Positions 1-64,000 of a DNA stretch of 64,000 nt are shown in pieces. Origin of the DNA: Candidatus Falkowbacteria bacterium. Its GTDB lineage: Bacteria; Patescibacteriota; Patescibacteriia; XYB2-FULL-38-15. Both the position numbers and the translations under genes were made by a program. The DNA is taken from positions 67,150-131,149 of the forward strand of contig JACRNW010000001.1 in NCBI GenBank assembly GCA_016214745.1. Direction: 5' to 3'. A model generated the notes under the pieces. The model was not told the DNA's origin. It was given only the letters and a program-made list of their open reading frames with translations, and made no database searches. How positions within the stretch are numbered: the first letter of the stretch is position 1; each line of letters begins with the position of its first letter.

Positions 1-1176
1 TAATAATCGCTGAATATAATTTTCAATTTTAAAATCTTCCACTGATTTTGCGGCTGCCTGCCGCATTTTTTGTAATTCATCGCGACTTGAGGCGGCCTGT
101 TTCAGGGCGCGCGCCAAATTTTCGGCGTTGCCTGCTTCAAATGTAAAACCATTTTCGTTATCATGGACAAGTTCAGCCACGCCCCCGATCTTCGCGGCTA
201 AAACCGGCACACCAGCGGCTAAACTTTCATAAATCACACTTGGTGAATTTTCATAGCAGAGCGACGGCACGACTGTTAAATCAACCAAATTAAAAATTTT
301 AACTGCTTCTTCTCCGACTAGTTTCCCGTGAATGACAAATCGCAAATCGTTACCAACCATTTTTTTTAGCTCTTCCATTCTTGATCCGTCGCCGGCAATA
401 TGGAGCTTAAAATCAATGTCTAATTTTTTCAAAACTTCCACTAAAAATAAAATTCCTTTGTGCTCTTCAATCTGGCCAAGATAAAGAAGTTTTAAAATAC
501 TATTATCCATTGGAATGCCGGCCGGATAAATCCGTTCCACCGGATTTGGCAGAACTACTTTTTTTGATTTTTTAAAAAATCCTTTTGATGCGTAAAAACC
601 CAAAAGCCATTTTGACGGCGAGACAACAACATCGGGTGAATCAAATAATTGCCGGCAAGCGGCCTCGTAAATTTTTCTAAGCCAAGTTCTCTGCTCCCAA
701 TTTTTTTCCTGACCGGAAATAATTAGCCCGCTTGGTACGGCGAGTTGCACGTCGTGCAAAGTGTGGATGTGTTTTATTTTTAATTTTCTTATCGCGCGGG
801 GAATTAAAAATCCGATCCCCATCAAATTGTGAGTCAGAACAAGATCTGGTTTTTCTTCGCGCAAAATCTTTTTCACCGCTCTCGCACTCTGGCAATTAAA
901 CATATCCCAAAAGTGCCACTTCGCGCGCCAAAGAGCGTTATGTTTATAATCGTTTAAATAATAAAAAATGTTCGCCGGATAAAAACGGTAAACTTTTATT
1001 CCGCCCTCCGCCGCCGCAACGGGCTTAAACGACGCCCACCCATCCCACGGTTTTGTTGAAATAACAAAAACCTCGTGGCCGGCGGCGGCTAAACCTCGGG
1101 CCACTCGTTCGGCCACTCTTTCCGCTCCCCCGCGGGAAATCGGCGGATACAAATTGGAGATTAGACAAATTTTCAT
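1..1176 (-). CDS. glycosyltransferase family 4 (GT1-type), partial; the C-terminus runs off the window start
   Basis: Not in the ORF track because it is open at the window edge. My translation from the ATG at 1176 (reverse) gives MKICLISNLYPPISRGGAERVAERVARGLAAAGHEVFVISTKPWDGW..., a typical GT4 N-terminal Rossmann domain. Confidence 0.72.
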   Translation of the reverse strand, partial: MKICLISNLYPPISRGGAERVAERVARGLAAAGHEVFVISTKPWDGWASFKPVAAAEGGIKVYRFYPANIFYYLNDYKHNALWRAKWHFWDMFNCQSARAVKKILREEKPDLVLTHNLMGIGFLIPRAIRKLKIKHIHTLHDVQLAVPSGLIISGQEKNWEQRTWLRKIYEAACRQLFDSPDVVVSPSKWLLGFYASKGFFKKSKKVVLPNPVERIYPAGIPMDNSILKLLYLGQIEEHKGILFLVEVLKKLDIDFKLHIAGDGSRMEELKKMVGNDLRFVIHGKLVGEEAVKIFNLVDLTVVPSLCYENSPSVIYESLAAGVPVLAAKIGGVAELVHDNENGFTFEAGNAENLARALKQAASSRDELQKMRQAAAKSVEDFKIENYIQRLL

Positions 1177-1308
1177 AACTGCTACAAATTATAACTCTAC
1201 AAATTACAAATCATTTACAAATATACGAATAACGGCAAGGAACATTTTTTTAAATTAACGCGTTAGCAAGAATTTGTACATTTGTACAAAATTTGTAATT
1301 TGTAGTGC

Positions 1309-2406
1309 CTATTGGCATAAGACTTTTTCTAATCGTTCACCGATTTTTTTCAAATCATATTTTTCTAAAACTCTCTGCCGTCCGTTTTTACCAAAATCTT
1401 TGGCCGCGGCGAAATTGACCAAAACGCTGCCTGACGTTACCGTAAATCCATTCACGCCATATTCAACCACGCTCCGCACGCCGGGCAAATTTGAGGCGAC
1501 TACCGGTTTTCCGGAAGCGCTCGCTTCAATCAAAACTATGCCAAACGCTTCGGACTGGTCAAGCGAAGGCAGGACGACAACATCAGCCAAATTGTAATAA
1601 TCCGGCAAATCTTCCGCCGCGAGCGACCCGGCAAAAATTATCTGATCTTTTAGATTTAGATTCGCCACTATTTTTTCATAATGCGGACGTAAATCGCCGT
1701 CGCCCACCACTAAAACTTTAGCAACTGGCGTTTCGGCTTTAGCCCGAATTAAAACCTCCAACCCTTTAAAATAATGCGCCTTGTCCAGCCCGCCGACGAA
1801 TAAAATCGTTCGGGCGGTAAACAGATTAAACTTTTTAAAAAGATCTTGCTTTGCCTCAGCCGGTGAAAATTTTTCCGCGTCAACTCCAAATGGCACTTCA
1901 AAAAACTTCTCCTGATTTTTTTCTAAAATTTCTTTGATATTGGAATTCTTAGCGTAATCCAGCGACGAAACAATAATTTTATCCGCCGCGCCTAAAATTT
2001 TTGGCATTAAATTTTTCGTGTGCCAGCGAAAAAACTTGCCGAGCAAACCTCGCCCCACGACATCGTGGTGATATGTAATAACAAATTTTATTTTTTTATT
2101 TTTTAATTTTTTATAAACAACCTCCGCGCCGCCAAAAAACGGATAATGTAAATGAATAACATCAAAATTATTTAACTTCCACCAAAGTTGCGGCAAAAAA
2201 GCCGCGTTGCCATATCTTAAAAATGGCCCGAGATGAAAGAGTTTAAATTTTTCTTTTAATTCATGGCCCTGGCCTCCCGGCCGGCGCGGCACAAAAACCG
2301 AAACGTCGTGGCCGCGGCGCGCTAATTCTTCCGCTTCGGTATAAGCGGCTGTTCCGATGCCGCCGCGATACGGCGGAAAAACCGGCGAAATAATAGCTAT
2401 CTTCAT
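1309..2406 (-). CDS. glycosyltransferase family 4
   Basis: MKIAIISPVFPPYRGGIGTAAYTEAEELARRGHDV... is a GT4 N-terminus. The C-terminal half has the EAFGIVLIEA/GKPVVAS GT-B motifs. Confidence 0.8.
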   Translation of the reverse strand: MKIAIISPVFPPYRGGIGTAAYTEAEELARRGHDVSVFVPRRPGGQGHELKEKFKLFHLGPFLRYGNAAFLPQLWWKLNNFDVIHLHYPFFGGAEVVYKKLKNKKIKFVITYHHDVVGRGLLGKFFRWHTKNLMPKILGAADKIIVSSLDYAKNSNIKEILEKNQEKFFEVPFGVDAEKFSPAEAKQDLFKKFNLFTARTILFVGGLDKAHYFKGLEVLIRAKAETPVAKVLVVGDGDLRPHYEKIVANLNLKDQIIFAGSLAAEDLPDYYNLADVVVLPSLDQSEAFGIVLIEASASGKPVVASNLPGVRSVVEYGVNGFTVTSGSVLVNFAAAKDFGKNGRQRVLEKYDLKKIGERLEKVLCQ

Positions 2407-2409
2407 AAT

Positions 2410-3468
2410 CTACCAAAAAATTAAATTTCGGACGACGCGCCAATAAAGATTAAAAACCGGATTAACAATATATTTCAAGATCGGGTTGGCGATTTCTTGA
2501 AATTCCAATTTACCAACAATCAGGCGCGCCAATTCCCTATCTTTTATTTTTCTCAATTTAGCTTTTGCTTTTTTATTCTTAATCATCCGCCGCCAATTTT
2601 TAAAATGAAAAAAATATCCGTAGGCCTTAATTTTTGTCCAAAACATTCCGCGGAGCGCCGCGTAAGCGAGCATTCCGAGTTCCATAAACAAAAATGGCAG
2701 AAAAATTAAAATCAGCGTACCCAACCTATAATTTTCAAACATCATAATCATCCGGTTTCGTTCCATATAATAAAACTGCAAAATGCTCCGGGAAAATTGG
2801 TACTTGTGATACATCACGGATTTTTCCGCTAGCACTATTTTGTACCCAGCCTGCCTCACTCGCCAGGATAAATCCGTATCTTCGTGATACATAAAAAATT
2901 CCGAATCAAAAAGTCCTATCTCGCGCAAAACTTTCACTGGATAAAGAGCAGATGCGCCGGATGCATAAAAAAATTGTCTGGAAATCGGCGGTTTTAAATT
3001 AGAAATTTTTTCTCCATAGCCTTCACAAAATCCAAAACCCAGAAAATGCATCTGGTTGCCGAGCGAATTAATTTTTTCCGTTTCCGGATGAAGCCGGATT
3101 AAAGATTGAATCGCGCCAACGCTCCTATCCGCCTCGGCTGCCGCGACCAATTCGCGGAGCCACTCGGGATCGGCAATCGTATCCATATTAAAAAGAACTA
3201 TGTAATCATAGTTCGCGTCCAATGCCCGGCGCATGGCCAAATTACTTCCTTCGGCAAAACCAGAATTTTTTTCTTCCAAAATAATTTCCGCTTCCGGCGC
3301 CGTAGCGCGGAGATACGCCGCCGTTTCCGGCGTTGTCGCATTATCAACTATAAAAACCTTAAAGCTATCCTTGGGATAGCTTTGATTTCGGAGACTCGCG
3401 AGACATTCCGGAAGATATTTTTTCGCGTAGTCTTTATAATTGATGAGAATTACGGCAACCTTTGGCAT
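2410..3468 (-). CDS. glycosyltransferase family 2
   Basis: VAVILINYKDYAKKYL...FIVDNATTPE and a DxD region. GT-A fold with C-terminal TM helices. Confidence 0.78.
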   Translation of the reverse strand: MPKVAVILINYKDYAKKYLPECLASLRNQSYPKDSFKVFIVDNATTPETAAYLRATAPEAEIILEEKNSGFAEGSNLAMRRALDANYDYIVLFNMDTIADPEWLRELVAAAEADRSVGAIQSLIRLHPETEKINSLGNQMHFLGFGFCEGYGEKISNLKPPISRQFFYASGASALYPVKVLREIGLFDSEFFMYHEDTDLSWRVRQAGYKIVLAEKSVMYHKYQFSRSILQFYYMERNRMIMMFENYRLGTLILIFLPFLFMELGMLAYAALRGMFWTKIKAYGYFFHFKNWRRMIKNKKAKAKLRKIKDRELARLIVGKLEFQEIANPILKYIVNPVFNLYWRVVRNLIFW

Positions 3469-3483
3469 AAATTAACTCACAAT

Positions 3484-3843
3484 CTATGTTTTTTCGTTTG
3501 TCGTCTGCTGCCCATTATTATCCACTTCTTCTTTCATGGCCACTGTTCTGACGACTTTAGTAATATTTCTTTCAATTTTTTCAATTTTAATTGTCATCTG
3601 GAAAATAATGTAAAAAATCAAAACGATGGAAAGATAAACAATCAAATCAGCGCCGCGGCCCACGCCGACAAGCTCTGCCAAGTAACTCGTCGTATCGGGT
3701 AATAAAATAATTATTCCGACCACAAACCAAAACCCAATCCAAAAAATTACGTCTCTGGAAGTCAAAATCCCCTGCCGCCATTTTATAACCACGCGGTAGA
3801 TAATGAGCAAAATTAAAAAACTCAAAAGATACTGGATAAGCAT
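3484..3843 (-). CDS. small integral membrane protein (DUF2304-like, commonly paired with GT2 dolichol-P-sugar synthases)
   Basis: 119 aa with three hydrophobic helices, sitting between two GT2 genes. Confidence 0.5.
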   Translation of the reverse strand: MLIQYLLSFLILLIIYRVVIKWRQGILTSRDVIFWIGFWFVVGIIILLPDTTSYLAELVGVGRGADLIVYLSIVLIFYIIFQMTIKIEKIERNITKVVRTVAMKEEVDNNGQQTTNEKT

Positions 3844-3850
3844 ACAAAAA

Positions 3851-4516
3851 TTACTTTATATTTTTTCCTAAAAATAAATCAAACAAAATTCTTAAATAAT
3901 CGGGCAGACGTTGGCCGCGGCGAACTTGGGGTGAAAAATATTTAACCGTAACCGGAACTTCCTCGTAGCGCAAACTGTGCCGGCCAATTTTTTCCAAAAT
4001 TTCCGATGCATGCGCCATACGATTTTGTTCAATCGTAATTTTCTTTGCCGCCTCGCGCGAAAAAGCCCGAAAACCGTTATGAGTATCAGATAAATTAAGT
4101 CCTGAAGTCAGCCGAGTAAAAATCGTGGCACCTTTCAAAAAAAATCTTTTGACTGGAGGAATGTCTGATTTTCCAAAGCGAGCTCCCAAAACGACGTCGG
4201 CCCGACCTTCCGCCACCGGCTTTACCATGCTGACGATTTCTTCGGCGACAAACTGTCCGTCCGCGTCGTAAGTTATGATAATATCCGCTTCGCGTAAAAG
4301 CGCGATTCTTTTTCCGGTTTCAAGAGCCGCTCCCTGGCCGCGATTTATAAAATGAAAATAAACAATCGCCCCCGCTTTTTTCGCGTGTTCCATGGTGTGA
4401 TCGGTCGAACCATCATCAACCACCACGACTTCATTGACATACTTTTGCACTTCCATCACAACATCGGCAATGGTTCTCTCCTCATTGTAGGCGGGAATAA
4501 CCGCGATTGTTTTCAT
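3851..4516 (-). CDS. GT2 polyprenol-phosphate (dolichyl-P-mannose/glucose synthase-like) glycosyltransferase
   Basis: IAVIPAYNEERTIADVVMEV...VVVVDDGSTDHT is the DPM1-like signature. Confidence 0.8.
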   Translation of the reverse strand: MKTIAVIPAYNEERTIADVVMEVQKYVNEVVVVDDGSTDHTMEHAKKAGAIVYFHFINRGQGAALETGKRIALLREADIIITYDADGQFVAEEIVSMVKPVAEGRADVVLGARFGKSDIPPVKRFFLKGATIFTRLTSGLNLSDTHNGFRAFSREAAKKITIEQNRMAHASEILEKIGRHSLRYEEVPVTVKYFSPQVRRGQRLPDYLRILFDLFLGKNIK

Positions 4517-4536
4517 ATTAAATATTTAAATACTGT

Positions 4537-5562
4537 TTATCTTTGATCAACCATCCCCTGCTGCCGGAGGAGTGGCTTATATGCCTGAGTATAATCAATA
4601 CTTTTTTGCAAACCGTCTTCAAGCCGAACGAGCGGTACCCAACCCAAAAGTTCTTTTGCCTTGCTCGTATCCGGCAAACCGAGCGCCGTCATAAAAAGCA
4701 ATGGTTTTTCAAAAATGATTTTTGATTCAGAGCCGGTCATGACAATAATTTTTTCCGCCACATCAAATAATTTTAAATCTTCATTACTTCCGAGATTCAC
4801 GGGGCCAATGTCGGCCGGCGCGGCCATAAGTTTTATAAGTCCGGAAACGACATCGTCAACATAACAAAGCGAAGTGGAAAAATTCTTATCGCCGTAAATA
4901 ATCAAATCTTTATTGTCCAACGCATCAATGATAAAATCCGGAACCATTTCTCCGTCAAATAATCTTTCTCGCGGACCGTAAGTTCTGAAAATTCTCGCGA
5001 TTTTTGCGTCAAGATTGTGCGCTTCACGGTAGGTACCCACCATTGTTTCAGAAAATCTTTTTCCTTCATCATAACAACCGCGCGGCGTCAAATGATCAAC
5101 GCAACCCAAGTCTCCTTCCTTAAATAATTCCTTATCTTCTTGCCGCGGCCCGTAAACCACTGATGAAGAAGTATGAACAAATTTCGCTTTATATTTTACC
5201 GCTAAATCCAAAACATTCTTCATTCCCACCGAATTCGCCGCGAGCGTCGCTATTTTAAACTTATCAAAATCTTTGGCTGAGGTCGGGCAGGCTAGATTAT
5301 AAATTTCCTGAAGTCCTTGAAATTTTATTTTAAAACGTTCGAGCTCCGGGAAAGATTCTAAATCAATCGGCTCAACTACATCATGGCGGATAAAAGCAAA
5401 ATCCGGATGCTGCAGAAGAAAATCAATATTTGAAACATTGCCTGTGGCAAAATTGTCCAGACAAATTACGCGGCTAGTTTTAATTAATTTTTCGCAAAGA
5501 TGCGAACCGATAAAACCAGCCCCGCCAGTTACTAAAACATTTTTCTTTTCCAACGATGCCAT
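4537..5562 (-). CDS. NAD-dependent epimerase/dehydratase (UDP-glucuronate decarboxylase/UXS-like)
   Basis: VLVTGGAGFIGSHLCEKL Rossmann motif. 341 aa short-chain dehydratase architecture. Confidence 0.72.
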   Translation of the reverse strand: MASLEKKNVLVTGGAGFIGSHLCEKLIKTSRVICLDNFATGNVSNIDFLLQHPDFAFIRHDVVEPIDLESFPELERFKIKFQGLQEIYNLACPTSAKDFDKFKIATLAANSVGMKNVLDLAVKYKAKFVHTSSSVVYGPRQEDKELFKEGDLGCVDHLTPRGCYDEGKRFSETMVGTYREAHNLDAKIARIFRTYGPRERLFDGEMVPDFIIDALDNKDLIIYGDKNFSTSLCYVDDVVSGLIKLMAAPADIGPVNLGSNEDLKLFDVAEKIIVMTGSESKIIFEKPLLFMTALGLPDTSKAKELLGWVPLVRLEDGLQKSIDYTQAYKPLLRQQGMVDQR

Positions 5563-5628
5563 ATTTTTATATTTTATATTTTCTCCGCCATGGGCGGATC
5601 CGCCTCCGGCGGAAATTTAAATTTTAAA

Positions 5629-7848
5629 TTATCTAATTACTCCAACGTTTATGCCGCCCTTAAAATCCTGACTGAAAGAAAAAAATTCTTTGCGCAAAAA
5701 TCCTTTATTGTTGTAAATCTTAATTTGCGGCCCGCTACCCGGCCCGCCGCCAACAATGATTTCAGACACCTTATCACCGTCAAGATCGCCCAAAGCCAAA
5801 GTTACTCCTCCAGTTAAATTAGTGAACGGAGAAAATTTTAATTTCAAGGTCACATATTGTCCGTAAATTCTTACTTCTCCGCCATTGCTCATTTTTGTGA
5901 CGGCAATTTCGGCGATTTGATCGCCATCAGTGTCGCCCGCGGCCACCCGAAGACCGTTTTTGTATTCTTTTTCAAACGCCAAAAATTGAGTATTTAAATT
6001 TCCCCTTGAATCAAAAACTTTAACCATCGGTTCCAAGCCGTTGCCCGGTGCGACAATAATATCTGCCTTGCCGTCGCCGTCAACGTCTCCGGCCGCCACA
6101 TTTACGCCACCGCGGAAAGTTGTGGGGAAAGCCATGAACCCGCCAATCGGTGTGCCGTCCTGGCGGAAAATTCTGACATGCGGCCCGCCGCCTGGTCCGG
6201 CGCCGGTAATGATTTCGCTCTTGCCGTCGCCGTCAACGTCTCCGGCCGCCACATTTACGCCGCCGCGAAAAGTTGTAATATAGGCCATAAACCCGCTAAC
6301 CGGCGTGCCGTCCTGGCGGAAAATTCTGACATGCGGCCCGCCACCCGGTCCGGCGCCGGTAATGATTTCGCCGGCTCCGTCACCATTTAAATCGCCCGAA
6401 GCGAGACTTACTCCGCCCAAAAAACTCGTTGTGTAAGCTAAAAAACTTTTTAAGAAAGATGAATCTTCTTTAAATATTTTTACTTCCGGTTTTAACGCGG
6501 AGGCCGGGGCAACAAAAATATTTCCCCTTCGAAGCGCGAACGGCGAACTCTCCACTGTTAGGGCGGCGGCTTCAATTGTCCGAGTAATATTTAATCGTCC
6601 TTTCCCCAATTTCCCCGCGTATTCCGGATTTAAACTATCAATGTTGTCGGCGTTCACGGTAAGTAAATTTCTCACTTCGGGAACGCCGAGATTTGGATTT
6701 AAAGATTTAATCAACGCGGCAGTTCCGGCGACAAGCGGCGCGGCTACCGACGATCCCGACCAACCGCCGCTATAATATTCAGTAAATTGCGGCATACCAG
6801 GATTGTAAGCAACCGTGCTCCAAATATCAACGCCCGGCGCGGAAACGTCAACGCATTTTGTTCCGTAATTGGAAAACTCCGCTTTTTTATCATCTTTGTC
6901 CGTAGCGGCCACGCCAATCACGACATTTTCCCCGTCGCCACCATAATAGCAAACCGGATAAAGCGGTTCTTCATCTAAATCTTTTCCTGCGCCGCCCTGA
7001 TTTCCCACGGCGGCCACCACAATCACGCCGGCATTGTAAGCCCGCTCCAGTGCGAGAAATAAACTTTTACTGAAACCTGAACCGATAAAACTCAAATTAA
7101 TTACGTCCGCTCCCTTTTCCACGGCATAATCAATACCTTCAATAACAGTTAAGACATCGCCCGAACCGGCTGAATCCAAAACGCGGACCGACATAATCTT
7201 AGATTTCCACGCCACGCCGGCAATGCCTCTCGCGTTATTTCCAACTGCGGCGGCAACTCCGGCAATAATTGTCCCATGATCAATTCCCTCTTTAGTAAAC
7301 CACCATTCTTTAAAATCCGGCCGCGGATTATTGTCGCCGGCGACAAAATCCCAGCCGTTCACGTCGTCAACATAAATATTACCATCATTATCCGCGCCGT
7401 CGTTTGGCACCTCACCTTTGTTGACCCAAATATTATCTTTCAAATCTGGATGATCAAGGTCTACGCCCGTGTCCAAAACGGCAATCACCGTTTCGGGAGA
7501 ACCCGAAGTTTTTTCCCATCCGCCCCACACTCTAACTTTGTCCAAGTACCACTGCTCAACGATGTACGGATCGTTCATGGTAATCGCTTCGGCTGTCATT
7601 TTGTAATTCGGTTCGGCAAATTCAACATCAGCTCGGCTTTCATAAGCAGAAACGGCTCCCAAGACACTCTCGCCCGGCGCGAGCGATATTTTTTCTATCT
7701 GTGGATTGCCTTTAAATTTTACTAAAACTTCACTCAATTCATAGGCCCCGTTTGAAGCAACGTTAAAATCGGCGCTCACAGTCGGAAGTGGCCCTAAAAT
7801 TAGAGCAAATAAACTAAAAATTACCACTAAGTTTAATTTCTTAGCCAT
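5629..7848 (-). CDS. secreted subtilisin-like serine protease (peptidase S8) with C-terminal FG-GAP repeats
   Basis: Signal peptide. Catalytic Asp (VLDTGVDLDHPDL), His (HGTIIAG) and Ser (SGSSVAAPLVAG) motifs. Five or more GDxDGDGxxEIITGAGPGGGPHVRIF FG-GAP repeats. Confidence 0.85.
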   Translation of the reverse strand: MAKKLNLVVIFSLFALILGPLPTVSADFNVASNGAYELSEVLVKFKGNPQIEKISLAPGESVLGAVSAYESRADVEFAEPNYKMTAEAITMNDPYIVEQWYLDKVRVWGGWEKTSGSPETVIAVLDTGVDLDHPDLKDNIWVNKGEVPNDGADNDGNIYVDDVNGWDFVAGDNNPRPDFKEWWFTKEGIDHGTIIAGVAAAVGNNARGIAGVAWKSKIMSVRVLDSAGSGDVLTVIEGIDYAVEKGADVINLSFIGSGFSKSLFLALERAYNAGVIVVAAVGNQGGAGKDLDEEPLYPVCYYGGDGENVVIGVAATDKDDKKAEFSNYGTKCVDVSAPGVDIWSTVAYNPGMPQFTEYYSGGWSGSSVAAPLVAGTAALIKSLNPNLGVPEVRNLLTVNADNIDSLNPEYAGKLGKGRLNITRTIEAAALTVESSPFALRRGNIFVAPASALKPEVKIFKEDSSFLKSFLAYTTSFLGGVSLASGDLNGDGAGEIITGAGPGGGPHVRIFRQDGTPVSGFMAYITTFRGGVNVAAGDVDGDGKSEIITGAGPGGGPHVRIFRQDGTPIGGFMAFPTTFRGGVNVAAGDVDGDGKADIIVAPGNGLEPMVKVFDSRGNLNTQFLAFEKEYKNGLRVAAGDTDGDQIAEIAVTKMSNGGEVRIYGQYVTLKLKFSPFTNLTGGVTLALGDLDGDKVSEIIVGGGPGSGPQIKIYNNKGFLRKEFFSFSQDFKGGINVGVIR

Positions 7849-8132
7849 ACCCCGTTAGAAGCCCTTGGCAAAAAAGAATTTTAAGCGATTGCTGAGATAA
7901 CGTTTTCCCATACCGGATTTAAGATATCTTTCTTGCGCACGAGCGTCTTCTCTATTTAAACATGCTTCATAATAAATTAATTTCCACGGAGCCCCATATT
8001 TAGTTGATTTATTCTTGCGAGAATTATGCCTTAAAATTCTTTTTTCAAATCGCAAGTTGAACCTATATACTTTTTCTTTGTTTTATCGCTAAAAATAAGA
8101 TAAACACACCATATAGGCTTCTAACGGGGCAT
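7846..8132. repeat. element bounded by a 17-18-bp inverted repeat (CATACCCCGTTAGAAGCC ... GGCTTCTAACGGGGCAT) enclosing the GIY-YIG remnant
   Basis: Left arm 7846-7863, right arm 8116-8132 (16 of 17 match as a reverse complement). The left arm overlaps the start codon of the S8 protease gene. Confidence 0.6.
7855..8110 (-). pseudogene. degraded small GIY-YIG nuclease gene (frameshifted, no in-frame start)
   Basis: The ORF gives LRHNSRKNKSTKYGAPWKLIYYEACLNREDARAQERYLKSG, the C-terminal half of the ~90-aa GIY-YIG proteins common in CPR. The N-terminal GIY part (VYLIFSDKTKKKYIGSTCDLKKEF*) lies upstream in another frame. Confidence 0.6.
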
Positions 8133-8154
8133 ATTAAAAGATTATACCACTTTT

Positions 8155-8201
8155 ATTTTAAAAAACAAACCCACCTAATTTCTTAAAGAAAAGACGGGTT
8201 T
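8155..8201 (-). terminator. putative rho-independent terminator downstream of the 8221-10101 gene
   Basis: On the minus strand, AAACCC...GGGTTT stem followed by a T-run. Confidence 0.4.
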
Positions 8202-8220
8202 ATTTGATTTATTTAATGGT

Positions 8221-10101
8221 TTAGTACAAGTCGCTGATCGTCCTTGTGGTCGCCTCAACTGAAACCTTGCTGTAATCCGCGGTTGAACTGACGTCCGCTC
8301 CGGCTACGGCATTGCCGTAATTTGTTTTGTACACTTCCGGCACGGCGATAATTTTCTTTTCCCAATCAGCGCCGTAAAGCGAAGTCGCAACAGAGGCAGA
8401 AGTAATCCAGCGCAATTGGCCCGTGGCAGTTAAGACATAAACCTTTGGATCAAGAACGCGGAAAGGCGTATCCATACTGACAAACTGAACTAGAAAAGTG
8501 CCTGGTTTCGCGAGCACATTGCCGCCAAATGGAACCGACGTCACGATGGTGTGGCTCACAGTTTTAATGGTGGAAAAATTAGTATACCAGGAAAAATAAA
8601 TTGCCTGAGTCGGGAAAACATATCTCTTGCCGTTATCCGCGTAATAATAAACTGCTGTGCTTCCGGCCTCTTTAAACAAATCGCCGTAAACCAAGGTTGA
8701 AGTGCCTGTGAAAGTGACGGTCGTAGTCTGAGAAATTGTTACCCCGTCTGCTATGGCAGTTAGAGTCGCTGTACCAGTCGCTCCTGATCTGACTTGGAAA
8801 GTTGCCTGGCCTGAAGAATTGGTCGTTCCGTCAACGATCGTAATTGCGTCAGATGAACCGCGGTTGGACGACAAGGTTACGGTTTTACCGGAAAGAAGAG
8901 CATCAGAAGCGTCACGAACAGTTACATAAACCACTGAGTAAGAACTGCCGTCGGCCACTACTGAAGCCGGGATCGCGAGAACACTTGACCTTGAGGCGGA
9001 AACAGAACTGGAAACTACTCCGGTGAAGACAACGCTGGCCGTTTGGTCAACTGTTACGCCATCAGCCACCGCAGTAAAAGTGGCGCTGCCCGGCGTGTTG
9101 GAATGAGCTTGAAAATAAGCTTTGCCGGACGCGTCTGTCGTCCCATTAACAATTGCGATTGTGTCAGTCGCTCCACGGCTTGATGACACCGTCACGGTTT
9201 TACCGGAGAGCGCGCTGCCGGAAGAATTTTTTATTGTCGCGATAATTACCGAGACGGAAGAACCATCAGCTGTCACTGATGTTGGGGAAGCGGAAACCGT
9301 TGACAGGCTCGCGGAAACCGCGAGAGCCGGATCAGTGCCAGTTCTAAAACTCCAAGGATTTGTTATCGCGGGAGAGGCGCCGGAAGAAAGTAAATATCCG
9401 ACCAAATCTTCACCGCTCGTTGAAACAGTGATGTTCGTATCATAAGGAGGAGATGTTAATCTTGACCGAGTAACCGTTTTATCACCGTCACTCCAAGCAG
9501 GCATCAACCAACTTCCGGAACTGATGGAAAGCGAAGTCGCACTGGTCTGCATCGGTTCGGAAAAAGTCACTCTAATATATGAAAGCGTAGTGCTGACTCC
9601 AGTTGCTCCGGCCGTCGGGACGGTAGAAATAATAACCGGCGAAGCATTATCGTCAACATTTCTGAGCGGCTGGGTTGGAGCTCCTACACCCGAAACCGTA
9701 ACACTGTCCAAAGTTCCTAAATTTTTGTACTGGAGATCTGCCTGGACATACATAGTTGCCGGGTAGCCGGTTTCATTTGCGTCGCCGGAAACAAGAAGAT
9801 AAAAATAATTTGTTGTGCCGTTACAATCAAAATCTCCGCCCACACCATTTAACCTGCCCGTCGGCGCGGTCAGTCCAATACTTCCGGCGCCCACAGCCCA
9901 ATCGCCCGCTTCAAATTTGCAACTTGTTACCGCTAAATCAAAAGTCACTTTAAGACGGTCGATCGTGCCGTTGTGATCAAAATCCGAAAAAGCGACTGAC
10001 GTTAAAGTCGGCGTCCAGGCGTTTGCCGTTTGCGGTAGCATATTTACCCCGCTTACGGTCAAGACCATCGCGACCATGAGAAAAATTCTAAAGGTTTTCA
10101 T
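8221..10101 (-). CDS. secreted surface protein with two Big_1-like Ig domains and the conserved C-terminal domain (type II)
   Basis: Signal peptide. Two copies of SASPTSVTADGSS...SGKTVT(V/L)SS(S/N)RG...ATF(T/Q). The C-terminal ~170 aa (GDLFKEAGSTAVYYYADNGKRYVFPTQAIYFSWY...) is homologous to the C-termini of 21848-23530 and the N-terminal domain of 25480-29247. Confidence 0.7.
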   Translation of the reverse strand: MKTFRIFLMVAMVLTVSGVNMLPQTANAWTPTLTSVAFSDFDHNGTIDRLKVTFDLAVTSCKFEAGDWAVGAGSIGLTAPTGRLNGVGGDFDCNGTTNYFYLLVSGDANETGYPATMYVQADLQYKNLGTLDSVTVSGVGAPTQPLRNVDDNASPVIISTVPTAGATGVSTTLSYIRVTFSEPMQTSATSLSISSGSWLMPAWSDGDKTVTRSRLTSPPYDTNITVSTSGEDLVGYLLSSGASPAITNPWSFRTGTDPALAVSASLSTVSASPTSVTADGSSVSVIIATIKNSSGSALSGKTVTVSSSRGATDTIAIVNGTTDASGKAYFQAHSNTPGSATFTAVADGVTVDQTASVVFTGVVSSSVSASRSSVLAIPASVVADGSSYSVVYVTVRDASDALLSGKTVTLSSNRGSSDAITIVDGTTNSSGQATFQVRSGATGTATLTAIADGVTISQTTTVTFTGTSTLVYGDLFKEAGSTAVYYYADNGKRYVFPTQAIYFSWYTNFSTIKTVSHTIVTSVPFGGNVLAKPGTFLVQFVSMDTPFRVLDPKVYVLTATGQLRWITSASVATSLYGADWEKKIIAVPEVYKTNYGNAVAGADVSSTADYSKVSVEATTRTISDLY

Positions 10102-10277
10102 AATTTTTAATTAAAATTAAATTAAGATTTAGAAGGCCGCTTTAGGCGACCCCTCTGCTTATATAAGACGAATAATGCGCCTAATTATTTCAATCTCACG
10201 TTAATTTAGTATACCAAAAAATACCGGAACTAAAAAGAGACGGGAACTGCCCATCTCTTTTTTTGCTATAAAATTGG

Positions 10278-12626
10278 CTAGTAAATCTTCATCAGCATTT
10301 CTTCCGCGCCGGTGATATCCGCGCCGTTGGCGTAAGAAAGTGTGGTAGGAATTGCGAGGATATTTTCGCTCCGGAAATTATTGGCGGTGAAACCGGCCGC
10401 GGTGACTTTTCTTTTTTCCGCACCCTGGATGTAGTAGACGTCGGTTGTGCCAGAATATTGGACAAGCGCGCCGGTCGGGTGAGTGTCGGTTGAAATATCG
10501 GAACCAAAAAAATAATCGCCCCAGAAAGCAAGAGGCACATCTATGATCTTCGTCGCCCAGTTGCCGCCGTAGAGAGTTTTAATTCTTGTTTCAGTCGGAA
10601 TCCATCGGAGGAGACCGTTTGGTTCAACCGCGTAGACCTTTGGGTTGGTATCAATTTTCACGAGCACGGTGCCGGGACGAACTGTCACATTCTTGCCCAG
10701 AGGAATGGCCCGAAGTTCCTCGGCCGTGACGCTTTTTACGTTGCTCCAATCCGGATACCAACTCTTGTAAGTTTTCTCATTAGGGAAAATATGGCGCTTG
10801 TTGTCCGAGCCAAAGTAATAAACCGTAGTGCTCAAAGGACTCTTGAAGAGATCCCCCGCCACAAGACCGGCTGGATTTTCCGCCGAAGGTGGGGTCTCTG
10901 CTCCCGGTGGCGGAGGCGTGGTATAAGTAATCGTGAAATCCGCGTCGGAAATATCAGAAGCGACAAAGACGCCACTCTCGTCATGTCCTTCAACTTTAAT
11001 CTTTACCGTACTGCTCGGAACGTTAGGAACTGTCCAAGAATATGTGCCGTCATTATTTTCATTCGTGGCAATTGTATATGGGAAATTCACACCGCGATCT
11101 AGAGAATAATAGATTTTTACTTTAGTAATTGTCGTGCTCGTAGAGGACCAAGTAATGTTCTTGCTCGAGAGACCGGCCCAAGATTCGCCGCCGTTTGGAG
11201 ACAAAACCATGACAGAAGCAGGCAATCCTCCGCCGCCTCCGCCTCCTCCTCCGCCAGCCGCGACAGTGGTGAAGCTGAAGGGATTGGCAACCGGACCGGC
11301 CGCGAGATTGCCATCACCGGCAGCTGCCGAGGCAATTGTTCCAGCCAGAGTAATGGTGTATATCTGCATACCGGCAAAGGCGTCATGAGCAGCGTAGGTT
11401 AAAACTGTGTCGCCAGAAGTCCAACCCGCCGCGCCAAGAGTGAATGAAGGAAGTCTCGTGATCGCGCCAGTAACAGAGGCCTGGGTCATGGCTTCGGAGA
11501 AAGTGATGACCATGCTCGCGTCCAAAGCCACATCCGTGGCGGCACTGGCTGGAGAAGTGGTGACAATCACCGGAGCCGCACTGTCGGTAAAGGCCGGCGA
11601 GGAAGCAGAAGTAATAGTTTTGCTGGCCGCGGTGTTTGTACCATCAGTCACGGAAGTACCAGCGGTATAGGCAAGGGAGAGATCACCGACGTTTGTTTTA
11701 ACAGTGGTGGTTGTAAAACCATAATCGCACTCGTCAGCGGCGGCAGAACCGCTGTTACATTCAACTGTTCCTTCCACAATTCCGGCAAAGTTCGCGGCGG
11801 AAGTAAGTGCCCAATCAGCACTGCCATTGGCCACGGCGCTGATGTTTTCCGACCAGATTACGCCGATAAGGTCGAGTTTTCCGTCGCTACCCATAGCATC
11901 GTAAAAAGTGGTGGAGACGACAGCCGGAGCGGCGCCGTCGACATATGTAGCCTGAGATTGGTTACCAAGTGTTGTGTTAGTATTTGGAACACCGTCAGCC
12001 AAAGAAAAAAGGTTCTGGGTGGAAACTGCGAGGAGGCTGCTCGTATCGTTTGTGATTACGGCAGTCGCTTCTGTGCCGAGGTCAACGTCGGTTGAAGTAA
12101 CGGCGCCGGTGATAAGGTCAGTGGCGTTCGCGCCAAAAGCCGCACCGGTAAAGGAACCGACGTTGCCAAAAACCAGATCATTCGCCCGAAGAACTGAAGA
12201 TGCGGTAACTGTTTCCGAATAGTCAAAGATTATACGATCAATCTTGCCGTCAAGGTCAACATCTTGGTAAGTAATAGTTTTAATCACCGGGGCCGCGCCA
12301 TCAGTGAAGGCCGGAGAGGAAGCAGAAGTAATGGTCTTACTCGCCGCGGTGTTTGTACCATCAGTCACGGAAGTACCGGCAGTATAGGCAAGACTTAGAT
12401 CACCGACGTTTGTTTTAACAGTGGTGGTTGTAAAGGTGTAAGTAACGACATTCATTGGCGGCCGCGGCACCACTGTTGCAAATAACGGCGGTTTCAGTGA
12501 GAGCGGCAAAATTCGCCGCGGAAGAAATCGCCCAATCAGCGCTGCCATCGGCCACGGCGCTGATATTTTCTGACCAGACAACGGTAATACGATCAAGTTT
12601 TCCGTCGTTAGTTGCCGGCGAAGCAT
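10278..12626 (-). CDS. C-terminal portion of a split giant surface-protein gene (locus A). Module M x2, a poly-Gly linker, a PNGGE domain and the conserved C-terminal domain (type I)
   Basis: Overlaps 12415-15054 by ~210 nt in another frame. The homologous in-frame sequence exists internally (ADECDYGFTTTTVK). The true start is probably the upstream ORF. The C-terminus GDLFKSPLSTTVYYFGSDNKRHIFPNEKTYKSWY... is shared with loci B and C. Confidence 0.65.
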   Translation of the reverse strand: MLRRQLTTENLIVLPLSGQKISAPWPMAALIGRFLPRRILPLSLKPPLFATVVPRPPMNVVTYTFTTTTVKTNVGDLSLAYTAGTSVTDGTNTAASKTITSASSPAFTDGAAPVIKTITYQDVDLDGKIDRIIFDYSETVTASSVLRANDLVFGNVGSFTGAAFGANATDLITGAVTSTDVDLGTEATAVITNDTSSLLAVSTQNLFSLADGVPNTNTTLGNQSQATYVDGAAPAVVSTTFYDAMGSDGKLDLIGVIWSENISAVANGSADWALTSAANFAGIVEGTVECNSGSAAADECDYGFTTTTVKTNVGDLSLAYTAGTSVTDGTNTAASKTITSASSPAFTDSAAPVIVTTSPASAATDVALDASMVITFSEAMTQASVTGAITRLPSFTLGAAGWTSGDTVLTYAAHDAFAGMQIYTITLAGTIASAAAGDGNLAAGPVANPFSFTTVAAGGGGGGGGGGLPASVMVLSPNGGESWAGLSSKNITWSSTSTTITKVKIYYSLDRGVNFPYTIATNENNDGTYSWTVPNVPSSTVKIKVEGHDESGVFVASDISDADFTITYTTPPPPGAETPPSAENPAGLVAGDLFKSPLSTTVYYFGSDNKRHIFPNEKTYKSWYPDWSNVKSVTAEELRAIPLGKNVTVRPGTVLVKIDTNPKVYAVEPNGLLRWIPTETRIKTLYGGNWATKIIDVPLAFWGDYFFGSDISTDTHPTGALVQYSGTTDVYYIQGAEKRKVTAAGFTANNFRSENILAIPTTLSYANGADITGAEEMLMKIY
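11566..11712. repeat. diverged third copy of the ~145-bp module-M repeat (internal duplication)
   Basis: ~85 % identical to 12296-12440 by eye. Encodes the second FTTTTVKTNVGDLSLAYTAGTSVTDGTNTAASK module. Confidence 0.7.
12296..12440. repeat. ~145-bp repeat copy 1, identical to 19785-19930. The frameshift sits at its distal end
   Basis: Direct comparison of the two stretches (cagtgaaggccggagaggaagcagaagtaatggtcttactcgccgcggtgtttgtaccatcagtcacgg...gtggttgtaaaggtgtaa). Confidence 0.85.
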
Positions 12627-15054
12627 CGTAGAAAGTGGCAGTAAGGACAGCCGGAGCGGCCAAATCTATCATCGTAGCCGGACCAGTTGTGCCAGCAGGA
12701 TTTAAGGCAGCATCCACAACGCTATTGTTGGTATCATCATTGTCATAGGCAATGGTCGGAGCGGTCGCACTGTTAGTTTCGCCCGCATCGGCTGTGACGG
12801 TAATGTCTTTATCCGTACCAAGACCCGGACTATCAGTTGCAACGGAAAAGGTTGCATTAATATCGCCGCCGACAATTGTCCAATCAACCGCCGTGCTGCC
12901 CGTCATTGTTACGGACTCTGACCAGGTGACGCGAAGTGTATCTATCGCGCCATTCCCATCAATATCGCGATATGAACCACCGATCAAAATTGGCGCAGCG
13001 CCGTCGGTTGAGGCAACAGGCGCCCCATCAGTAGCTATGACATTGCCATAGAGATCTTTTAATTTTGTGTTAACCGTGAGTTGCGTATTTGGCGTCGCAC
13101 CGGTGTCCATTGATCCGCTCTCCGTAAAATTCACCCAAAAAATATTATCATTTGCCGCACCGCCGGTAACATAGGCCTCCCCAGCATAGACGGCCACATC
13201 AAGTGTTATAGTAAAATTATCGTTCAAAGCTTCATCAGTAGTAAAAATAATTCTATCAATCTGGCCGTCGCCGTCAGCATCGGCCGTTACTCTTGAAGTG
13301 ACTACCGGACCCGCTGAGTCAATAGTTTGAGTATTGGCGTTCAAAACCACTGCGTCAGTCGGACCGTCGTTAGTTGAGGACATAAACACACCCACGTCGC
13401 CAGCCGAGCTGGCCACTCCATCAGCGCCCACGTCGTTATAAACCGGAATCTGGAATTTTAATGTTCGGCCATTGGTCGGCGTAATGGTTGTCAAAATTGC
13501 CGCAAAAATTCTTTTTCCGCCAATCGGTATTGCCTGGGTTAGGCCGCTCAACCGCCATTCTTTAGAGTCTCCCGGATTCACAGTCATTGCTCCAAGGCTT
13601 GTATCAACCCCAACCCCCTGAAAAATACCATCTCCGTCGTCAGCCCAAAGAGTAACCGAAGAAATATCAGTTGAGTTGACCGCCGTGCCGGTGTTTTGAA
13701 TACCCATGCCGGCAAGCTGATCGTCTTGCCGGTCCACCACGCTGTTCGGCGCCGCACCGCCGGCCGTTCCTTCGTCTACATAAATACTCTTAGTGGCGTC
13801 AATAGTGCCGGCACCCGTAAATTTACAAACCTGAGTTCCGACGCCGCCGCCATCGCAGTCGGCTACAAAATCAGTTAAGGAATCTCCGGCCGCGACGCCG
13901 CCGCCAACATAAACAGTTACATCAGCCGAAGCGGAGTAAGTAAATTTACCAGCCACGTTTTCAATAAATAAATCATTACCCGGCGTCCAAAGAGCATTGA
14001 CTTCTTTCACCCAACCGGCTGTAGCGGCAACGTTTGTCCCGGTATCGCCATCAGTCGGGGTTCCTAAAACAACGCTCTCCGCAACAATCGCGGTCAAACG
14101 ATTATCACCGGCGCTCACTCCGTTGGCTCCTGAATTATTAATATCGTCATAAACGTATTCCGTGCCTACCGCCCAAATTCCATCACCTCCCGTAACTTTA
14201 CCCTGCGTGAGCGCCTCGATTACTGTGAGGCAATCCGCATCCGCAGGACACGCGACAACAGAACCAACCGCGCCGCCAGCTGTCGCCGTAACTCTCGTAT
14301 CGCCAGTGGTCACCGTGAGACTCGTATCGACGTCAATGTAAACATCTTCAGCGGCATCCCACTGATTTGCCGTGCCGCCAAGCGTTACCGTGGGATTCGT
14401 CAGAGCTGTAAGTGAAAGTGCAATATCACCATTTCCCCCGGCCACTGCGGCTTCGGCGCTTTTATTGGAAATATATCTTAGGTTGGCGTCAGAATCTTGC
14501 CAGACGTTGGTCGGAGTCACCACACTATCGGCTACAACATTATCCCCCCCAACAATATCATACAGGGAATCTCCTCCGCTTAAAGCAGTAGCGCCGGCTG
14601 TATTTGTTGCCGTGCCATCAGCGTCAACCAAAGTATCCGCCGCCGAAGTGTAAACGCTATCCGCATCAAGATCGCGGATGACCGCCTCTGTGTCGCCTCC
14701 TTGGAAACCGGCTGCGCCAGCATCTTTATAACCAACGCCGCTAGTTGTTCCCAAAGCCGGAATCGCGGTTAGCGTACTTCCCTGCCAATAATTAATGCCC
14801 GAATTTTGCATTAAAATATCGGCCGTGTAGGCGCCACTGTTCCAGGCGTCGGGAATAACCACATTCATAACTGCCGTCATACTAGAGGATGGACCAATAG
14901 TTACGGTCGCCGCACCGGTATTTGTGAAATTAACCTGCAACGAAGCCTCGGTGAACAGAATCGGATAAATTAAAAATCCGATCATTGATGCGGCCACCAC
15001 AAAATAGGTCGCCACAAACAAGATCGGAAAACGTTTTCGGATAAACCTTGCCAT
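12415..15054 (-). CDS. N-terminal portion of split locus A. Signal/TM anchor, Thr/Gly/Ala/Asp-rich beta-rich region with DxDxDG Ca-binding-like loops
   Basis: MARFIRKRFPILFVATYFVVAASMIGFLIYPILF signal anchor. Ends ...CNSGAAAANEC then RYLHLYNHHC*, where the paralogous sequence continues DYGFTTTTVK. So it is frameshifted relative to 10278-12626. Confidence 0.65.
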   Translation of the reverse strand: MARFIRKRFPILFVATYFVVAASMIGFLIYPILFTEASLQVNFTNTGAATVTIGPSSSMTAVMNVVIPDAWNSGAYTADILMQNSGINYWQGSTLTAIPALGTTSGVGYKDAGAAGFQGGDTEAVIRDLDADSVYTSAADTLVDADGTATNTAGATALSGGDSLYDIVGGDNVVADSVVTPTNVWQDSDANLRYISNKSAEAAVAGGNGDIALSLTALTNPTVTLGGTANQWDAAEDVYIDVDTSLTVTTGDTRVTATAGGAVGSVVACPADADCLTVIEALTQGKVTGGDGIWAVGTEYVYDDINNSGANGVSAGDNRLTAIVAESVVLGTPTDGDTGTNVAATAGWVKEVNALWTPGNDLFIENVAGKFTYSASADVTVYVGGGVAAGDSLTDFVADCDGGGVGTQVCKFTGAGTIDATKSIYVDEGTAGGAAPNSVVDRQDDQLAGMGIQNTGTAVNSTDISSVTLWADDGDGIFQGVGVDTSLGAMTVNPGDSKEWRLSGLTQAIPIGGKRIFAAILTTITPTNGRTLKFQIPVYNDVGADGVASSAGDVGVFMSSTNDGPTDAVVLNANTQTIDSAGPVVTSRVTADADGDGQIDRIIFTTDEALNDNFTITLDVAVYAGEAYVTGGAANDNIFWVNFTESGSMDTGATPNTQLTVNTKLKDLYGNVIATDGAPVASTDGAAPILIGGSYRDIDGNGAIDTLRVTWSESVTMTGSTAVDWTIVGGDINATFSVATDSPGLGTDKDITVTADAGETNSATAPTIAYDNDDTNNSVVDAALNPAGTTGPATMIDLAAPAVLTATFYDASPATNDGKLDRITVVWSENISAVADGSADWAISSAANFAALTETAVICNSGAAAANECRYLHLYNHHC

Positions 15055-15073
15055 AGTTTTTGAATTTAGAGTT

Positions 15074-15107
15074 TAGAATCTAGACTCTATCAAAGTAGAA
15101 TCTATAA
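15074..15107. promoter_or_regulatory. two copies of the TAGAATCTAGA/TAGAATCTATA motif upstream of locus A
   Basis: Seen at 15074-15084 and 15096-15106. Three more copies sit upstream of locus B at 18038-18072. Confidence 0.4.
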
Positions 15108-15273
15108 ATTAAAATTATTTATATAAAATTTTTATAAATAAAACTAATTGCCCTTTTCAAGAGATTCTATTTTTTTACTATTATACCCATAAACATATTA
15201 TACCAAAAAAATAAAATAACTAAAAGAGGCGGATCTTCCAACCCGCCCCTTTTTTATTCATATCAGGAGTTCT

Positions 15274-18030
15274 CTAATAAATCCTGGACAGGGCCATCTC
15301 TTCTGCGACAAGCGGTGTGCCCAAAGTGTAAGACAGGGCCGTCGATACAGAAAGAACATTTGACAACTGGAAGTGATTTCCTGTAAAGCCGGCGGTGGAG
15401 ATTAGACGCTTTTCCGTGCCCTGGATGTAATATTTTTCAGTTGAACCAGTGTATTGAACCAAGGCGCCGGTCGGATGTTTGTCGGTTGTGACATCACTTC
15501 CAAAAGTGTAGTCAACCCAGAAGATGACTGGGACATCAATGATCTTCGTCGCCCAAGTGGAGCCGTAAAGAGTGGCGGCGCGAGCTTCGGTCGGAACCCA
15601 GCGAAGGAGTCCGCCCGGTTCAACGGCGTAGACTTTGGGATCAGTCTGGATTTTGACTAGAACTGTGCCGGCCCTGACCGTGACGTTATGGCCCAAAGAA
15701 ATGCCCTGGAGTTGAGAGGCGGAAATAGTCTTGATACCGGTGAAATCCACATACCAACTCTTGTAAGTCTTTTCATTTGGGAAGACGTGGCGTTTCCCAT
15801 CAGAACCATAGTAATAAACTGAAGAACTGAGACTGCTCTTAACCAAATCTCCGACGCTCAAAGAAACTGGAGTTTCACCAGGCGTGCCGGGAGCGGCAAA
15901 GGAGACTGAAGCGGTTTGAGTAAGAACCACGCCCGCGGCAGTAGCCGTGTAAGTTGAAGTGCCGGCTGTGCTTGATTTAACTTCAAAGGTGGCAACACCG
16001 TTCGTGCCAGTTGTGCCGGTCACGGTCGTAACCGTATCAGAAGCGCCGCGCGAAGAAGCGAGGGTCACAGTCTTGCCGGAAAGCAAATTAGAACTTGAGT
16101 CTTTGACGGTGACCGTAACAGTTGATTTGGAAGTTCCATTAGCTGTGACTGATGTTGGCGAAGCAACAACCGTGGAATTGGAAACGGAAACCGCGGAAGT
16201 AGAGTAAGTGATAGTAAAATTTGAATCGGAAATATCATTTAAGCTGCCACTCACCACTTTAACCTTTGCCGTGCTTGTGGCAACGTTCGGAACAGTCCAG
16301 GTGTATGAACCATCGTTCGTTTCGTTCGTCGCTATTGTGTTTAGAAAATTAATACCACTGTCGGTTGAATAATAGAGGCTAACCGGGTCGCTATTACTAA
16401 CAGTCGACCAGGTGATATTGTAAGATCCACCTCCGGTCAGAGTTTCACCGCCGTTTGGAGTTGTGACAGTGATAGACGCAGGCAATGATGCGGCACCGCC
16501 TCCACCGCTTGAAGCTCCAACTGTGGTAAAGTCAAAAGGATTGGCCACTGGACCAGCGCCAAGATTTCCGTCAGTCCCAGCCGCTGAAGCGATTGTTCCG
16601 GCTAAGGTGATGATATAATTCTGCATGCCGGCAAAAGCATCGTGAGCAGAGTAAGTAAGAATTGTACTTGCAGCATTCCATGATGCCGCGCCAAGAGTAA
16701 ATGCTGGAGCTCTGGCAATCGCGCCCGTGACGGAAGCTTCAGTCATAGTCTCAGAGAAAGTGATGACCAAGTTCGCATCCAGTGCCACATCTGTGACGTT
16801 GTCTACCGGAGAGGTGGTCGCGATGACCGGGGCCGCGCCATCAACTAAAGATATTGGACCAAAAGTGGGAGTGTTATTACTGCCGCCCCCATCATTAATA
16901 TTATTGGTGTTATTGGTATAAGTAATGGTTGGTTCAATACCTGCTAGCGTTTGCTTACCGGTTCTCGCGGCAGTGGCGTCAACCGTACCAGTGCCAACGT
17001 CAGTGCAAGTAATAGTGGCTAATGTTCCTGAACCCGCGCATTCGGCGAGGGCAAAGTCACCAACAAGTCCAATATCTCCGGCCGTGGAGAATGCCCAATC
17101 CGCGGCAGTAATAGCGGAAAAAGTCGTTATCTCGGAAAAGGCAAAAGCCACGCGGTCAACTTTTCCGTCAGCAGTAGAATCTGAGTAAGTCGCGGAGATC
17201 ATAAACGGCGCGGCGCCATCTATGTATAACGCTTGGGTTTGGCCGGCGAGCGTTGCGTTGGTATTTGGGATACCGTCAACCAAAGAGAACGCATTTTGAG
17301 TGGTGACCAAAAAGCCTGTGGCGTCATTTGTGTCAACAGCAGTTGCCTCAGTACCAAGGTTGACGTCAGTTGAAGTGACGGAACCAGTGATAAGATCTGT
17401 GGCATCAGCGCCAAAAGCCATGCCGGTAAAATCTCCAGCCGTAGTGGATAAATCATTGGCCGCGAGAACTGAAGCGGCAACAACGGTTTCTGTATAAGCA
17501 AATGTCATGCGGTCAATTTTTCCGTCGGCATCAGCGTCTTTGTAAGTAATTGTTTTAATGAATGGTTTTGAAGCGTCAGTAGCCGTGAAGGTTGACGTGC
17601 CGTCATTTGCATCGGCGACTACACTCGCTAATGTACCTTGATTTGTATAAGTAATTTGCGGATCCGTGACTCCACCAGTAGTCTGTGGCGTAGTAATTAC
17701 GCCTACATCAATGTACTCGTCAGTCGTACAAGTAGCGGAATTGGTAAAACCAACAAAGAGGGTTACACCTATCGTTCCGGTCTCAGCTACAGTCCAATCG
17801 CCAGGTTCGTAAGTGCAGGCTGTAACGTCCGTAAAGGTAAGTCTAATATTATCAACTGTTCCATTAGCATCAGCGTCTATGTATGTGGTAGTGAGAGGTG
17901 CCAGGGCAGCCGCTTTTGCCAAATGAACCGGCATGCTGTACCAAACGCCGAGAGAAATGCTTATGATCATGAGCATTACCACCGACCATGGCAATACTTT
18001 GAAAAATCCTTTTTTGATTCTTTCTGCCAT
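15274..18030 (-). CDS. intact giant surface protein (locus B) with the conserved C-terminal domain (type I)
   Basis: MAERIKKGFFKVLPWSVVMLMIISISLG signal anchor. Ca-binding-like DADADGKIDR modules, SPVDNVTDVALDA...ITFSETMT, a poly-Gly linker, a PNGGE domain, a Big-like domain and GDLVKSSLSSSVYYYGSDGKRHVFPNEKTYKSWY...RIY. It lacks module M. Confidence 0.75.
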   Translation of the reverse strand: MAERIKKGFFKVLPWSVVMLMIISISLGVWYSMPVHLAKAAALAPLTTTYIDADANGTVDNIRLTFTDVTACTYEPGDWTVAETGTIGVTLFVGFTNSATCTTDEYIDVGVITTPQTTGGVTDPQITYTNQGTLASVVADANDGTSTFTATDASKPFIKTITYKDADADGKIDRMTFAYTETVVAASVLAANDLSTTAGDFTGMAFGADATDLITGSVTSTDVNLGTEATAVDTNDATGFLVTTQNAFSLVDGIPNTNATLAGQTQALYIDGAAPFMISATYSDSTADGKVDRVAFAFSEITTFSAITAADWAFSTAGDIGLVGDFALAECAGSGTLATITCTDVGTGTVDATAARTGKQTLAGIEPTITYTNNTNNINDGGGSNNTPTFGPISLVDGAAPVIATTSPVDNVTDVALDANLVITFSETMTEASVTGAIARAPAFTLGAASWNAASTILTYSAHDAFAGMQNYIITLAGTIASAAGTDGNLGAGPVANPFDFTTVGASSGGGGAASLPASITVTTPNGGETLTGGGSYNITWSTVSNSDPVSLYYSTDSGINFLNTIATNETNDGSYTWTVPNVATSTAKVKVVSGSLNDISDSNFTITYSTSAVSVSNSTVVASPTSVTANGTSKSTVTVTVKDSSSNLLSGKTVTLASSRGASDTVTTVTGTTGTNGVATFEVKSSTAGTSTYTATAAGVVLTQTASVSFAAPGTPGETPVSLSVGDLVKSSLSSSVYYYGSDGKRHVFPNEKTYKSWYVDFTGIKTISASQLQGISLGHNVTVRAGTVLVKIQTDPKVYAVEPGGLLRWVPTEARAATLYGSTWATKIIDVPVIFWVDYTFGSDVTTDKHPTGALVQYTGSTEKYYIQGTEKRLISTAGFTGNHFQLSNVLSVSTALSYTLGTPLVAEEMALSRIY

Positions 18031-18037
18031 AAATTTG

Positions 18038-18072
18038 AAATCTAGAATCTAGAAAATAGAATCTAGAAGATT
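18038..18072. promoter_or_regulatory. three tandem copies of the AGAATCTAGA motif upstream of locus B
   Basis: gaaatctagaatctagaaaatagaatctagaaga. Confidence 0.4.
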
Positions 18073-18143
18073 AAAATTAGATTATATTATATGAAACGAA
18101 TTATCCACAAGTATATTACACCTAGTCGTCATCATTATACCAT

Positions 18144-18172
18144 AAAAAACCAGACCGGGGAAACCGGCCTGG
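18144..18172 (-). terminator. rho-independent terminator after 18196-19857
   Basis: Minus strand: CCAGGCCGGTTTCCCCGGTCTGG followed by TTTTTT. Confidence 0.55.
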
Positions 18173-18195
18173 TTTTTATCTTATTCTATCTGGTT

Positions 18196-19857
18196 CTAAT
18201 AAATCCTGGTCAACGCTGTCTCCTCGGCAGTGATTGGCGTGCCAAGGGTGTAGGATATAGTAGTCGGAGCAGAGAGAACATTGGACAACAGAAACTTGTT
18301 GGCCGTGAAACCAGCAGTGGAGATCAAGCGTCTTTCCGCGCCCTGGATGTAATACTTGTCCGTTGTGCCAGTGTATTGGATCAGAGCACCGGTCGGATGT
18401 TGATCGGTCGTGATGTCGCTTCCGAAAGTGTAATCAACCCAGAAGATGACTGGGACGTCAATAATCTTTGTCGCCCAAGCAGAGCCGTAAAGAGTCGTGG
18501 CGCGAGCTTCGGTCGGAACCCAGCGGAGAAGTCCGCCTGGTTCAACGGCGTAGACTTTGGGATCAGTCTGAATCTTCACAAGCACGGTGCCGGGACGAAC
18601 TTTAACGTTCGCGCCCAAAGCAATACCTTGCAATTGCGAAGCTGTGACGGACTTGATACCGCTAAAGTCAACATACCATGACTTGTAGGTCTTTTCATTT
18701 GGGAAGACATGGCGTTTATTGTCGGAACCGTAATAGTAGACTGAAGTAGAGAGCGGGCTCTTAATTAAGTCACCGACAGAAAGCGCAGTTGGCGTTTCAC
18801 CAGCGCCAGGCGTAGTTGGCGCGCCCACGGCCGTAAAGACAACGGAGACAGTGCTCGTAAGAACCGTGCCGGCGGCAGTAACCGTGTAGGTTGAAGTACC
18901 GGCCGTGCTTGAGTAGACGTTGAAGGTGGCTTTGCCATCCGCGCCGGTTGTGCCGGTTACGGTTGTAATCGTGTCAGATGAACCACGACTTGAAGCAAGA
19001 GTCACGACTTTGCCCGAGAGCGGCACGCTCGCGGCGTCCTTCACGGTCACGGTGATAATTGAGAAACTCGTGCCATTAGCCACGACTGAAGTTGGGGAAG
19101 CTACGATGGTGGAGTTCGCGACTGAAACCGTGGGTGTTGTGTAGGTAATAGCGAAATTGGAATCTGATATATCATTCAATGAGCCGGCCACTGCTTTTAC
19201 TTTGACAGTGCTGGAAGTGATATTCGGCACGGTCCAAGCGTAAGAGCCATCATTCGTTTCATTCGTAGCAATGGTGTATGGGAAATTAATACCGGAATCA
19301 AGCGAATAGTAGAGATTCACGGTGTCGGTCACACCCGTAGCAGACCAAGTGATGTTGTGGCTTGAACCACCAGCCCAAGATTCGCCGCCGTTTGGAGCGG
19401 TGACTGTCATTGAAGCCGGCAGCCCTCCTCCGCCTCCACCGCCGCCGCTAGAAGCCGCGACGGTCGTAAAGGTGTAAGGATCAGCTACTATGGCTGAATT
19501 ATCAAGAGTGCTGTCTCCTGCGGCCGCCGAATTAATTGATCCTTGGACCAAATCAATTGTATAGATTTGCAGACCAGCCCAAGCATCATGCGAAGCGTAA
19601 GTGACCACCGTGTTGCCAGAAGACCAAACAGCTGAACCGAGGGCAAAAGTAGGAGATCTGCCGAGAGTAGTTGTTGTGATATCAGTCGTAGTCATCGCTT
19701 CCGAGAAAGTGATAGAGAAGCTGGCGTCCAAGGCAACGCTTGTCGCGCCGTCGGCCGGAGAGGTGGAAGCAACAACCGGATTTGCACCGTCAGTGAAGGC
19801 CGGAGAGGAAGCAGAAGTAATGGTCTTACTCGCCGCGGTGTTTGTACCATCAGTCAC
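18196..19857 (-). CDS. C-terminal portion of split locus C. Module M x1, a poly-Gly linker, a PNGGE domain, a Big-like domain and the conserved C-terminal domain (type I)
   Basis: The track starts it at a GTG inside module M (VTDGTNTAASK...). The frame stays open upstream to CYTFTTTTVKTNVGDL inside the 145-bp repeat. No signal peptide, so the N-terminus is supplied by 19884-21434. Confidence 0.65.
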   Translation of the reverse strand: MTDGTNTAASKTITSASSPAFTDGANPVVASTSPADGATSVALDASFSITFSEAMTTTDITTTTLGRSPTFALGSAVWSSGNTVVTYASHDAWAGLQIYTIDLVQGSINSAAAGDSTLDNSAIVADPYTFTTVAASSGGGGGGGGLPASMTVTAPNGGESWAGGSSHNITWSATGVTDTVNLYYSLDSGINFPYTIATNETNDGSYAWTVPNITSSTVKVKAVAGSLNDISDSNFAITYTTPTVSVANSTIVASPTSVVANGTSFSIITVTVKDAASVPLSGKVVTLASSRGSSDTITTVTGTTGADGKATFNVYSSTAGTSTYTVTAAGTVLTSTVSVVFTAVGAPTTPGAGETPTALSVGDLIKSPLSTSVYYYGSDNKRHVFPNEKTYKSWYVDFSGIKSVTASQLQGIALGANVKVRPGTVLVKIQTDPKVYAVEPGGLLRWVPTEARATTLYGSAWATKIIDVPVIFWVDYTFGSDITTDQHPTGALIQYTGTTDKYYIQGAERRLISTAGFTANKFLLSNVLSAPTTISYTLGTPITAEETALTRIY

Positions 19858-19930
19858 GGAAGTACCGGCAGTATAGGCAAGACTTAGATCACCGACGTTT
19901 GTTTTAACAGTGGTGGTTGTAAAGGTGTAA
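19785..19930. repeat. ~145-bp repeat copy 2, identical to 12296-12440. Spans the junction of the two locus-C ORFs
   Basis: Direct comparison. Divergence from copy 1 begins exactly at gttac(ttac)acc. Copy 1 has two TTAC units and copy 2 has one. Confidence 0.85.
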
Positions 19931-21434
19931 CAGCCACGGTTTCAGCATCAGCCATTTCGTTGTTGGCCGGAGAAGTGTCGTCAATCTGACCGGCTGCGGC
20001 AACCGTGTAAGTCGGAGTCACTGTGATGGCGGTGTTAGATGTGGCAGAAACAGTGATGTTTAAATTTAAAATGGCGCTAGCGGTGCCCGCGTAATTAGCG
20101 TTGTCAATAGTAGCCGTGCCGGATGAAGCGACCAGTGTAATGGCCGGGAAGCCATCACCAGCGTTGCCATCAGTCACGTCAGAACTTTCGCTAAAGGTCA
20201 AGACAAGGCGGTCAACCGTACCGTCAGAATTGTTGTCTCCAGTAAGAGCGGAAATGAAAGCCGGAGCGGCGCCATCAGCGCCAACCACGGTCTCGCCATT
20301 GGCCATTTCGTTCACCGTGTCAGAGATGCTGCCCGCGCCAGCTGTGGCATAGGTCGGATCAATCGTGATCGCGGTGTTGCCAGTGGCTGAAACGGAAATA
20401 GTGTAGGTTAAAGTGGTAGTTCCGACCGCGCCATAGACACCGGCGGTGACAGTGGCCGTGCCAGAAGAAGCAACCAAAGTGATATCATCGTCAGTGCCGC
20501 CATCAGTGACAGTCACTGGTTCTGAGAAGGTCATGACTAAGCGGTCAACCGTACCGTCAGAATTGTTGTCTCCAGTAAGAGCGGAAATGAAAGCCGGAGC
20601 GGCGCCGTCGGTGCCAGCTACAGACGCTGTGTTGGCCATTTCGTTGTTGGCCGGGGCGACATCATCAATCTGACCGGCTGGAGCAGTGGTATAGGTTGGA
20701 GTCACGGTTAAGGCCGTATTAGCTGTGACAGAAGTCGTGATGTTTAAAGTCAGGGTAGTCGTAGCGGCGGCGGCGTAGTCAGCGTTGTCAATCGTCGCGG
20801 TGCCAGATGAGGCGGCTAAAGTGATGGCCGGGAAACCGTCGCCAGCGTTGCCGTCAGTCACGTCAGAGCTTTCACTGAAGGTCAAGACAAGGCGATCAAC
20901 TGTGCCGTCGGAGTTAGCGTCGCCGGTAAGAGCGGAAATGAAAGCGGGTTTAGCGCCATCGGCACCAACCACGGTTGCAAGGTTGGCCATTTCAGTGCTC
21001 GTCGCCGTATCTGCAATCAGGCCAGCTGGAGCAGTAGCGTAGGTTGGGTCAATAGTAATGGCAGTGTTGCCTGTTGCGCTCACGGTAATATTTAATGTTA
21101 AAGTTGGAACATTTAGCGCTCCGTAATCAGCGTTGTCAATCGTCGCGGTGCCGGATGAGGCGGCTAAAGTGATAGCCGGGAAACCGTCGCCAGCGTTGCC
21201 GTCAGTGATGTCAACGTTTTCCGAAAAAGTGATTACAAGCCGGTCAACAGTTCCATCCGCGTTATTGTCGACCGTGACAGCTGAACTCATTGTGGGCTGG
21301 GCCGCCAAAGCTGGCAAAACTCCTGGATTTTGAGGGGTTGGCATGGTAAAGGTTGCTACCAAGCCAATCACTAAAAATATTACCACCGACCATGGCAATA
21401 CTTTGAAAAACCCTTTTTTGATCTTTTCTGCCAT
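19884..21434 (-). CDS. N-terminal portion of split locus C. Signal anchor plus four ~114-aa tandem repeats
   Basis: MAEKIKKGFFKVLPWSVVIFLVIGLV is near-identical to the locus B N-terminus. Repeats of PAFISALTGD(A/N)NSDGTVDRLV(L/M)TFSE...GNAGDGFPAITL(A/V)ASSGTATIDNA. Ends ...ETVAVTPLQPPLLKQTSVI*, which is a frameshifted read of the module-M repeat. Confidence 0.65.
   Translation of the reverse strand: MAEKIKKGFFKVLPWSVVIFLVIGLVATFTMPTPQNPGVLPALAAQPTMSSAVTVDNNADGTVDRLVITFSENVDITDGNAGDGFPAITLAASSGTATIDNADYGALNVPTLTLNITVSATGNTAITIDPTYATAPAGLIADTATSTEMANLATVVGADGAKPAFISALTGDANSDGTVDRLVLTFSESSDVTDGNAGDGFPAITLAASSGTATIDNADYAAAATTTLTLNITTSVTANTALTVTPTYTTAPAGQIDDVAPANNEMANTASVAGTDGAAPAFISALTGDNNSDGTVDRLVMTFSEPVTVTDGGTDDDITLVASSGTATVTAGVYGAVGTTTLTYTISVSATGNTAITIDPTYATAGAGSISDTVNEMANGETVVGADGAAPAFISALTGDNNSDGTVDRLVLTFSESSDVTDGNAGDGFPAITLVASSGTATIDNANYAGTASAILNLNITVSATSNTAITVTPTYTVAAAGQIDDTSPANNEMADAETVAVTPLQPPLLKQTSVI
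19990..21340. repeat. four tandem ~342-bp coding repeats
   Basis: The spurious plus-strand ORFs at 20101, 20446, 20785 and 21133 all start MSIVAVPDEA.../MTVAVPEEA..., which reveals the period. The protein repeats were aligned by eye. Confidence 0.65.
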
Positions 21435-21466
21435 ATTTTTGAGTTTACGAATTATGAATTGGGAAC

Positions 21467-21488
21467 TGCGAATAAAATTTTATTCGCA
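21467..21488. promoter_or_regulatory. perfect 22-bp palindrome TGCGAATAAAATTTTATTCGCA upstream of locus C
   Basis: Exact reverse-complement symmetry. Sits 33 bp upstream of the 21434 start codon and is flanked by GAATT...AATTC. Confidence 0.45.
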
Positions 21489-21847
21489 ATTAATTCGGCA
21501 ATTCGTCTTTTTATAATTCCTAGCGAGTCCGCAAGCGGTCCGCCTCGGCGGAACATTTGGGACGAGCGACGGAATTTCAAGCGCTGTAGCGCTTATTTTT
21601 CCCGCAAAACAAATGTTCTCGCGGGATAAAGTTATATTTAATTAAATTTATTAGTTAAATTGTCAATTAAACAACAAAAAAATGCCTAAAATTTTAAGCA
21701 TTAACCAAGTCTCTCCCCCTAGAGAAACTTAAAACTAATTCGTTCGTTTGCGAAACGACAAGCACGGGACGATTCATATGAATTTAATCTTCTTTTATTT
21801 TATCACAAAAAAATGAGTCGGTCAAGAGGAAAGTTATCCACAACTTT

Positions 21848-23530
21848 CTAAAATCCTTTATCCTGGTCAATTGTCGCTATCGCCTGCTCTGCCGCTAAAT
21901 TGTAGTCCACGGCGAGATTGATGTCGGCGCCGTAATTGTAGTTCGTAGCAAACACTTCCGGCACGGCAACAATTTTCTTTTCCCAATCCGTACCGAAGAT
22001 CGTGCTCGCCGCATCGGCGGTTTTAACCCAGTGCAAAATTCCGCCGCGGCTTACGGCGTAAACTTTTGGATCCATCACGCGCCAGGGCGTATCCATACTG
22101 ACAACCTGGACCAACTTTCCGGGCCGCACCGTGACGTTGCCGCTTGTCGGCACAGCGGCAAGATCCGCGTCGGAGATTGTTTTAATGGAAGAAAAACCGG
22201 TGAACCATGAGGAATAAATCGCGGCGGTCGGAAAAATGTATCGTCTTCCATCGGAGGCGTAATAGTAAACGGCTGTGCTCGCAGTTCCTTTAATTAAGTC
22301 TCCAGCATGAAAAGAAACGGCGGTAAAAGTTAAAGTCGGTTTTTGGTCTAAAGTCACGACGCCGACTTTCGCGGTCAAAGTTGAAACGCCCGCCGCGGTT
22401 CCCGTGACTTCAAAAGTGGCCAGGCCGTCCGCGCCGGTTAATTCTTTGGTGGCTCTAATATTGTCAGTTGAACGATCGGAAGTTAAGGAGACAGTTTTTC
22501 CTGAAAGCGCGTTGCCGGCTAAATTTTTAACTAATACCGTGACAAATGCTCTTGTCGCGCCGTCGGCCGGAAGAATGGCAGGCGTGACAGAAACCGTGGA
22601 AGCGGCGGCCGAGGCCGAGACTGTCGCGGTTTGATCAACCGTTACAATAGTCCCCTGCCCGATGGTTTCGGCGTTGCCGAGCCAGTCGGCGCCTTGCGTT
22701 TTGATCGTGTAAGTTCCATCCGTAATATTTGTCCAGTTATATTCCCAGTCTGAATAATTGGTGCCGGTGTTTGTAACATCAACCCAAGAACCAGCCGAAC
22801 TGCCGGAACTTATCAAAATTTGGAGTGAAGCCAGAGTTGAACCGCCCTGATCGCGCGCCACGCCAATAATTTTGAAACTTGAAGTGGTGATAATCGTTCC
22901 TGCCGAGGGAGATGTAATCACGGTTTTGGGCGCGCTCGTATCATAGTTTGAAACCCAAATAGTTTGAATATATGGATTTATAATTCCATCCGCGACACCG
23001 GTTGCTCCGGCTAAAAACAAACCCGAATCACCGAGGTCAAACCGACCAACCGTTCCACCGTCAATAAGGAGAGGCACTTTCATTTGGACCGATTTATTCG
23101 CCACGATCGCGCCTTTTGTTCCGGTTTCAATGCTCACAAAAATCCGAAGACCGGAAGCAGGCACGGCTTTTTGCAATCCTGATAAATACCAATAACCGCC
23201 GGTTTCGTAGCGAGTCGCCTCGCCCAATTTTTCATCAACCGCCATGCCCTGAAAACCGGATGCTCCGGCGTCTGTCCAAACGACAACTTTTCCAAAATCC
23301 CAACCCCGGGCCGTGCCGTCATTTTGCAAAGTCAGGGCGTTTAAAACATCAGCCGACCCGTCGGCTCGCGCGACGGTAAAATCCATAACCAGTTTGTCAA
23401 ACTCCGAAGGATAAAAAATCGCGACCGGCGCGCCGGTGTTTGTGACGGTGATTGTTTCAGCGGCGGAGACGGGGAGGAGAGCAAAAACGAATAAAATAAT
23501 TAAAAAAATGGAAATTCTTTTTGACACCAT
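21848..23530 (-). CDS. secreted surface protein with a Big_1-like domain and the conserved C-terminal domain (type II)
   Basis: MVSKRISIFLIILFVFALLPVSA signal peptide. ...SGKTVSLTSDRSTDNIRATKELTGADGLATFEVTG (Big_1). C-terminus GDLIKGTASTAVYYYASDGRRYIFPTAAIYSSWF... Confidence 0.7.
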   Translation of the reverse strand: MVSKRISIFLIILFVFALLPVSAAETITVTNTGAPVAIFYPSEFDKLVMDFTVARADGSADVLNALTLQNDGTARGWDFGKVVVWTDAGASGFQGMAVDEKLGEATRYETGGYWYLSGLQKAVPASGLRIFVSIETGTKGAIVANKSVQMKVPLLIDGGTVGRFDLGDSGLFLAGATGVADGIINPYIQTIWVSNYDTSAPKTVITSPSAGTIITTSSFKIIGVARDQGGSTLASLQILISSGSSAGSWVDVTNTGTNYSDWEYNWTNITDGTYTIKTQGADWLGNAETIGQGTIVTVDQTATVSASAAASTVSVTPAILPADGATRAFVTVLVKNLAGNALSGKTVSLTSDRSTDNIRATKELTGADGLATFEVTGTAAGVSTLTAKVGVVTLDQKPTLTFTAVSFHAGDLIKGTASTAVYYYASDGRRYIFPTAAIYSSWFTGFSSIKTISDADLAAVPTSGNVTVRPGKLVQVVSMDTPWRVMDPKVYAVSRGGILHWVKTADAASTIFGTDWEKKIVAVPEVFATNYNYGADINLAVDYNLAAEQAIATIDQDKGF

Positions 23531-23582
23531 AGAGTTTAAAGTGAAAAGTTAAAAGTTAAAAATTACAATTAAAAATTAAAAG

Positions 23583-23960
23583 TTATTTACGGCCCTTAAA
23601 TTTCAAAATACTTGACCCCAAAAGATTTGCAATTTCCGTAACTTCGACCAATAACTTATTGATTGCGACCCTGTCTCCCTTACCGCTGTCGCGAAGTAAT
23701 GCCAACCAATATTTTGTTTCATTGGCAGATTTTAACGCGATATTTATAAAATTGGTGAAATCTTTTTTAGATCCACAGGCCTGTGCTTCAATAATATTTG
23801 CTCCAATGCTCGTTGCGCTACGAAGCATTTGTCTAACTATTACTTGGACGGAAAAATCCTTCTTATCAAGTTGATCTATAAATCGAATAATAGCCAAAGA
23901 AAACCTATAAACTTTTTCTTTTAGAAAAGTTTTATATTCTTTATTGTCCATAACTTTCAA
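23583..23960 (-). CDS. four-helix-bundle protein (23S rRNA intervening-sequence protein family, PF05635)
   Basis: Family-typical FSLAIIRFIDQL...RQMLRSATSIGANIIEAQAC...ALKSANETKYWLALL. Confidence 0.7.
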   Translation of the reverse strand: MKVMDNKEYKTFLKEKVYRFSLAIIRFIDQLDKKDFSVQVIVRQMLRSATSIGANIIEAQACGSKKDFTNFINIALKSANETKYWLALLRDSGKGDRVAINKLLVEVTEIANLLGSSILKFKGRK

Positions 23961-23998
23961 CTTTTAACTGTAACTTTACATTTTACAATTTTAACTTT

Positions 23999-24658
23999 TC
24001 ACTTTTTCAATTCCTCCAGCTCGTTCTTCGCCGTGGTGTTTTCCGGATCAAGTTCAATCAACCGCTCATACCAGCGGATCGCCTCTTCTTCCGGTCCAAA
24101 ATCTTTGTAATAAATGGCAAGCGGCCCGACAAAATAAAGTTCATTTTCTGAATTGGCCTCCAGTCCTCTCTTTAAAATGCTCGGGATTTCAATTTTTCTT
24201 TCCGGCATTTGATAGCGGTAAAGATCAGCCAAACTGCGATAAGCGGCAAGCCACTTTGGATCACTTTCCATAACTTTCACGTAGGCGCCGGCGGCCTCGG
24301 CGTATTGTTCATTTCTGGTATAAAGTTCGGCAATATTCATTAAAAGCAATGTGTCGTCCGGCTTCACTTCTAGTGCTGATTCGTAAAGTTTAATCGCGTC
24401 TTCCAATTTGCCATTATCTTTTTTCCAGGCGGCAATTTTTATGTAAGCGCTTGTGTCTGACGGATCATTTTTTAAAGTGTCATAAGCCGCTTGAATATCC
24501 GCCGGCAGTTCTTCTTTTTCGCCGGAAAATAAAGAAACAACATAATTTCTAAGATCCCCCATCTTTCCCTGCCAACTCCAGGTTTTCCATGCAAATAAAC
24601 CGCCCGCGATTAAAATAATAACGACGACAATCAAAATAATTTTCAATTTTTTGGTCAT
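23999..24658 (-). CDS. membrane-anchored TPR-repeat protein
   Basis: N-terminal TM helix followed by several AxxxYxxAlxxxP TPR-like repeats. Confidence 0.6.
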   Translation of the reverse strand: MTKKLKIILIVVVIILIAGGLFAWKTWSWQGKMGDLRNYVVSLFSGEKEELPADIQAAYDTLKNDPSDTSAYIKIAAWKKDNGKLEDAIKLYESALEVKPDDTLLLMNIAELYTRNEQYAEAAGAYVKVMESDPKWLAAYRSLADLYRYQMPERKIEIPSILKRGLEANSENELYFVGPLAIYYKDFGPEEEAIRWYERLIELDPENTTAKNELEELKK

Positions 24659-24692
24659 AGGTTTTTGGATTTAGTTTATTTTTTAATATTTT

Positions 24693-24750
24693 GGGAGTCC
24701 TGCCTTTAGGCAGAGACTGGAGTTTGTCTCGCCCTAAAGGGCGGTCTCCG
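24693..24750. repeat. REP-like hairpin pair (types A and B) flanking the RAYT gene
   Basis: GGAGTCCTGCCTTTAGGCAGAGAC and GTCTCGCCCTAAAGGGCGGTCTCC. Each folds as a GC stem with a TTTA/TAAA loop. Type B is roughly the reverse complement of type A. Confidence 0.6.
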
Positions 24751-25285
24751 GTTCGTTAGTTATAAAATCAACAATCGGATATAATTCAAAACACGAGTCA
24801 AACCACTCTTCTCCTTTTATTTTACTCCAACTTTTCGCGCTTGAAAAGGGATAACCAAAAACGCCGACCAAATTTTTACAAAACCCATGTTTTATTGGAT
24901 TTTGGTGAATGTAATTAAAATGTTTCCAAAAATCCGCTTCGTCGCGGATTGAATGGTCAAAATATTGATACCAGATTTTACGGCCTTTCTCATTTTCCGA
25001 TTTATTTAATTCAAAAGAGCTTTTGCCGTTAATGAAGTTAATAAATTTAGATAAATTTTCTCCGTTAAAAATTTTAAACAACAAATGGAAATGATTATCT
25101 AACAACACCCAGGCGTATAAATGAATCTCAAATTTTCGGAGTCCTGCCTTTAGGCAGAGACAAAATAATTTCTTTTTAGAATCCATGTCAAAATATGGTT
25201 TCCGGTCCACAGTTCTCGCGGTAATAGAATAAATTGTGTTGTCGAAAAAAATATGTGGCGGATGGTGATGTTGCGAGTGAAGCAT
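24734..25285 (-). CDS. REP-associated tyrosine transposase (RAYT; IS200/IS605 Y1-transposase-like)
   Basis: IHLYAWVLLDNHFHLLF is the HuH motif. 183 aa, flanked by REP hairpins. Confidence 0.68.
   Translation of the reverse strand: MLHSQHHHPPHIFFDNTIYSITARTVDRKPYFDMDSKKKLFCLCLKAGLRKFEIHLYAWVLLDNHFHLLFKIFNGENLSKFINFINGKSSFELNKSENEKGRKIWYQYFDHSIRDEADFWKHFNYIHQNPIKHGFCKNLVGVFGYPFSSAKSWSKIKGEEWFDSCFELYPIVDFITNEPETAL
25139..25162. repeat. REP type-A copy lying inside the RAYT coding sequence (in frame, encodes LFCLCLKAGL)
   Basis: The 24-nt ggagtcctgcctttaggcagagac is identical to 24694-24717. Confidence 0.6.
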
Positions 25286-25293
25286 ATGGTTTT

Positions 25294-25401
25294 GGTCTCG
25301 CCCTAAAGGGCGGACTCCGGTGAAATTGAGAGACGGACTCCGGCTTGGAGTCCTGGCTTTAGCCAGAGACCATTGTCGTCTCGCCCTAAAGGGCGGCCTC
25401 C
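25294..25401. repeat. REP-like hairpin cluster (B, A-variant, B) on the other side of the RAYT gene
   Basis: ggtctcgccctaaagggcggactcc ... ggagtcctggctttagccagagac ... gtctcgccctaaagggcggcctcc, plus the GGACTCCggcttGGAGTCC palindrome. Confidence 0.6.
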
Positions 25402-25479
25402 AATTTTATTTTACCACAAAATCAAAGCGACCCGGTCGAATGACCGGGCCGCTTTTTTCTATATCAACGAATTCGGAGA

Positions 25480-28400
25480 TTAGTAGCTCAAGCTTCCGCC
25501 AGAGAGAGGCAGATTCTTGGTCGCTGGATACGTGCTTGACGCTGAACCAGTCCTATCGCCGACATCGGTGCCAGAGCTGTCACGATATGTCACACCATAA
25601 ACGGTGGTCATATTCGTGCCATCTGGACCAACAGTCATCTGGTAGGTCTTGGTTGAGAGAGCGCCAGTTGTGTCACCAAAGATTCTGATGACTTTCGTGG
25701 TGCCAGCCGCAACTTGGAGGTTGTTATCCGTAGTCCAAGCGCCAGCGCACAGATCGCCAGTGCCGTCAGCCGCGCCGACCGTACAACCGAAGATACCGAT
25801 TGATATTGTCGCAGCGGACTCAAGGCAGACGTTCGCAGACGCGCTGTAAGTGTTACAGTTCGCGCCTGTTAACGTGGCATAAGTTGTGCCAAGATCATCG
25901 CTCTTCACAGTGAGAGTGTCAGTACCAGTGATAGTCGCGGTACCGCCATTCTTCAATTCCAGTTCTCTGATGGTGACATCATCGCCAGTGGCAGTAAGGT
26001 TCAGTCTTAAGACTTCCTTATTGGAACCAGCGGTTTGAGTGCCGGAAGGTGAAGAAGCGTTCAAGCTGACAGTCAAGATACCTTTGTGAGCGCTGAAGCC
26101 GTTTGAACCGAAGTTCTGGGAGACGGCCGTCGTACCAACGCTGTTAATGGTATTTTTGTCAATCGTCGCGCCTGAAGATTGGCCAGTGGCGATTATCCAG
26201 TAGTCGCCGTTCACACCAGCCGCATCGGCCCAAGTATTATCTTTATTCTGGGTCGTACCAGCAGCGCCAGCGCACTCAATACCAATCTGGATGACAGCGC
26301 CGGAAGAAGTCGTCACCTGAGTCTTGTCAGGCAAATCGGCCTTCAGGGTGATAGTCTTGTAGCTATCCTTTGGAATGACCAAAGTTCCGCTATCCAAGAC
26401 GACTGAAGCGCGGCCGTTGGCATCCAAAGTGTAACCCGAGGTGTTGCCAACTAAGGCGCCGTCAGCGTAAACATAAAGTTTCGCGATGTTGCCTAAAGTG
26501 CAGGCAGTGCCAGCCTGGGCGTTATTACCGCAGTAGAGGCCGATTGTCGTCACGTCAACTGGCTCATATTGAGTGGTGAATTTGTATTTCGCCACTTCAT
26601 TGGCCATTGAAGACGAAACGAGCTGCGCGGCAGACGGCATATCAGCCGCCTTTTCAACCTTCAAAGTGCCTGACGCGCGGAGCGTCTGGGCTTGGCCAGC
26701 GCCAGTGACAGACTTGCTGGCAGTGTTGCCAGTTGTCGCGCCAATGGCTGTAACATCGCCACCTGCGGCGACGTTGAAGGCGTGAGTATCAGCAGTGCCG
26801 TCAGTATCCGCATCGTAGGCGGTTGTGACGTCAGCTTTCAAAGTCAAGCGAGAAATCGCAGTCTTTGAAACGACGATCGGGGTCTGGAAGGTGAAGGTCG
26901 TGGTGAGACCATTGGTCGCCGTTGAGTTGGAAGTGGCTAAGCGTTCGTTGACCACTGTGGCGTCAGTGTTGTCCGGATCGCCCCAGAGTTCAAGGTTGTT
27001 CAAACCAGTGTAGAGAGTGCAGGTCACAGGACCAGCAGCGGCAACGCAAGTGTCAGTCACTTTAACGGAGCTGACTCTAATATTTTCACCGCCGGCTGAA
27101 GCGTCAAGATCAAGATAAGCAAAGATCTGATCTTGAGCGTTAATCACCATGCTGCCAACGACCGGGGTCGCGGCTGTGGTAATTGCTAAGACCGGACCCT
27201 GCAAGGTCATAGTGTTGCCAGTAATAGCAGTAGCCGGAGGAACAACAGCGCCAGTTGAAGTGGTGTAAGTGGTTTTGCCGGAATTCGCGCCTTTGCCCGT
27301 AATAGCAGTGACCGCCATAGAAACAACAATCGTGTTGCCAGCAGTCATGTTCGTGGACAAATTCGCTTTGGCATAGACCACAGTTGTGCCAATCGGCAAG
27401 GTATAACCATCGGTGACGGTTAAAGTTTCCGCGCCCACGCTTGTGTGGGTGGTATCACCGTCTTTTGGACCAGCCAAAATGGTGCCATCAGCCTTGACCA
27501 ACGTGAAATTCGTCACGTTTGTTCTGATACCAGTGCCGGCAGTGCCCGTGCCATCAGCAGTAGTGTAGGTCACTATTGTCTGAGTGACATTGATCGGCTC
27601 GCCAGCCACGGTGAAATCAAAGGCCATCAAAGAAACGTTCGTTCCGCCGACCGGAATTTTACCGGTGGCTGGAGCTGAAGCGCTCTTTGAAACTGTTAAG
27701 TAGCCCTGATTGATGGTCTGTCTTTGACAGGTGTAATCGGTCACACCAGTGTCGCAGAAAGCAGTCGTATTGGTAAAGGTCGGAGCAATACCAAAGTTAA
27801 AGGTTCCGCCCTTTATCATGCCGGCGAATGATGTGCCATCATGAACGTCAAAGCCAATTGTTCTGCCAGAACCGCCAGCCATATCAGCCTTAATTGACAA
27901 TTCAACATAGGCGCCTTTGGCCACTGTCAAGTTCAGGCTTGAAAACACAGCTTTGCTGTTTGAATCCAAACCAGTGACAGTTCCTAAAGAAGTGCCAGCT
28001 GTATCATTGAAGAGTTCAATATTCTTGACATCGGTATTGGCAGCTGTGCCATTCTTGATGGCAGTGATCTGCTCAATAACCAACGGTTCGGTTGAACCAG
28101 CAGCGATTCTGATCTGTGAGAATCTGAAACCAACCGCGGCCGGATCAATTCCGACATCGCCTGACGAGGCGCCCGGATTTAACGGACCGCCAGAAATCGT
28201 GGCGCTGCCGATTGAAGTGTTGACCAAAGACATTGTGTTGCCGTTAACCGGGAATGTTCCGGAAACGGTCGCAGTGGTCGTAATGTCTGACGCGAGGGCA
28301 ATGCCCAAGACGTGCTGGTCAAACGCCGTCGCGACGGCAATATCAGCACCCAAAACAACCGCTTTTGTGGTGCCGGCCGAAACGACGATCGGGTTTGAAG

Positions 28401-29247
28401 TCAGAGAAAAGGTTGCTTGATGGACTGAACCTAAGCTCTGTGAAGTGCCGCGTTGCACGCCGTCAACAAAAAGTTTGATGGCGCTCAAGTTCGCGTCAAT
28501 ACCAAGTCCTGATCTCGTCACCTTGAGGCCGGTGATTGTTGCATCAGCCGCGCCCGCGGTGAAATTAACTTTCGTGAAGTAAACGTTAGCCGCGCCTTTC
28601 GGTACTGAAGCGGCTGCCGGAGTGTCTGAAGCTAAAGCAATCGATAAGCCGCCCGTTCCGGAAACGCCGGTCAAACCTTTGCACTCATTGATTGAGGCAA
28701 CGGCCTGTTGAGTGGCTAAAGTGTAGTCTCCAGCAGCGTTGATTTCCGCGCCAATTGTGTAATTGGTGAGGAGCGCTTCTGGAATAGCGACAATCTGTGA
28801 TTCCCAAGTCGCGCCAAAGATAGCGACAGCGACGTCCGCGGTTTTAACCCAGCGGAGAACATTGTCTTTTTCAACGGCGTAAACTTTAGGATCCATTACC
28901 ATCCACGGAGAATCCATGCTGACGACCTGGGCTAATTTGCCCGGGCGAACAGTCACGTTACCGCCGAAAGGAATGGCAATTAAATCTGCGTCAGTCATAG
29001 TGGTGACGCCACTGAAAGTGGAGCCATACCATGAGGAATACGCAGCCTGATACGGGAATACGTATCTCTTCGCGTCCGCACCGTAGTAATAAACGGCGGT
29101 GCCAGTGCCCTTAATCAAATCGCCAGAAGTCACGGCGTTAGCAGTCAATGGCAAAGCCAAAGCGCCAACTCCGATTGACCAGACGATTGTTGTAAAGACA
29201 ACGGCGAAAGTAAATACTTTCTTCCCAGTCTTAATCAAATCGTTCAT
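25480..29247 (-). CDS. giant (~1255 aa) secreted surface protein. The conserved domain (type II) is N-terminal here, followed by a long Thr/Gly/Ala-rich beta-rich region
   Basis: Likely start at MNDLIKTGKKVFTFAVVFTTIVWSIGVGALA (signal anchor), then SGDLIKGTGTAVYYYGADAKRYVFPYQAAYSSWY... Confidence 0.68.
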   Translation of the reverse strand: MNDLIKTGKKVFTFAVVFTTIVWSIGVGALALPLTANAVTSGDLIKGTGTAVYYYGADAKRYVFPYQAAYSSWYGSTFSGVTTMTDADLIAIPFGGNVTVRPGKLAQVVSMDSPWMVMDPKVYAVEKDNVLRWVKTADVAVAIFGATWESQIVAIPEALLTNYTIGAEINAAGDYTLATQQAVASINECKGLTGVSGTGGLSIALASDTPAAASVPKGAANVYFTKVNFTAGAADATITGLKVTRSGLGIDANLSAIKLFVDGVQRGTSQSLGSVHQATFSLTSNPIVVSAGTTKAVVLGADIAVATAFDQHVLGIALASDITTTATVSGTFPVNGNTMSLVNTSIGSATISGGPLNPGASSGDVGIDPAAVGFRFSQIRIAAGSTEPLVIEQITAIKNGTAANTDVKNIELFNDTAGTSLGTVTGLDSNSKAVFSSLNLTVAKGAYVELSIKADMAGGSGRTIGFDVHDGTSFAGMIKGGTFNFGIAPTFTNTTAFCDTGVTDYTCQRQTINQGYLTVSKSASAPATGKIPVGGTNVSLMAFDFTVAGEPINVTQTIVTYTTADGTGTAGTGIRTNVTNFTLVKADGTILAGPKDGDTTHTSVGAETLTVTDGYTLPIGTTVVYAKANLSTNMTAGNTIVVSMAVTAITGKGANSGKTTYTTSTGAVVPPATAITGNTMTLQGPVLAITTAATPVVGSMVINAQDQIFAYLDLDASAGGENIRVSSVKVTDTCVAAAGPVTCTLYTGLNNLELWGDPDNTDATVVNERLATSNSTATNGLTTTFTFQTPIVVSKTAISRLTLKADVTTAYDADTDGTADTHAFNVAAGGDVTAIGATTGNTASKSVTGAGQAQTLRASGTLKVEKAADMPSAAQLVSSSMANEVAKYKFTTQYEPVDVTTIGLYCGNNAQAGTACTLGNIAKLYVYADGALVGNTSGYTLDANGRASVVLDSGTLVIPKDSYKTITLKADLPDKTQVTTSSGAVIQIGIECAGAAGTTQNKDNTWADAAGVNGDYWIIATGQSSGATIDKNTINSVGTTAVSQNFGSNGFSAHKGILTVSLNASSPSGTQTAGSNKEVLRLNLTATGDDVTIRELELKNGGTATITGTDTLTVKSDDLGTTYATLTGANCNTYSASANVCLESAATISIGIFGCTVGAADGTGDLCAGAWTTDNNLQVAAGTTKVIRIFGDTTGALSTKTYQMTVGPDGTNMTTVYGVTYRDSSGTDVGDRTGSASSTYPATKNLPLSGGSLSY

Positions 29248-29406
29248 AAAGTAAATTTCTTTTTTTGCCACGAACCAAACTAAGAACAAACTTGCGTTTA
29301 TTTCTTGGTTTTCAATTCGTGTTTATTTTTTATTAATGACAAAAGCCCCATTTGGGTCGACCTTTATGCTTTTATCGATTTATAAATTAAGAATTAAAAC
29401 TTAAAA

Positions 29407-30669
29407 TTATTGCGTGGCCGACGGATCCTGTGTTAAATCAATTCCTACTTTTAACGTACTTTCATCAATCACTGGTTCGGGCGGCGGAGGCGGCGGGACA
29501 ACTTTAACTGGCGTATAAACTTTTACCGTGTTTGTATTTGTTTCAGGAGTAACATTAACATCCGGATTTGTATTACCCAAGGATTCCGGCGAATTTGTCA
29601 GATCGGGATTTTCATTGACACTGCATCCTTCGCAAGGGGCCGGCAGAAGATTCGCGGCAACCGTAATGGCATCAGCGGCAATCTGCTCGGCCTGTTTAAC
29701 CAATTCTTTGCTTTCAATTGTTTTAGTCAAGGCAATTTCCAAATCTTTTTGATCCAACGCTTCTTTTGCTTCACCCAAAACAACCTTTGCCTGGTCGGCC
29801 GTTTGCTGGGCGACAAGAGTCGCGGCCGGATCAACCGGTAAAGTTAAATCACTAACTTGTCCCTGAACTTCCGCCACTTTAACTTCAACTATTCCAATTT
29901 TTTCTCCCACTCTCTCTAAAACATCCTCTTCCATCTCTCCCGAGAAAATCATTTCTCCCTGCGTGTGTTTTTCCACAATCATAGCAAGAGCTGCGTCACT
30001 CGTTTCATCCGCTAAATCTAAACTTTGATTTATGTTCTGCGTCGCATCATTAAGTTCTGGCAATTCATTCGTAGCCTGAACTAAATCTTCTTGATATTCA
30101 GTTGCTTTATTATCAACAATTTTGGCCACTTCAACCGTGGTTTCGGCAGATGACTCATTCTTCAAACTTTCTAATTTATTTTGGACTGTGGAAATTTCTT
30201 CTTTAAATTTATCCATGGCTACATTAATCTTTTGAATCTTTTTCTGGTCGGAATCAGTATTTCCTTTTATCTGTTTTATTTCATTAATTCTCTTTCCGGC
30301 CAATTCAACGTGGATTTTAGCCGATTCCTTTTTATCAAACGTCAGTGCCACTTGGACTTTTTCTGAAGCAATTTTCAAACCATAAAGCGCGTCGCCCGGC
30401 AAAGCCAGTTGGGAAGCGCTAACCGATAAACCGCTGCCTAAAACAAGCGCCACAACCGAAACAAGCGCCAAGACCGGCCGCGCCGCCAATTTCATCACTC
30501 TCCACGGAAAAACTATTTTTGATAATTCCAGAGCCCATTTTTCTCCAGCCGTGCTATCCTGCAAACTCCTTTTAACTTCAGACATCAAAAACTCCCGATT
30601 GGATTTTTTCCATTCGGTTCTTGGTCCGGAATTTCTAAGCGCTTTAAGTTGTTTAGTTATATCGGACAT
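29407..30669 (-). CDS. putative anti-sigma factor-like single-pass membrane protein (DUF5667-like) with a coiled coil and a Pro-rich tail
   Basis: Immediately downstream of the ECF sigma gene. TM helix LAARPVLALVSVVALVLGSGL. Long coiled-coil region and a PPPPPPEP tail. Confidence 0.4.
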   Translation of the reverse strand: MSDITKQLKALRNSGPRTEWKKSNREFLMSEVKRSLQDSTAGEKWALELSKIVFPWRVMKLAARPVLALVSVVALVLGSGLSVSASQLALPGDALYGLKIASEKVQVALTFDKKESAKIHVELAGKRINEIKQIKGNTDSDQKKIQKINVAMDKFKEEISTVQNKLESLKNESSAETTVEVAKIVDNKATEYQEDLVQATNELPELNDATQNINQSLDLADETSDAALAMIVEKHTQGEMIFSGEMEEDVLERVGEKIGIVEVKVAEVQGQVSDLTLPVDPAATLVAQQTADQAKVVLGEAKEALDQKDLEIALTKTIESKELVKQAEQIAADAITVAANLLPAPCEGCSVNENPDLTNSPESLGNTNPDVNVTPETNTNTVKVYTPVKVVPPPPPPEPVIDESTLKVGIDLTQDPSATQ

Positions 30670-30672
30670 AAT

Positions 30673-31254
30673 TTAATTTTTTTGCGCTACTTTTTCTTTT
30701 AAGGCGGCGACTGCCCGATGGAGCAGAACTCGGACCGCGCCTTCTGATTTTCCGAGTATCTCTGCCGTTTCTTTAACACTCATTTCTTCAATGAACCTCA
30801 GAACAATTACTTCACGATACTCGTCTCTTATTTTTTGTAAAGATTTTTTAACGTCTTCAAGGTCAGAAGCCAGATTAATTTTTTCCACCAAATCCTGTTT
30901 TGTATCAATGATTTCAACTCGCGGCTTTTCTTCTTCACACGCTTCTTGCGGCAAGGCAATAAATTCTTTCTGATCTTTTGACCGGTAAAAATCTATCACT
31001 GCGTTTCTCGCCGCCTGGTAAAGAAAGGCCCGCAAATTTTCAATGACCTCAGAACCCATTTCATTTATGTATTGCCACGTTTTCAAAAAAACATCTGCGG
31101 TTAAATCTTCCGCTTCTTCCTTTCGGCCAACCTTGAAATAAACAAACCGGTAAATCTGATCAACATAAATATCGTAAAGTTTGCCGTAGACTTCTGGGTC
31201 ACGGGTAGCGCGGAGTTTAAGGAATAAATATTGTTCTTTCAAACTTCTACTCAT
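30673..31254 (-). CDS. RNA polymerase sigma-70 factor, ECF subfamily
   Basis: Region 2 (DLTADVFLKTWQYI...FLYQAARNAVIDFYR) and region 4 (REVIVLRFIEEMSVKETAEILGKSEGAVRVLLHRA). Confidence 0.85.
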   Translation of the reverse strand: MSRSLKEQYLFLKLRATRDPEVYGKLYDIYVDQIYRFVYFKVGRKEEAEDLTADVFLKTWQYINEMGSEVIENLRAFLYQAARNAVIDFYRSKDQKEFIALPQEACEEEKPRVEIIDTKQDLVEKINLASDLEDVKKSLQKIRDEYREVIVLRFIEEMSVKETAEILGKSEGAVRVLLHRAVAALKEKVAQKN

Positions 31255-31601
31255 TGAGACGTTTTTTTAGAATTTTGTTACAGCCCTATTATAGAAAAAA
31301 ACCGCTAAAATTACAAATAATTTGGTTGTTGCTCCTTTCGGATTTCTTGACCTTTCACTGGTCTTTGTGTTAAAGTTATTGTATACAAAATGTTTAGATT
31401 AATATTATCTTATTTATCCACACCCCATATCTTTACAAATAAAATCAATGTTTTATAATAGAAATGTGAATATTAATTTATACATTACCTTAACAATATT
31501 ATAAACTTTTGGCAAGGTATAAATCATTAATTTAAATCATTAAATTTAATAAAATAATTAATAAAAATAAATAATTTTAATTTACACATTATTATCAACT
31601 T

Positions 31602-31877
31602 ATGGCCAACCAAAACCCAATTCGCGTTTCCGTATCCGAAGCCGCCCGCCTCTTTGGCATTAATCCCCTAACTGTCCGTCGGGCGATAAAAGATCAGCAA
31701 CTCCGCTATGTCGTGGTTCGCGGAAGATACAAAATTGACTTCGCGAGTCTCGTTAAATGGTCTCAACAGCGGCCGCTTGTCAAATACAAAACCGAAACCA
31801 AAGGACTGGGACAATACGTAGAAAAATGGCGAATTAAAAATACTCTTTATTCTCCAAATCCCAAATCTTCTGAATAA
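31602..31877 (+). CDS. small helix-turn-helix DNA-binding protein (excisionase/MerR-like HTH_17)
   Basis: VSVSEAARLFGINPLTVRRAIKDQQL HTH. Divergently oriented from the sigma gene across a >80 % AT spacer. Confidence 0.5.
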   Translation: MANQNPIRVSVSEAARLFGINPLTVRRAIKDQQLRYVVVRGRYKIDFASLVKWSQQRPLVKYKTETKGLGQYVEKWRIKNTLYSPNPKSSE

Positions 31878-31946
31878 ACATTTTAATTTAAAAAGACTGC
31901 GGGTGATTGCCCCCAGTCTTTTTATTATCCATGAATGGATTTATTT

Positions 31947-33080
31947 TTAGCGCGAACCAAGATAAATCTTTTTAATTTCAGAAACCACATACTCCCAATT
32001 ATAATTCGCGGCAACAAATTTCTTGGCCTCATTTCCTTTTTCTCCCAAATCCCTTCTCGCCAAAACTTCCTTAAGTCGCAAAGTTAAATCAGAAACATTT
32101 TTATTTTGGAAACTAAAACCATAATCTTTTATCAACTCCATATTTTCCGGAATATCAGAAGCCAAAACAACTTTTCCGTAACTCATGGCTTCAAGTACGG
32201 CAATCGGCAATCCTTCTGACTCTGAAGGATGCACAACTGCGAGAGAATTTAAAAACAAATCCTCAAGCGGCCGGCCGGATTGAAAACCGACAAAAATAAT
32301 ATCTAAATCTTCTTTAGCCAAATTTTTAAGTTCTCTGACATAATCGTCGGTAAAAGCCGAATCACCGGCAAGAACCAATTTCAAGCCGCGGAAACTCGCG
32401 TCTTTTTCTTTAAGGTCCTGAAATGCCCGGATCAAATAATGAGCGCCTTTATGGCGAACAAGACGTGATACCATGAGCAAGTATTTATCTTTTTCCAGAT
32501 TATATTTTGCTAAAATCTCTGAAGACGGACTTAAATTCTTTTCCATTACCGTAACTCCGTTTGGAACATAAGAAGTATCTTTATCATAAGCTTCAGAACA
32601 ATATTGCTGAAGGGTTTTGGAAACAGTAATTGTTTCATGGGCAAAACGGCAAGCGGCCCATTCCCCCGCCCGAAGAGTGAGTTTTGCAAAAAGACCCCAC
32701 TTTTGATGTTTGCGATCAATACAATGAAAAGTGGTTACAATTTTAGTTTTGCGGCAAAAAATTCTGGGCAACCAAGAAAGCAGCGACGGTCCAACGCCAT
32801 GGTAATGAATAATATCGTATTTTCCAAACATGGCGTAAATCGTTGCCAAAAAAGTATGCGAAATCGCATCAAAATGTTTAGTTTTTAATGACGGCAAATA
32901 AACTAAATTAATACCTTTATAGCTTTTAGGAAATTCCGATTTGCTTCCATACCACGGCCGGCAAAAAACCGTAACGTCAAAACCGCCCTCGGAAAGGCGA
33001 GTGCTTAATTCCTCTACGTGGCGTTCAATGCCGCCGTAGACGGCCGGTATTCCCTTTTGTCCAACCATGGCGATTTTCAT
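31947..33080 (-). CDS. glycosyltransferase family 4
   Basis: Start moved to MKIAMVGQKGIPAVYGGIERHVEEL. The C-terminal EGLPIAVLEAMSYGKVVLASD motif is present. Confidence 0.8.
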   Translation of the reverse strand: MKIAMVGQKGIPAVYGGIERHVEELSTRLSEGGFDVTVFCRPWYGSKSEFPKSYKGINLVYLPSLKTKHFDAISHTFLATIYAMFGKYDIIHYHGVGPSLLSWLPRIFCRKTKIVTTFHCIDRKHQKWGLFAKLTLRAGEWAACRFAHETITVSKTLQQYCSEAYDKDTSYVPNGVTVMEKNLSPSSEILAKYNLEKDKYLLMVSRLVRHKGAHYLIRAFQDLKEKDASFRGLKLVLAGDSAFTDDYVRELKNLAKEDLDIIFVGFQSGRPLEDLFLNSLAVVHPSESEGLPIAVLEAMSYGKVVLASDIPENMELIKDYGFSFQNKNVSDLTLRLKEVLARRDLGEKGNEAKKFVAANYNWEYVVSEIKKIYLGSR

Positions 33081-33118
33081 AATAAAATAGCTTATTTGCG
33101 TCAGTTTTATGACCCTAC

Positions 33119-33147
33119 AGCTTAGCAAATTTTAAACGTTTTGTCAA
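33119..33147 (-). promoter_or_regulatory. sigma-70-type promoter (TTGACA-17-TAAGCT) for the GT4 gene. The -35 sits inside the small palindrome TTGTCctcTTGACAA
   Basis: Read on the minus strand: cctcTTGACAaaacgtttaaaatttgcTAAGCT. Confidence 0.4.
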
Positions 33148-33221
33148 GAGGACAATTACAAAAACCGACCTTTCGGCCGGCTTTTACCAATTACCAATTA
33201 CTATTTACTAATTACTAATTT

Positions 33222-34541
33222 CTATTTAACCACTTTACTTTTACCTCCCGCTAAACTGTCGTAGATTAAATTAGTCGTGAGATCGGGCGCGTCTTTTTCC
33301 AAAAATTCACCCGTAAATTTATCTTCCCCGTAAACTTTAATTTTACCAAGAAGGGTCGGCTCCTTACCCAACTGCTCGGCGGTCGGCGTCAAGGCCAATT
33401 CAAACGCGACTCCTCGTTTTGGCCAATCTTCGCCGGTGTAATGACCAACGTCCCCCACTTTCCAGGTTATTGTGCGTCTCGTTGAATTATAACTTAACTC
33501 GCCAAGCGTTACGCTCATCTTTTCCGTCCAAAAAACATTTGGCGGCAAAACCGCGGAGACCGAAACATCTGCAAGATCATTTAGATTATTATCAACACTC
33601 AAAAAAATCCAATATCTGGTCGTTTCGCCGACTTTCGGCGGCAAAGGACCAAGGCCCAGCTGATCCCCTTCCTCCGTATAATATCTTGCCAGACTTTCCA
33701 AAAATAAATCTGAATTAAATTTATCTTCCCGCGCTGCGCTTTTGAATTTATAAGCCTGGCCAAAATCACTTTCCAATTTATAAGAAATTTCAATTGAACT
33801 TGAAAGAAGGCTGCCAAATTTCAATGCCAAGGACGGTTCCGCGGCCATATCAGTGCTAATTTTAAACTTTAATTCTCCAGTCGCGCCCGGCGATAATTTT
33901 TTGAAATCAGAAACTTGATCTTTTGTCCAAACAACCGCTCCGCTCCGCAATACGCCTTGCCCCAAAGAAAGTTTATTAAAATCAAGTAACGCTCCCTCTA
34001 AATTAACTTTTACGGCAACATCATAAAGATCCTTATCCCTGCCATTACTATATATGATGGCATACTCCAAATCTTCGCCGGGATTTACAACGATTGATTC
34101 CTGCCCGTTAATTTTCATCTGCGTTTTCAAAAATGATTCGGCGACTGGCCCGGACACAACTCCCTCCCCCGGCAGTTCAGGAAAATTAAACCAAGACAAA
34201 TAATTCCCGGTCATTATGCGGCTCGCAAACAAATATAAATTAAAACCGAAAAGAATTCCGAGCATCCCCAACAAAATCAAATCAATTATAAAATGCTTTC
34301 TTCTCTCTCCATATCGCCGTTCGTGGCTTTCTTTTAAACTTTGGTAAGGCGCCGCGAAAAAATTTATTGTGCCAATCAAAATGCCACCTCTTTTTGTTTG
34401 CGGCAGGGCCGCCTCCTTTGCTTCAACTTTAACCACCTCGCCGCGCGGCGAGCAGACTACTTCTTTTTTATCGGACGACTCCACACAAACCACTTCTTGC
34501 GGCTCCGTTAATTTTTCTTTTTTATTCTTCTTTATTTTCAT
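33222..34541 (-). CDS. hypothetical membrane-anchored extracytoplasmic protein
   Basis: Start moved to MKIKKNKKEK. One TM helix (FIIDLILLGMLGILFGFNLYLFA). No motif recognised. Confidence 0.45.
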   Translation of the reverse strand: MKIKKNKKEKLTEPQEVVCVESSDKKEVVCSPRGEVVKVEAKEAALPQTKRGGILIGTINFFAAPYQSLKESHERRYGERRKHFIIDLILLGMLGILFGFNLYLFASRIMTGNYLSWFNFPELPGEGVVSGPVAESFLKTQMKINGQESIVVNPGEDLEYAIIYSNGRDKDLYDVAVKVNLEGALLDFNKLSLGQGVLRSGAVVWTKDQVSDFKKLSPGATGELKFKISTDMAAEPSLALKFGSLLSSSIEISYKLESDFGQAYKFKSAAREDKFNSDLFLESLARYYTEEGDQLGLGPLPPKVGETTRYWIFLSVDNNLNDLADVSVSAVLPPNVFWTEKMSVTLGELSYNSTRRTITWKVGDVGHYTGEDWPKRGVAFELALTPTAEQLGKEPTLLGKIKVYGEDKFTGEFLEKDAPDLTTNLIYDSLAGGKSKVVK

Positions 34542-34569
34542 ATTTAGATCAAATATTTTAAAAATTATT

Positions 34570-36726
34570 TTACTGGCTGGAAAAAGAAAAAACATCGGTG
34601 GTTGAAGTAATTATTTCCGCCTTGCCATCATTATCCAAATCTTCCGCCGCGACCATTACGCCGCCGCGGCTTTGGGAACTAAAGGCAAAAAATTCGGCTT
34701 TAAGCGAAAAATCTTTCGCGTCAAAAACTTTTACGTCAGGACTGCCGCCGATTCCCGGACCGGTAATAATCTCTGCCCGGCCATTGCCGTCAAGATCAGC
34801 CATTGCCACATTTACTCCGCCGCGAAAAGACGGATCATAGGCAAAAAATCCCGGATGCATTAATTTTCCGCCGCCGGAAAAAACCCTGACATGAGGACCG
34901 CCGCCAAAGCCGGCGCCGGTAATAATTTCCGGCCAGCCGTTGCCGTCGGTATCTCCCACGGCAACAGAAACCCCGCCGCGGAAATTTTTGCCGTAAGCAA
35001 AAAATCCCGGATGGATTAACCGTCCCTGCCAATTAAAAATTCTAACGTGCGGTCCGCCGCCGCGGAGCGTTCCGGTAACGATTTCTAACTTTCCATCGTG
35101 ATTCAAATCACCGACCGCAAAATTTATTCCTTTATTATAATTTTCATCATAAGGATAAAAAGACGAAATCTTTTCTCCTCGGCTATTAAATATTTCCACC
35201 TTTGCGTCGCTTGCCACCACGGTTTCACGAGATCCGTCTTGATTTAAATCAACTGAAGCAACCTGGCTCGCCGGTTTATATTTACTTTCATAAGTAAAGA
35301 AACCCGTTCTTTTAAGTTTTCCGCTGCCGTCAAACACGCGGGCAAAAGAGCCATTTTGAAAATTTGAAACCGTCTTGGCTTCAGTCCGCCGCAGAAGAAT
35401 AATTCCGTCGTTCGGCCCGAGATTCACGCTCGTGACAACTGACCCGTCATTTACCGCCTTATCCTGAATTCCGTGAATTTTTTCAAACTCTTCGTCTAAA
35501 TCAATCGTCTTCGCCGCGCTTCCGGAATTTAGAAGAACTATTCCATTTTGAAAATCTCGACGCCACACTCCGGTTGTAACTTTAGTGCTGCCGGTCAAAA
35601 AATTGTAAGCTGAGTTCAGCGGTTTCCCCAAAAAAACATCATACTCGTCGTACCACCAAAGCTGATTATGGGCCTGGTCGCCGTAATCAAAACTAAAATA
35701 ACCATCGCCCAAAAGAGCGCTCGCGAGACAAAAACGCATTTTTTTATAATCATCCTGCCGGCCTGTATTTTCCGTATTACAATTTAAAATGGTCGTCTTC
35801 GGCGCCTGGCCATTGTTTAAAATGAAAAAATAATTATTCAAAACGTCAACCCATCCGTATCTGTGAAAATGTTCTATGGATATGCCGTTTAAGTTCGCGA
35901 AATAAATCTTACTGCTCGCGCCGCCGGCCTGATTCCCGACAATTATTTTTCCGGGCGCGAGCTCTCTTGTCCGCCGGAAAATTTTATCCATTCCTTCACG
36001 CCATTTTTGATCCGACACGGCCGGCGACTCGGCCTGGCCATCGCGATTTAAATCAATCTCGTTGCCCGAAGGCATCCAAGAAACGCCGTCCCACGCGTTA
36101 TCGTAAAAAACTCCGTCCCAATACGGCTGACTTAAAATTTCTCGCGCTACAAATTCCGGCAAATAATCATTCCACTTTTTCCCGCTTCCGTCGGTCGGAG
36201 AATCTTCCGTGACGTTTAGGAGCCACGTTCCCGGCCACCAAACAAGACGACCGCCGCCAGAAGAATTAAGCCACCAAGAATCGGACATTCCGTTATATAG
36301 TTTTCTCCGCAAACTATTTGATTTCAATTTATAAACGTTGGAGGTAAATTCTTGCGAAGTAATATATGCTAAAATTTTTATCTGCGGATTGTATTCTCTA
36401 ATTTTTTTCAAATTATCCGGCGTGTTGATCTGCGCTTCCATATCAATAACCAAAACATCCCATTTAGCCAATTCTTGCGCTTCGCCGGCAGTAATATCCC
36501 ACTTGAAAAAAAGATTGGCTATCCGGGGATAATTTTCCCCTTCGCTCACCGCCTGAATGGAAAAATCCGGATTTTTTTGATTATAAAAAATAGCCGAGAG
36601 AGCAATCGTCCCGACTACCAAACTCAACGTTAAATATTTTAAATATTTATTTCTAAGCCAAAACAAACCTACTCCCACGCCCGGCGCATCATGATCAATT
36701 TTAATTTTTTGTTTTTGACCCGGCAT
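34570..36726 (-). CDS. putative glycoside-hydrolase-like TIM-barrel protein (GHL family) with C-terminal FG-GAP repeats
   Basis: N-terminal TM. Central W/Y-rich domain resembling hypothetical GH-like families. Four or more GDxDGNGxxEIITGAGFGGGPHVRVF repeats. Confidence 0.45.
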   Translation of the reverse strand: MPGQKQKIKIDHDAPGVGVGLFWLRNKYLKYLTLSLVVGTIALSAIFYNQKNPDFSIQAVSEGENYPRIANLFFKWDITAGEAQELAKWDVLVIDMEAQINTPDNLKKIREYNPQIKILAYITSQEFTSNVYKLKSNSLRRKLYNGMSDSWWLNSSGGGRLVWWPGTWLLNVTEDSPTDGSGKKWNDYLPEFVAREILSQPYWDGVFYDNAWDGVSWMPSGNEIDLNRDGQAESPAVSDQKWREGMDKIFRRTRELAPGKIIVGNQAGGASSKIYFANLNGISIEHFHRYGWVDVLNNYFFILNNGQAPKTTILNCNTENTGRQDDYKKMRFCLASALLGDGYFSFDYGDQAHNQLWWYDEYDVFLGKPLNSAYNFLTGSTKVTTGVWRRDFQNGIVLLNSGSAAKTIDLDEEFEKIHGIQDKAVNDGSVVTSVNLGPNDGIILLRRTEAKTVSNFQNGSFARVFDGSGKLKRTGFFTYESKYKPASQVASVDLNQDGSRETVVASDAKVEIFNSRGEKISSFYPYDENYNKGINFAVGDLNHDGKLEIVTGTLRGGGPHVRIFNWQGRLIHPGFFAYGKNFRGGVSVAVGDTDGNGWPEIITGAGFGGGPHVRVFSGGGKLMHPGFFAYDPSFRGGVNVAMADLDGNGRAEIITGPGIGGSPDVKVFDAKDFSLKAEFFAFSSQSRGGVMVAAEDLDNDGKAEIITSTTDVFSFSSQ

Positions 36727-36768
36727 GCGAACTTACAACTTACGACCAAGAACCACAACTTGCTGTTG

Positions 36769-37986
36769 TTAATCGTTTGTCGTAAGTGTCTCGTAAACTT
36801 TCATTATTTTTTTATAATGATCTTCTGGAGAATTATTTTCCAAAATCATTTCTCTTGCCCGCCGGCCCATTTTTTCGCATAAATCGTTATCGCCGAATAA
36901 CCGTTGTATTTTTTCTCGAAAATCATTCACATCATTTGGCGCGGCCAAAAATCCGTTTTCCCCGTCATAAATAATTTCCGGAATTCCGCCCAGACTGCTC
37001 GCCACTGCCGCCTTGCCCAGAGCGCCGGCCTCAAGCAAAGACATGGGATAGTTTTCATACCAAATTGACGGTAAGACCACAAATTTTGAATCTCTAATCA
37101 AATCATGTAATTCTTTACCACTTTTATGTTCAACAAATTCTACATTAACTTTTAACTTTTCACTTTTAACTTTTAACTTTTCACTTTCCTGTCCGTCGCC
37201 GACAATTTTTAATTTTATGTCCGTATCAGCCAAAGCCCGAAAAAGAATATCTATTCCTTTTTCTTTTGCCAATCTGCCAAAATAAATAACGTAATCGCCT
37301 GGTTCATATTTTGGCAAAAATCGGCTCGCGTCAAGAAAAAGCGGGGTATTTTCCACTTTTGATTTAACTTGCCACGCCGCCAATTTTCCCGCCAAAAATT
37401 TTGATGGCGTAACAAAACACTTTACGCCTTTTTCATAAAATTGGCAAGCCCGGTGAAAAAACATCTCTTTGGCCTCGGCTAAACTTTGGAAACGCGAGTC
37501 GTGAACGCAGCGATGAAACACGGCGTTCCAATATCTATATTTTTTACATCTTTCGCAAACCGCCCCTTCGGTAAATAATTTAAAATTCGGACAAATTAAC
37601 TGATAATCGTGCAAAGTTTGCACCACCGGAATTTTATATTTTTTAAACACGCTAAAAATTGACGGAGAAATATGGTGGGAAATGTTATGCAAATGAGCGA
37701 TGTCCGGTTTTGTCGCAATAATTAATTTTTCTAATTTTTTCTTCGCCTCAAAAGAATAAAGCGAATGGCCAAATTTCTTTAAATCCCGGACTAATCCTTC
37801 CCTCTTCCCAAAATTTATTTCTTCAATAAAAAATTCATCATTCGGCGAAGCGAGATTCGCTCCGGCCTTGGTGCTGAAATGAATAACTTCGTGGCCATTT
37901 TTTTTAAGCAAATCTGCGAGTTCAAAAAAATAAGTCTCGCTGCCTCCGCGCCGATAAAAAAACTTGTTGACCTGAAGAATGCGCAT
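36769..37986 (-). CDS. glycosyltransferase family 4
   Basis: MRILQVNKFFYRRGGSETYFFELADLLKKNGHEV GT4 N-terminus. C-terminal EAGALGKAAVAS motif. Confidence 0.8.
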   Translation of the reverse strand: MRILQVNKFFYRRGGSETYFFELADLLKKNGHEVIHFSTKAGANLASPNDEFFIEEINFGKREGLVRDLKKFGHSLYSFEAKKKLEKLIIATKPDIAHLHNISHHISPSIFSVFKKYKIPVVQTLHDYQLICPNFKLFTEGAVCERCKKYRYWNAVFHRCVHDSRFQSLAEAKEMFFHRACQFYEKGVKCFVTPSKFLAGKLAAWQVKSKVENTPLFLDASRFLPKYEPGDYVIYFGRLAKEKGIDILFRALADTDIKLKIVGDGQESEKLKVKSEKLKVNVEFVEHKSGKELHDLIRDSKFVVLPSIWYENYPMSLLEAGALGKAAVASSLGGIPEIIYDGENGFLAAPNDVNDFREKIQRLFGDNDLCEKMGRRAREMILENNSPEDHYKKIMKVYETLTTND

Positions 37987-38060
37987 ATACTCAAAACAAT
38001 AAATTACTTAATTACCACGAGTTACCGAGTTACCGTCTTTGTAATTAAGTAATTGGGTAA

Positions 38061-39152
38061 CTAAGTAATTTTTTTATTCACTAATTCTTTATAAAGATTC
38101 TCGTATGACCCAACCATTTTTTCCACGCCAAATTTTTCTTCTGCCATTGCTCTTGCCCTCGCCCCCATTTCTTTCGCTTCGGCGGATCCCAAAAGAATAT
38201 GCTCCAAGCCGTCAGCCAAACTTTTAACATTTTTTGGTTCAACTAAAATCCCCGTTCTATCTTCCTCAATTATTTCCGGAATGCCGCCAACCCGAGAAGC
38301 AACAATCGGTTTGCCCGCCGCGGCGGCTTCCAAAACGGCAATGCCCAACCCTTCCCAGAGCGAAGGCAAAACAAAAATATCTATTTGATTTAAAATCTCG
38401 GCGATATTGCGCCTCGCCCCCAAAAAAATTATTCTTTCGCGCAAATTTAAATCTTTAGCCAATCGTTCAAGTTCACTTTTTTTTGAACCGTCACCCACCA
38501 CCCAAAGAATCCAGGGAATAGTTTTAATTAAATTCAATGCCTCAAAAAGATATTTATAACCTTTTTGTTCTTCAAGCCGGCCGACCACTCCAATAATCGG
38601 CGGATCGCCAAAATCTTTTTCCGATGAAGAAATAAATTTCTCCAAATCAATTCCATTTTGAACTACAACTATCTTTTTTGCCCTAATTTTATCATAGACC
38701 ACCGAATAATTTTTAACTGCTTCAGAAACGGCGACAATTTTTTTAGTAAAATGGCTCAAAAACTTTTTTAATTTTCTTTTGGCCCAACCTTCATCCAAAT
38801 TTGTATTGTGCTCCGTTGAAATAATTATTGGCACTCGAGCCAAAACGGCGGCAATCCGTCCCCAAGTATCTCCGCCAAAAAGATGGGTATGAACAATATC
38901 CGGTTTTTCCCGGCGTAAAAATCTCCAAAGTTTAAAAATTAATCCGAGACCGATTTTCCCTCTTTTTTCAAAAATGCGCACCTCTATCCCCGCTTCTTTA
39001 AAATCTTGGACTAATGGCCCGCCCCGAACTGCCGTGGCAACTTTAACTTCAAAATTATCAGCTGAAAGTCGGCGTGCTAAATCAAAAAGCATTGTTTCCG
39101 CGCCGCCAAAAGGTAAACCGGTTATAATATGTATAATTTTTATTTTTCTCAT
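38061..39152 (-). CDS. glycosyltransferase family 4
   Basis: Start moved to MRKIKIIHIITGLPFGGAETMLFDLARRL. C-terminal EGLGIAVLEAAAAGKPIVASRVGGIPEII motif. Confidence 0.8.
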   Translation of the reverse strand: MRKIKIIHIITGLPFGGAETMLFDLARRLSADNFEVKVATAVRGGPLVQDFKEAGIEVRIFEKRGKIGLGLIFKLWRFLRREKPDIVHTHLFGGDTWGRIAAVLARVPIIISTEHNTNLDEGWAKRKLKKFLSHFTKKIVAVSEAVKNYSVVYDKIRAKKIVVVQNGIDLEKFISSSEKDFGDPPIIGVVGRLEEQKGYKYLFEALNLIKTIPWILWVVGDGSKKSELERLAKDLNLRERIIFLGARRNIAEILNQIDIFVLPSLWEGLGIAVLEAAAAGKPIVASRVGGIPEIIEEDRTGILVEPKNVKSLADGLEHILLGSAEAKEMGARARAMAEEKFGVEKMVGSYENLYKELVNKKIT

Positions 39153-39154
39153 AA

Positions 39155-40594
39155 TTACATTTTTACCGCGGGTTTTGCCTCTTCGGCCAACCGCGCCGCG
39201 GCAAGCGCCACACCGAGCGGCAGCCACATTTTAGAAACAAAATAAGAAGTGTTGAAAAGTTGGAAAATAATGCTGCCGGCCGAAGTTAGAATCAGAGCTA
39301 AAAGAATACATTTATAAGGAGAATCTTCCGGCGTTTGTCTGTAAGTTCCAACCAGCCGCCAGATAATGTAACCAAGTAAAGAAAAAAATGTCAAAAAACC
39401 GAGCGCCCCAGTTTCAGCCAAAAGTTTTTGCACCACGCCATGAGCCTCGGACGGACTGCCAAAATCAACAATATACCATCGATTCATCGCCACTTGTTCA
39501 ACAAAAGTTCCGGCGCCGGCGCCGACAATCGGATGTTTAATAAAAGTTTCAAGAGCGATTTTGGTCAGCGCCAAACGATTCATATTAGAACTTCTAACAA
39601 TCTCGCTCGTCATAAAAATGTAGCCGTAAACCAAAAGCGGCGAAAGAATCAGCATAACCACGAGACCGAGTTCAAAATAATTTCTTATATTTTTTCTATA
39701 TTTTATTAAAACCAAAGCTAAAAGTTCAAAGGCCAGAGCAATCCATCCCGTTCTGGAAAAAGTCAGGAGATTAATCGCCGCCATCAAAAGCACGCCGGTT
39801 ATTAAAAGTTTTTTAAGCCAAATCTCTTTGGCTTCCCAAATTAAAATAAAACCGATTGGAATAACACTGATTAAAACTTCGGCAATCAAATTATGATTAG
39901 TCCCAAGAATCGGCACGCCAAAAATTGGCAAAGGCAGAGCGCGCCGCAGAAGCCCGGAATTTTCAGAAAATAAAATTGACCAAAGGCCCATTAGGGCGAC
40001 AAAAATTCCCACCGCGTAAAAAATTCTAAGAACATTTAAAAGAACTTTTTTGGAATTAATAACATTATATGGTAATACAACAAACATCAGATAGAAAAAT
40101 GTCAGCGGCCGGAAAATATACTTTAAACTGTAAAGAATATTTTCCGCGTTGATTAAAGATAGAAGCGAAGCCGCAAAAAATAAAAAGAAAAAGAATAGGC
40201 CGGGAAAATTTTCAAAAGAAAGTTTTGCGCCCCCACCCATCTGTTTTATAAAATGAAGCCCTCCATGAGGCGGAAGAAGCAAAGAACGCAGCGCCCAAGA
40301 GGCAAAAACTACCATGGCAATTAAATCAACGTAAGGAACATTGATATCGCGTCCGATGAACAACTGCAAATAAATAAATGGATAGAGCAGCACCATCAAA
40401 TACAACCCGAGAGTGATAAAACGAAAAAAGAAAAGCAAAATTAAAATTGCCAAGAGAATGCCTAAAACATATTGCCAGGGAGCAAAAAGCGCGACAATCG
40501 TAATTCCAACAATCAAAACCAGCGTCCAAATCAAAAAACGCTTTTGCTCTTCAGGCGTATGCCCGGGAAATAAAGTTTGGCCGAGATGCATCAT
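39155..40594 (-). CDS. O-antigen ligase/polymerase (Wzy_C) family polytopic membrane protein
   Basis: About 10 TM helices. The central loop ...LTFSRTGWIALAFELLAL... is typical of the Wzy_C domain. Confidence 0.62.
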   Translation of the reverse strand: MMHLGQTLFPGHTPEEQKRFLIWTLVLIVGITIVALFAPWQYVLGILLAILILLFFFRFITLGLYLMVLLYPFIYLQLFIGRDINVPYVDLIAMVVFASWALRSLLLPPHGGLHFIKQMGGGAKLSFENFPGLFFFFLFFAASLLSLINAENILYSLKYIFRPLTFFYLMFVVLPYNVINSKKVLLNVLRIFYAVGIFVALMGLWSILFSENSGLLRRALPLPIFGVPILGTNHNLIAEVLISVIPIGFILIWEAKEIWLKKLLITGVLLMAAINLLTFSRTGWIALAFELLALVLIKYRKNIRNYFELGLVVMLILSPLLVYGYIFMTSEIVRSSNMNRLALTKIALETFIKHPIVGAGAGTFVEQVAMNRWYIVDFGSPSEAHGVVQKLLAETGALGFLTFFSLLGYIIWRLVGTYRQTPEDSPYKCILLALILTSAGSIIFQLFNTSYFVSKMWLPLGVALAAARLAEEAKPAVKM

Positions 40595-40612
40595 AAACTT
40601 CCTGTTTTAACC

Positions 40613-41599
40613 CTATCTTTTGAATTTATTTCTAAAAATCCACCAGCCCACCCTAAAAGGGTGATTTTTAATCGCCGTTCTCGCCGTGCAAATCATCCAA
40701 ACATCTTGTTTCGCCTCGCGAACTTTCGCGCGCGCCGCTTCCGCTTCGGGAGAATTCCAAATTTCTTCAAAATTTTTCTCGTGCAAATTACCCATCACGG
40801 CGTTATGCACGACTGACGGATAAACTTTGCCAAACGGATCAAGAAAGAAAAAATCTGTTCCGGCCCGCGAAGGCAGAGCTTGCTTGCCGGTTTTGGCGAA
40901 ATTATAGAGACTATCGGCAAAATAAGTCCGCGCCCATCTCTTCGGCTGCCAACCATGCAACTCTTGTCTAATAACATAATTAAATTGCTCTTTCAAAATA
41001 TTGATATCCGGAGATTCCTGCACTTGTTTGCCTCCGAAGAAAAATTCTGAGCTCTGGGCCAAAGCCAAAGTAAATTGCACACCAAGTTCTCTTGATAAAT
41101 CGTAAACTTTGCTCATGTGCAAAATATTTTGTTTTGAAATAGTAAAAGCTAAACGCAGATTATTCATCCCAACTTCTTCGCGCAATACTTTCACGGTCTT
41201 TGTCGCTAAATTAAATCCTCCGGGAATGCCGCGGATTTTGTCGTGCATTTCACCGATTCCGTCAATTGAAATCCCAACTCCGGCTGTGGGAACATATTTT
41301 AAAATTTCCCGCATTTTTTCTTTAATCAAATCTGTGAGATAACCGTTTGTGGAAATAACAGTTCTCGCCTTTGGGCAGGTTTCGTGCAAAATTCTTACTA
41401 AATCTACGATGTCTTGCCGCAAAAACGGTTCGCCGCCGCTTACATTAATATCGCACAAAGTCGGCGGCAATTTTTTATATTGTTCCAGCTCCAGCTCCGG
41501 CGTATCTTTTAGTTTCCAAATATCGCACATCGTGCAGCGCGAATTACACCGATACGTCACGGCTAAAACACAATCAATGGGGAGATTTACTTTATTCAT
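40613..41599 (-). CDS. radical SAM enzyme
   Basis: CNSRCTMCDIW has the CxxxCxxC motif near the N-terminus. Confidence 0.7.
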   Translation of the reverse strand: MNKVNLPIDCVLAVTYRCNSRCTMCDIWKLKDTPELELEQYKKLPPTLCDINVSGGEPFLRQDIVDLVRILHETCPKARTVISTNGYLTDLIKEKMREILKYVPTAGVGISIDGIGEMHDKIRGIPGGFNLATKTVKVLREEVGMNNLRLAFTISKQNILHMSKVYDLSRELGVQFTLALAQSSEFFFGGKQVQESPDINILKEQFNYVIRQELHGWQPKRWARTYFADSLYNFAKTGKQALPSRAGTDFFFLDPFGKVYPSVVHNAVMGNLHEKNFEEIWNSPEAEAARAKVREAKQDVWMICTARTAIKNHPFRVGWWIFRNKFKR

Positions 41600-41627
41600 A
41601 TATTTATACCATTATAGCATCTCACGA

Positions 41628-41691
41628 GAATAAAAAAAGCGGGCGGGACGCTCTACGTGTCACTTTCTCAACACGTAAAACGCCCGCCCGC
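41628..41691 (-). terminator. rho-independent terminator with a very GC-rich stem at the low-GC/high-GC boundary
   Basis: Minus strand: GCGGGCGGGCGTTTTACGTGTTGAGAAAGTGACACGTAGAGCGTCCCGCCCGC then TTTTTTTATT. Confidence 0.6.
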
Positions 41692-42436
41692 AGCCCCAGT
41701 TCAGGGGCAGCGGATCAGCTGGACCAACTTGCATCGGCCCATTTGACCACATCTCGCACCCCGTCTGCTGGGGTGCAGGGATTTCCGGGGAGGGAGAAAC
41801 GGAAACCCCCACACTCTCCTCCTCGTCCGCCATGTGATGGCGGACTTACGAATTGTCCCTCCGGGAGGTTGCTACGGACGCTGGTTCCGCAGGTTGCAGC
41901 CGCCCAATCGGTTGTCGACGCTCCAGAATGCATCCGGAACGCCGCCAAGCGTGGCGCTGTGAGAACCCTGCAGAGTGCCGGGCGGGTAGGGACCAACGCA
42001 GCCCCAGAACGGCGGCGCAAGTTCGGCCACCGTCTGGTACTCAATGTACCAACCCGGATCGAGGGCCACGCTGAAGCAAACGGAGCTCACGCTCGTCGCC
42101 TCAACCAAGACGCTCCAGGGACCGGTGCAGACAAGACGGCCGTCAAGACCGTCAGTCGGACCCATGGAGATCGTCGTGCCGACGCAGCCTTCGATCGCGA
42201 TCCTCGGAGCGACGGCGCCCGCGTCCCAGCAGTGAGTGTACCTGCCGGGGCCGGTGCAGCCGTCGTCTACGACCGTGTCGCAGTCATCATCCGTCCCGTT
42301 GTCGCAGATCTCGGGGCGGACCACGGAGCAGCTCGTACTGCATCCGTTGTCGATGAAGCCGTCACAGTTGTCGTCCAACCCGTTGCCGCAGATTTCCGGC
42401 GGCACGGGTCCGCAGGTCCCGCAGGAGTTGAGTAAC

Positions 42437-42574
42437 CCTTCGTCGATCGAGCCGTTGCAGTCGTTGTCCACGCCGTCGCAGGTCTCGGGCGAACCCGCGA
42501 TCTCGCCGGCGCAGACGCCCCAGCGACCACCGCTGCAGGTCTGGGTACCACGGGCGCAAGCGCCCATGTCCGTC
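42437..42574. repeat. 138-bp repeat, identical to 43158-43296 (Cys-rich repeat unit)
   Basis: Direct comparison. Encodes ...TDMGACARGTQTCSGGRWGVCAGEIAGSPETCDGVDNDC in the true frame. Confidence 0.8.
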
Positions 42575-43157
42575 CGGCTGAGTGGTGCCGTCGACGCAGG
42601 AGCAACCCTCGTCGATGTCGCCGTCGCAGTCGTTGTCGATCGTGTCGCAGGATTCGGAAGCGGCCGGAGCGACGTAGCCGACGCAGACACCCCAGTAACG
42701 TCCGTCCGTGCACGTCTCGAGCCCACTCACGCAGGCCCCGAGGTCCGTCCCACAAGCTCGGGTTGCCCCGGGCGTGCAGATGCAGTCCTCATTGACGAGA
42801 CCGTTGCAGTTCTCGTCCAACGTGCCGGTGCAAACTTCCGGGGCGGGTCCGACGAAACCGGTGCAAGCGTTCCAGCGGCCCATGACGCAAGTCTGGGTTC
42901 CGCGAGAGCACTCGCCCGTGTCGTCGCCGCAGGGCTGGGCCGTACCGTTCACGCAAGAACAGCCCTCGTCCACTTCGGTGTCGCAGTCGTTGTCCAGCGT
43001 GTCACAGGTCTCGGGGGCAGGAGGCAGGAAGCCCACGCCGCCGCAGTCGGACCACTGTCCGGCTCCGAACCCGTTGTTCAAACAGGTCCGGGTCCCCATG
43101 ACGCACTCGCCGAGGTCGGTACCGCACGACTCGGAAACGCCGATGGTGCAGGTGCAC

Positions 43158-43296
43158 CCTTCGTCGATCGAGCCGTTGCAGTCGTTGTCCACGCCGTCGC
43201 AGGTCTCGGGCGAACCCGCGATCTCGCCGGCGCAGACGCCCCAGCGACCACCGCTGCAGGTCTGGGTACCACGGGCGCAAGCGCCCATGTCCGTCC
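43158..43296. repeat. 138-bp repeat, second copy
   Basis: Identical to 42437-42574. Confidence 0.8.
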
Positions 43297-44766
43297 TCCG
43301 CGAGGAGCGGATCACAGACCTCGGTGTCGGGGGCGATACCCGTGCAGTCGCTCCAGAATCCGCCAATGCAGAACTGGGCACCGAGCGTGCACTCACCCAT
43401 CTCCTCGCCGCAGAGGCGAGAAGAAGTTCCGACGCACTCGCAGCCTTCGTCGATCGTGGTGTCGCAATCGTTATCCACGCCGTCGCAGGTTTCGGAGGCG
43501 GGACCCGTGCCAAGGCACAGTCCCCAGTGACCGCCCATGCAATACTGGAGGCCGGTGGCGCAGGCGCCGATGTCCGTACCGCAGACGCGACCGTCGCCGG
43601 ACCGACATTCGCAGTCTTCGTCGATCGAGCCGTCGCAGTCGTTGTCCGAGCCGTCGCAGTACTCCGGGGTCACGACGCCGCAGGAGCCGCACGCATTGAG
43701 CAGCCCCTCGTCGACGCGACCGTCGCAGTTGTCGTCGAAACCGTTGCAGATCTCGGCCGACGGAAAGTGCTGGGGCTGACATGGGCCGTAACCCGAGTCA
43801 TCCGCCAGACAGAACATCCGACCCTCGGCACAAGCGCCGAGGAATCCCGGAATCATGCAGTCGATCGGCAGGCCGGTGTGATCGCAGGCGCAGCTCTCGT
43901 CGACTCGTCCGTCGCAGTTGTCGTCCACGCGGTTGCCGCAGACTTCCGGATTCTCATCCGGCCGAGTCGTGGGCTCGCAGACGTCGGAGTAACCCGATCC
44001 GTCCGCGAGACACCGCATCTCGCCGACCGCGCAGACGCCGGGAATGAGGGTGTTGCAGGGAATGACGTCGCCCAGGGGGCAAACGCCCTCGCCGCACACA
44101 CCGTCTTCGTCGGTCTCGCCGTCGCAATCGTTGTCCACGCCGTCGCAGGTCTCGGTCGTGCCGGCGCAATCCGGCGTGCCGGCGCAGTGGCCGGTCTCGT
44201 CGCAGTACATGCCGAGCGAACAGTCGATGAACGCATTGCAGATCGCGCGGCACTCGCCGCGGAAGCACTCTCCGACTTCGCAGTCGGAGTCCGAGGTACA
44301 CTCGTACCCCGCGTAGAAGGTGGTGCCCCCGCCGCCGCAGCCGAAGCTCGCGGCGCCGAGCACCGTGGTACACACGCACACCAAGATCCAGTTCGTCCAG
44401 TTCCTCATGTTCTCCCTTTCCATCTTCCTGTCCCTCCTCTTGTGCGGTGGAGCCGCACGCGGCAGATCCGCCGCCAAAAACCGAACTACCAACGTCAATA
44501 CCGTGCCTTGTTTACGGCACGGCAAACTCCTCCGCACGGATGTGCGAAGGAGAGATTACCAAAATTCCTAATTGTCAACGAACAGCAGTTTTTGACCTTT
44601 TATCTTTATTTCACAACAAGAAAGAGGGTTTTTATCCCCCTCCTTCTCGGTCAAAAACCGCACACTATAATTTAACATAAACTACAAATTTGTCAAGAGG
44701 ATAAAACAAAAACAGAGGATTTGACCCCTGCTTTGTTAAAACGTTTTATTCTTTATTTTTTTACTG

Positions 44767-45111
44767 TTATTTTACCGCTTCCGCGATTTTGGCGAAAACC
44801 GCTGGATGGTTTTCCGCCAAATCAGCCAAGATTTTTCTGTCCAAATCAATTTTTGCCTTGCGGAGCGCTCCGGAAAGTTTGCTGTAACTCAAACCGTTAG
44901 CGCGACTCGCGGCCCCTATTTTAATCTGCCAAAGTTGACGGGCAATTCTCTTTTTTGCTCGACGATCACGATAAGCATAAACTCCGGCCTTAAGCATCGC
45001 GACTCTGGCCAATTTTATTTTGCTCTTTCTCCCCCATTTGTAACCCTTAGTTTGTTTCAGAAGATTCTTTCGTCTCTTCAAATGGTTTTTTCCTCTTTTA
45101 ACTCTCGGCAT
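44767..45111 (-). CDS. rplT: 50S ribosomal protein L20
   Basis: MPRVKRGKNHLKRRKNLLKQTKGYKWGRKSKIKLA... Confidence 0.95.
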   Translation of the reverse strand: MPRVKRGKNHLKRRKNLLKQTKGYKWGRKSKIKLARVAMLKAGVYAYRDRRAKKRIARQLWQIKIGAASRANGLSYSKLSGALRKAKIDLDRKILADLAENHPAVFAKIAEAVK

Positions 45112-45136
45112 AAATAAAAATCTAAAAAATTATAAT

Positions 45137-45331
45137 TTAGTACTTATTCAACAATGTCTTAACGGTCTTGTCATAGACTTTGGAAACTTTGGTGTCTCGC
45201 CGTTTTTTTCTTGTTATTTTTCCGGAATCACGAGTATTAAAATGATCCTGACCGGCGTGACGTTTCAAAATCTTTGATTTTTTTGTAATTTTAAATCTCT
45301 TAGCGGCTAATTTATGAGTTTTTATTTTCAT
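45137..45331 (-). CDS. rpmI: 50S ribosomal protein L35
   Basis: MKIKTHKLAAKRFKITKKSKILKRHAG... Confidence 0.9.
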   Translation of the reverse strand: MKIKTHKLAAKRFKITKKSKILKRHAGQDHFNTRDSGKITRKKRRDTKVSKVYDKTVKTLLNKY

Positions 45332-45349
45332 AGTTTCAATAAAATTAAT

Positions 45350-45892
45350 TTACTTCTTGCCAACCGTCACAGAGAGTCGGCCTCCCTGAAAACTTAATGG
45401 TTGTTCAATTTTTGTAGACACTAAATTATTAAGCGCGTTGATAAATTGACTGGCGACTTCCCGTGCCATATTGGCGTATTGTCTTTCTCTGCCTTTCAAA
45501 ATAATTTCTATTTTTACTTTATCACCTGATTCTAAAAAATCTTTGGCCTGATTTAATCTAACGTCGCGATCGTGCGAACTGATACGAAGGGAAAGCCGGA
45601 CGCCCTTAATTTCTACTTTTTTTGCTTTAGCTTTTTGCTTTCTTGCTTCTTTATCCTTTTGATACAAAAATTTTCCGTAGTCAAGAATTTTGGCGATCGG
45701 AGGATCGGCTTTAGGAAAAACTTCTACCAAATCCAGCTCTCGCTCGCGGGCGATCCGCACCGCCTCCGGTACGGCCATCACGCCGAGATTTTGTCCATTC
45801 TCATCAATGACGCGGACCTGGGGCGCCTTTATTTGTTCGTTAATCCAATAATTAACCGTTTGAACTTTAACTTGTTTTCTTGAAATGCGCAA
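45350..45892 (-). CDS. infC: translation initiation factor IF-3
   Basis: INEQIKAPQVRVIDENGQNLGVM...ELDLVEV...KGRERQYANMAREV. The true start may be a non-ATG codon upstream. Confidence 0.85.
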   Translation of the reverse strand: MRISRKQVKVQTVNYWINEQIKAPQVRVIDENGQNLGVMAVPEAVRIARERELDLVEVFPKADPPIAKILDYGKFLYQKDKEARKQKAKAKKVEIKGVRLSLRISSHDRDVRLNQAKDFLESGDKVKIEIILKGRERQYANMAREVASQFINALNNLVSTKIEQPLSFQGGRLSVTVGKK

Positions 45893-45915
45893 GGTTTTTA
45901 ATTTTAATATTAAAT

Positions 45916-45940
45916 TATTTTGGTGGAGATGGCGGGAATT
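45916..45940. repeat. 25-nt direct duplicate of the tmRNA 3' end (tattttggtggagatggcgggaatt)
   Basis: Identical to 46081-46105. Lies ~165 bp downstream of the intact tmRNA 3' end. Confidence 0.7.
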
Positions 45941-46085
45941 TCACTGCTCGCTCACTTCGTTCACTGCGCTTTAAAACTCTGCGGTTTTAATATTTCCGCG
46001 AACGGAAACCTTACGGTTTCCGACCCTTCCCTGGTTCAATTCCCTATCTCAGATAACAAACTATTTTTTAATTTCTAATTTATTT

Positions 46086-46469
46086 TGGTGGAGATGGCGG
46101 GAATTGAACCCGCGTCTAGAAGTCTTCGACAAAACGAATCTACAAGTTTAGCTAAATTAAATTTTTAAAACACAAGGTATAAATTTAGCAAAATCCTTGT
46201 GCCCGAGGCCTATTAATTTTCAAAAATTTCTCTAAGCCAAAGAAATTTTCTATCTCGGTTATGACACCGGGACCCGCCTACCGAGAGTCGGCGGCCGATG
46301 TGCCGCGGCTAGTTAAGCCGTGGCAGGAGCAAAGCTCGGAACGCGAAAAGCGCTCTTTACCTTGTTAAATAAGTTTGCACTTATTGATTTTGCCAAAGTT
46401 TTGCGAGATTGTGGCAATACTCGACTTGCTCATTTTGTAAAGAACTCCTATCGAGGCCTGTCATCCCCA
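46086..46469 (-). ncRNA. ssrA: tmRNA (transfer-messenger RNA)
   Basis: 3' end ...GACGCGGGTTCAATTCCCGCCATCTCCACCA (T-arm plus acceptor with encoded CCA). A candidate 5' end GGGGATGACAGGCCTCGATAGG pairs with the 3' acceptor strand. Directly follows smpB. About 384 nt. I could not resolve the tag reading frame. Confidence 0.6.
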
Positions 46470-46473
46470 AAAA

Positions 46474-46917
46474 TTATTTCTTCATCGCTTCACGAATTTT
46501 TTTGTCTATTTCTCTCTTTTTAATAAGATCTCTTTTCTCGTATTTCTTTTTGCCCCTGCCAATCCCAAATTCAAGTTTTATCTTATTGCCTTTAGTATAA
46601 ACTCTAATCGGCACTAAAGTCAAGCCCTTTTGCTTGATTTTTCCGTAAAGCGAAGATAGCTCTTCTTTTCTAAGAAGCAATTTGCGAGGCCGAGTCGGTT
46701 CATAATTCGGGAGCGCGCCAGCCATTTTATAAGGCGAAACGTGGGCATTAGTAAGCCAGGCTTCGTTTCCTTTTAAAGTAACAAAAGCCCCGGCCAAAGA
46801 TATGTGGCCGGTTTTAATTGATTTGACTTCCTGACCCGTGAGGACTATTCCCGCTTCAAATCGTTCAAGAATTTCATAATCAAAACTGGCTCGTTTGTTG
46901 ACAGAAATTGCTGGCAT
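46474..46917 (-). CDS. smpB: SsrA-binding protein
   Basis: FDYEILERFEAGIVLTGQEVKSIK...KLLLRKEE... Confidence 0.9.
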   Translation of the reverse strand: MPAISVNKRASFDYEILERFEAGIVLTGQEVKSIKTGHISLAGAFVTLKGNEAWLTNAHVSPYKMAGALPNYEPTRPRKLLLRKEELSSLYGKIKQKGLTLVPIRVYTKGNKIKLEFGIGRGKKKYEKRDLIKKREIDKKIREAMKK

Positions 46918-47060
46918 ACCCCGTTAAAAATCTGTTTTTAAAGTTATTAACGTTTCCTTCCAAAAAAATAAAAAATTGATTTTATATCCCGCTTCCTCGA
47001 GCGAAAAATTTTTATAAAAAATTTTAGCCGAGGATTTCTAACGGGGCATAACTTTTATAT
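46915..47060. repeat. second element bounded by the same inverted repeat family (CATACCCCGTTAAAA ... TTCTAACGGGGCAT), with no ORF inside
   Basis: The arms match the 7846-8132 element. The left arm again overlaps a start codon (smpB). Internal taacgtttcc resembles the first element. Confidence 0.5.
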
Positions 47061-47161
47061 TATAAATCAATAATCGATATTTTTCAATAAAAATTCCTTG
47101 CCGCGCTCACAATTTTATGCTATCATTTAATCAATCCATTAACTTATAATCCACTAAAATT

Positions 47162-48184
47162 ATGCCTGACCAAAAACCGACCACCTGGAATATATCCACT
47201 CTGGCAATCGTCAAAATTATTTTAACTTTGCTGATTTTGTATTTTGCTTATTTAATGTGGGACATTCTTGTTTTAATCATTATGGCCATAATTTTAGCCG
47301 TTTTGATTGACCCCTTGGCAGACCGGTTTGAAAAAAGAAAAGTTCCCCGCACTCTGGCCGTTCTCTTGGTTTACATAATTTTAATTTCACTCATCGGCCT
47401 GATTGTTGTTTTAATCGTCCCGCCCATTACCACTCAATTTCAGCAACTAACCGATAATATTCCAAATTATTGGGATCGCCTGAAAGCTCTGGGAGCCGAA
47501 GATCTTTTGGCCAAATACGATCTCTCTGCGCTTCAAAATAGTTTCAAAGCTATTGAGACCAGTCTGACCGAAGGAATTTTCACCGGCTTGGGCGGAATTT
47601 TTGGCGGAGTCGTTTCTTTCTTTTTGGTTTTAGTTCTGACTTTTTACATGGTCGTGGAAGAAAAAGAATTAAAAAACGTCGTTCGCTCGCTCGTCCCGGC
47701 CCATTACCAGCCGTATCTTTCCCAACTTGCCGGACGGATGAAAGAAAAAATGGCTGCCTGGCTCAAGGGACAATTGATTCTCTGTCTCATTATCGGGCTG
47801 GCCGTTTTCACTGGCCTTTCTATTTTGGGAGTCAAGTATGCTTTGGTTCTCGGCCTCATCGCTGGATTTTTGGAAATTATTCCTTACGTTGGCCCGTGGG
47901 TCGCCGCGGCGCTTGCTATCTTTATCGCCCTGGGACAATCCCCGATGCTCGCCCTCTTTACTCTCATTCTTTTTGTCGTGGTGCAATGGTTGGAAAATAA
48001 TCTTTTGGTTCCAAAAATTCTGCAGAAGGCCGTCGGTTTAAACCCGATCATCTCTATCCTCGCGATTATCACGGGCGCCAAACTCGCCGGATTCCTTGGG
48101 GTGCTCTTCGCCATTCCCGTCGCCAGCGCTCTTTCAATTTTACTTCAGGACTTTTTTAGAAACGGCGGAAAACCAAACGTTTAA
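47162..48184 (+). CDS. AI-2E family transporter (UPF0118/PerM)
   Basis: Eight TM helices. C-terminal ...LVPKILQKAVGLNPIISILAIITGAKLAGFLGVLFAIPVAS. Confidence 0.8.
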   Translation: MPDQKPTTWNISTLAIVKIILTLLILYFAYLMWDILVLIIMAIILAVLIDPLADRFEKRKVPRTLAVLLVYIILISLIGLIVVLIVPPITTQFQQLTDNIPNYWDRLKALGAEDLLAKYDLSALQNSFKAIETSLTEGIFTGLGGIFGGVVSFFLVLVLTFYMVVEEKELKNVVRSLVPAHYQPYLSQLAGRMKEKMAAWLKGQLILCLIIGLAVFTGLSILGVKYALVLGLIAGFLEIIPYVGPWVAAALAIFIALGQSPMLALFTLILFVVVQWLENNLLVPKILQKAVGLNPIISILAIITGAKLAGFLGVLFAIPVASALSILLQDFFRNGGKPNV

Positions 48185-48195
48185 CAATTTTTAAA

Positions 48196-48957
48196 ATGAC
48201 TCGCATTAACGATCCTTCCTCTGACCCATGGATCAAAAAAGTTGATGAAAAAGAAAAATTAAAAGACGAAATCCGCGGAGAAGTTGTCAGAGAAATAAAA
48301 ACAAAAAAACGCAAAAAATTTTTTACTTGCTGTTTTTTTGAATTACTAATTATAATTCTGATTTTTGGGGGTCTGGTCGCCGCAGTTGCGAAAACCGGTG
48401 TAATTACTATTCCGATTTTTTCTAAATTATTTTATGATAAACCCGCGCCACAAAGAATCGTTTCAATAAATCCCGATGAAACAAAAAGTTTTGAAGAAAA
48501 AATCGTTGAAAAACTTGAGCAACTCAAATTAAAAACTCCCGCCGTCGGAGAAAATTATGAAGTCGTATTAGAATTTACGGAAGAAGAATTAACTGGTTTT
48601 CTCAAGTCCATGGAAGCGGATGAAAATTCGCCTTTCACTGATTCCCAAGTTTCCGTCAGTCCCGAGGGCGTTGAACTTTTTGGCGAATTGAAAAATTTAA
48701 ACCACGCTTTCTTGACAATCACCCTGAAGCCGGAAATAATAAATAATAATTTTAAAATCTCATTTAAAAAAATAAAACTTGGCAATCTGTCTTTGCCGGC
48801 CTCACTCGGAAATTTTCTGGTGGACAGACTGCTGAAAGATCAATTTGATTCCGCCGAGAAGTCTGTCTCTGAATTTGGAAAACTGGAAAATATAGAACTC
48901 TCCGATGGCAAAATAATTTTCCGCGGCCAATTAAACGCTTCGGCTTTTACTGAATGA
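48196..48957 (+). CDS. hypothetical single-pass membrane protein
   Basis: One TM helix (FFELLIIILIFGGLVAAVA). No motif recognised. Confidence 0.4.
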   Translation: MTRINDPSSDPWIKKVDEKEKLKDEIRGEVVREIKTKKRKKFFTCCFFELLIIILIFGGLVAAVAKTGVITIPIFSKLFYDKPAPQRIVSINPDETKSFEEKIVEKLEQLKLKTPAVGENYEVVLEFTEEELTGFLKSMEADENSPFTDSQVSVSPEGVELFGELKNLNHAFLTITLKPEIINNNFKISFKKIKLGNLSLPASLGNFLVDRLLKDQFDSAEKSVSEFGKLENIELSDGKIIFRGQLNASAFTE

Positions 48958-48961
48958 AAAA

Positions 48962-49729
48962 ATGAAAATAACTAATCGCTTAATTCCCGTCATTACCCCA
49001 GCCCTCATCCTTGCCGGTTTGGAGTTATTTTTTTTGAAACCGCAATTCATTTATTTTATTTTTATTTTTTTAGTTTTGGTAATTATCGGCGCGACCTGGA
49101 AAATTATCGGCAAAGGCCTCATGAATATTGAAGCAAGATGGCTTTATCTTCTGACTCCCCTTTCTTTTCTTACGAGCGGCGTTTTTTTTCTTATGTTTTT
49201 GGAACGGCCATGGGCGAGACATCTTCTCGCTCTTTTCCTGGCGATTTTCTGCGGCGTCTTTCTGGAAAATATTTTTGTTTACATTTACGAACACGCAAAA
49301 TATCAAATCAACTCCTTAGAAAATGTTTCCAATTATCTGAACCTGGCTTCAATGTTTCTTTTTAACTCCAGTCTTTTCGGATTTTCAGTTTTTTTAAATA
49401 TCGCCCTCTGGAAATTATCCCTGATTTCTTTTGTTATTACTTTTGCTCTAACTTTTCAAACGATTTGGATAAATAAAATAAATATCCGGGCGGCACCCAT
49501 TCAAATTTCCGTGATTTGTCTCGTCCTCTTTGAACTTTTTTGGGCTGTTTCTTTCCTGCCGACTGCTTTTTACGTGAATGGCCTGATTATTGCTATTTCT
49601 TTCTATTTGATGAATAATTTAATGCGGCTGCACCTGCTCGATAGTCTAAATAAAAAAGTAATCCGTCGTTATTTTATTCTTTGCAGTTTAATTATTTTCC
49701 TTATACTTTTAACCGCCCAATGGGTTTAA
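48962..49729 (+). CDS. hypothetical polytopic membrane protein
   Basis: Six to eight hydrophobic helices. Confidence 0.4.
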   Translation: MKITNRLIPVITPALILAGLELFFLKPQFIYFIFIFLVLVIIGATWKIIGKGLMNIEARWLYLLTPLSFLTSGVFFLMFLERPWARHLLALFLAIFCGVFLENIFVYIYEHAKYQINSLENVSNYLNLASMFLFNSSLFGFSVFLNIALWKLSLISFVITFALTFQTIWINKINIRAAPIQISVICLVLFELFWAVSFLPTAFYVNGLIIAISFYLMNNLMRLHLLDSLNKKVIRRYFILCSLIIFLILLTAQWV

Positions 49730-49732
49730 AAT

Positions 49733-50848
49733 ATGGAAACAAAATATTCTTCCTTAAAAATTATTATCTTGACCGTCATTTTTGGTTTGGGAGCTGGAGT
49801 TGTCGGGCAGATGCTCGCCGCCGTTTATTTTTTACCTCAAGAAATTTTTATTTCAAGTGAAGAAAACCGCGTTAAACAAATAGCGATTCAGACGGCTGAA
49901 AATGAAAAAATCCTTGAAGCGGAGCGAGCTATTTCCCCCGCGGTTCTTGAAATATATCTTCAAAAACCAACTTCTCATGATCCGCAAAATCAAATATATC
50001 TTCAAAAAAATAGAGTGGCCCTGGGAACGGCTTTGACCTCGGACGGCTGGCTTGTAAGTTATGGCGCTAATCTCGCCGATCCAAAAAATAATTTTGTAAT
50101 TTTGACCGCGGATCAAAAAATATTTTCTCCTAAAAAAATTATTTTTGACGAGGCTACGGAAACTGTTTTTATAAAAATTGACGCGGAAAATTTGGCTGTA
50201 CCAAAGCTCGGCACAACAGAAAATTTATCTTTGGGTGAAAACGTTTTAATCCCGGAAAGCAAACAATCGTTTAAAACTTTTCAAATAGCCGATCTGGCTT
50301 ACGAAAAAGCCAACGAACCGCGGGATCTTTTAAAATCCTCTGAAAAATTTTATAAATTAATTTTACTTGATCAAAACGCCGATGCCGCGGAAATTGGAGC
50401 GCCTCTCGGAAATCTTTCGGGCGAAATAACGGGCCTCATCTCCGGCATTTCACCTGCCACTGTAATGCCAATTGATTTTTGGCGCAACGCCTTTTTGGAC
50501 GTACTGAAAGAAGAAAAAATAACCAGGTCCTTCCTCGGCGTACATTACATTAATTTATCGCGAGCTCCGGGAATTAGCGACGCGTTCAGCCAAGGTAAAA
50601 CTTCTGGTGCTCTAATTTGGAGCGACAAAAATTCAAAAACTTCCGGCGTCATCCGAAATAGCCCGGCGGCCGTCGCTCTCCTCCGAGACGGAGATATTAT
50701 TTTAAAAATAAACCGCGATGAGTTAAATCAAAAAATTGATCTCTCTGAAATAATTTCTGAATATTCGTCGGGTGAAAAAATCCAAATCACTTTCTCGCGG
50801 AACGGCGAAGAAAAAACTGCTGACGTGACGCTCGGTGAAAAATTGTAA
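49733..50848 (+). CDS. membrane-anchored trypsin-like/PDZ-domain protein (HtrA-like, possibly non-catalytic)
   Basis: N-terminal TM. The C-terminal ~90 aa look like a PDZ domain (GALIWSDKNSKTSGVIRNSPAAVALLRDGDIILKINRDELN). No clear GNSGGP motif. Confidence 0.4.
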   Translation: METKYSSLKIIILTVIFGLGAGVVGQMLAAVYFLPQEIFISSEENRVKQIAIQTAENEKILEAERAISPAVLEIYLQKPTSHDPQNQIYLQKNRVALGTALTSDGWLVSYGANLADPKNNFVILTADQKIFSPKKIIFDEATETVFIKIDAENLAVPKLGTTENLSLGENVLIPESKQSFKTFQIADLAYEKANEPRDLLKSSEKFYKLILLDQNADAAEIGAPLGNLSGEITGLISGISPATVMPIDFWRNAFLDVLKEEKITRSFLGVHYINLSRAPGISDAFSQGKTSGALIWSDKNSKTSGVIRNSPAAVALLRDGDIILKINRDELNQKIDLSEIISEYSSGEKIQITFSRNGEEKTADVTLGEKL

Positions 50849-50916
50849 AATGAAATAAAAAAGAGTATAATAAAAATAGTCAATTTCCAATCGTTAACGT
50901 TATTAACGTCATCTCT

Positions 50917-51654
50917 ATGCCTACAAGTTATGTAAAAATTTTAAAAAATGAATGGCGCACAATTTTTTTCATTACCGGCGGAGCTTTGGCGTTAGCTTTA
51001 ATTTTAAGTTTAATCCAGCCATTCCAATACAGCGCCAAAACAAGAATGCTCGTGATCCCTTCCGGCGGCGGGCTTGATGCTTACAGCGCCCTGAAGTCGG
51101 CGGAAGCAATCGGTGAAAATATCGCCCAAGTAATTTACACTACTTCTTTTTTTGACAAAGTTATCCAGGACAATTCAAGTATCCAAAATATCTGGAGTAC
51201 TGATGAAACAAAAAAAAGAAAACAATGGGAAAAAATGATTAAAGCCGAAGTGCTTTATGGGACGGGCATGATTGACATCACGGTCTATCACAAAGACAAA
51301 GCTCAAGCAACTATGCTTGCCTCAACCATTGCCAACGTCTTGTCAAAGGAAGGCCGTAATTATTTTGGTATGCCGGGGCTTCAAATTATCATGGTTTCTT
51401 CGCCCCTACTTTCCAAATACCCGGTTAAGCCAAACATCCTTTTGAATATCTTTATGGGCCTGCTCCTCGGACTTTTAGGCGGCATAACTTTCGCCATTCT
51501 CACTTTTCATCCGGCTATGCGGGGAGAAGCTCCTCCGAGACCGATAAAAGTGGCTGAACCTCCAATGCATTTTCGACCCGAAGAAAAAGAGGAAAGAAAA
51601 ATAAGTGAGGAGCGGGAAATTATCAGCATGCACAACCATTATAATAAACATTAA
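50917..51654 (+). CDS. Wzz/YveK-like polysaccharide chain-length determinant N-terminal domain protein
   Basis: Two TM helices bracket a periplasmic-type domain (...QPFQYSAKTRMLV...). Confidence 0.4.
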   Translation: MPTSYVKILKNEWRTIFFITGGALALALILSLIQPFQYSAKTRMLVIPSGGGLDAYSALKSAEAIGENIAQVIYTTSFFDKVIQDNSSIQNIWSTDETKKRKQWEKMIKAEVLYGTGMIDITVYHKDKAQATMLASTIANVLSKEGRNYFGMPGLQIIMVSSPLLSKYPVKPNILLNIFMGLLLGLLGGITFAILTFHPAMRGEAPPRPIKVAEPPMHFRPEEKEERKISEEREIISMHNHYNKH

Positions 51655-51690
51655 AATTAAAAATAAATAAAATTTTCAATTTTAAAAACT

Positions 51691-51732
51691 CTGTCAACCT
51701 CCCTTGACAGATTTTTTATTTTGTGGTATAGT
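51691..51732 (+). promoter_or_regulatory. near-consensus sigma-70 promoter (TTGACA-17-TGgTATAGT) overlapping the perfect palindrome CTGTCAAcctcccTTGACAG
   Basis: -35 at 51704-51709, extended -10 at 51724-51732. The 7-bp inverted repeat arms span 51691-51710. Confidence 0.55.
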
Positions 51733-52265
51733 TAAATGTCTGATAAAAATAGTTCGTTTTAAACTAAAGGCAAATTGCGTTTTTCCGCTTGAATAAAGGC
51801 CTTTATAGATCCCCGAAGCTGTTTGGCTTGGCAAATTTTAGTGGTAATTGGCTTATATTGAGAAGCCAGATTTACCCTCGTTCTTTATCAATCACCAGGC
51901 CAAACGACTCTGGGGTTCTATGGCAGTACTTTTGCGGCGAACCACAGTTTAAAGAGTAAAAGTTATAAAAAAGTTGAAATGATAGAGAGTGCTTTCTACA
52001 TTAGTCCACTTCTCTTAAACTGCGGTTTCCTGCAAAGGATGGTACTTTGACAAATTGAATAACAACGGGCTTTAGCTCTCCGCCGACGAAGCGGATTGAT
52101 GCGCGCCTGATGAAATAGAGGGATAAAATCCTCTTTCTCAGGCTTAGGCCTGTTGACGATATATAAAACAAAACCCCCGGAGCGTGGTTGTTCCGGAGGT
52201 TACAAGTTTGGACACCATAACCGGCTTCGCGAGACGCGGGGCCAACGAAGGGAAGGAGTTCCTAG

Positions 52266-53090
52266 ATGACGAAGACCTTCGCGACGATGTTCGTGTTCGC
52301 GATGCTCTGCGTCCCGGCGATCGCCGAGGCGCAGCAGCAACTGGCCGATGGCGAGGCGCGTGCGCTCGTTTGCGGACCCGGAGAAATCCAGGTCTGCACC
52401 GAGACGCAGGCCGACGGCTCGGCTCCCCGGGTCATGTACCTGAGGGGAAGCCCGGTCATCGACTGCGTAGTTCGTTCCGAGACCGGAATCCAGCTCGAAT
52501 GTGTGAAATGGGAAGACGCCTGCAAGCGGGAATCCTGCGACAGGCGCGGCGGAAACTGGCACTGGGATGAGAGCTCGTGTCACTGCGACTACGAACGGCC
52601 GAGGGAAAGCCCTCCGCCGTCCGCGCCGCCAGCTCAGCCTCCGGGCCCGACGACGCCTCCGGTTCAACCCGGCCCGACGCCGACCTGCCCGGACTGCAAC
52701 GTGAGCCTCACGGTCTGTCCGAACGAGGAGATCGCGAGACTCGCGAACGAGCTTGCGCCTCTGGCGCAGGTCGCTCCCGAGACCTGGATCGTCCGGTCCG
52801 ACACGGATGAACTGAGGACGCGAGTCCTCTACATCCGCGATCGGGCGGCGGTGTGCGGCGAAGATAGAATCTTCGTCGACGCCGAGCGAGTACTGGCGGC
52901 AATGACGCCGCCGGAACCGAGTACGCTCCCATCGGGACCGCCGATGTCGAGCTACGAGGACGAGGAGAACTTCTGCACCAATTCGTTCGGCGGCGTACTG
53001 GTGTGCATCGTGCTGCCGACCGTGGCGGCCGGTGCCGCCATCTTCCTCGGTGTCTGGTTTGGCACCGAGTGGGAAGCGACCCAGGAGTAG
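52266..53090 (+). CDS. secreted Cys-containing Pro-rich protein with a C-terminal TM anchor
   Basis: GGAAGGAG RBS. Signal peptide MTKTFATMFVFAMLCVPAIAEA. PPPSAPPAQPPGPTTPPVQPGPTP linker. C-terminal TM helix. Confidence 0.55.
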   Translation: MTKTFATMFVFAMLCVPAIAEAQQQLADGEARALVCGPGEIQVCTETQADGSAPRVMYLRGSPVIDCVVRSETGIQLECVKWEDACKRESCDRRGGNWHWDESSCHCDYERPRESPPPSAPPAQPPGPTTPPVQPGPTPTCPDCNVSLTVCPNEEIARLANELAPLAQVAPETWIVRSDTDELRTRVLYIRDRAAVCGEDRIFVDAERVLAAMTPPEPSTLPSGPPMSSYEDEENFCTNSFGGVLVCIVLPTVAAGAAIFLGVWFGTEWEATQE

Positions 53091-53172
53091 TGTTCGTCAA
53101 CCCGGGGTCGGCGAGGCGGAAGCCCGTCGACCCCACAGAAGCTTCTGCCCCGAGAGGGCAGGGAGGGATGAG

Positions 53173-54183
53173 ATGAAGAACGTGAACCTGTTCGGGCTGT
53201 TCGTGTGCGTGATGGTGCTGGCGTCCTGTCAGGACGTCCAGCTCCCCGATCCGATCCACGTGTGTGAGGACAGCAACAACGACGACGTTTGCGACGGCGA
53301 CCAGGACGGCGATTCCGTCCCCTGGCAGTACGACAACTGCCCGCGGGCCGACAACCCCGACCAGGCCGACTGCGACGGCGACGGGATCGGCGACGCCTGC
53401 GACGACTTCGACAACCGGGATGCCGGCGCCGATGCGGACGCGGATGCGGATGCGGATGCGGATGCGGACGACTACGAGGGCGACGAGCCCGGCGAGTGTA
53501 CGGACGACGCGGACAACGACCGCGATGGTCGCTTCGACTGCGACGACCCGGGCTGCGTGAGCGATCCGGCGTGCGTCGCGGCTCCGTTCTGCGGCGATCA
53601 CGCCTGCAACGACAGCGAGACCTGCGCGAGCTGCCCGGCCGACTGCGGCATCTGCTCGGCAACCTGCGGCGACTGGGTATGCAACGGTTCCGAGACGTGC
53701 GCGACCTGCGCTCACGACTGCGGCACCTGCCCGGCGCCGATCTGCGGTGACGGCATGTGCAACGGCACCGAAACCTGCGAGACGTGCGCGTCCGACTGCA
53801 CCGGTTGCGCCGGCGACATCTTCGTCACGATCCGCGTGACCTCGTCTGACGCCTACCCCGCCGAAATTCATGTCTACTTCGCCGCTGATCCCCGGGATGT
53901 GGATGGCACCGACTCGGGCATGGCTCCCTACCAGACCAGTTTGACCCAGGCTCAGGCCTGCGGCCGAGTGGAAGGGGTGGAGGTCAGCGCCCGTCAGTTC
54001 TCGACGGCCGACCGCCCGTGGTACGGAACGCTCGGGATCCTAGGTCGTCTGACGATCCAGGTGAACGGCGTCGCCTACCCGGATGCGGCTGCTGGTCGTG
54101 CGGCTCTGCCGCTGATCGACCAGCCGTGGGGCGACCCCAACATCCATATCTCCCGGGCAGTTCTCCACTGCCCCGGTTCGTAG
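53173..54183 (+). CDS. lipoprotein with thrombospondin type-3 Ca-binding repeats and four CGDxxCNGxETCxxCxxDCGxC Cys-rich repeats
   Basis: Start MKNVNLFGLFVCVMVLASC (LASC lipobox). DGDQDGDSVPWQYDNCPRADNPDQADCDGDGIGDACD is a TSP3 repeat. Contains a (DA)n tract. Confidence 0.62.
   Translation: MKNVNLFGLFVCVMVLASCQDVQLPDPIHVCEDSNNDDVCDGDQDGDSVPWQYDNCPRADNPDQADCDGDGIGDACDDFDNRDAGADADADADADADADDYEGDEPGECTDDADNDRDGRFDCDDPGCVSDPACVAAPFCGDHACNDSETCASCPADCGICSATCGDWVCNGSETCATCAHDCGTCPAPICGDGMCNGTETCETCASDCTGCAGDIFVTIRVTSSDAYPAEIHVYFAADPRDVDGTDSGMAPYQTSLTQAQACGRVEGVEVSARQFSTADRPWYGTLGILGRLTIQVNGVAYPDAAAGRAALPLIDQPWGDPNIHISRAVLHCPGS
53431..53472. repeat. hexanucleotide microsatellite (GATGCG/GACGCG)x7 encoding (DA)n
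   Basis: gatgcggacgcggatgcggatgcggatgcggatgcggacgac. Confidence 0.85.
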
Positions 54184-54295
54184 ACCAACCAACAACTTAC
54201 CTGTTTAGTCCCTTGTCCCGACGCAAGTCGGAACAATAACAGGCAAGTCCAACAACCACAGACGCGACCTAGGGCGGTTGCGACTGCTTCGACAA

Positions 54296-54333
54296 GGCCA
54301 GCTTTCCTCCGGATTGCTGGCCTTCTTTTTTTA
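54296..54333 (+). terminator. rho-independent terminator
   Basis: GGCCAGCtttcctccggattGCTGGCC then TTCTTTTTTTATT. Confidence 0.6.
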
Positions 54334-54452
54334 TTATCAAGCGAGTGAGACCCCGGCAAGGCGGGACGAGCGAGCGCAGATAACACGGAGTATTTAAAAG
54401 TAATATTTTTAATTTAATCTCGTTTTAATACAAACTGGCCAAAACCAGTGTT

Positions 54453-54494
54453 TTGTCACACAACCTTGACAAATCCGGCATTCCGTTGTAATCT
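54453..54494 (+). promoter_or_regulatory. sigma-70-type promoter (TTGACA-17-TAATCT) overlapping the palindrome TTGTCAcacaaccTTGACAA
   Basis: -35 at 54466-54471. A second hairpin CTGGccaaaaCCAG sits just upstream. Confidence 0.45.
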
Positions 54495-54592
54495 ATAATG
54501 TTAGTTCATTGAACAACCCTTGCCGCAAGGCGAGGTAAAAATATAGTAAGTAGTTCACCTAAACTAAACATGCCGTCAAGGAGGGAAACAAG

Positions 54593-56311
54593 ATGGCAGA
54601 GAAGAAGAGTGGTGGCCTGCACTCTCCGATCGACGGCCGGCTAATCGCCGGGCGTTACAAGGTCGTAGATCCCGAACCTATCGGCCGGGGCGGCATGGGT
54701 CTCGTCTATCGCGGTTTCGACATCCGCACGAAGAGATCCGTTGCCATCAAGATTCTGCACGAGCAGTTCCACGGTATGCCCGACGTGGTTGCTCGGTTCC
54801 GCACGGAAACCGATGCGGTGAACCGTGTCGGCCACGAAGGCATTGTTGTCATCCTGGACTGTGCCCAGCCGGAAGAAACTCCGGTCTTCTTCGTCATGGA
54901 GTACCTGGACGGGAAAACGCTCGCCCAAGTGCTCGACGAGAATGGCCAGAGAGGCAAGCCGCTTCACGTCCAGCACATCCGCTACATCGGCTTGAAGCTT
55001 CTCGAGACGCTGGAAGCGGTCCACGAAAGCGGAATTATCCATCGCGACCTGAAGCCGGAAAACGTCTTCATCCTCGGGCTGCTAAGCAAGCGATATCGCG
55101 TCAAGCTTCTCGACTTCGGGATCGCGAAGTTCAAGGAAGCCGATCCCAAGCTGACTCAGGTGGGCACGATAGTGGGCACGCCCCTTTACATGTCACCTGA
55201 ACAGTGTCGGGGCCTCCCCGTCGACTACCGAACCGACCTCTACGCGATCGGCTGCATCCTCTACGAGATGGCAACCGGCCGACCGCCTTTCGTGGGCGAC
55301 CTGAGCGAAGTCCAACAGGGTCACCTCTCTCGTCTCCCGGAAGCTCCGAACGATCTGAACGGGGAAATCCCTCCGGCGCTCAACGCGGTCATCATGACGG
55401 CACTAGCTAAGGAACCGGACAACCGATTCCGCGACGCCGAAACCATGCGCGAAGCGCTCGAAGACGCCGTCCCCGAGGACAAGATGTTCTGGCGGGACAG
55501 CCGGCCGCCTTCGCCGGTGAACGGCAGCAGGGTGCTCGCCACTCCGCCGCGCATTCCAACCGCGATGGAGGATCAGCCAACGTCAGAGCGGCTCGACTCG
55601 TCTAAAACCCCGACTCGTCTGCTCGCTGACAAGCGGCCGCCGGCCGGGATCGCCTTGGCGAAAACCATGACTCCGGCTGACCTGAAACGGGCAGTTGATG
55701 AGGAGACGGCGCACCAGTTCGCCAAGAACTTCGGCGTCTGGATCCTGAAGCCCTCGAGTCGGGCGGCAGTGATCGCGATCGGCAGTACCCTCCTCATCCT
55801 CACCATCGTGTTCGTTCTTCTCGCGGCTTACCCGCCCAACACCGGCAAGCGCGCAAGAACGGCCGACGCTGGCGTCGAGGTCAGCACGACGGCGGTTGTC
55901 GTTTCCGAGAAGGAAACTCCTCCGCAGCCGAGCGGCCAGCCCGACGTCATCGTCCTGCCAGTTCCGGTTCCAGTTCCTCGGGACGACGCGACAACCGACG
56001 AGCCGAACGAAGTCGTCGAGATGGACGCAGTAGAAACTGCGGCCAACGCTGGCCCACCGGACGGCTACGCCGAACTACTCGCGGCGGCGGAACACGCCAG
56101 GAACTGGCGCACGGCCGTCGGAAGACTCGAGGAGGCAACAGAACTCTGGCCTGAAGGACCAGATGCCTGGAAAGAACTGGGCAACGTCTTCATGATGCAT
56201 GGGGAAATTCGGAAGGCCAGAGAAGCCTTCCGGACATGCCTCGACCTTCTGCCTCCGGACGCGTTCGTCCAGCGGGCACAAGTGGAGGGACGACTCAGGG
56301 GCCTGCAATAG
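54593..56311 (+). CDS. Hanks-type serine/threonine protein kinase with a C-terminal TM segment and a TPR-like tail
   Basis: GGAGGG RBS. GRGGMGLVYRG (P-loop), VAIK, HRDLKPENVFI, DFGIAKF, GTPLYMSPEQ. A TM helix near residue 400. Confidence 0.85.
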   Translation: MAEKKSGGLHSPIDGRLIAGRYKVVDPEPIGRGGMGLVYRGFDIRTKRSVAIKILHEQFHGMPDVVARFRTETDAVNRVGHEGIVVILDCAQPEETPVFFVMEYLDGKTLAQVLDENGQRGKPLHVQHIRYIGLKLLETLEAVHESGIIHRDLKPENVFILGLLSKRYRVKLLDFGIAKFKEADPKLTQVGTIVGTPLYMSPEQCRGLPVDYRTDLYAIGCILYEMATGRPPFVGDLSEVQQGHLSRLPEAPNDLNGEIPPALNAVIMTALAKEPDNRFRDAETMREALEDAVPEDKMFWRDSRPPSPVNGSRVLATPPRIPTAMEDQPTSERLDSSKTPTRLLADKRPPAGIALAKTMTPADLKRAVDEETAHQFAKNFGVWILKPSSRAAVIAIGSTLLILTIVFVLLAAYPPNTGKRARTADAGVEVSTTAVVVSEKETPPQPSGQPDVIVLPVPVPVPRDDATTDEPNEVVEMDAVETAANAGPPDGYAELLAAAEHARNWRTAVGRLEEATELWPEGPDAWKELGNVFMMHGEIRKAREAFRTCLDLLPPDAFVQRAQVEGRLRGLQ

Positions 56312-56316
56312 GCCCT

Positions 56317-56368
56317 GGGGCAACCACGCAAGATGTCAAACATCAAGCGTGGCTGCCCCTCTTTTTTA
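56317..56368 (+). terminator. rho-independent terminator
   Basis: GGGGCAaccacgcaagatgtcaaacatcaagcgtggcTGCCCC then TCTTTTTTATTTT. Confidence 0.6.
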
Positions 56369-56383
56369 TTTTATAAAAAAACC

Positions 56384-56412
56384 TTGACAAAAAAATACTT
56401 TTGTGGTTAGAT
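56384..56412 (+). promoter_or_regulatory. putative promoter (CCTTGACA-17-TTAGAT)
   Basis: -35 TTGACA at 56384-56389. The -10 is weak. Confidence 0.35.
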
Positions 56413-56474
56413 ATAAAGTGCTCTAAATGGGCGCAAGGGGGAGGCACGGGGCCTCCCTTAGATTTTAGGAGGGA

Positions 56475-57563
56475 ATGGAGATGAGGTTCATCACCCTGAT
56501 CGTGGCGGTTCTTTTCGCCCAGAACGCGTTTGCCCAGACGTCGGAGTCGACCGAGCAGACGGAGCAGTCCGCTGCGCCGGTCATCCTCGGCGAAGCCGGC
56601 AACGCGGCTCTCACGAGCTGCCTCGAAGCGGACGACGGGACCCAGTGCTGCACCGACTACGGCGACTGCGTGCAGAATTTGGGAGACAACTCCGAGCAGT
56701 GCGCTGCGGTCGCCCGACTGTGCGGGCACCAGGATCTCGACGCCGCCATGCGGGAAGGCTGCCAGCAGCGGAACGCGATCGTACAGGGCAGCGAATGCGC
56801 CTGCGCCGCGGGCTTGAGCTGGAACAACGAAAGCGACAAGGTTTGCTGCACAGCAAACCCCGCCACCTACGAACGCCGGCGAAACGCCTGCGAGCATTCC
56901 GGCGGAACCTACCACTGCAACAGCCGGGGCGGATGGTGCGGCTGCCCACTCGGCATGAGCCACCCGATCGAAGAGGATGGCGATGTCGACTACTCCTCCT
57001 GCACCGGCGAAGCGGTGAACCGCGAACGGCTCCAGGCGATGCGAGACAACATCGCGACTCTTACTGCCGAGGTCGAGGAAGCCGGACAACAGATCGCCGC
57101 CCTCCAAGCCGAGCGTGACGCCCTTCGAGCGCAGCTCGACCAGACTCTCAGTCAGCTGGCCGAGCTGGACAACCTCGAGGACACGGTCGGCGAGATGGAA
57201 CAACGGCTCGCCGAGATGGATGCCGAACTCTCGTTCTTGCGTCACCTGCGCGACCAGTACGAGGAATTCATCGCTCGGCAGGCGCAGACGATCGCCGATC
57301 TTGGCGGAATTCCTCCTCTCCCTCCGGGCATTCCGGAAGAGGATGAACCCCTCCCGGGAACAGCGGCGGCGGTCGCGGAAGCGGCAGGCGGAAGCCGGCC
57401 CGGACCGATGGAGCCACTACCCCCTCCCGAAGAGGAAGAGGGCAACTGGTGCTCCGAAAACGGCTGGGCATGCGCCGGTATCATCATCGGCGCAGCAGCC
57501 GCATTGGCCGGGGCAACCGTCGGGATCGTGGAGGCGACCCGCGACATTCAGGTCACTCAGTAG
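56475..57563 (+). CDS. secreted Cys-rich protein with a long coiled coil and a C-terminal TM anchor
   Basis: Signal peptide MEMRFITLIVAVLFAQNAFA. 16 Cys in the N-terminal domain. Heptad-like region LQAMRDNIATLTAEVEEAGQQIAALQAERDALRAQLDQ... C-terminal GIIIGAAAALAGATVGIV. Confidence 0.55.
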   Translation: MEMRFITLIVAVLFAQNAFAQTSESTEQTEQSAAPVILGEAGNAALTSCLEADDGTQCCTDYGDCVQNLGDNSEQCAAVARLCGHQDLDAAMREGCQQRNAIVQGSECACAAGLSWNNESDKVCCTANPATYERRRNACEHSGGTYHCNSRGGWCGCPLGMSHPIEEDGDVDYSSCTGEAVNRERLQAMRDNIATLTAEVEEAGQQIAALQAERDALRAQLDQTLSQLAELDNLEDTVGEMEQRLAEMDAELSFLRHLRDQYEEFIARQAQTIADLGGIPPLPPGIPEEDEPLPGTAAAVAEAAGGSRPGPMEPLPPPEEEEGNWCSENGWACAGIIIGAAAALAGATVGIVEATRDIQVTQ

Positions 57564-57592
57564 TTCTCGGGATTTCCTCCACCCGAGGACCA

Positions 57593-57641
57593 GGCCGACG
57601 TTTTGAGACAATCGTGTCTCGGACGTCGGCCTTTTTTTATC
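57593..57641 (+). terminator. rho-independent terminator
   Basis: GGCCGACGttttgagacaatcgtgtctcggaCGTCGGCC then TTTTTTTT. Confidence 0.65.
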
Positions 57642-57642
57642 T

Positions 57643-57684
57643 GTCAACTCCCCTTGACAAAACTTAAAAAATATGGTATATTTA
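57643..57684 (+). promoter_or_regulatory. sigma-70-type promoter (TTGACA-17-TATATT) overlapping the palindrome CTGTCAActccccTTGACAa
   Basis: -35 at 57656-57661, -10 at 57679-57684. The element closely matches the 51691 element. Confidence 0.5.
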
Positions 57685-57877
57685 CTTGTTCTGAAACGAA
57701 TGGAAAACAGTATCTACATAAACAAAATTGGATCCTGTAGTAGTTTGGTTTGATACCTGGGTTGCCTCCTCCTCAACCTCTTGGTTTTCAAATCAAACTA
57801 CTCAAGGACCCAACAAAATTGGTCCAAGCAACTCGGGATGGGTCCCGGGTTGAGAGAGTTTGGAAAGGAAAGCGCTG

Positions 57878-58984
57878 ATGGCGAATGGCAACAAGGTCTC
57901 AAGCTCCCTCCAGATTACCGGCCTGAAGCCCGACATCACGGAAGAGAAAATCCGTAGGGCTGTCGGCGAAATCGTCGGAGTGGGGCAGGACGGGATCTCC
58001 AACGTGGATATCCGGCGACGCGAAGATGGCAGGCCCGAGGAGCGAGGCGCGAATGCCGTCGTCGCCTTCAAGGATGTCGCAACGGCGACGGTGGCGAAGG
58101 CGGGACTTGGCGCAGGCAAGCTGTGCAGAATCCCCGACCTGAATCCCGACCGCGAGATCATGGCCGACTTCTACTTTCCTCCGCGGCCGCGCGACGAGAG
58201 GCCGCCGGCCACACCCCCACCCGCCGCACCCTCGATCGATCCGAACCAGCTTACGGCCATTGTGGCCGAACTCGAGGCCAGGCTCAAGGCCGACGCCGGA
58301 TTTCTGGCGAAGGTCAGGGGCAAGGACGGCGTAGCGCCGACGAAGGACGAGATCGTCGCGGCCCTCCGGTCCTTCCTGGTCACCGACCTCAAGGCTGCTC
58401 TGGCCCCGGTGCTGAAGGTTGACCTCAAGAACGACCCGACCTTCCAGGACCTGATCAAGGGCACTCCCGGCAAGGACGGCCCCGCGAAGGATGAAGTCAT
58501 CGCGGCGCTCAAGGCCGACGCCTCCTTCAAGGCGGAAGTCAAGGGCGAGAAGGGCGATGACGCACCCCGGTGGCCTCACTGGGTCTTGGTGGTTTTTGCC
58601 ACCTTGGCGTTCATCGTCATGCTCGGCCACCTCGTCTGCGGAAGCAGCGGCGACCAGGGTCCGCAGGGCGTCCAGGGCCAGGTCGGTCCCCAAGGTCCGC
58701 AAGGGCCCAAGGGCCCGATCGGACCGCGTGGTCCCGAAGGCTCCCAGGGTCCGCAGGGCGAACCCGGAGCCGCGGCGACCACAACGGTCGCACCGGCGCC
58801 GAGCGCGGAGCCGCCCGTCGAACCGGCGGCCACGGCGCCGCCCAGCCAGGCAACGCCGACGGGACGGCCCAACATCACGGAAGTGGATGGGCGCGAGCTC
58901 ATCCGCCACCAGCTGGACGACGTGTCCGTCCTATTCCGTGAGATCGATCGGAGGACCCGGCAACTGGAGGAAGCGCGCCAGTAG
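57878..58984 (+). CDS. membrane-anchored collagen-like (13 x G-X-Y) protein with GKDG...DEIVAAL repeats
   Basis: ATG at 57878 (MANGNK). TM helix [59 protein letters not shown]. Repeated GKDG(V/P)A(P/K)(T)KDE(I/V)(V/I)AAL(R/K) units resemble phage tail-fibre-like repeats. Confidence 0.58.
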
Positions 58985-59010
58985 ACGCGAAGGAGTATCT
59001 ACTGATCCAT

Positions 59011-59061
59011 GGGCGGACGACGTGAGGTGAAGAACCAAACGTCGTCCGCCCGCTTTTTTTA
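59011..59061 (+). terminator. rho-independent terminator closing island 2
   Basis: GGGCGGACGACGtgaggtgaagaaccaaACGTCGTCCGCCC then GCTTTTTTTAT. Confidence 0.65.
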
Positions 59062-59111
59062 TATCAAAAAACGGGCAATGCGCCCGCTTTATATTTTTAA
59101 TCTTCAAACCT

Positions 59112-59504
59112 CTAAATTCCCAACTCTTTCTTTAATTTTTCATAATCATTTTTTGCTTTCTCAAATTCTTCTTCCACTGCGGCCCGATTTCCACCTTTTA
59201 AAAATCCTAAAAACCGACTTAAGAGACTATTGTATTCTTTCAAATTTTTTTCCGCTTTGGCTAGCCGGTATTTGGCAAATTCCAATTTTGCTTTTTGCTC
59301 GTCAGTTAAAACGGAAATAACTGGCGCGGCGTTCGCCTCTACAACCGGTTTAATTCCCGCGGCGGACAAACGGTCTTCCACGGCTTTAATTAGTCGGCTA
59401 GACACTTGATCCAAAAATATTTTTATATTTGGATCCCGGATAACGGTTTGCGCAGTTTGTAAAATTTGATCGGCCATAAAGGGTCTATTCTTTGTTGACG
59501 GCAC
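59112..59504 (-). CDS. hypothetical protein (low GC)
   Basis: 130 aa. No motif recognised. Confidence 0.4.
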   Translation of the reverse strand: MPSTKNRPFMADQILQTAQTVIRDPNIKIFLDQVSSRLIKAVEDRLSAAGIKPVVEANAAPVISVLTDEQKAKLEFAKYRLAKAEKNLKEYNSLLSRFLGFLKGGNRAAVEEEFEKAKNDYEKLKKELGI

Positions 59505-59527
59505 TCGCTCGTCAATAAAAAATCAAA

Positions 59528-62032
59528 TTAAATTCCGTATTTTTTTCTTTCTCTTTGTTCAACGGATTTTATTATCGGCTCAAGTTCTTCTCTGGCCTTC
59601 GCTTCTAACTCCCCCCTGCTCTTTCCTTTATAATCCGGACTTTCTCCAAACTTTTTTACCAACTCGGAAAAAATTCTTCTTCGCTCGTCCGCCAAGGTTT
59701 GCCTGATTATCCGTTCAGTCTCTCTTTTTTTGGCCTCTTCGGGTGTTCTTAATTTTTCTACGGACGGTGCGGCAACCTTAACTTCTTTTTTTGCCGGAGG
59801 TATGATCTCCTCTTTTTTCTCCGCCGATTTTGGGGGTAAAATTATTTCATCCGGCTCAAAAAATCCAAAATAAAATTCTCCACCGCCGTATTTTTGCACG
59901 TCTCTTCCGCCCGGCTTTTTCAAAGTAAGATAAAGTTTCTGGCCGGCTTCAAAATTTTTAGGGACGCTGCGAACAATAACTTTTTTATTATCTGGCGTTA
60001 TAGCCCCCCAATCTCCCTGGGGCGATTTTTCGACAGCCACCCTTATCCGCCGCGGCTCATTATCCAAAAACTTTTTTAATTCCGTTTCGGACCCAGGTTT
60101 AAAATCCGGCGCTAATCTGCCCAATAAATCTCCCAGCGTAACCGTCAATTTTTCCCCGCCCGCTAATTTCAAAAAGAGACTCTTGCGGATTAATCTTCCT
60201 TGCGGCAAACCGGCAAAAATTTTTTCGTCAAGGGTTCCTTTATTTAGGGCTACAAAAAAATTACGATTTTCCGGCGTATAACGAATTACTCCGTCATAGC
60301 CAAGACTCGCCGCGGCCCATTGGCCTTCGCCGCCGATTTTATTTTGCGTATCTACTAAAAATTTCTTGCCGTCTTTAGTGACGACAAACCAATTTTTAGC
60401 TATCAAATCACTGACATCTTCCATCGTTTGCTCTATTACCTTGCGCCGTTCGGCCACATGGTCAACAACTTCTCCGTCTTTCTTTTTATAAATTAAACCA
60501 AATCTTCTCAGGTCTTTTTCATCCAAAATATCCGTAACATCCTTGCCTGATTCGGCAAAACGCAGAAGGGTATCCAAGGTCACAAAAGGAGACTTTAAAA
60601 ATCCCAACATCATCCGGTCGGAGTCTTCAAAATATTTTTCCATATCCGGAAAGCTGAAGTTATCCGACTGCGTTACCCATTCTACGACTTTTTCATATTT
60701 TTCTTGTTCTTTTTCATCTTTAAATTTTAGCAAACCCAACTCCGTTAAAACATTATAAACATTTTTCATAGCCGAAGTGCCACGATCCGAATATGGACCG
60801 TGGTGGTCCATAACCGTAGTAATCTCACTTTTTCGCTCCCCAGTTTTGGGATCTACGGTCTCAGTAGACTCAACCACCAAACCATCTTCATTGCCAGAAT
60901 CAATCGTAACCTGACCCTGCATTTTTTCTCCCGGTGTAAGAAAACCTACTTTACTGATGTCTAATCCTGCCTTTCCCAAAAGCGCAACGGCACATTTACC
61001 ATCCAAATCGGAGTAACGCAGTAAACCTATTTGCTTTTTCTCCTTATCGTATCCAAATCTGCCATGGGTAAACAATTCCCGTGTAGCTAAAAATTTTTTG
61101 GCTGATTCGGCGACCAATTCCCTCTCCGCTCTTTCCCTCGCCTCTTCCGGCTCAATTTTTTCTTTGGCTAAAATTTCTGCCGTTCTTTTTTCCGCGTCTT
61201 CCTCTTTAATTCCCTCCCCGAGAATACTCCTAAATTCTTCCATCTGCACCTTCTGCAATCTTTCTAAGATTGGTTTGCCTTCGCCGTAAGGAAGGCTTAA
61301 AAAGTATTCCCCGAGTCCCAAAACCATTTTATCAATTTCTTCATCGCTAAATTTTTCCGGTGATTTTTTCCGGATTATCTCGTCTAAAAGTTTTTTATGC
61401 GCTTCCTTTTCTTCCGATGAAAATGAAGAAAGAAAATACTGAATATTTTTTTTGGTCAATTCACCAAGCGCGTATTCTCTTAAAATTTTTCTATACCATT
61501 CTTCCGCTGTTTGCTCTGATTTCGCACCAGTCGAGATAGTAATTCCCGGCCTTCTTACAACCTCCACATTTTTTTTCTCATCAACCCATCGCCCTTCTTT
61601 CGGTTCTCTAATTCTTTGAGTCGTAGTTCTTGTACGGGCTATTTTTGCCGGTTCTTGTTTAAGATCTGCTATATCCGCTTTTACCTCCCCCTCTCGAATA
61701 GCTTCAGCGAGTCTTTGATAAGCTTCGTATTCCTCCGCCGAAGGGAAAGTTTTTAAAAAATTAACCAGGGCTTCTTTACTTAGAATACCCTGGTCATATT
61801 TAGTTCGCAAATTAGAATATGTGGCCATTTTTTTGGCCTCTTTTTGTCTTTTCTCTTCTTCCCATTTTTCACCGCCCGCCTCTGCCAATCCCCCTTTCCA
61901 ATCTCTCGATTTTTGGGGGGATTTTTCTGACTTTTTTTCTTCTCGTTCAGCCGCTCGCCTTTCTGCGTCAAGATGAACCAATTTTCCAGATTCGGTTTCT
62001 TCTGCGGCATCTCTTCTGCGAGATTTAGCCAT
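59528..62032 (-). CDS. large Lys/Glu-rich hypothetical protein with a possible DHH-family phosphoesterase core
   Basis: RYSDLDGKCAVALLGKAG (DHH motif I-like) and VMDHHGPYSDRG (DHH motif III) in the middle of 834 aa. Weak. Confidence 0.35.
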   Translation of the reverse strand: MAKSRRRDAAEETESGKLVHLDAERRAAEREEKKSEKSPQKSRDWKGGLAEAGGEKWEEEKRQKEAKKMATYSNLRTKYDQGILSKEALVNFLKTFPSAEEYEAYQRLAEAIREGEVKADIADLKQEPAKIARTRTTTQRIREPKEGRWVDEKKNVEVVRRPGITISTGAKSEQTAEEWYRKILREYALGELTKKNIQYFLSSFSSEEKEAHKKLLDEIIRKKSPEKFSDEEIDKMVLGLGEYFLSLPYGEGKPILERLQKVQMEEFRSILGEGIKEEDAEKRTAEILAKEKIEPEEARERAERELVAESAKKFLATRELFTHGRFGYDKEKKQIGLLRYSDLDGKCAVALLGKAGLDISKVGFLTPGEKMQGQVTIDSGNEDGLVVESTETVDPKTGERKSEITTVMDHHGPYSDRGTSAMKNVYNVLTELGLLKFKDEKEQEKYEKVVEWVTQSDNFSFPDMEKYFEDSDRMMLGFLKSPFVTLDTLLRFAESGKDVTDILDEKDLRRFGLIYKKKDGEVVDHVAERRKVIEQTMEDVSDLIAKNWFVVTKDGKKFLVDTQNKIGGEGQWAAASLGYDGVIRYTPENRNFFVALNKGTLDEKIFAGLPQGRLIRKSLFLKLAGGEKLTVTLGDLLGRLAPDFKPGSETELKKFLDNEPRRIRVAVEKSPQGDWGAITPDNKKVIVRSVPKNFEAGQKLYLTLKKPGGRDVQKYGGGEFYFGFFEPDEIILPPKSAEKKEEIIPPAKKEVKVAAPSVEKLRTPEEAKKRETERIIRQTLADERRRIFSELVKKFGESPDYKGKSRGELEAKAREELEPIIKSVEQRERKKYGI

Positions 62033-62042
62033 ATCTTTAAAA

Positions 62043-62062
62043 ATTTAATGGCGGGTCCGAAG
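62043..62062. repeat. 20-nt direct duplicate of the tRNA-Asp 3' end (cgggtccgaagggatttgaa)
   Basis: Identical to 62181-62200. Sits 138 bp from the intact tRNA end. Confidence 0.7.
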
Positions 62063-62180
62063 GGATTTGAAGACTCCTCGGTGCAATCCTCGGCGCCGCA
62101 AAAAGGATTTAAGGGAGAGTATTCTCTCCAATCTGCTCAATTTGACAAACCAATCGCAAAAGCGATTGCTTTGTCAAAAC

Positions 62181-62256
62181 GGGTCCGAAGGGATTTGAAC
62201 CCTCGATCTTCTCCGTGACAGGGAGACGTGTTAGACCGGGCTACACCACGGACCCA
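62181..62256 (-). tRNA. tRNA-Asp (anticodon GTC)
   Basis: GGGTCCGTGGTGTAGCCCGGTCTAACACGTCTCCCTGTCACGGAGAAGATCGAGGGTTCAAATCCCTTCGGACCCG. 7-bp acceptor, GTGT/ACAC D stem, TCTCC/GGAGA anticodon stem with loop CTGTCAC, T-arm GAGGG-TTCAAAT-CCCTT. CCA is not encoded. Confidence 0.85.
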
Positions 62257-62431
62257 TCTTTATATAAAAAATCAAAAATAAAATATTCTTGATTTATATA
62301 ACTTTACCAGTAAAAATTTTATCTGTCAATGTTTTTTTGATATAAAATGACCCCGGCCTTGGAGCATCTTTGCTCTTCCAGCTCGGGGTCTGGCAGCTAA
62401 ACTGCCGATATCTATGTTCTTCCGCCCTGGA

Positions 62432-62638
62432 CTAGGCGGCTCGTCTTGCCGCAGCGCGGTTGACGTACTGCCGTCCCCGACGCCTCCTTCGGGGCTCCTG
62501 CTTCATGTCCGCGTGGAGGCCGTTGTTCACGACCGCCTCCATGAGCCTCAACGCCCGCCGTTGACGCTTGCAGAAATGCTCCTCCACGATGTTCCCCTCG
62601 TTGTCCCGTACCGTCACCTTCCACTGCGGTCTCGCCAT
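62432..62638 (-). CDS. small basic ORF in high-GC mini-island 3 (hypothetical)
   Basis: MARPQWKVTVRDNEGNIVEEHFCKRQRRALRLMEAVVNNGLHADMKQEPRRRRRGRQY... About 300 bp of ~65 % GC DNA directly 5' of tRNA-Asp. Confidence 0.3.
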   Translation of the reverse strand: MARPQWKVTVRDNEGNIVEEHFCKRQRRALRLMEAVVNNGLHADMKQEPRRRRRGRQYVNRAAARRAA

Positions 62639-62757
62639 TCCTCGATCTCCTTTGGCCTTCCCTCGGCCGGTTTGGGCCCACCCCTCGTGAATGAGCCATA
62701 AACAAAAAGCGACCAATTTCAATCTTAACGTAATATTTGGTCGCCGTCAAGTCTATT

Positions 62758-64000
62758 TTATTTGCTTTTCTTTAATTTTTTCTCTGCCTCTAAAACTCTT
62801 AAAGTCGTCTTCAAAACTGAATCCGGATTTAGAGAAATACTGTCAATTTTATTTTTTACCAAAAATTCCGCAAAGTCGGGAAAATCGGACGGCGCCTGAC
62901 CGCAGATGCCGATCTTTACCTTTTTCTGACGGGCAGTTCTTATAACAGCCTTGATCGCCCGCTTCACGGCTTCATTACGTTCATCAAAAAGACGGCTGAC
63001 CAAACCAGAATCGCGATCCACGCCCAAAATCAGCTGAGTTAAGTCGTTTGAACCGATGCTAAAGCCATCAAAAATTTCGGAAAATTTATCCGCCAAAATT
63101 ACGTTGGACGGTATTTCCACCATCATATAAATTTTTAATGATTTTAATTTCGGTGATTTGCCCAAGCCCGATTCTCTAATCATGGAAACTACTCTTTTGC
63201 CTTCCGGAACCGTGCGGCAAAACGGCACCATCACAATAAGATTATCCAGACCAAAAACTTTGCGAACTTTTTTTATTGCTTCGCATTCCAGAGCGAAAGC
63301 TTTCTCATAATTTTTATCATAATAGCGGGAAGCGCCGCGCCAGCCGAGCATAGGATTCGCTTCTTCGGGCTCAAATCCCGCGCCGCCAATAAGACCGGCG
63401 TATTCATTTGATTTAAAATCTGAAAAACGGACAATCACGGGCTTTGGATAAAAGGCGGCGGCAATTCTTCCCACGCCTTCCGCTAATTTATCCACAAAAA
63501 TTTTGTCTTGTCTTTATACCCGTATGTTAATTTTTCAATTTGATTTTTAACTTTCAACTTTAAATTTTTATTTTTCAATAATGCGAGCGGGTGAATTTTT
63601 ATATAGTTGGAAATAATAAATTCTTCGCGAGCCAAGCCAACTCCATCGTTCGGGATGAATGAAAAATCAAACGCCTGTTCCGGTTCACCAACATTCATCA
63701 TAATTTTCGTTTTCGGCCGCTCTATTTTTTCCAAATTAATTCTTTTAATTTTTACCGGCAGAAGACCGCGATAAATTTTTCCTTCTTCGCCTTCGGCGCA
63801 ACTTACCGTAACTCCTTCGCCATTTTTTAAAATTTTCCGCGCTCCGACCGCTCCAACGACGCAGGGGATTCCGAGTTCTCTTGAAACTATCGCGGCGTGG
63901 CAGGTTCGGCCGCCTGATTCAGTAATGACGGCGCTTGCTTTTTTCATAATCGGCACCCAATCCGGATCAGTCATTTCCGCGACCAAAACCTCGCCGTCTC
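62758..64000 (-). pseudogene. ppsA: phosphoenolpyruvate synthase (PEP-utilising mobile domain plus C-terminal TIM barrel), partial at the window end, frame-broken by a 44-nt insertion
   Basis: GGRTCHAAIVSRELGIPCVVG (phosphohistidine domain) and ...[26 protein letters not shown]...GSNDLTQL (PEP-binding barrel). The frame shift sits at 63452-63495. Confidence 0.7.

Follow-up and report, generated by a model that had tools for sequence, protein, structure and literature searches.

We have examined a GC-rich block at about 41.65-44.55 kb of a 64,000-nt stretch of DNA (the window, meaning the whole stretch analysed here) from a Candidatus Falkowbacteria MAG. GC content in 300-nt windows is 0.41-0.48 up to 41.75 kb, 0.64-0.68 from 41.75 to 44.45 kb and 0.38-0.43 beyond, so the jump from about 40 % to 65-70 % described in an initial annotation of this DNA is recovered on recomputation (~0.40 to 0.65-0.68). 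The block holds a single minus-strand gene that is read in three frames, each +1 relative to the preceding one, and its three open reading frames (43002-44537, 42362-43513 and 41872-42726) lie on the minus strand exactly where that annotation had placed them. Right after the rplT terminator (44734-44709) is a promoter-like site in AT-rich DNA (44667..44696, minus strand; TTGACA, a 16-18-nt spacer and TAAATT/AATTAT), which agrees with the TTGACA promoter previously proposed near rplT, and promoter-like sequence is kept in the orthologous leader of a relative, L090. The 5' leader of ~240 nt (44424..44666, minus strand) is conserved at the nucleotide level with L090 positions 1-570; its promoter-proximal part has a GC content of 0.32, while the last ~137 nt have a GC content of 0.59 and contain hairpins, and a Shine-Dalgarno sequence, AGGAGGGA, lies upstream of the ATG at 44423. 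At the other end, a conserved, GC-rich 3' UTR (41630..41871, minus strand) contains several hairpins, with 72 predicted pairs of which 11 show compensatory changes among 4 sequences, and ends in an intrinsic terminator. This hairpin and T-run, at about 41636-41691, is the terminator that had been suggested to close the island, and it directly precedes the radical-SAM promoter. Neither the 5' leader nor the 3' UTR has a match in Rfam. The region from 41.63 to 44.70 kb is likely to form a single native transcription unit of a CPR (Patescibacteria) bacterium resembling Falkowbacteria, ordered as an AT-rich promoter, a conserved leader, one gene of ~853 codons, a structured and conserved 3' UTR and a terminator.

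The three pieces of the gene encode consecutive parts of one protein. Piece A (375 aa; 43297..44423, minus strand) comprises a signal peptide followed by a conserved Cys, a unique Cys-rich N-terminal region and 5 PF11617 motifs, and is 64-80% identical to P0001-P0003. Piece B (~240 aa; 42576..43294, minus strand) carries 4 PF11617 motifs together with CGTDxGxC modules and is annotated separately in GenBank as hypothetical protein MBI5071379.1, which is identical to the frame-B product including its nonsense tail. MBI5071379.1 comes from a Candidatus Falkowbacteria MAG, probably of BioProject PRJNA640378, and may trace to a study that used MEGAHIT and IDBA-UD. Piece C (233 aa and the stop codon; 41872..42573, minus strand) contains the 3 remaining motifs, followed by a C-terminal domain of ~120 aa (41875-42255, minus strand) that has very few homologues. 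The PF11617 profile scores of the pieces (86.5, 76.8 and 49.7 bits) all exceed the Pfam gathering cut-off of 27, and with 12 PF11617 motifs in total the earlier description of a secreted protein made of CDGxDNDCDGxxDEGC-type repeats holds. When 5 nt are restored at each of the two frame breaks, the gene encodes 853 aa with 12 motif copies and 102 Cys, in which the 'CDGxDNDCDGxxDE' PF11617 motifs alternate with 'CGTDxGxCxxGxxxCxxGxWGxC' modules. The motif columns are nearly invariant among 80 homologues, and L090 encodes an intact 793-aa orthologue, P0125, of the same architecture.

The signal peptide ends in GAASFG-C, and '[SN][FL]G-C-G' is common to five aligned orthologues, with SFS-C in P0125. 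The lipobox is atypical, and the invariant Cys at the end of the signal peptide makes a lipid anchor probable; we therefore regard the product as probably a lipid-anchored surface protein. Its sequence suggests that it most likely functions as a rigid, disulfide-locked, acidic, calcium-binding cell-surface rod, which would display the C-terminal domain toward a host cell or substrate and may serve as an adhesin. Among 1.84 billion representative proteins only 12 match that domain at E <= 0.001, and the best two are orthologues from the same locus. A phmmer search of PDB chain sequences with 543 aa of the protein gave no match at E <= 1. Since that library presumably includes the crystallised MopE* copper domain, copper binding is not to be assumed. 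A search of NCBIfam gave no match. The AlphaFold model of piece C, built from a 3-sequence alignment, is unusable (pLDDT 31); that of piece A has a pLDDT of 71.6 and finds no match in the PDB by Foldseek at E < 1.

The breaks in the reading frame are tied to identical repeat copies, as had been pointed out before, but the copies are 141 nt long and not 138 bp. Copy 1 (43156..43296, minus strand) encodes TDMGACARGTQTCSGGRWGVCAGEIAGSPETCDGVDNDCNGSIDEG, copy 2 occupies 42435..42575 (minus strand), and these are the only two copies in the window, the chance expectation being none. The frame breaks fall exactly at the high-coordinate edge of each copy (43296|43297 and 42575|42576), which is the 5' edge in the sense of the gene, and the other edges of both copies are in frame. 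At the equivalent of 42575|42576, the orthologue in L001 has 5 extra nt, CTGCG, that finish a Pro codon and begin the Cys-Gly codons; in L004 and L013, too, junction 2 is in frame. A CTGCG-type repair of 5 nt at both edges yields the single 853-aa open reading frame and restores the conserved Cys-Gly. The proposal that ~25 aa are missing at junction 1 is not established: L003 has 20 more residues there, L001 has another order of modules, and the 5-nt repair suffices for the frame. Elsewhere in the 64,000-nt window we found a second, unrelated pair of exact 141-nt repeats (12301-12441 and 19790-19930); in each of these copies the frame again breaks at the edge on the same side, and on repair the split open reading frames there merge into ones of 1590 aa and 1078 aa. 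The four join errors are not uniform in size: two are of -5 nt, and the other two call for frame corrections of different lengths (alternatives such as -4 and -2).

The default settings of MEGAHIT use 141 as the largest k-mer, and the usual largest k-mer of SPAdes is 127. Contigs named 'k141_' end inside this same gene, the contigs of L001-L006 and L010-L012 start or stop inside it, L013 has N-gaps there, and the contig of L001 ends in 127 nt that are an exact copy of sequence 726 nt upstream. We conclude that the three-frame split is very probably a scaffold-join error, a conclusion drawn from the assembled sequences and not from reads. The initial annotation had offered repeat-mediated deletion or assembly collapse; an assembly fault fits best, in the form of a join error at copies of k-mer length and not of a collapse. 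As to mechanism, which we infer, the deposited scaffold most likely arose by later scaffolding of MEGAHIT contigs. At repeat copies slightly longer than k, adjacent contigs may have been wrongly joined, leaving copies of exactly 141 nt and costing 5 nt (CTGCG) at one and the same edge of each. A strict de Bruijn graph needs every junction k-mer to be present in the reads, so the error would have to arise in a scaffolding or merging step. A metagenome scan with the junction-1 flank returned 0 matches, and a scan with the junction-2 pattern returned one, in a 105,741-nt contig that we take to be L001's own; neither scan found a contig of the same species. Exact look-ups of the radical-SAM protein, rplT and P0123 returned no record.

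It might be argued instead that the gene is a real pseudogene, broken by repeat-mediated deletions or by a 5-nt deletion that spread between the copies through gene conversion. The deposited sequence and its GenBank annotation do contain the frameshifts, the two 141-nt copies are identical, as conversion would predict, and in L006 a separate 4-nt frameshift lies outside the repeats of the gene, independent of those seen here, so real decay of the gene does happen in the clade. We nevertheless consider a pseudogene improbable. A length of exactly 141 nt occurs twice in unrelated genes of one scaffold, each of the four breaks falls on the edge of the same side, and two independent lesions that end at the identical base would be unlikely. 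Moreover, the 473 codons downstream of the breaks contain no further stops or indels, and dN/dS against L013 is 0.10 for piece B and 0.15 for piece C, so that the pieces downstream of the breaks show no relaxed constraint. Programmed +1 frameshifting was also considered and rejected, there being no slippery site and the shifted product losing a Cys-Gly that is conserved in every module. We likewise rejected a target of a diversity-generating retroelement, as the copies are 100% identical and there is no RT-like open reading frame at 40.5-46 kb.

In related Patescibacteria, at least 7 independent assemblies have an orthologue flanked by rplT and the radical-SAM gene. The gene directly follows infC-rpmI-rplT in L001, L002, L003/L009 and L010-L013 and directly precedes the radical-SAM and Wzy_C genes in L004, L005, L006, L013 and L090; all 7 of the closest genomes have it at this locus, a distribution that is not patchy. 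Both borders (rplT with the gene, and the gene with radical SAM) thus recur across samples and assemblers. A chimeric contig or binning artefact, in which foreign high-GC DNA had been joined to a low-GC contig, is favoured only by the abrupt change in GC. The initial annotation had asked whether such a join might lie at 41.7 or 44.57 kb, and the recurrence of both borders in independent assemblies refutes that reading, to which we assign a negligible chance.

The gene is vertically inherited through this CPR clade. Pairwise protein distances of the gene correlate with those of 6 host genes (r = 0.90, 8 genomes), and its dN/dS is ~0.27. The block had been read as a horizontal acquisition of Myxococcota type, which in its most direct form would mean that a high-GC donor block, for example from Myxococcota, recently entered the interval between rplT and the radical-SAM gene and is yet to ameliorate. 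The strong contrast in composition invites this reading, as do the many Myxococcota among the database matches of PF11617 proteins and a second, neighbouring GC-rich island (island 2) that encodes a Ser/Thr kinase with TPR repeats and collagen-like and TSP3-like proteins typical of such donors. Against it, every close relative sampled has the gene at the same locus, where it co-diverges with host genes, and its synonymous sites are near saturation with GC3 unchanged. We found no integrase or direct repeats at the borders, the repeat gene being the sole open reading frame of the block, and no nearby tRNA; the only genes of tRNA type are a tmRNA (46.1 kb) and a tRNA-Asp (62.2 kb). Both the promoter and the DNA separating the island genes are AT-rich and host-like. 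Finally, the best matches outside Patescibacteria, in Myxococcota and others, are only 32-48% identical, a similarity driven by the motif, and the C-terminal domain occurs in very few proteins. We therefore think a recent transfer very unlikely; the clade's ancestor may have received the gene by an ancient transfer.

If the gene is native, its composition requires an explanation. Its GC3 is ~0.82, as compared with 0.33-0.54 in host genes, and is 0.76-0.85 in 8/8 orthologues, as compared with 0.29-0.57 in their host genes. This value has persisted while synonymous sites were nearly randomised: the S/W (G+C versus A+T) mismatch at synonymous sites reaches 69-95% of its fully randomised value. 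Under a two-state non-stationary model fitted by maximum likelihood, the equilibrium GC comes to 0.79-0.88 in island genes and to 0.27-0.36 in host genes, and holding the island genes to 0.4 lowers the fit by 9.8-13.6 lnL units. The argument rests on 120-350 synonymous sites, a two-state model without rate heterogeneity and alignments of a repeat-rich gene. Thus the high GC looks like an old, stable equilibrium, with GC3 near 0.8 against the genome's own ~0.3-0.4. GC3 is high both in the repeats and outside them. The unique N- and C-terminal parts have values of 0.77-0.93, which argues against conversion among the intragenic repeats as the sole cause. High expression or translational selection also appears unlikely as the cause, because the adjacent ribosomal-protein genes have a GC3 of ~0.4. 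Nor is high GC forced by the protein, given that a PF11617 gene of Dojkabacteria has a host-like GC3 of 0.30. We set aside a parsimony polarity of 42:9 for S>W versus W>S singletons as uninformative, since about 5:1 is expected even at equilibrium with long branches, and did not use NG86/JC dS to compare island with host genes, since pS saturates far lower at GC3 0.8 in a protein rich in two-fold codons.

If GC-rich partners that co-speciate with the symbionts had again and again supplied fresh copies replacing the gene, this would imitate co-divergence and explain a stable high GC without gene-specific selection, and the unrelated GC-rich genes that distant relatives have at the same position after rplT hint at a hot spot. 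We regard this as unlikely, though somewhat less so than a recent transfer: there is no GC-rich donor orthologue in 5.8 billion clustered proteins or in 1.84 billion representatives, conservation extends beyond the gene to its AT-rich promoter, leader and structured 3' UTR, and the spacers inside island 2 are host-like. The latter, between the GC-rich genes, have a GC content of 0.44-0.45 with minima of 0.32-0.38, and the spacers between GC-rich genes of L007 are likewise host-like. A GC3 equilibrium near 0.8 in a genome of lower GC implies that some gene-specific force must hold it, and this force may be selection on composition or codons, or GC-biased conversion.

GC3 among the genes of the window is bimodal, with no intermediates. 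It is conceivable, and to us a little short of an even bet, that this Falkowbacteria-like CPR clade maintains a stable, gene-specific dimorphism that outlasts the divergence of species, in which a subset of genes has a GC3 of ~0.8 and the rest, including the spacers, ~0.4. The subset would consist of the gene for the predicted surface lipoprotein together with its neighbours, the kinase, coiled-coil, collagen-like and Cys-rich genes. Such a dimorphism would need selection on codons or RNA composition (for example if rare codons gate expression, or if the mRNAs are very structured) or GC-biased conversion restricted to certain genes. The literature that we searched contained no description of a compositional dimorphism of this kind in bacteria.

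Taken together, the evidence makes it likely that the block is a native, vertically inherited transcription unit whose three-frame split is an assembly artefact and whose GC3 is held at equilibrium. In the deposited genome, one surface-protein gene of ~853 codons would accordingly be split into three 'hypothetical proteins', and the same would be true of two or more further large genes of this scaffold. An exact 141-nt repeat with a frame break at one edge could serve as a simple flag for scaffold-join errors in MAGs from such pipelines. Detection of transfer by composition would call a fresh island here, and the call would be wrong. We note too that the GC-rich genes are likely host-contact genes of an episymbiont and that, if the GC3 equilibrium holds, they would offer a natural test, within a single small genome, that separates selection or biased conversion from mutation pressure.

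Exact repeats or overlaps of length k are signatures of de Bruijn-graph assembly, and the two 141-nt pairs described here and the 127-nt terminal repeat in a relative resemble them; unlike the typical case, the scaffold here does not break at the repeat but crosses it, with small indels at the joins. With PF11617 proteins (Cu-binding_MopE, 'putative metal-binding motif'; 'MopE-related protein' at NCBI), the product shares the same motif of ~30 residues and, like the matches in Myxococcota and elsewhere, is secreted, Cys-rich and built of multiple repeats, but it differs in having an N-terminal region and a C-terminal domain with very few homologues, and its gene occupies a fixed locus in a CPR clade, 40 GC3 points above the genome. 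To MopE proper, the copper-binding protein of Methylococcus capsulatus, the PDB sequence search showed no homology, assuming that MopE* is in that library. The motif has a consensus of the C.DGVDNNCDGQVD-type, and others have aligned the Cys-rich core of teneurin to the MopE motif (PMC3278476). The likeness to the Cys-rich region of teneurins and to thrombospondin type 3 repeats, which lies in a D/N-rich 'DxDNDxDG' loop framed by disulfides, is at the level of the motif only: a neighbouring island-2 protein has a sub-threshold TSP_3 match, Foldseek gave no significant match, and calcium binding by the protein studied here is predicted. In its sharp compositional anomaly encoding surface or interaction proteins, the locus resembles classical genomic islands, yet it differs from them in having no mobility signature and no patchy distribution and in co-diverging with the genome. 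Lawrence and Ochman are said to have modelled how horizontally acquired DNA ameliorates toward the composition of its host; here, by contrast, GC3 has not drifted toward that of the host despite near-saturated synonymous change, and the spacers are host-like.

We find that the GC content of the window rises from 0.41-0.48 to 0.64-0.68 at about 41.75-44.45 kb and then returns to about 0.4 (300-nt windows). The three minus-strand ORFs that the initial annotation described in this block are present exactly as reported (43002-44537, 42362-43513 and 41872-42726), each in the +1 frame relative to the preceding ORF, and its assignment of them to a MopE-like repeat gene holds, since all three pieces (A, 43297-44423; B, 42576-43294; C, 41872-42573) match PF11617 with more than Pfam's gathering score. 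The gene contains an exact direct repeat of 141 nt in two copies only (copy 1, 43156-43296; copy 2, 42435-42575), and each of the two frame breaks coincides exactly with a copy's 5' edge in the sense of the gene, with the 3' edges in frame. Relative to the orthologue on a relative's contig, L001, exactly 5 nt (CTGCG) are absent from the window just 5' of copy 2; the repeats are spaced 721 nt apart in the window as against 726 nt in L001, a difference again of 5 nt; and the orthologues in two other relatives, L004 and L013, are in frame across this edge, reading '...GTTQPCGTDMG...'. A 5-nt insertion at the corresponding edge of each copy yields a single 853-aa ORF running from 44423 to 41872 and brings back the Cys-Gly that precedes 'TDxGxC' in every module. 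We consider it highly probable that the three-frame split is a scaffolding artefact. The split had been put down to repeat-mediated deletions or assembly collapse, and the assembly alternative was right in spirit, with a scaffold-join error, undone by the 5-nt repair, as its probable form.

The largest k-mer in MEGAHIT's default settings is 141, exactly the length of the repeat, and its output minimum is 200 nt. The true repeat would be 146 nt long, and its unitig, being below this minimum, would have been dropped; of the two contigs flanking it, one would end with the repeat's first 141-mer and the other would begin with its last, and joining them as if they overlapped by k would lose 5 nt and leave the copies at exactly 141 nt. 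The usual largest SPAdes k-mer is 127, and the last 127 nt of the L001 contig are an exact repeat of the stretch 726 nt upstream. According to a groundwater study whose depositions include Falkowbacteria MAGs, assembly was by MEGAHIT at its defaults, and the scaffolding function of IDBA-UD was then applied to the contigs (PMC7906910); we infer that the window derives from that project. Most other assemblies fail in this gene as well: contigs end in it in L001, L002, L003/L009 and L010-L012 and start in it in L004-L006, and L013, an 886-kb 'chromosome', has two N-gaps inside it. L001 and L006, apparently from the same metagenome, are probably two halves of one gene. The exception is L090, whose orthologue (P0125) is intact at 793 aa; it has a 236-nt exact internal repeat (1395, 1953; spacing 558 nt), so that long perfect repeats genuinely belong to the gene family.

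A genuine recent pseudogene would account for the frame split too, and the L006 orthologue, where a separate 4-nt frameshift lies in unique sequence of the gene, lends this some weight. That lesion lies at about 330-360 (JGI 3300029288, Ga0265297_10000039), where GCAC is inserted next to TGCAC in the unique C-terminal domain and the frame shifts. Pieces B and C, however, although downstream of the breaks, are free of further lesions, and their dN/dS relative to L013 is 0.10 and 0.15, respectively; we regard a recent pseudogene as improbable. Tested as a pseudogene with relaxed constraint, the gene fails too. A further exact direct repeat pair, unrelated to the first but again exactly 141 nt long, occupies 12301-12441 and 19790-19930, with an ORF frame change at the same-side (high-coordinate) edge of each copy, and all four repeat edges in the window are alike across the two pairs. 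With small edge corrections, 12415-15054 and 10278-12626 become a 1590-aa ORF, and 19884-21434 and 18196-19857 a 1078-aa ORF (both minus strand). This second pair appears to be another instance of the scaffold-join artefact proposed for the studied gene, although the four join errors differ in size, which counts against such joins. The genes split there (10278-15054 and 18196-21434) are large surface-protein genes.

The GC-rich block is an old resident of the clade, neither a private insertion nor a chimera. Both borders recur in relatives' assemblies, which excludes the chimeric join that the initial annotation had raised against its own reading. In L001, L002 and L003 the gene directly follows infC-rpmI-rplT, with the wider gene order as in the window, and the orthologues have a GC3 of 0.77-0.82 against a background of ~0.38 GC; L009-L013, whose rplT is 89-93% identical, share the window's arrangement after rplT (rplT scan, one genome per species). 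The other border is seen in L004, L005, L006 and L090, in which the gene is followed by radical SAM/SPASM, Wzy_C and glycosyltransferase genes. The nearest named relatives by rplT are Falkowbacteria, Uhrbacteria, Kuenenbacteria and Magasanikbacteria. The nearest database proteins are 'MopE-related protein, partial' entries from Patescibacteria MAGs, at 64-80% identity, and matches from Myxococcota and other groups have 32-48% identity only. Across eight genomes, pairwise protein distances for the N-terminal 300 residues of the gene correlate with those for six host genes (r = 0.90), which indicates vertical inheritance. The dN/dS of the gene is ~0.27. No tRNA, integrase or border repeat was found marking the block; given the shared locus, this co-divergence and the lack of mobility marks, the horizontal acquisition originally proposed is unsupported as stated. 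Nor does the gene pass as a recent genomic island or as a DGR target in the tests applied. We also note that many contigs with such CPR-type gene order carry the record title 'uncultured Gammaproteobacteria bacterium' (L012, L013, L017-L019 and others, from binchicken co-assemblies), which appears to be a mislabelling.

The high GC is an apparent equilibrium, not a fading import. The GC3 of the studied gene is ~0.82, and all host genes in the window lie at 0.33-0.54; gene GC3 there is bimodal, and 0.54-0.74 is empty; eight of eight orthologues lie at 0.76-0.85 (host genes, 0.29-0.57). High GC3 is found outside the repeats too (signal peptide 0.93, unique N-terminal region 0.90, C-terminal domain 0.77). 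Comparing lineages at the synonymous third positions of conserved codons, we find G+C versus A+T mismatches at 69-95% of the fully randomised expectation, the range also seen in host genes (69-87%). A two-state non-stationary likelihood model, limited by few sites, its simplicity and a repeat-rich alignment, places equilibrium GC at 0.27-0.36 for host genes and 0.79-0.88 for island genes, and forcing the island genes to 0.4 lowers the fit by 9.8 lnL units with the studied gene by itself (188 sites) and by 13.6 with three island genes (347 sites). The parsimony polarity test and dS comparisons were uninformative and form no part of this case. This is not the pattern that a fresh import from a high-GC donor would leave. 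Nor does the protein force high GC, since a Dojkabacteria PF11617 gene has a GC3 of 0.30, matching its own genome. Candidates for the force keeping GC3 high are selection on codon or RNA composition, gene-restricted GC-biased conversion, and repeated replacement from GC-rich partners, for which protein database searches found no donor. A stable compositional split that sets a group of probable host-contact genes apart from the remaining genome could be new; our literature search found no description of a split of this kind.

A second block, island 2 (52.2-59.0 kb), is GC-rich in gene bodies only, its spacers lying at 0.44-0.45 with minima of 0.32-0.38. Its five genes (52200-59000; GC3 0.74-0.84) encode two secreted Cys-rich proteins (one with a sub-threshold TSP3 match), one Ser/Thr kinase carrying TPR repeats, one coiled-coil protein and one collagen-repeat protein, and the first two have orthologues in L001, L003 and L013. 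GC-rich gene bodies with host-like spacers are also found in a more distant relative, L007 (GCA_028710985.1), in which a single GC-rich block (4261-11958), between a Wzz-like gene and Wzy_C, contains a coiled-coil protein gene and three PF11617 genes (GC3 0.79-0.82). Because L007 has a single block, the two GC-rich islands of the window may go back to one ancestral block that was broken up when the rplT-to-Wzz segment was rearranged. In the more distant L015, L017, L018 and L020 (rplT 68-72% identical, host GC about 0.5), unrelated GC-rich genes with a GC3 of 0.8-0.93 occupy the same position after rplT; their products are membrane proteins of low complexity, rich in Pro/Glu/Ala, and response-regulator-like proteins. 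A tendency to high GC, whether of the site after rplT or of the class of gene there, seems to extend across a wide clade.

The studied gene is preceded by the rplT terminator (44734-44709) and a TTGACA promoter-like site (44696-44667) and closed by a hairpin terminator with a T-run (about 41691-41636); its GC-richness begins within a conserved leader and stops at the terminator, and the promoter is AT-rich. The promoter and ~240-nt leader (44424-44700, minus strand) are conserved with the L090 orthologue (L090 1-570), where the leader is longer and has extra sequence; leader features are a second TTGACA and GC-rich hairpins. A ~230-nt GC-rich 3' UTR (41630-41871, minus strand), conserved at the nucleotide level in L013, L004 and L006, has several hairpins with compensatory changes in 11 pairs and is possibly an unannotated structured RNA; a small ORF there is ruled out by indels. 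Neither leader nor 3' UTR has an Rfam match. The window also contains a tmRNA gene (46086-46468, minus strand; tag ANLFNKVKSAFRVPSFAPATA) between infC and smpB-side genes, and a tRNA-Asp(GTC) gene (62179-62256, minus strand).

Lastly, the studied gene adds a new member to the PF11617 repeat-protein family, and fragments of it are already in GenBank; the frame-B product, nonsense tail included, is identical to MBI5071379.1 ('hypothetical protein', Candidatus Falkowbacteria MAG, 145,105-bp contig). The signal peptide ends in '[SN][FL]G-C' in five aligned orthologues and in SFS-C in P0125, consistent with a lipid-anchored protein. In the body (Cys 12%, Gly 16%, Asp 11%), PF11617 motifs alternate with 'CGTDxGxCxxGxxxCxxGxWGxC' modules, and the AlphaFold model of piece A has short beta-hairpins, a pLDDT of 70-90 in the repeat region and no significant PDB match. 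A search of 1.84 billion representative proteins gave the C-terminal domain of ~120 aa only 12 matches with E <= 0.001, the two best being orthologues at the rplT/radical-SAM locus. Judged from these sequence features, the protein is most likely a surface-anchored, disulfide-rich, calcium-stabilised rod presenting the C-terminal domain for attachment. A sequence search of solved structures detected no similarity to it, and copper binding should therefore not be assumed. An alignment of the teneurin core with the MopE motif has been published by others (PMC3278476), and the Cys-framed D/N-rich loop of the studied protein resembles calcium-binding Cys-rich repeats.

Follow-up and report, generated by a model that had tools for sequence, protein, structure and literature searches.

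A small non-coding unit with host-matched flanks, probably an integrative element mobilised in trans, at tmRNA and tRNA genes of Patescibacteria

[quoted passage not shown] The stretch of DNA analysed here (64 kb of contig JACRNW010000001.1, referred to below as the window) contains an exact direct repeat of 26 nt, 45915-45940 = 46080-46105 (TTATTTTGGTGGAGATGGCGGGAATT on the + strand), with 139 nt between the copies and 165 nt from start to start; in its longer form the ssrA direct repeat reaches 39 nt at 87% identity. The 26-mer has two matches in the window, as compared to 0 in 100 dinucleotide shuffles. As the boundaries of the tmRNA gene, which a first-pass annotation of this DNA had wanted fixed, ARAGORN and Rfam agree on 46086-46468 (minus strand). 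The repeat is made up of the final 20 nt of ssrA (46086-46105, mid T-loop to CCA) and 6 nt beyond the gene (46080-46085, AAATAA on the gene strand, downstream of ssrA). The same annotation had described a repeat of the gene's 3' 25 nt (46081-46105 and 45916-45940); the repeat is real, but it is 26 nt long, and the wording was wrong because just 20 of these are genic.

Comparing the ssrA-infC spacing in related genomes, another of its proposals, gave a direct answer: seven close relatives (L001, L002, L004, L104, L105, L107 and L108) have an empty site, and the window with exactly 165 nt taken out is identical to L107 and L108, which indicates a clean insertion. The insertion at ssrA that had been claimed is therefore borne out, but not its attribution to an integrase: there is no integrase Pfam match among the 47 ORFs of the 64-kb window, no reverse transcriptase or recombinase there save an unrelated Y1_Tnp/REP system, and none of these adjoins any other copy of the unit described below. 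The arrangement has Campbell topology, with a gene-proximal end that is element-borne and a distal copy that is native. This is seen directly in L114, in which the proximal end has no CCA and runs into a type-B spacer common to L006 and L112, and the distal copy keeps CCACCA together with what lies beyond the native tmRNA end in L014. By analogy with L114, the proximal copy in the window, which is the present working 3' end of ssrA, would be either element-delivered or a hybrid of both copies. The insert is nearly harmless to the host, since the ssrA 3' end is restored and the native end-plus-leader junction is rebuilt before infC. No promoter or terminator consensus was found between ssrA and infC, so the insert lies within the smpB-ssrA-infC-rpmI-rplT transcript.

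On the smpB+ssrA tree the presence of the unit is patchy, L102, the nearest relative of the window (flanks 92-96% identical), holds a different insert, and close relatives have repeatedly gained or lost the unit. We also observed that the ssrA-infC junction in this lineage is a hot spot, taken alternately by the unit, by GIY-YIG cassettes or by PD-(D/E)XK cassettes. The first-pass annotation had considered a historical link between the insert and a nearby high-GC island (its island 1). This link was dropped, because the 'island' is a conserved MopE-repeat gene that occupies the same place behind rplT in relatives whose junction is empty or holds GIY-YIG or PDDEXK, i.e. irrespective of junction state.

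The features of the locus are listed below in gene-strand order, with variants from other copies and from L048 (a possible distant relative found between rpmI and rplT, without tRNA-derived flanks) where they help.

46086..46468, minus strand: tmRNA gene ssrA, intact, tag peptide ANLFNKVKSAFRVPSFAPATA then stop (ARAGORN; Rfam RF00023, 166.5 bits, model positions 1-374)
46080..46105, minus strand: proximal repeat copy, consisting of AATTCCCGCCATCTCCACCA, from position 57 in the T-loop as far as CCA, and AAATAA
46051..46079, minus strand: type-A spacer, ATTAGAAATTAAAAAATAGTTTGTTATCT
46045..46050, minus strand: GAGATA, complementary to the acceptor 3' strand ATCTC and, as read from the sequence, the remnant of an outer inverted arm
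46033..46044, minus strand: inverted T-arm copy, GGGAATTGAACC (the + strand reads GGTTCAATTCCC)
46027..46032, minus strand: purine-rich linker AGGGAA (AGAAAAA in L114, GGAGAG in L048)
46000..46026, minus strand: core hairpin P2, GGGTCGGAAACC-GTAA-GGTTTCCGTTC
45991..45999, minus strand: conserved junction GCGGAAATA, with GGAAAnA kept in all copies, L048 included
45971..45990, minus strand: core hairpin P3, TTAAAACC-GCAG-(A)GTTTTAA
45941..45970, minus strand: variable region ending in the semi-conserved GAGCAGTGA
45915..45940, minus strand: distal repeat copy, the displaced native ssrA 3' end plus AAATAA, then the native ssrA-infC leader; the empty site of L107/L108 is identical from here on
45350..45914, minus strand: native leader (45893-45914) and infC

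The unit contains a host-matched 3'-end copy starting in the T-loop, an AT-rich spacer, an inverted copy of the host T-arm, and a two-hairpin core (~65 nt) with a variable stretch; it measures 165 nt in the window and ~140-190 nt elsewhere, and the 139-nt interior of the insert is non-coding. The type-A spacer is derived from the element and not from the host, as its start is common to the spacers of the tRNA-Glu copies (AAATAAATTAGAAATTAAA). The counterpart of GAGATA in L090 is GTAGCC, complementary to GGCTAC. The 12-mer on the + strand identifies the next segment as an inverted copy of the tmRNA T-arm segment 46099-46110; it is a perfect complement of tmRNA positions 52-63 and covers the insertion point. 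This is the T-loop-like fragment that had been placed at 46034-46045 and called stray. It exists, one base away from that position (46033-46044), and far from being stray it is a constant, host-specific component of every copy. P2 and P3 fold in every copy: the P2 loop differs among copies and its stem has compensatory changes in L114 and L048, and P3 in L048 has one additional A-U pair, added on both sides. The variable region is 14-40 nt in other copies and forms a clean hairpin in L006 and L086. In 9 copies, the inverted arm pairs with the direct arm in 85% of cells; the tmRNA and Thr types have central mismatches, at T-loop positions 55-56, and the two arms show no significant covariation. 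An RNAalifold helix 'P1' (core GGGAA with TTCCC of the distal repeat) was dropped as a general feature, since AGAAAAA stands at that place in L114.

The first-pass annotation had taken the sequence between the repeats for a decayed or deleted element; the 139-nt interior is instead intact and strongly conserved, and recurs behind four t(m)RNA genes with host-matched flanks. The same unit is found at tmRNA (the window, L003, L091, L006 and L114/L115), at tRNA-Glu(CUC) (L086, L088, L090, L093 and L096), at tRNA-Thr(CGU) (L087) and at tRNA-Pro(GGG) (L097), giving a total sample of ~12 copies, all co-oriented with the host gene. The longest exact complement in the left flank is 10-14 nt to the copy's own host vs 4-7 nt to other hosts, except between tmRNA and tRNA-Pro, which have a common T-loop, and the right flank of each copy is the 3' end of its own host gene. 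Core identity across hosts is 92-97%, a range that looks inflated, with limited diversity, because the metagenome search demanded a 20-nt exact match within the core. Between the window and L006 the core is 93.8% identical, as compared to 74% for tmRNA and 69% for smpB DNA; among the tRNA-Glu loci the values are 96% for the core, 79% for the spacer and 61% downstream (identities for the 'up_gene' and 'far' windows, which were out of register, are left out). Genes downstream of the unit vary (infC, a yidC-like gene, a lipoprotein gene; a terminator in L087), with infC directly downstream in the window, L003, L006 and L114. The duplicated block is 17, 26, ~50 or 89 nt long depending on the copy, which fits recombination through a shared block or a tandem history and not a fixed staggered cut. 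A chance repeat or an assembly artefact, the latter named by the first-pass annotation among the things that would overturn its claim, is practically out of the question. Only the general possibility of artefactual repeats in metagenome-assembled genomes speaks for it, against which stand the shuffles (0 of 100 with even one additional 26-mer match) and an identical architecture across independent projects and assemblers. Artefact is excluded because that architecture is found in independent NCBI, JGI and Logan assemblies (L003, L091, L006, L114/L115).

We searched for known families and for a longer relative of the unit. Using Rfam 15 on the whole window at the gathering threshold, and on the unit and three other loci at E ≤ 10, only tmRNA and tRNA were matched (the group I intron model RF00028 gave no match at either setting), and the units of L048, L087 and L090 had no match at E ≤ 10. 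The model tmRNA_permuted scored 28.2 bits on the unit region (gathering score 47), a weak score due to the true tmRNA 3' end. Genome, metagenome, viral, phage and plasmid searches (exact 18-20-mers, with the loci examined) revealed no longer relative or autonomous parent, and no excised or circular form has come to light. Three patterns found no true match in viral contigs, five matches to an 18-mer being rejected as chance (flanks without similarity), blastn against phage and plasmid collections gave no match, and exact look-ups of the window's SmpB, IF3, L35 and L20 found none on record. A covariance model (R1) run over 743 kb of Patescibacteria DNA produced no further convincing members; its match L053 (E=0.004) was discarded, being located inside a tmRNA. 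The conserved unit is unlike anything in the Rfam, phage, plasmid and viral collections searched.

The window probably holds an intact small integrative element, non-coding and non-autonomous, host-matched and mobilised in trans, that targets the stretch from T-loop to 3' end of tmRNA and tRNA genes in Patescibacteria. The observed traits include a clean insertion relative to empty sites, presence at four or more host genes with matched flanks, no protein gene, and a core far better conserved than neighbouring DNA. Mechanistically, the element would recombine with the gene via the common 17-26-nt 3'-end block, using an enzyme encoded elsewhere; its own 3'-end copy would complete ssrA, and the displaced native end would remain as the second repeat copy. 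The inverted T-arm copy may supply target matching, in one of two ways. Folded back on the direct copy, it could recreate the target site as a duplex within single-stranded DNA, like CTXphi attP1/attP2 or integron attC; or it could be a guide, pairing with target bases on both sides of the crossover point. The recombination machinery would then recognise the core as a scaffold, and an excised circle or tandem copy would carry the junction core-3'end-spacer, ...GAGCAGTGAAATTCCCGCCATCTCCACCAAAATAAATTAGAAATT.

Several known systems resemble the unit in part. The identity block from T-loop to 3' end, together with a full-length tmRNA, is as in an integrase-type island at ssrA. In Ms6, the 26-base attP core corresponds to the T-loop-to-3'-end of tRNA-Ala, and editing the core retargets integration (PMC1762012). 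As with Ms6-type integrases and the ssrA islands of Dehalococcoides, the block runs from the 7-nt T-loop to or past the gene 3' end (PMC1762012; PMC3146451). In such islands, too, the element gives a replacement 3' end, the native end is displaced and left as a direct repeat, and the block is matched to a particular host gene. The unit differs from them in being only 165 nt long, without integrase or cargo, in having the additional inverted T-arm copy, and in its two-hairpin core common to copies at different genes. CIMEs are att-flanked, cis-mobilizable remnants of ICEs or IMEs without integration genes (PMC5704250). The unit likewise has attL/attR-like repeats of tRNA ends and no integration genes, and would be non-autonomous with a presumed recombinase in trans, but CIMEs are kilobase-scale with one parent and one site, whereas the unit has ~140-190 nt and is conserved over several genes and lineages. 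A MITE was rejected, since the inverted arms are host-derived and host-specific and the duplicated block is not of fixed length.

The CTXphi attP(+) site has attP1 and attP2 in opposite orientation, ~90 nt apart, in a 150-nt forked hairpin (PMC3089051). The unit also has two inverted target-site copies ~100 nt apart that can pair as an imperfect duplex image of the target, as in folded attachment sites, and after integration non-functional copies adjoin the restored functional site in both. However, nothing about the unit points to a single-stranded stage, an Xer or IntI recombinase or a replication module; its target is the t(m)RNA T-arm and not dif or attI, and its intervening 'loop' is a conserved structured core. 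With the IS110 bridge RNA (PMC11208160) and the omega/right-end RNAs of IS200/IS605 it shares a constant structured non-coding scaffold with copy-specific short segments, of which the inverted arm matches the target and the direct copy the element-target junction. Unlike these, the unit has no recombinase or TnpB/IscB gene inside it, beside it or in the window, its guide-like segment is one contiguous 10-14-nt stretch and not split loops, and there is no sequence or Rfam similarity to them. The only HUH transposase of the window (Y1_Tnp) has its own, unrelated REP-like hairpins, which sets the locus apart from IS200/IS605, and as a candidate helper it was rejected, no link having been made. 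Group I introns in t(m)RNA genes (including the tmRNA T-loop introns of Bacillota) also sit in a loop of a structured RNA gene and have an internal segment complementary to both sides of the insertion point, and those of Patescibacteria, located in the tRNA anticodon loop, are from the same phylum (PMC13011429). The unit, in contrast, leaves the gene uninterrupted and has no RF00028 match. We rejected a group I intron on three grounds: the core is too small (~100 nt vs about 200 nt or more), no model matches, and the published introns are in the anticodon loop (PMC13011429).

The intron-like features are taken further if the unit is an element acting at the RNA level, transcribed with ssrA and harmless like an intron or a retroelement. 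On this reading, which seems unlikely to us, the core would be either a small ribozyme or a scaffold serving host enzymes for ligation or reverse transcription. The inverted T-arm would be an internal guide that pairs with GGUUC 5' of the insertion point in the T-loop and with AAUUCCC 3' of it (in the order of group I P10/P1), and a new copy would form when the unit inserts into a t(m)RNA and is then reverse-transcribed and recombined. The unit does lie on the sense strand inside an operon transcript (neither a promoter nor a terminator consensus separates ssrA from infC), and every copy is co-oriented with its host gene. Host positions 54-56, part of the gene but absent from the distal repeat copy, are matched by the inverted arm, G-U pairs lengthen P2 in L006 and L114 (possible on the sense strand only), selection for host gene function plus guide pairing would account for the host matching of both flanks, and Patescibacteria are unusually rich in self-splicing introns (PMC13011429). 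However, the core of ~100 nt is far below the size of any ribozyme of group I or group II, Rfam gives no family match even at E ≤ 10 (ribozymes included), the window has no reverse transcriptase, splicing is unneeded in an uninterrupted gene, and the P2 and P3 stems are purely Watson-Crick and would equally fit DNA hairpins.

The strong core conservation in orthologous tRNA-Glu loci might mean a host-useful function instead. A structured RNA of this kind, serving as a 3' trailer or 5' leader that aids processing of the t(m)RNA precursor or regulates the downstream gene (infC here, rplT in L048), would be inherited mainly vertically, with the tRNA-like 3' end used for maturation or stability. 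We consider this quite unlikely, even though the core in those loci is conserved like the tRNA itself (96% vs 79% for the spacer), the window, L003, L006 and L114 copies are directly upstream of infC, the possible relative L048 precedes rplT without tRNA-derived flanks, and pairing of the inverted arm with the direct one could give a minihelix whose 3' overhang is CACCA. The closest relatives have neither the unit nor a replacement, so the unit is dispensable; the same core at four unrelated host genes, with clean empty-site counterparts, indicates insertion events; downstream genes differ (infC, yidC-like, lipoprotein, the L087 terminator), and no Rfam leader or riboswitch matches. A leader of the r-protein/IF3 type was rejected for a related reason, as the tRNA-Glu, tRNA-Thr and tRNA-Pro copies precede unrelated genes. 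We judge it improbable that the locus is a one-off, functionless scar, in which a larger integrase-bearing island or prophage at ssrA lost its interior and left attL and attR ~140 bp apart, in the manner of a CIME. The direct repeat of the gene's 3' end beginning in the T-loop, the relatives with empty sites and the Campbell topology would all suit such a scar, integrated elements are documented to decay into att-flanked CIMEs (PMC5704250), and ssrA is a known integration hot spot (PMC3146451). Debris would be lineage-specific, though, and the ~65-nt core is 92-97% identical behind four host genes, in lineages whose tmRNA is only 74% identical. A longer version bearing an integrase was absent from the genome, metagenome, viral, phage and plasmid searches, and the inverted T-arm copy, unexpected in attL/attR remnants, is host-matched in every copy.

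If the unit is an integrative element mobilised in trans, as we favour, Patescibacteria have their tRNA and tmRNA genes occupied by ~150-nt elements without a protein gene, seemingly pared down to the bare cis-acting minimum, although each copy keeps two segments fitted to the gene that hosts it. This would raise the questions of which enzyme moves them, whether the target is chosen by base pairing (as a guide or a folded attachment site), and by what means the two matched segments are adapted once the element moves to another gene. Only tentatively do we propose a more specific reading, a mobile module free of protein genes whose target is programmed by nucleic-acid complementarity: the two-hairpin scaffold would recruit a recombination or ligation activity encoded elsewhere or be catalytic itself, the 10-14-nt T-arm complement would pick the gene, and the matched 3'-end copy would make insertion harmless. 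Such a module would be a natural, minimal and retargetable insertion system in the reduced genomes of Patescibacteria. The ssrA-infC junction offers a natural system for following how minimal selfish elements come and go in very small genomes. In practice, the units can pass for island scars in island finders based on att repeats, and they break metagenome assemblies at tRNA genes. In L097, L115 and L112/L113 the contig breaks off within or at the unit, which is what a repeated or polymorphic sequence would lead one to expect.

The locus sits in a Patescibacteria genome of low GC, on its minus strand. MAGs labelled Patescibacteria or Falkowbacteria are the nearest relatives in public databases, and smpB-ssrA-infC synteny is kept phylum-wide. 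The boundaries of the tmRNA gene were checked with ARAGORN and Rfam (full-length model, 166.5 bits), which agree.

46917-46474, minus strand: smpB, first in the order smpB-ssrA-unit-infC-rpmI-rplT
46468-46086, minus strand: ssrA (tmRNA gene)
between ssrA and infC, minus strand: insert unit, 165 nt
45892-45350, minus strand: infC, followed by rpmI, rplT and a high-GC MopE-repeat gene

The direct duplication of the tmRNA 3' end reported by the first-pass annotation was confirmed: 26 nt at 45915-45940 are identical to 46080-46105 (two matches in the window, none in 100 shuffles), the repeat reaches 39 nt at 87% identity, and chance or an assembly artefact is excluded. It is not simply the last 25 nt of the gene, as had been stated, since only 20 of the 26 nt are genic (mid T-loop to CCA) and 6 nt lie past the gene. 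The T-loop-like fragment noticed between the copies is also present, one base away from the position first assigned (46033-46044) and on the strand opposite to the gene; it repeats the tmRNA T-arm in inverted orientation. The ssrA-infC interval matches neither a promoter nor a terminator consensus, and good promoter matches lie upstream of and within smpB, so the unit is almost certainly transcribed, in sense orientation, as part of the operon RNA. The infC start is apparently TTG or ATT (…AACCTTGCGCATTTCAAG…, window 45885-45895) with no evident Shine-Dalgarno sequence, and the infC leader is almost invariant across relatives, which suggests a constrained translation-initiation signal immediately 3' of the tmRNA end.

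When ssrA-infC spacing was compared in relatives, it varied sharply among the closest ones. At loci L001, L002, L004, L104, L105, L107 and L108 of other assemblies, the spacer is the AT-rich leader alone (25–45 nt); in L107/L108 it reads CCACCA-AAATAATTTAATATTAAAATTAAAAACCTTGCG, matching base for base the window sequence after the second repeat copy. The window thus equals an empty site plus 165 nt, and the unit is a clean insertion. L003 and L091 hold the window's unit, and in the more distant L006 and L114/L115 (SmpB 73% and 71% identical) a homologous unit with a different spacer is recognisable.

Using a 20-mer from the unit interior, a metagenome scan found eight genuine copies, behind tRNA-Glu(CUC) (five), tRNA-Thr(CGU), tRNA-Pro(GGG) and tmRNA genes (one each); eight more matches are unrelated high-GC coding sequence. 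All genuine copies are co-oriented with the host gene and share one layout: host gene, spacer, inverted copy of the host's own T-arm, a core of ~65 nt, a variable stretch, and a direct copy of the host's own 3' end that begins in the T-loop. Host-matched flanks thus occur at at least four genes, and the earlier description of a decayed or deleted element fails, as the interior recurs behind other t(m)RNA genes, conserved and in constant layout. The longest exact complement of the inverted arm is 10–14 nt in its own host vs 4–7 nt in other hosts, except for tmRNA and tRNA-Pro, which have the loop TTCAATT in common. In the window and L090 (a tRNA-Glu copy), complementarity runs on, gapped, into the acceptor strand (GAGAT/ATCTC; GTAGCC/GGCTAC), and the arm resembles positions 52 to ~73 copied in inverse orientation, with decay from its outer end. 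A second tRNA-Glu(CUC) (L090:2824-2897) lies ~1 kb downstream of the element-bearing one, in a locally high-GC stretch.

Core identity is 92–97% over all host genes (the scan query biases the first 20 nt of the core, not the remainder). Window and L006 share 93.8% identity in the core, against 74% in the tmRNA genes and 69% in smpB DNA; across the five orthologous tRNA-Glu loci, identity is 96% in the core, 79% in the adjacent spacer and 61% in the downstream sequence. Two hairpins are predicted in all copies, P2 (CGGAAACC-loop-GGTTTCCG, loop variable) and P3 (TTAAAACC-GCAG-GGTTTTAA), and the diverged members L114 and L048 keep both through paired changes (P2 is CGGAAAAAC/GTTTTTCCG in L114 and CGGGAGAACC/GGTTCTCCCG in L048, where P3 gains one A-U pair). 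L048, located between rpmI and rplT without tRNA-derived flanks, is graded a possible distant relative because it matched at only E=0.002 before inclusion in the model. Its intergenic stretch (L048:5492-5641), with no tRNA nearby, has the GGGTCGG-hairpin-GGAAAnATT-hairpin-AAAG layout of the core plus extra GNRA-capped hairpins, and could be an ancestral form, a domesticated one or an rplT leader. An RNAalifold helix between core GGGAA and distal TTCCC was rejected as a general feature, as L114 reads AGAAAAA there. The inverted and direct arms are pairable in 85% of cells; a statistical test found no covariation for this pairing, and L088 has one compensatory double change (GAG/CTC vs GGG/CCC in sister loci). 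Folding energy of the whole unit is modestly better than that of shuffles (z = -2.1 sense, -1.7 antisense).

The ends of the L114 unit settle which repeat copy is native. Its gene-proximal end reads ...CCATCTCCA|TTTATAAACTTTACAAAAT, with CCA not encoded and a spacer start common to L006 and L112; its distal copy, ...CCATCTCCACCA|CGTAAAATCACTCTT...TCTAATTCATAATCTACAAAACCTTGCG, is the native tmRNA end followed by both ends of a GIY-YIG cassette (intact in L014). These ends make the distal copy the original gene end and the proximal copy the one that came with the element. The topology is that of the Campbell model, in which a circular element bearing its own version of the gene 3' end recombines with the gene. 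The spacer start AAATAAATTAGAAATTAAA is alike in the window and the tRNA-Glu copies, so the spacer, of which types A and B are distinguishable, moves with the element. [quoted passage not shown]

In a neighbour-joining tree built from smpB+ssrA, one clade (L006, L112, L114) is marked by the type-B unit, a pattern compatible with descent. Type A is distributed patchily: it is found in the window and L003/L091 and missing from the window's sister L102 and from L001, L104, L014, L002 and L105. L102 is 92–96% identical to the window in flanking DNA, and its junction holds a PDDEXK_3 cassette instead; repeated gain or repeated precise loss of the unit is required. In L097, L115 and L112/L113, contigs break off within the unit or at its edge, as expected of a repeated or polymorphic sequence. 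A GIY-YIG cassette occupies the junction at three other loci.

L005:4850-5233, L007:4991-5368, L014:4834-5233: GIY-YIG insert (junction = window 45893-46085)
L102:3401-3920, L106:3371-3836, L103 (cut by contig end): PDDEXK_3 insert, same junction

The GIY-YIG ORF (~90 aa; PF01541, E 1e-12 to 1e-15) is preceded by a long hairpin with a T-arm-like loop (GGTTCATTCCCG), at whose base the last five tmRNA bases (CACCA) pair with a downstream TGGTG; from locus to locus the hairpin varies in sequence but keeps this pairing. The PDDEXK_3 ORF (PF13366, 125 aa) lies between inverted CGCAAAAGAC/GCGTCTTTGCG repeats, and the window's nearest relative (SmpB 98% identical), which holds this insert, has a tmRNA gene ending in ...CTCCA, CCA not encoded. 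L110:2869-3033 and L111 (same coordinates) carry a hairpin-only insert of ~165 nt after the tmRNA CCA (CGTACAA...TTGTACG, then TGGTCCACCA); the gene strand lacks a GIY-YIG ORF there, and the insert may be a cassette remnant.

No protein gene is linked to the unit: its 139-nt interior is non-coding, and the genes adjoining the tRNA-Glu copies have housekeeping roles (murF-, ftsI-, yidC-, hrcA- and grpE-like). The integrase implied by the first-pass annotation was sought at the locus, and among the 47 ORFs of the window, Pfam scans detected neither an integrase or serine recombinase nor an IS110-type enzyme or reverse transcriptase. The sole mobile-element protein there is Y1_Tnp (IS200-like, PF01797; 24734-25285, minus strand). 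Its own REP-like hairpin, CCGCCCTTTAGGGCGAGAC, unrelated to the unit, surrounds it in three exact copies, together with related hairpins (window 24694-25400), one of them (GTCTCTGCCTAAAGGCAGGACTCC) inside the ORF near 25160; the whole resembles a RAYT/REP system. Next to it, at 23583-23960, is a gene for a 23S_rRNA_IVP four-helix-bundle protein. The unit matches no Rfam family and nothing in phage, plasmid and viral collections, and full-text literature searches found no description of it.

The unit is best filed as a non-autonomous element at t(m)RNA gene ends. We think it fairly probable that it is integrative and recombines by way of the 3'-end block common to element and gene, the enzyme being provided in trans, and hold the details with less confidence. 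The insert duplicates the gene end and the first leader bases, restoring ssrA and re-creating the native junction before infC, which could be why it is tolerated. The inverted arm might form part of a folded single-strand attachment site mimicking the T-arm duplex, much as attP1 and attP2 of CTXphi, in opposite orientation ~90 nt apart, pair into a 150-nt forked hairpin mimicking dif (PMC3089051); the unit's arms are ~100 nt apart and would mimic a T-arm duplex instead of dif. In the tmRNA and Thr types, the arm duplex would be mismatched at its centre, at loop positions 55-56. Alternatively, the arm might serve as a guide: it matches host positions 52-56, present in the gene only and missing from the element's direct copy, and lies across the crossover point, ordered as an internal guide would be.

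This guide geometry would also fit an RNA-level mechanism, intron- or retroelement-like, which we consider unlikely for want of a plausible catalyst; the group I introns reported from tRNA genes of Patescibacteria sit in the anticodon loop and are ribozymes of full size (PMC13011429). Strong conservation of the core across orthologous tRNA-Glu loci would suit a purely host-functional RNA, but the unit is dispensable in the closest relatives and the downstream genes are varied, making this quite improbable. A one-off island scar is contradicted by recurrence, conservation and the host-matched inverted arm alike, and is very improbable. In the literature searched, we found no description of this combination of host-matched inverted T-arm, conserved structured core and no protein gene.

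The proposed historical link between the repeat and high-GC island 1 was not upheld: the 42–44.7 kb block codes for a MopE-repeat protein, and relatives with empty, GIY-YIG, PDDEXK and element-bearing junctions have a high-GC homologue after rplT. It is a conserved syntenic gene whatever the junction state, unconnected with the repeat.

41900-44700: high-GC block (GC 0.64-0.66 vs ~0.40 background)
41872-42726 and 43002-44537, minus strand: MopE-motif repeat protein(s)
54593-56311: Ser/Thr protein kinase with TPR repeats, second high-GC block
57860-58984: collagen-repeat protein, second high-GC block

Most relatives keep the MopE-repeat gene in synteny behind rplT (it is missing in L007), and the plus strand of its block holds long, spurious-looking ORFs. 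The second block (window 52000-59000, GC 0.55-0.68) also encodes a coiled-coil protein and several ORFs without Pfam match; horizontal transfer, a conserved compositional oddity (as for the MopE gene) or chimeric assembly are possible origins. Window 5600-29300, of intermediate GC (0.48-0.53), encodes a series of proteins of very large size, secreted or at the surface (Big_1/Invasin_D3/Big_5 Ig-like domains, FG-GAP repeats, a subtilase), interspersed with glycosyltransferase and O-antigen-type genes, and looks like a large cell-surface locus.

Follow-up and report, generated by a model that had tools for sequence, protein, structure and literature searches.

Our study revealed that a GC-rich block of five genes, arranged in four transcription units at 52.2–59.0 kb of a 64,000-nt window of DNA from Candidatus Falkowbacteria, a tiny bacterium of low GC content (the window being the whole stretch analysed, with its locus designated W), is probably an old, co-regulated array of surface and signalling cassettes that has been diversified by recombination and whose GC richness is maintained. 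The array is confined to a single clade of CPR bacteria related to Falkowbacteria, in which its slot is fixed, with Wzz on one side and a conserved 130-aa gene on the other. All features described here lie on the plus strand.

The GC content between 52 and 59 kb was 0.55–0.68 in 1-kb steps, compared to 0.36–0.43 on both sides. Taken per gene, g1 to g5 had a GC content of 0.62–0.67 and a GC3 of 0.74–0.85, compared to 0.40–0.45 and 0.36–0.50, respectively, in eight flanking genes; only the block and island 1 (41.6–44.7 kb) exceeded a GC3 of 0.62 in the window. The entire codon table was shifted, with every codon family affected (block versus genome: TTC 0.92 versus 0.19, AAG 0.82 versus 0.17, TTA 0.00 versus 0.25), and GC1 and GC2 were shifted as well, so that amino-acid usage was also altered. 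This confirmed the composition, the five ORFs with their coordinates and the four units given in a preliminary description of this DNA, and the per-gene GC3 and codon usage show that, in its codons, the coding DNA has a composition alien to this genome. The shift was uniform along the ORFs and ended at the 5′ leaders, and GC3 was unrelated to residue conservation or local variability, conserved and variable codons being alike. The spacers of the block had a GC content of 0.41–0.47, with the exception of the non-coding, 82-nt g1–g2 spacer inside one unit (0.68; 0.59–0.68 across genomes). The codons of the block were not used by the highly expressed host genes for L20 and IF3. The Big_1/invasin-type adhesin-like genes of the same window also lacked the GC-rich dialect, and surface location alone is therefore insufficient to explain it. 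Island 1 behaved similarly, with the same slot, the same promoter type and a GC3 of 0.78 in L099. At a distance of 5 kb from the block there is a tmRNA gene whose 3′ end is duplicated.

Of the five products, one is a transmembrane Hanks-type kinase and the other four are secreted or anchored, with three of these four being rich in Cys; domains, TM segments and signal peptides support the membrane or surface proteins and kinase initially described. The g1 protein (52266–53090; GC3 0.80; 15 Cys) has a signal peptide, a Cys-rich, beta-rich ectodomain, a Pro-rich linker, a three-helix bundle and a C-terminal TM anchor. It is a clade-restricted orphan, as its nine matches among 1.84 billion representative proteins all came from the same clade. 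The g2 product (53173–54183; GC3 0.85) is a lipoprotein (lipobox VLAS|C) with 31 Cys, TSP3-like Asp-rich repeats and three CGDxxCNGxETC repeats of 72 nt each; the latter repeats were upheld, whereas the TSP_3 match, at 20.5 bits, fell below the Pfam cut-off of 25 bits. These two genes are co-transcribed, as judged from the GC-rich spacer that separates them without a terminator. The g3 product (54593–56311) combines a cytoplasmic Hanks-type Ser/Thr kinase (Pkinase, 1.8e-45) with one TM segment (392–410), an extracellular linker and a C-terminal TPR (TPR_16), and its catalytic K53, HRDLKPEN (150–157), DFG (174–176) and SPE motifs were invariant across 13 orthologues. The g4 product (56475–57563; GC3 0.78) has a signal peptide, a Cys-rich domain (18 Cys), a coiled coil and a C-terminal TM anchor. 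Finally, g5 (57878–58984; GC3 0.81) encodes a bitopic membrane protein with a cytoplasmic N-terminal region of ~230 aa, a TM segment (236–254) and an extracellular G-X-Y collagen tract. The term collagen-like is justified for the W allele (34.3 bits against Pfam Collagen; cut-off 27.2) and not as a general trait, as only some g5 alleles carry the tract. The ORFs, with a dN/dS of 0.2–0.8, were intact in every genome examined, except at the g2 position of L004 and L005, where no plus-strand ORF was called. Domain content and topology suggest a role in adhesion and signalling, and an interaction of the products with host cells is plausible.

The same genes were found at the same site, after PDZ-Wzz, in eight further independent assemblies, which showed the locus order SmpB-AI2E-..-PDZ-Wzz-block-130aa-834aa-PPDK or the portion of it covered by the contig; one of the eight was an 886-kb contig. 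A ninth further contig, L090, begins inside the block and agrees with these in gene order. In the distant L098 the site is occupied by other genes, also GC-rich. A chimeric assembly was ruled out, because the block recurs across independent assemblies (10 further, of which nine have the block, one partially, and L098 has different genes). The block ORFs of these relatives had a GC3 of 0.68–0.92, compared to 0.30–0.52 in their flanks, and this was similar in all lineages regardless of depth, including L098. The 12 best relatives of the kinase were full-length (93–100 % query coverage); contigs were fetched for seven of them, and each showed this GC-rich order of genes. Six of these contigs extend into the flanks; they come from Patescibacteria genomes of low GC content, in which the block lies at the matching syntenic position. 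Between the main lineages the flanks had a dS of 1.0–2.6 and a protein identity of 65–82 %, with synonymous sites largely randomized. These comparisons indicate that the block is not a recent import and that relatives have kept it at one chromosomal site.

Outside the clade, the nearest relatives of the kinase were Myxococcota (~40 % identity, catalytic domain only), as were those of the MopE-like protein of island 1 (30–45 %), and both types of gene may ultimately stem from an ancient Myxococcota-like transfer. Of the earlier attribution of the gene families to Myxococcota or Actinobacteria, the Myxococcota part holds for the nearest outside relatives of these two, and not for g1, which has none. 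No GC-rich donor reservoir was found among 5.8e9 and 1.84e9 proteins, and neither an integrase nor flanking repeats were found at the block. Three matches in viral contigs were chance matches.

As previously proposed, an AT-rich spacer with a TTGACA promoter precedes each unit, one of the four (P4) having a weaker −10. P1 (51692–51732; TTGACA from 51704) reads TTGACA-17-TATAGT with a TG extended −10 and carries a perfect palindrome, TGTCAA-N6-TTGACA, over the −35 hexamer; including its spacer it was near-identical in nine genomes. P3 with its conserved upstream element (54398–54494; TTGACA from 54466) consists of TGTCA-N7-TTGACA, 17 nt and TAATCT, and this region was 95.6 % identical between W and L092, the kinases of which were only 49 % identical. 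P4 (56384–56412; TTGACA from 56384) reads TTGACA-17-TTAGAT with a TGG extended −10, is without the upstream half-site and was conserved in seven genomes. P5 (57642–57682; TTGACA from 57654) reads TTGACA-17-TATATT and again has the perfect palindrome TGTCAA-N6-TTGACA. Every unit has kept its leader as well as its promoter conserved, and conservation of the block promoters extends through the spacer sequence. Exactly four copies of CCTTGACA occurred in the 64 kb, all in the block and on the plus strand (expected 1.15). The TGTCA-N7-TTGACA palindrome was present in three of the four block promoters and nowhere else in the window (five strand-wise matches at three sites, each an island promoter, compared to 0.05 expected), and was absent from 80 unrelated kinase loci. 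The initial view of this regulatory DNA as host-like was correct in that it is AT-rich and the promoters are sigma-70-type, resembling the host tRNA-Asp promoter. It is not generic host DNA; instead it is a scaffold peculiar to the island that is better conserved than the genes themselves and includes an operator-like palindrome and structured leader RNAs. In L002 and L093 a bAvd/23S-IVP-like gene adjoins P1.

Covariation shows that the g1 leader (51736–52265; ~530 nt) is a structured RNA with three helical domains. RNAalifold predicted 95 pairs from an alignment of eight genomes, 93 % of cells were paired compared to 34–54 % when slid, and there were 18 compensatory pairs compared to 9.8±1.9 in shuffles (0/500). 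Lineage-specific hairpin insertions occupied fixed positions in this alignment, and the leader was single copy per genome and had no Rfam match at E≤1. The kinase 5′ UTR (54495–54592) contains a hairpin whose pairing is kept while its sequence differs between lineages. The g5 leader hairpin (57728–57813; 33 pairs) has an invariant apical loop, CCUCCUCCU, and a core invariant in seven genomes; compensatory changes affected six hairpin pairs, and seven of the 38 pairs predicted for the region as a whole. The strong terminator described for each unit was also recovered as four intrinsic hairpins with runs of six or seven T (z −5.0 to −7.6), none of which was equalled by any of 200 shuffles: after g1–g2 (54294–54332; dG −20.9 kcal/mol, z −5.8, T7), after the kinase (56317–56367; −29.5, z −5.0, T6), after g4 (57592–57638; −29, z −6.2, T7) and after g5 (59011–59060; −33.8, z −7.6, T7), the last forming the downstream border of the block. 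There was none after g1. Across genomes the place of the terminators was conserved and the stems differed, as seen for the kinase terminator in nine of nine genomes; the position of the g1–g2 terminator was conserved in six further genomes.

The ORFs themselves evolve in a mode different from that of the rest of the genome. Between W and L092 the flanks had a protein identity of 91–97 %, a dS of 0.22–0.34 and a dN of ~0.02, whereas island proteins were 47–56 % identical, with a dS of 0.66–1.57 and a dN of 0.39–0.50; by blastn the promoters were 92–96 % identical and the ORF cores ~65 % or unalignable. Cassette phylogenies conflicted with the flanks, and identity matrices were incongruent, with the W kinase grouping with L002/L093 and the L092 kinase with L091/L005, while g1 paired otherwise. 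L002 and L093 shared 87 % identity in their kinases and only 39–40 % in g1 and g2. Within genes pS was mosaic (0.54–0.68 compared to 0.06–0.19 in one kinase). These patterns show that recombination between lineages replaces alleles, whole or in part, on a nearly unchanged regulatory scaffold, so that each cassette has its own history.

At flank fourfold sites the S/W state had decayed to exp(−lt) = 0.35–0.46, and passive decay from a 100 %-GC ancestor is therefore capped at a GC4 of 0.68–0.77, compared to 0.70–0.81 observed. It is unlikely, if still worth some weight, that the block goes back to one ancient acquisition from a donor of very high GC content (e.g. Myxococcota), followed only by slow passive amelioration with no maintaining force, its hypervariability being due to recombination and relaxed or diversifying selection. 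The Myxococcota affinities of the kinase and MopE agree with this, as does a kinase GC4 (0.70–0.77) that is near the decay maximum and exceeds it only marginally; however, g2, g4b and g5, with a GC3 of 0.80–0.92, are well over the bound. Polarized synonymous changes gave an apparent GC→AT excess in the island (GC→AT:AT→GC 64:16 and 39:12, flanks balanced), which could reflect slow decay, but the excess is largely inside the artefact range of parsimony, which gave 1.6–2.8:1 at stationarity in simulation. Nor would passive decay leave lineages of any depth, L098 included, equal in GC3, and as island dS is at least that of the flanks, decay should be faster, not slower. The absence of non-clade relatives of g1 also counts against this reading. 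We infer that an active force maintains the GC richness, which would then not be the fading trace of an import. This force is most likely a GC-favouring fixation bias tied to frequent recombination (biased gene conversion), although the more variable parts do not have a higher GC3, and whole-cassette replacement through the spacers would form no heteroduplex inside the ORFs.

The alternative force, unlikely and slightly more so than the passive-decay reading, is a selected codon dialect, in which selection retains GC-rich mRNA or codons ending in G or C (tRNA-pool or modification gating, mRNA stability); were it true, the array would be a separately translated regulon. The shift of all codon families, its uniformity along the ORFs, its end at the leaders and the likeness of all lineages are consistent with this, and a fixation bias of 4Nes ~2 (calculated from GC3 0.4 versus 0.8) would suffice. 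However, the equally GC-rich non-coding g1–g2 spacer and the shifted GC1, GC2 and amino-acid usage point to pressure at the nucleotide rather than the codon level, L20 and IF3 do without these codons, and selection alone leaves the raised, mosaic dS unexplained. Repeated cassette import at a hot spot from an unsampled GC-rich reservoir (partner organism, plasmid or phage) would fit cassette histories incongruent with the flanks, the different genes of L098 and the nearby tmRNA gene. We consider it very unlikely, given the lack of a reservoir among the 5.8e9 and 1.84e9 proteins, of any close non-clade kinase or g1 match, of an integrase and of flanking repeats, the chance nature of the viral-contig matches, and conserved AT-rich inter-cassette spacers, which are unexpected under whole-block import. 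Highly improbable, too, is hypermutation directed at the ORFs by a local mutator, DGR-like or other, whose spectrum is biased towards GC: ORF dS and dN are both raised and a bAvd-like gene adjoins P1 in two loci, but the window and most loci lack that gene, no template/variable repeat pair was found, GC3 is independent of local variability, and the long divergent blocks with sharp dS changes are those expected of recombination tracts. The preliminary description had seen imported genes of families typical of Myxococcota or Actinobacteria in host-like regulatory DNA, which corresponds to recent transfer from these groups with host promoters and terminators gained later, and had itself named best homologues from other low-GC CPR genomes of the same composition as evidence to the contrary. 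Those are what we found, all best homologues being clade members. Despite foreign codon usage and domain families common in Myxococcota, this scarcely credible reading is refuted by them and by synteny in nine further assemblies (one partial), with flank dS above 1 between the main lineages and promoters and leaders conserved across genomes.

In the favoured reading of an old, maintained array, a single dimeric regulator would bind the palindrome and so co-regulate the units, and the leaders would add post-transcriptional control; in the g5 leader, the ribosome-binding site could be masked by the CCUCCUCCU loop. The proteins would make up a variable set for recognition and signalling at the cell surface, on which phages or partner cells exert diversifying pressure.

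Our study revealed that the GC-rich block at ~52.2–59.0 kb of the window is a fixed-slot array of four units, in which a conserved scaffold of promoters, leaders (the RNA between promoter and ORF) and terminators carries ORFs that have been diversified by recombination and are GC-rich in all lineages. The five plus-strand ORFs proposed in the preliminary description were all found (g1, 52266–53090; g2, 53173–54183; the kinase gene g3, 54593–56311; g4, 56475–57563; g5, 57878–58984), with g1 and g2 sharing one unit. The compositional break was also recovered, with 1 kb windows at a GC content of 0.55–0.68 between 52 and 59 kb compared to 0.36–0.43 outside. The ORFs had GC values of 0.62–0.67 and GC3 values of 0.74–0.85, against 0.40–0.45 and 0.36–0.50 in eight flanking genes, and within the 64 kb window GC3 exceeded 0.62 only here and in island 1, the other GC-rich block, at 41.6–44.7 kb. 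The entire codon table of the island ORFs was shifted (island versus rest: TTC 0.92 and 0.19, AAG 0.82 and 0.17, TTA 0.00 and 0.25, ATA 0.01 and 0.18, AGA 0.05 and 0.33), as was amino acid usage, with Cys at 3.6 % compared to 0.3 %. By this atypical base and codon makeup the block has the composition of an acquired genomic island. The low-GC spacers that had been described were present (GC 0.41–0.47), bar the 82 nt g1–g2 spacer, which is non-coding, lies inside one transcription unit and has a GC content of 0.68. Because the whole codon table and the amino acids are shifted, the effect is uniform over codons (GC3 was equal at invariant and variable ones) and this spacer is GC-rich, the shift suggests a force at the nucleotide level that is not confined to codons. 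The equal GC3 also led us to reject the hypervariable segments as the driver of GC enrichment.

Surface location alone fails to explain the GC-rich dialect, because the Big_1/invasin-type genes of the window have ordinary GC3 (0.45–0.53): genes of the adhesin run (5629–29289, minus strand) had GC values of 0.48–0.53, with raised GC2 and a GC3 of 0.45–0.54. This run holds large adhesin-like genes with Big_1, Invasin_D3 and Big_5 domains at 8.2–23.5 kb, a subtilase with FG-GAP repeats at 5629–7848 (minus strand) and two large ORFs (12415–15054 and 25480–29289) in which no Pfam domain was found. Island 1 (41600–44700, minus strand; GC3 0.78) resembles the main block in promoter type, GC-rich makeup and syntenic conservation. 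Its MopE-related Cys-repeat lipoprotein is split over three ORFs that overlap, and a perfect 141 nt direct repeat lies in the island (42435–42575 and 43156–43296); the ORF break and repeat may stem from a frameshift or from collapse during assembly. In assembly L099 the same L20–rSAM slot has an intact 667 aa orthologue, behind a promoter nearly identical to that of the window (44696, minus strand).

The block is old and syntenic, and is not a recent import. The flanks in the window encode L20, IF3, SmpB, tmRNA, an AI-2E-type transporter, a PDZ protein, a Wzz-like protein and tRNA-Asp, and the gene order is SmpB, AI-2E, two to three small genes (one DUF5656-like), PDZ, Wzz, the block (g1, g2, kinase, g4, in some relatives g4b, and g5), a 130 aa protein, an 834 aa protein and PPDK. 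Assemblies of relatives were taken from NCBI, JGI, ENA and Logan, one of them an 886 kb contig, and this order, or the part of it covered by the contig, was found in seven further independent assemblies, L099, found via island 1, being an eighth. One contig (L090) begins inside the block and has the same gene order. In all relatives the block has a GC3 of 0.68–0.92, the flanks have a GC3 of 0.30–0.52 and the spacers are AT-rich; since this pattern recurs in every independent assembly, a chimeric assembly, which the preliminary description had considered, is excluded. That description had also held that homologues of like composition in low-GC relatives would speak against its proposal of imported foreign genes, and since the block is syntenic with the same GC pattern in all relatives, recent import is not borne out: the best homologues lie within the clade, at the same site and with the same composition.

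The 12 best kinase relatives by BLASTP were full-length (93–100 % of the query covered, 39–62 % identity); three were labelled Patescibacteria, no other organism was named, and the contigs fetched for seven were all of the same kind. The next matches down the list were from Myxococcota, covering the catalytic domain alone at ~40 % identity. Gene families typical of Myxococcota had been proposed for the block, and this stands in so far as, outside the clade, the kinase and the island 1 MopE-like protein have their nearest relatives in Myxococcota, but not for the best kinase homologues, which are within the clade. The kinase and MopE-like genes may derive from an ancient transfer. Among 1.84 billion representative proteins g1 had only nine relatives, all with the same architecture and two of them identical to proteins in the studied loci. 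A metagenome scan with the kinase alignment and generic HRDLKPE-type patterns returned ordinary kinases only (33–42 % identity) and no orthologous loci, and a search of genome contigs with the PDZ protein returned a single unrelated Leucothrix locus. Homologue searches with g5 gave collagen G-X-Y matches over 5–44 % of the query, which are uninformative on its distribution.

The block qualifies neither as a classical genomic island nor as a diversity-generating retroelement (DGR) target or an integron. It shares with the islands described by Lawrence and Ochman a sharp compositional break, foreign codon usage and interaction-function genes, but it has no integrase or att repeat, occupies the same site in all relatives and has not converged on the composition of its host despite saturating synonymous divergence. 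Rather than showing patchy presence and donor-lineage homologues, it is found in all eight assemblies that reach the flanks. No integrase or mobility genes were present among the called neighbours, no flanking direct repeats were found around the block, and the tmRNA gene lies 5 kb away with six conserved genes between, which is not the arrangement of a tRNA/tmRNA insertion. A 39 nt copy of the tmRNA 3′ end (87 % identical) lies 165 nt from that gene (45902–45940 and 46067–46105) and looks like an att-type scar of past integration. As regards a DGR, no template/variable repeat pair involves the block, and this reading is therefore rejected; no reverse transcriptase was found among the neighbours, and a bAvd-like gene lies by P1, the promoter of the g1–g2 unit, in L002 and L093 only. 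This small, low-GC 23S_rRNA_IVP/bAvd-like gene sits between Wzz and P1 (L002:5541–5912; L093:1432–1830); another lies at the far end of the GC-rich block of a distant genome, L098 (14101–14475), and the window has none. Integron cassettes were rejected, as there is no integrase and no unit lacks a promoter or a terminator of its own. In L098, which has a flank GC3 of ~0.5, the same post-PDZ/Wzz site (L098:6261–13958) holds other GC-rich, Cys-rich genes, encoding a coiled-coil protein and three MopE-like proteins (GC3 0.79–0.82) with ccTTGACAaaa-type promoters. The site thus seems to be one dedicated to GC-rich, Cys-rich surface genes.

Comparison of the window with L092, another locus of the clade, revealed the extent of divergence within the slot. 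Flank proteins were 91–97 % identical (dS 0.22–0.34, dN ~0.02), whereas island proteins were 47–56 % identical (dS 0.66–1.57, dN 0.39–0.50); at the nucleotide level, flanks and promoters were each 92–96 % and leaders ~82 % identical, with ORF cores at ~65 % or unalignable. Identity matrices conflicted with the flanks and among themselves. The kinase of the window was nearest to those of L002 and L093 (64–66 %) and that of L092 to those of L091 and L005 (57–66 %), while g1 paired L091 with L002 and L092 with L093. The kinases of L002 and L093 were 87 % identical with a dS of 0.36, compared to a flank dS of 0.94, and their g1 and g2 proteins were only 39–40 % identical. Mosaicism was also seen within genes, as pS between the L004 and L007 kinases was 0.54–0.68 over codons 1–150 and 0.06–0.19 over codons 300–420, with comparable blocks in the L002–L093 pair and in g5. 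Imported recombination tracts, comprising whole cassettes and parts of cassettes, give this pattern. Since divergence is mosaic and the histories are incongruent, recombination, and not selection alone or a point mutator, is indicated. We rejected divergence that tracks exposure (extracellular over cytoplasmic), as the mosaic differs between pairs and does not follow membrane topology. The dN/dS of the island was 0.2–0.8 compared to 0.02–0.2 in the flanks, and its ORFs were intact in every genome studied, the sole exception being g2, for which L004 and L005 gave no plus-strand call.

A hypervariable surface locus with allele exchange has conserved flanks around central alleles that are deeply divergent, with incongruent phylogenies and atypical GC, and all of these features were found here. 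The closest analogy, in mechanism only and with unrelated gene content, is with the rfb (O-antigen) loci of Enterobacteria and the cps (capsule) loci of Streptococcus. Such loci keep to one chromosomal position, with conserved genes on either side, and their divergent central alleles, which encode surface determinants under diversifying selection and have a persistently atypical base composition, are swapped by recombination in the flanks. The block shares the fixed slot, the deeply divergent, exchangeable alleles and the persistent atypical GC; atypical GC in O-antigen clusters has been discussed (PMC3715488). It differs in encoding a kinase and anchored Cys-rich proteins rather than polysaccharide enzymes, and in that its composition deviates towards high GC in a low-GC genome, the reverse sign. 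Furthermore, its conserved scaffold also runs between the genes, so that single cassettes and cassette parts are exchanged, and this scaffold holds structured RNAs.

Promoters with a TTGACA −35 box, a 17 nt spacer and a TAnnnT −10 box had been proposed before every unit. All four predicted sites were present and of sigma-70 type by sequence (P1, P3, P4 and P5, before the g1–g2, kinase, g4 and g5 units, near 51691, 54453, 56384 and 57643). P1, P3 and P5 conform to the description throughout, while P4 has a weaker −10 box, TTAGAT, with a TGG extension. The sequence CCTTGACA occurs in exactly four copies in the 64 kb, all in the block and on the plus strand, and the promoters are conserved across all genomes, spacer sequence included. 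A stretch of ~70 nt upstream of P3 shows conservation as well. TGTCA-N7-TTGACA was found at P1, P3 and P5, forming a perfect TGTCAA-N6-TTGACA palindrome at P1 and P5. This motif has three sites in the window (five strand-wise matches, compared to 0.05 expected), all at island promoters; in the other loci it was found at orthologous promoters only, and it was absent from 80 unrelated kinase loci. We infer that the palindrome is a putative operator of a dimeric regulator, through which the units would be co-regulated. The four hairpin terminators claimed earlier (54296, 56317, 57593 and 59011) were confirmed as predicted intrinsic (Rho-independent) terminators from sequence and fold, with ΔG values of −20.9 to −33.8 kcal/mol, z-scores of −5.0 to −7.6 and a following T6–T7; none of 200 shuffles was as stable, and no terminator was found after g1. 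Their positions are constant in all genomes and their stem sequences differ.

The block holds several conserved, previously undescribed RNA elements, here predicted. The ~530 nt leader from P1 to g1 is single-copy and has long invariant blocks, with hairpins inserted at fixed positions in particular lineages. The consensus fold comprises 95 pairs, with 93 % of cells paired compared to 34–54 % when partners were slid, and 18 compensatory pairs compared to 9.8±1.9 in shuffles (0 of 500 reaching this number) and two to eight in slid controls. A hairpin in the g5 leader has 33 predicted pairs, six with compensatory changes (seven if all 38 pairs predicted for the region are counted), and its apical CCUCCUCCU loop is invariant and anti-SD-like. 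Rfam 15 matched only tmRNA and tRNA in the window at the gathering threshold, and nothing at E≤1 in 51600–59200, leaders included. These leaders may add post-transcriptional control. The 5′ UTR of g4 (56413–56474) bears a hairpin, GGGAGGC-N4-GCCTCCC, that is kept with small variations in five of seven genomes, a different hairpin taking its position in L004 and L007; it carries SD-like and anti-SD-like sequences immediately upstream of the real ribosome-binding site. An 18-mer of the leader had three matches in viral contigs, all by chance and inside low-GC phage genes.

The protein assignments of the preliminary description were largely upheld. In the secreted Cys/Pro-rich g1 product, a signal peptide is accompanied by 15 Cys, a Pro-rich linker and an anchoring TM segment at the C terminus; a structure model of moderate confidence (pLDDT 68) matched nothing in the PDB (best E 2.7). 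The g2 product is a lipoprotein with 31 Cys and three CGDxxCNGxETC repeats, and its visibly Asp-rich, thrombospondin type 3-like repeats score below the PF02412 cut-off (20.5 versus 25 bits, E 3.8e-4). The g4 product carries 18 Cys and a coiled coil in addition to a signal peptide, and its TM anchor is C-terminal. The g3 product, which has an identical NCBI record (MBI5071391.1, Candidatus Falkowbacteria MAG), is a Hanks-type Ser/Thr kinase with a TM segment and also a TPR domain: it scored 155.9 bits against PF00069 (cut-off 31.7, E 1.8e-45, residues 28–280), and K53, H150–N157 (HRDLKPEN), D174–G176 (DFG) and S201-P202-E203 were invariant in 13 orthologues. It scored under every NCBIfam equivalog cut-off and was rejected as a Stk1/PknB PASTA kinase (NF033483, 288.5 versus 450 bits), its C terminus being TPR and not PASTA. 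As in PknB/PknD-class kinases, a cytoplasmic kinase at the N terminus, complete in its catalytic motifs, is joined by a single TM segment to an extracellular sensor, but here the sensor is a short TPR rather than PASTA or a beta-propeller, and the gene is allelic and mosaic among close relatives. For g5, the single TM segment and the collagen tract of the proposed collagen-like membrane protein were found in the window (PF01391, 34.3 bits, cut-off 27.2, residues 255–298, with G-X-Y repeats), but the tract belongs to some alleles only. It comprises ~15 triplets, differs in position among the alleles that have it, and is absent from the orthologues of L004, L007 and L090. The streptococcal Scl1/Scl2 and Legionella Lcl proteins share with g5 a G-X-Y tract, an exposed region and membrane attachment; g5 differs in its short, allele-restricted tract and in having no LPXTG anchor, and was rejected as a family member at 22–27 bits against cut-offs of 325–500. 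A single-sequence model of g5 (pLDDT 47) was too poor for use. The sub-clade whose g5 alleles are without the tract has an extra gene, g4b, between g4 and g5 (L004:13519–14166; L007:13668–14258; L090:4583–5131; 182–215 aa, GC3 0.90–0.92); a terminator of its own follows this gene in L004 and L007, and none was found in L090. Downstream of the block, the 834 aa Lys/Glu-rich protein (59528–62032, minus strand) has no Pfam match and is conserved in L002 and L005 at 52–63 % identity.

The age of the block bears upon how its composition has persisted. Between the main lineages flank proteins are 65–82 % identical with a flank dS of 1.0–2.6, and flank fourfold sites are near random (identity 0.18–0.60, compared to 0.23–0.33 expected). 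Using the decay of strong/weak state at these sites as a clock (exp(−lt) = 0.35–0.46), passive decay, governed by the host process, from a 100 % GC ancestor would leave the island with a GC4 of at most 0.68–0.77, and from a 90 % ancestor with 0.64–0.72. The observed GC4 was 0.70–0.81 at the compared sites, and GC3 reached 0.92 in g2, g4b and g5; as these values exceed the decay ceiling, passive amelioration with no maintaining force is disfavoured, although only marginally for the kinase. Polarised synonymous changes (GC→AT:AT→GC) were 64:16 and 39:12 in the island and 61:61 and 34:37 in the flanks. The island counts resemble decay, but parsimony applied to simulated data gave an excess of similar size whether composition was stationary (1.6–2.8:1) or decaying (1.6–2.2:1). 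GC richness would be maintained by a fixation bias. Selection on GC-rich codons or mRNA is a live alternative for the maintaining force, but we favour recombination-associated biased gene conversion, because recombination within the ORFs is demonstrated, the non-coding DNA within a unit is GC-rich and a 4Nes of ~2 would suffice; this is the weakest step of our account. Reported effects of biased gene conversion in bacteria are of a few percent, genome-wide, whereas the block is a discrete locus ~40 GC3 points over its own genome. The two may be linked; in both, recombining genes are GC-enriched, mostly at third positions, and a modest fixation bias is enough. Background on recombination-associated GC enrichment in bacteria is given elsewhere (PMC2936529, PMC6867656).

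Taken together, we tentatively suggest, at rather below even confidence, that this CPR clade stably runs two compositional and codon dialects, the GC-rich one being actively maintained and dedicated to hypervariable cassettes of surface and signalling genes, and that an ultraconserved AT-rich scaffold of shared operator, new structured leader RNAs and terminators doubles as homology arms for cassette and sub-cassette exchange. The products would form a variable set for recognition and signalling at the surface, with the kinase sensing via its extracellular TPR and the others displayed through lipid or TM anchors. No description of the locus, or of GC-rich islands in Patescibacteria, was found in the searchable literature; a report of hypervariation in Gracilibacteria concerns a PTD repeat and is a different phenomenon. 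If this reading is true, GC richness is a property of the diversification system, through biased conversion or selected decoding, and not a relic of transfer. The block speaks clearly against inferring recent horizontal transfer from atypical GC as a matter of routine, as its makeup has survived saturating synonymous divergence in nine lineages or more, and binning or HGT-detection pipelines would flag or drop such regions as contamination. What maintains local base composition, gene conversion or selection, is testable at this one compact locus with the flanks as internal control. Its regulatory elements are conserved above the proteins they serve, and include the ~530 nt leader and the hairpin with the anti-SD-like loop, neither in Rfam, and the putative palindromic operator of a small regulon. 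To our knowledge, partner recognition in episymbiotic CPR bacteria is poorly understood, and the block points to a recombination-driven system of surface-protein diversity in these organisms.
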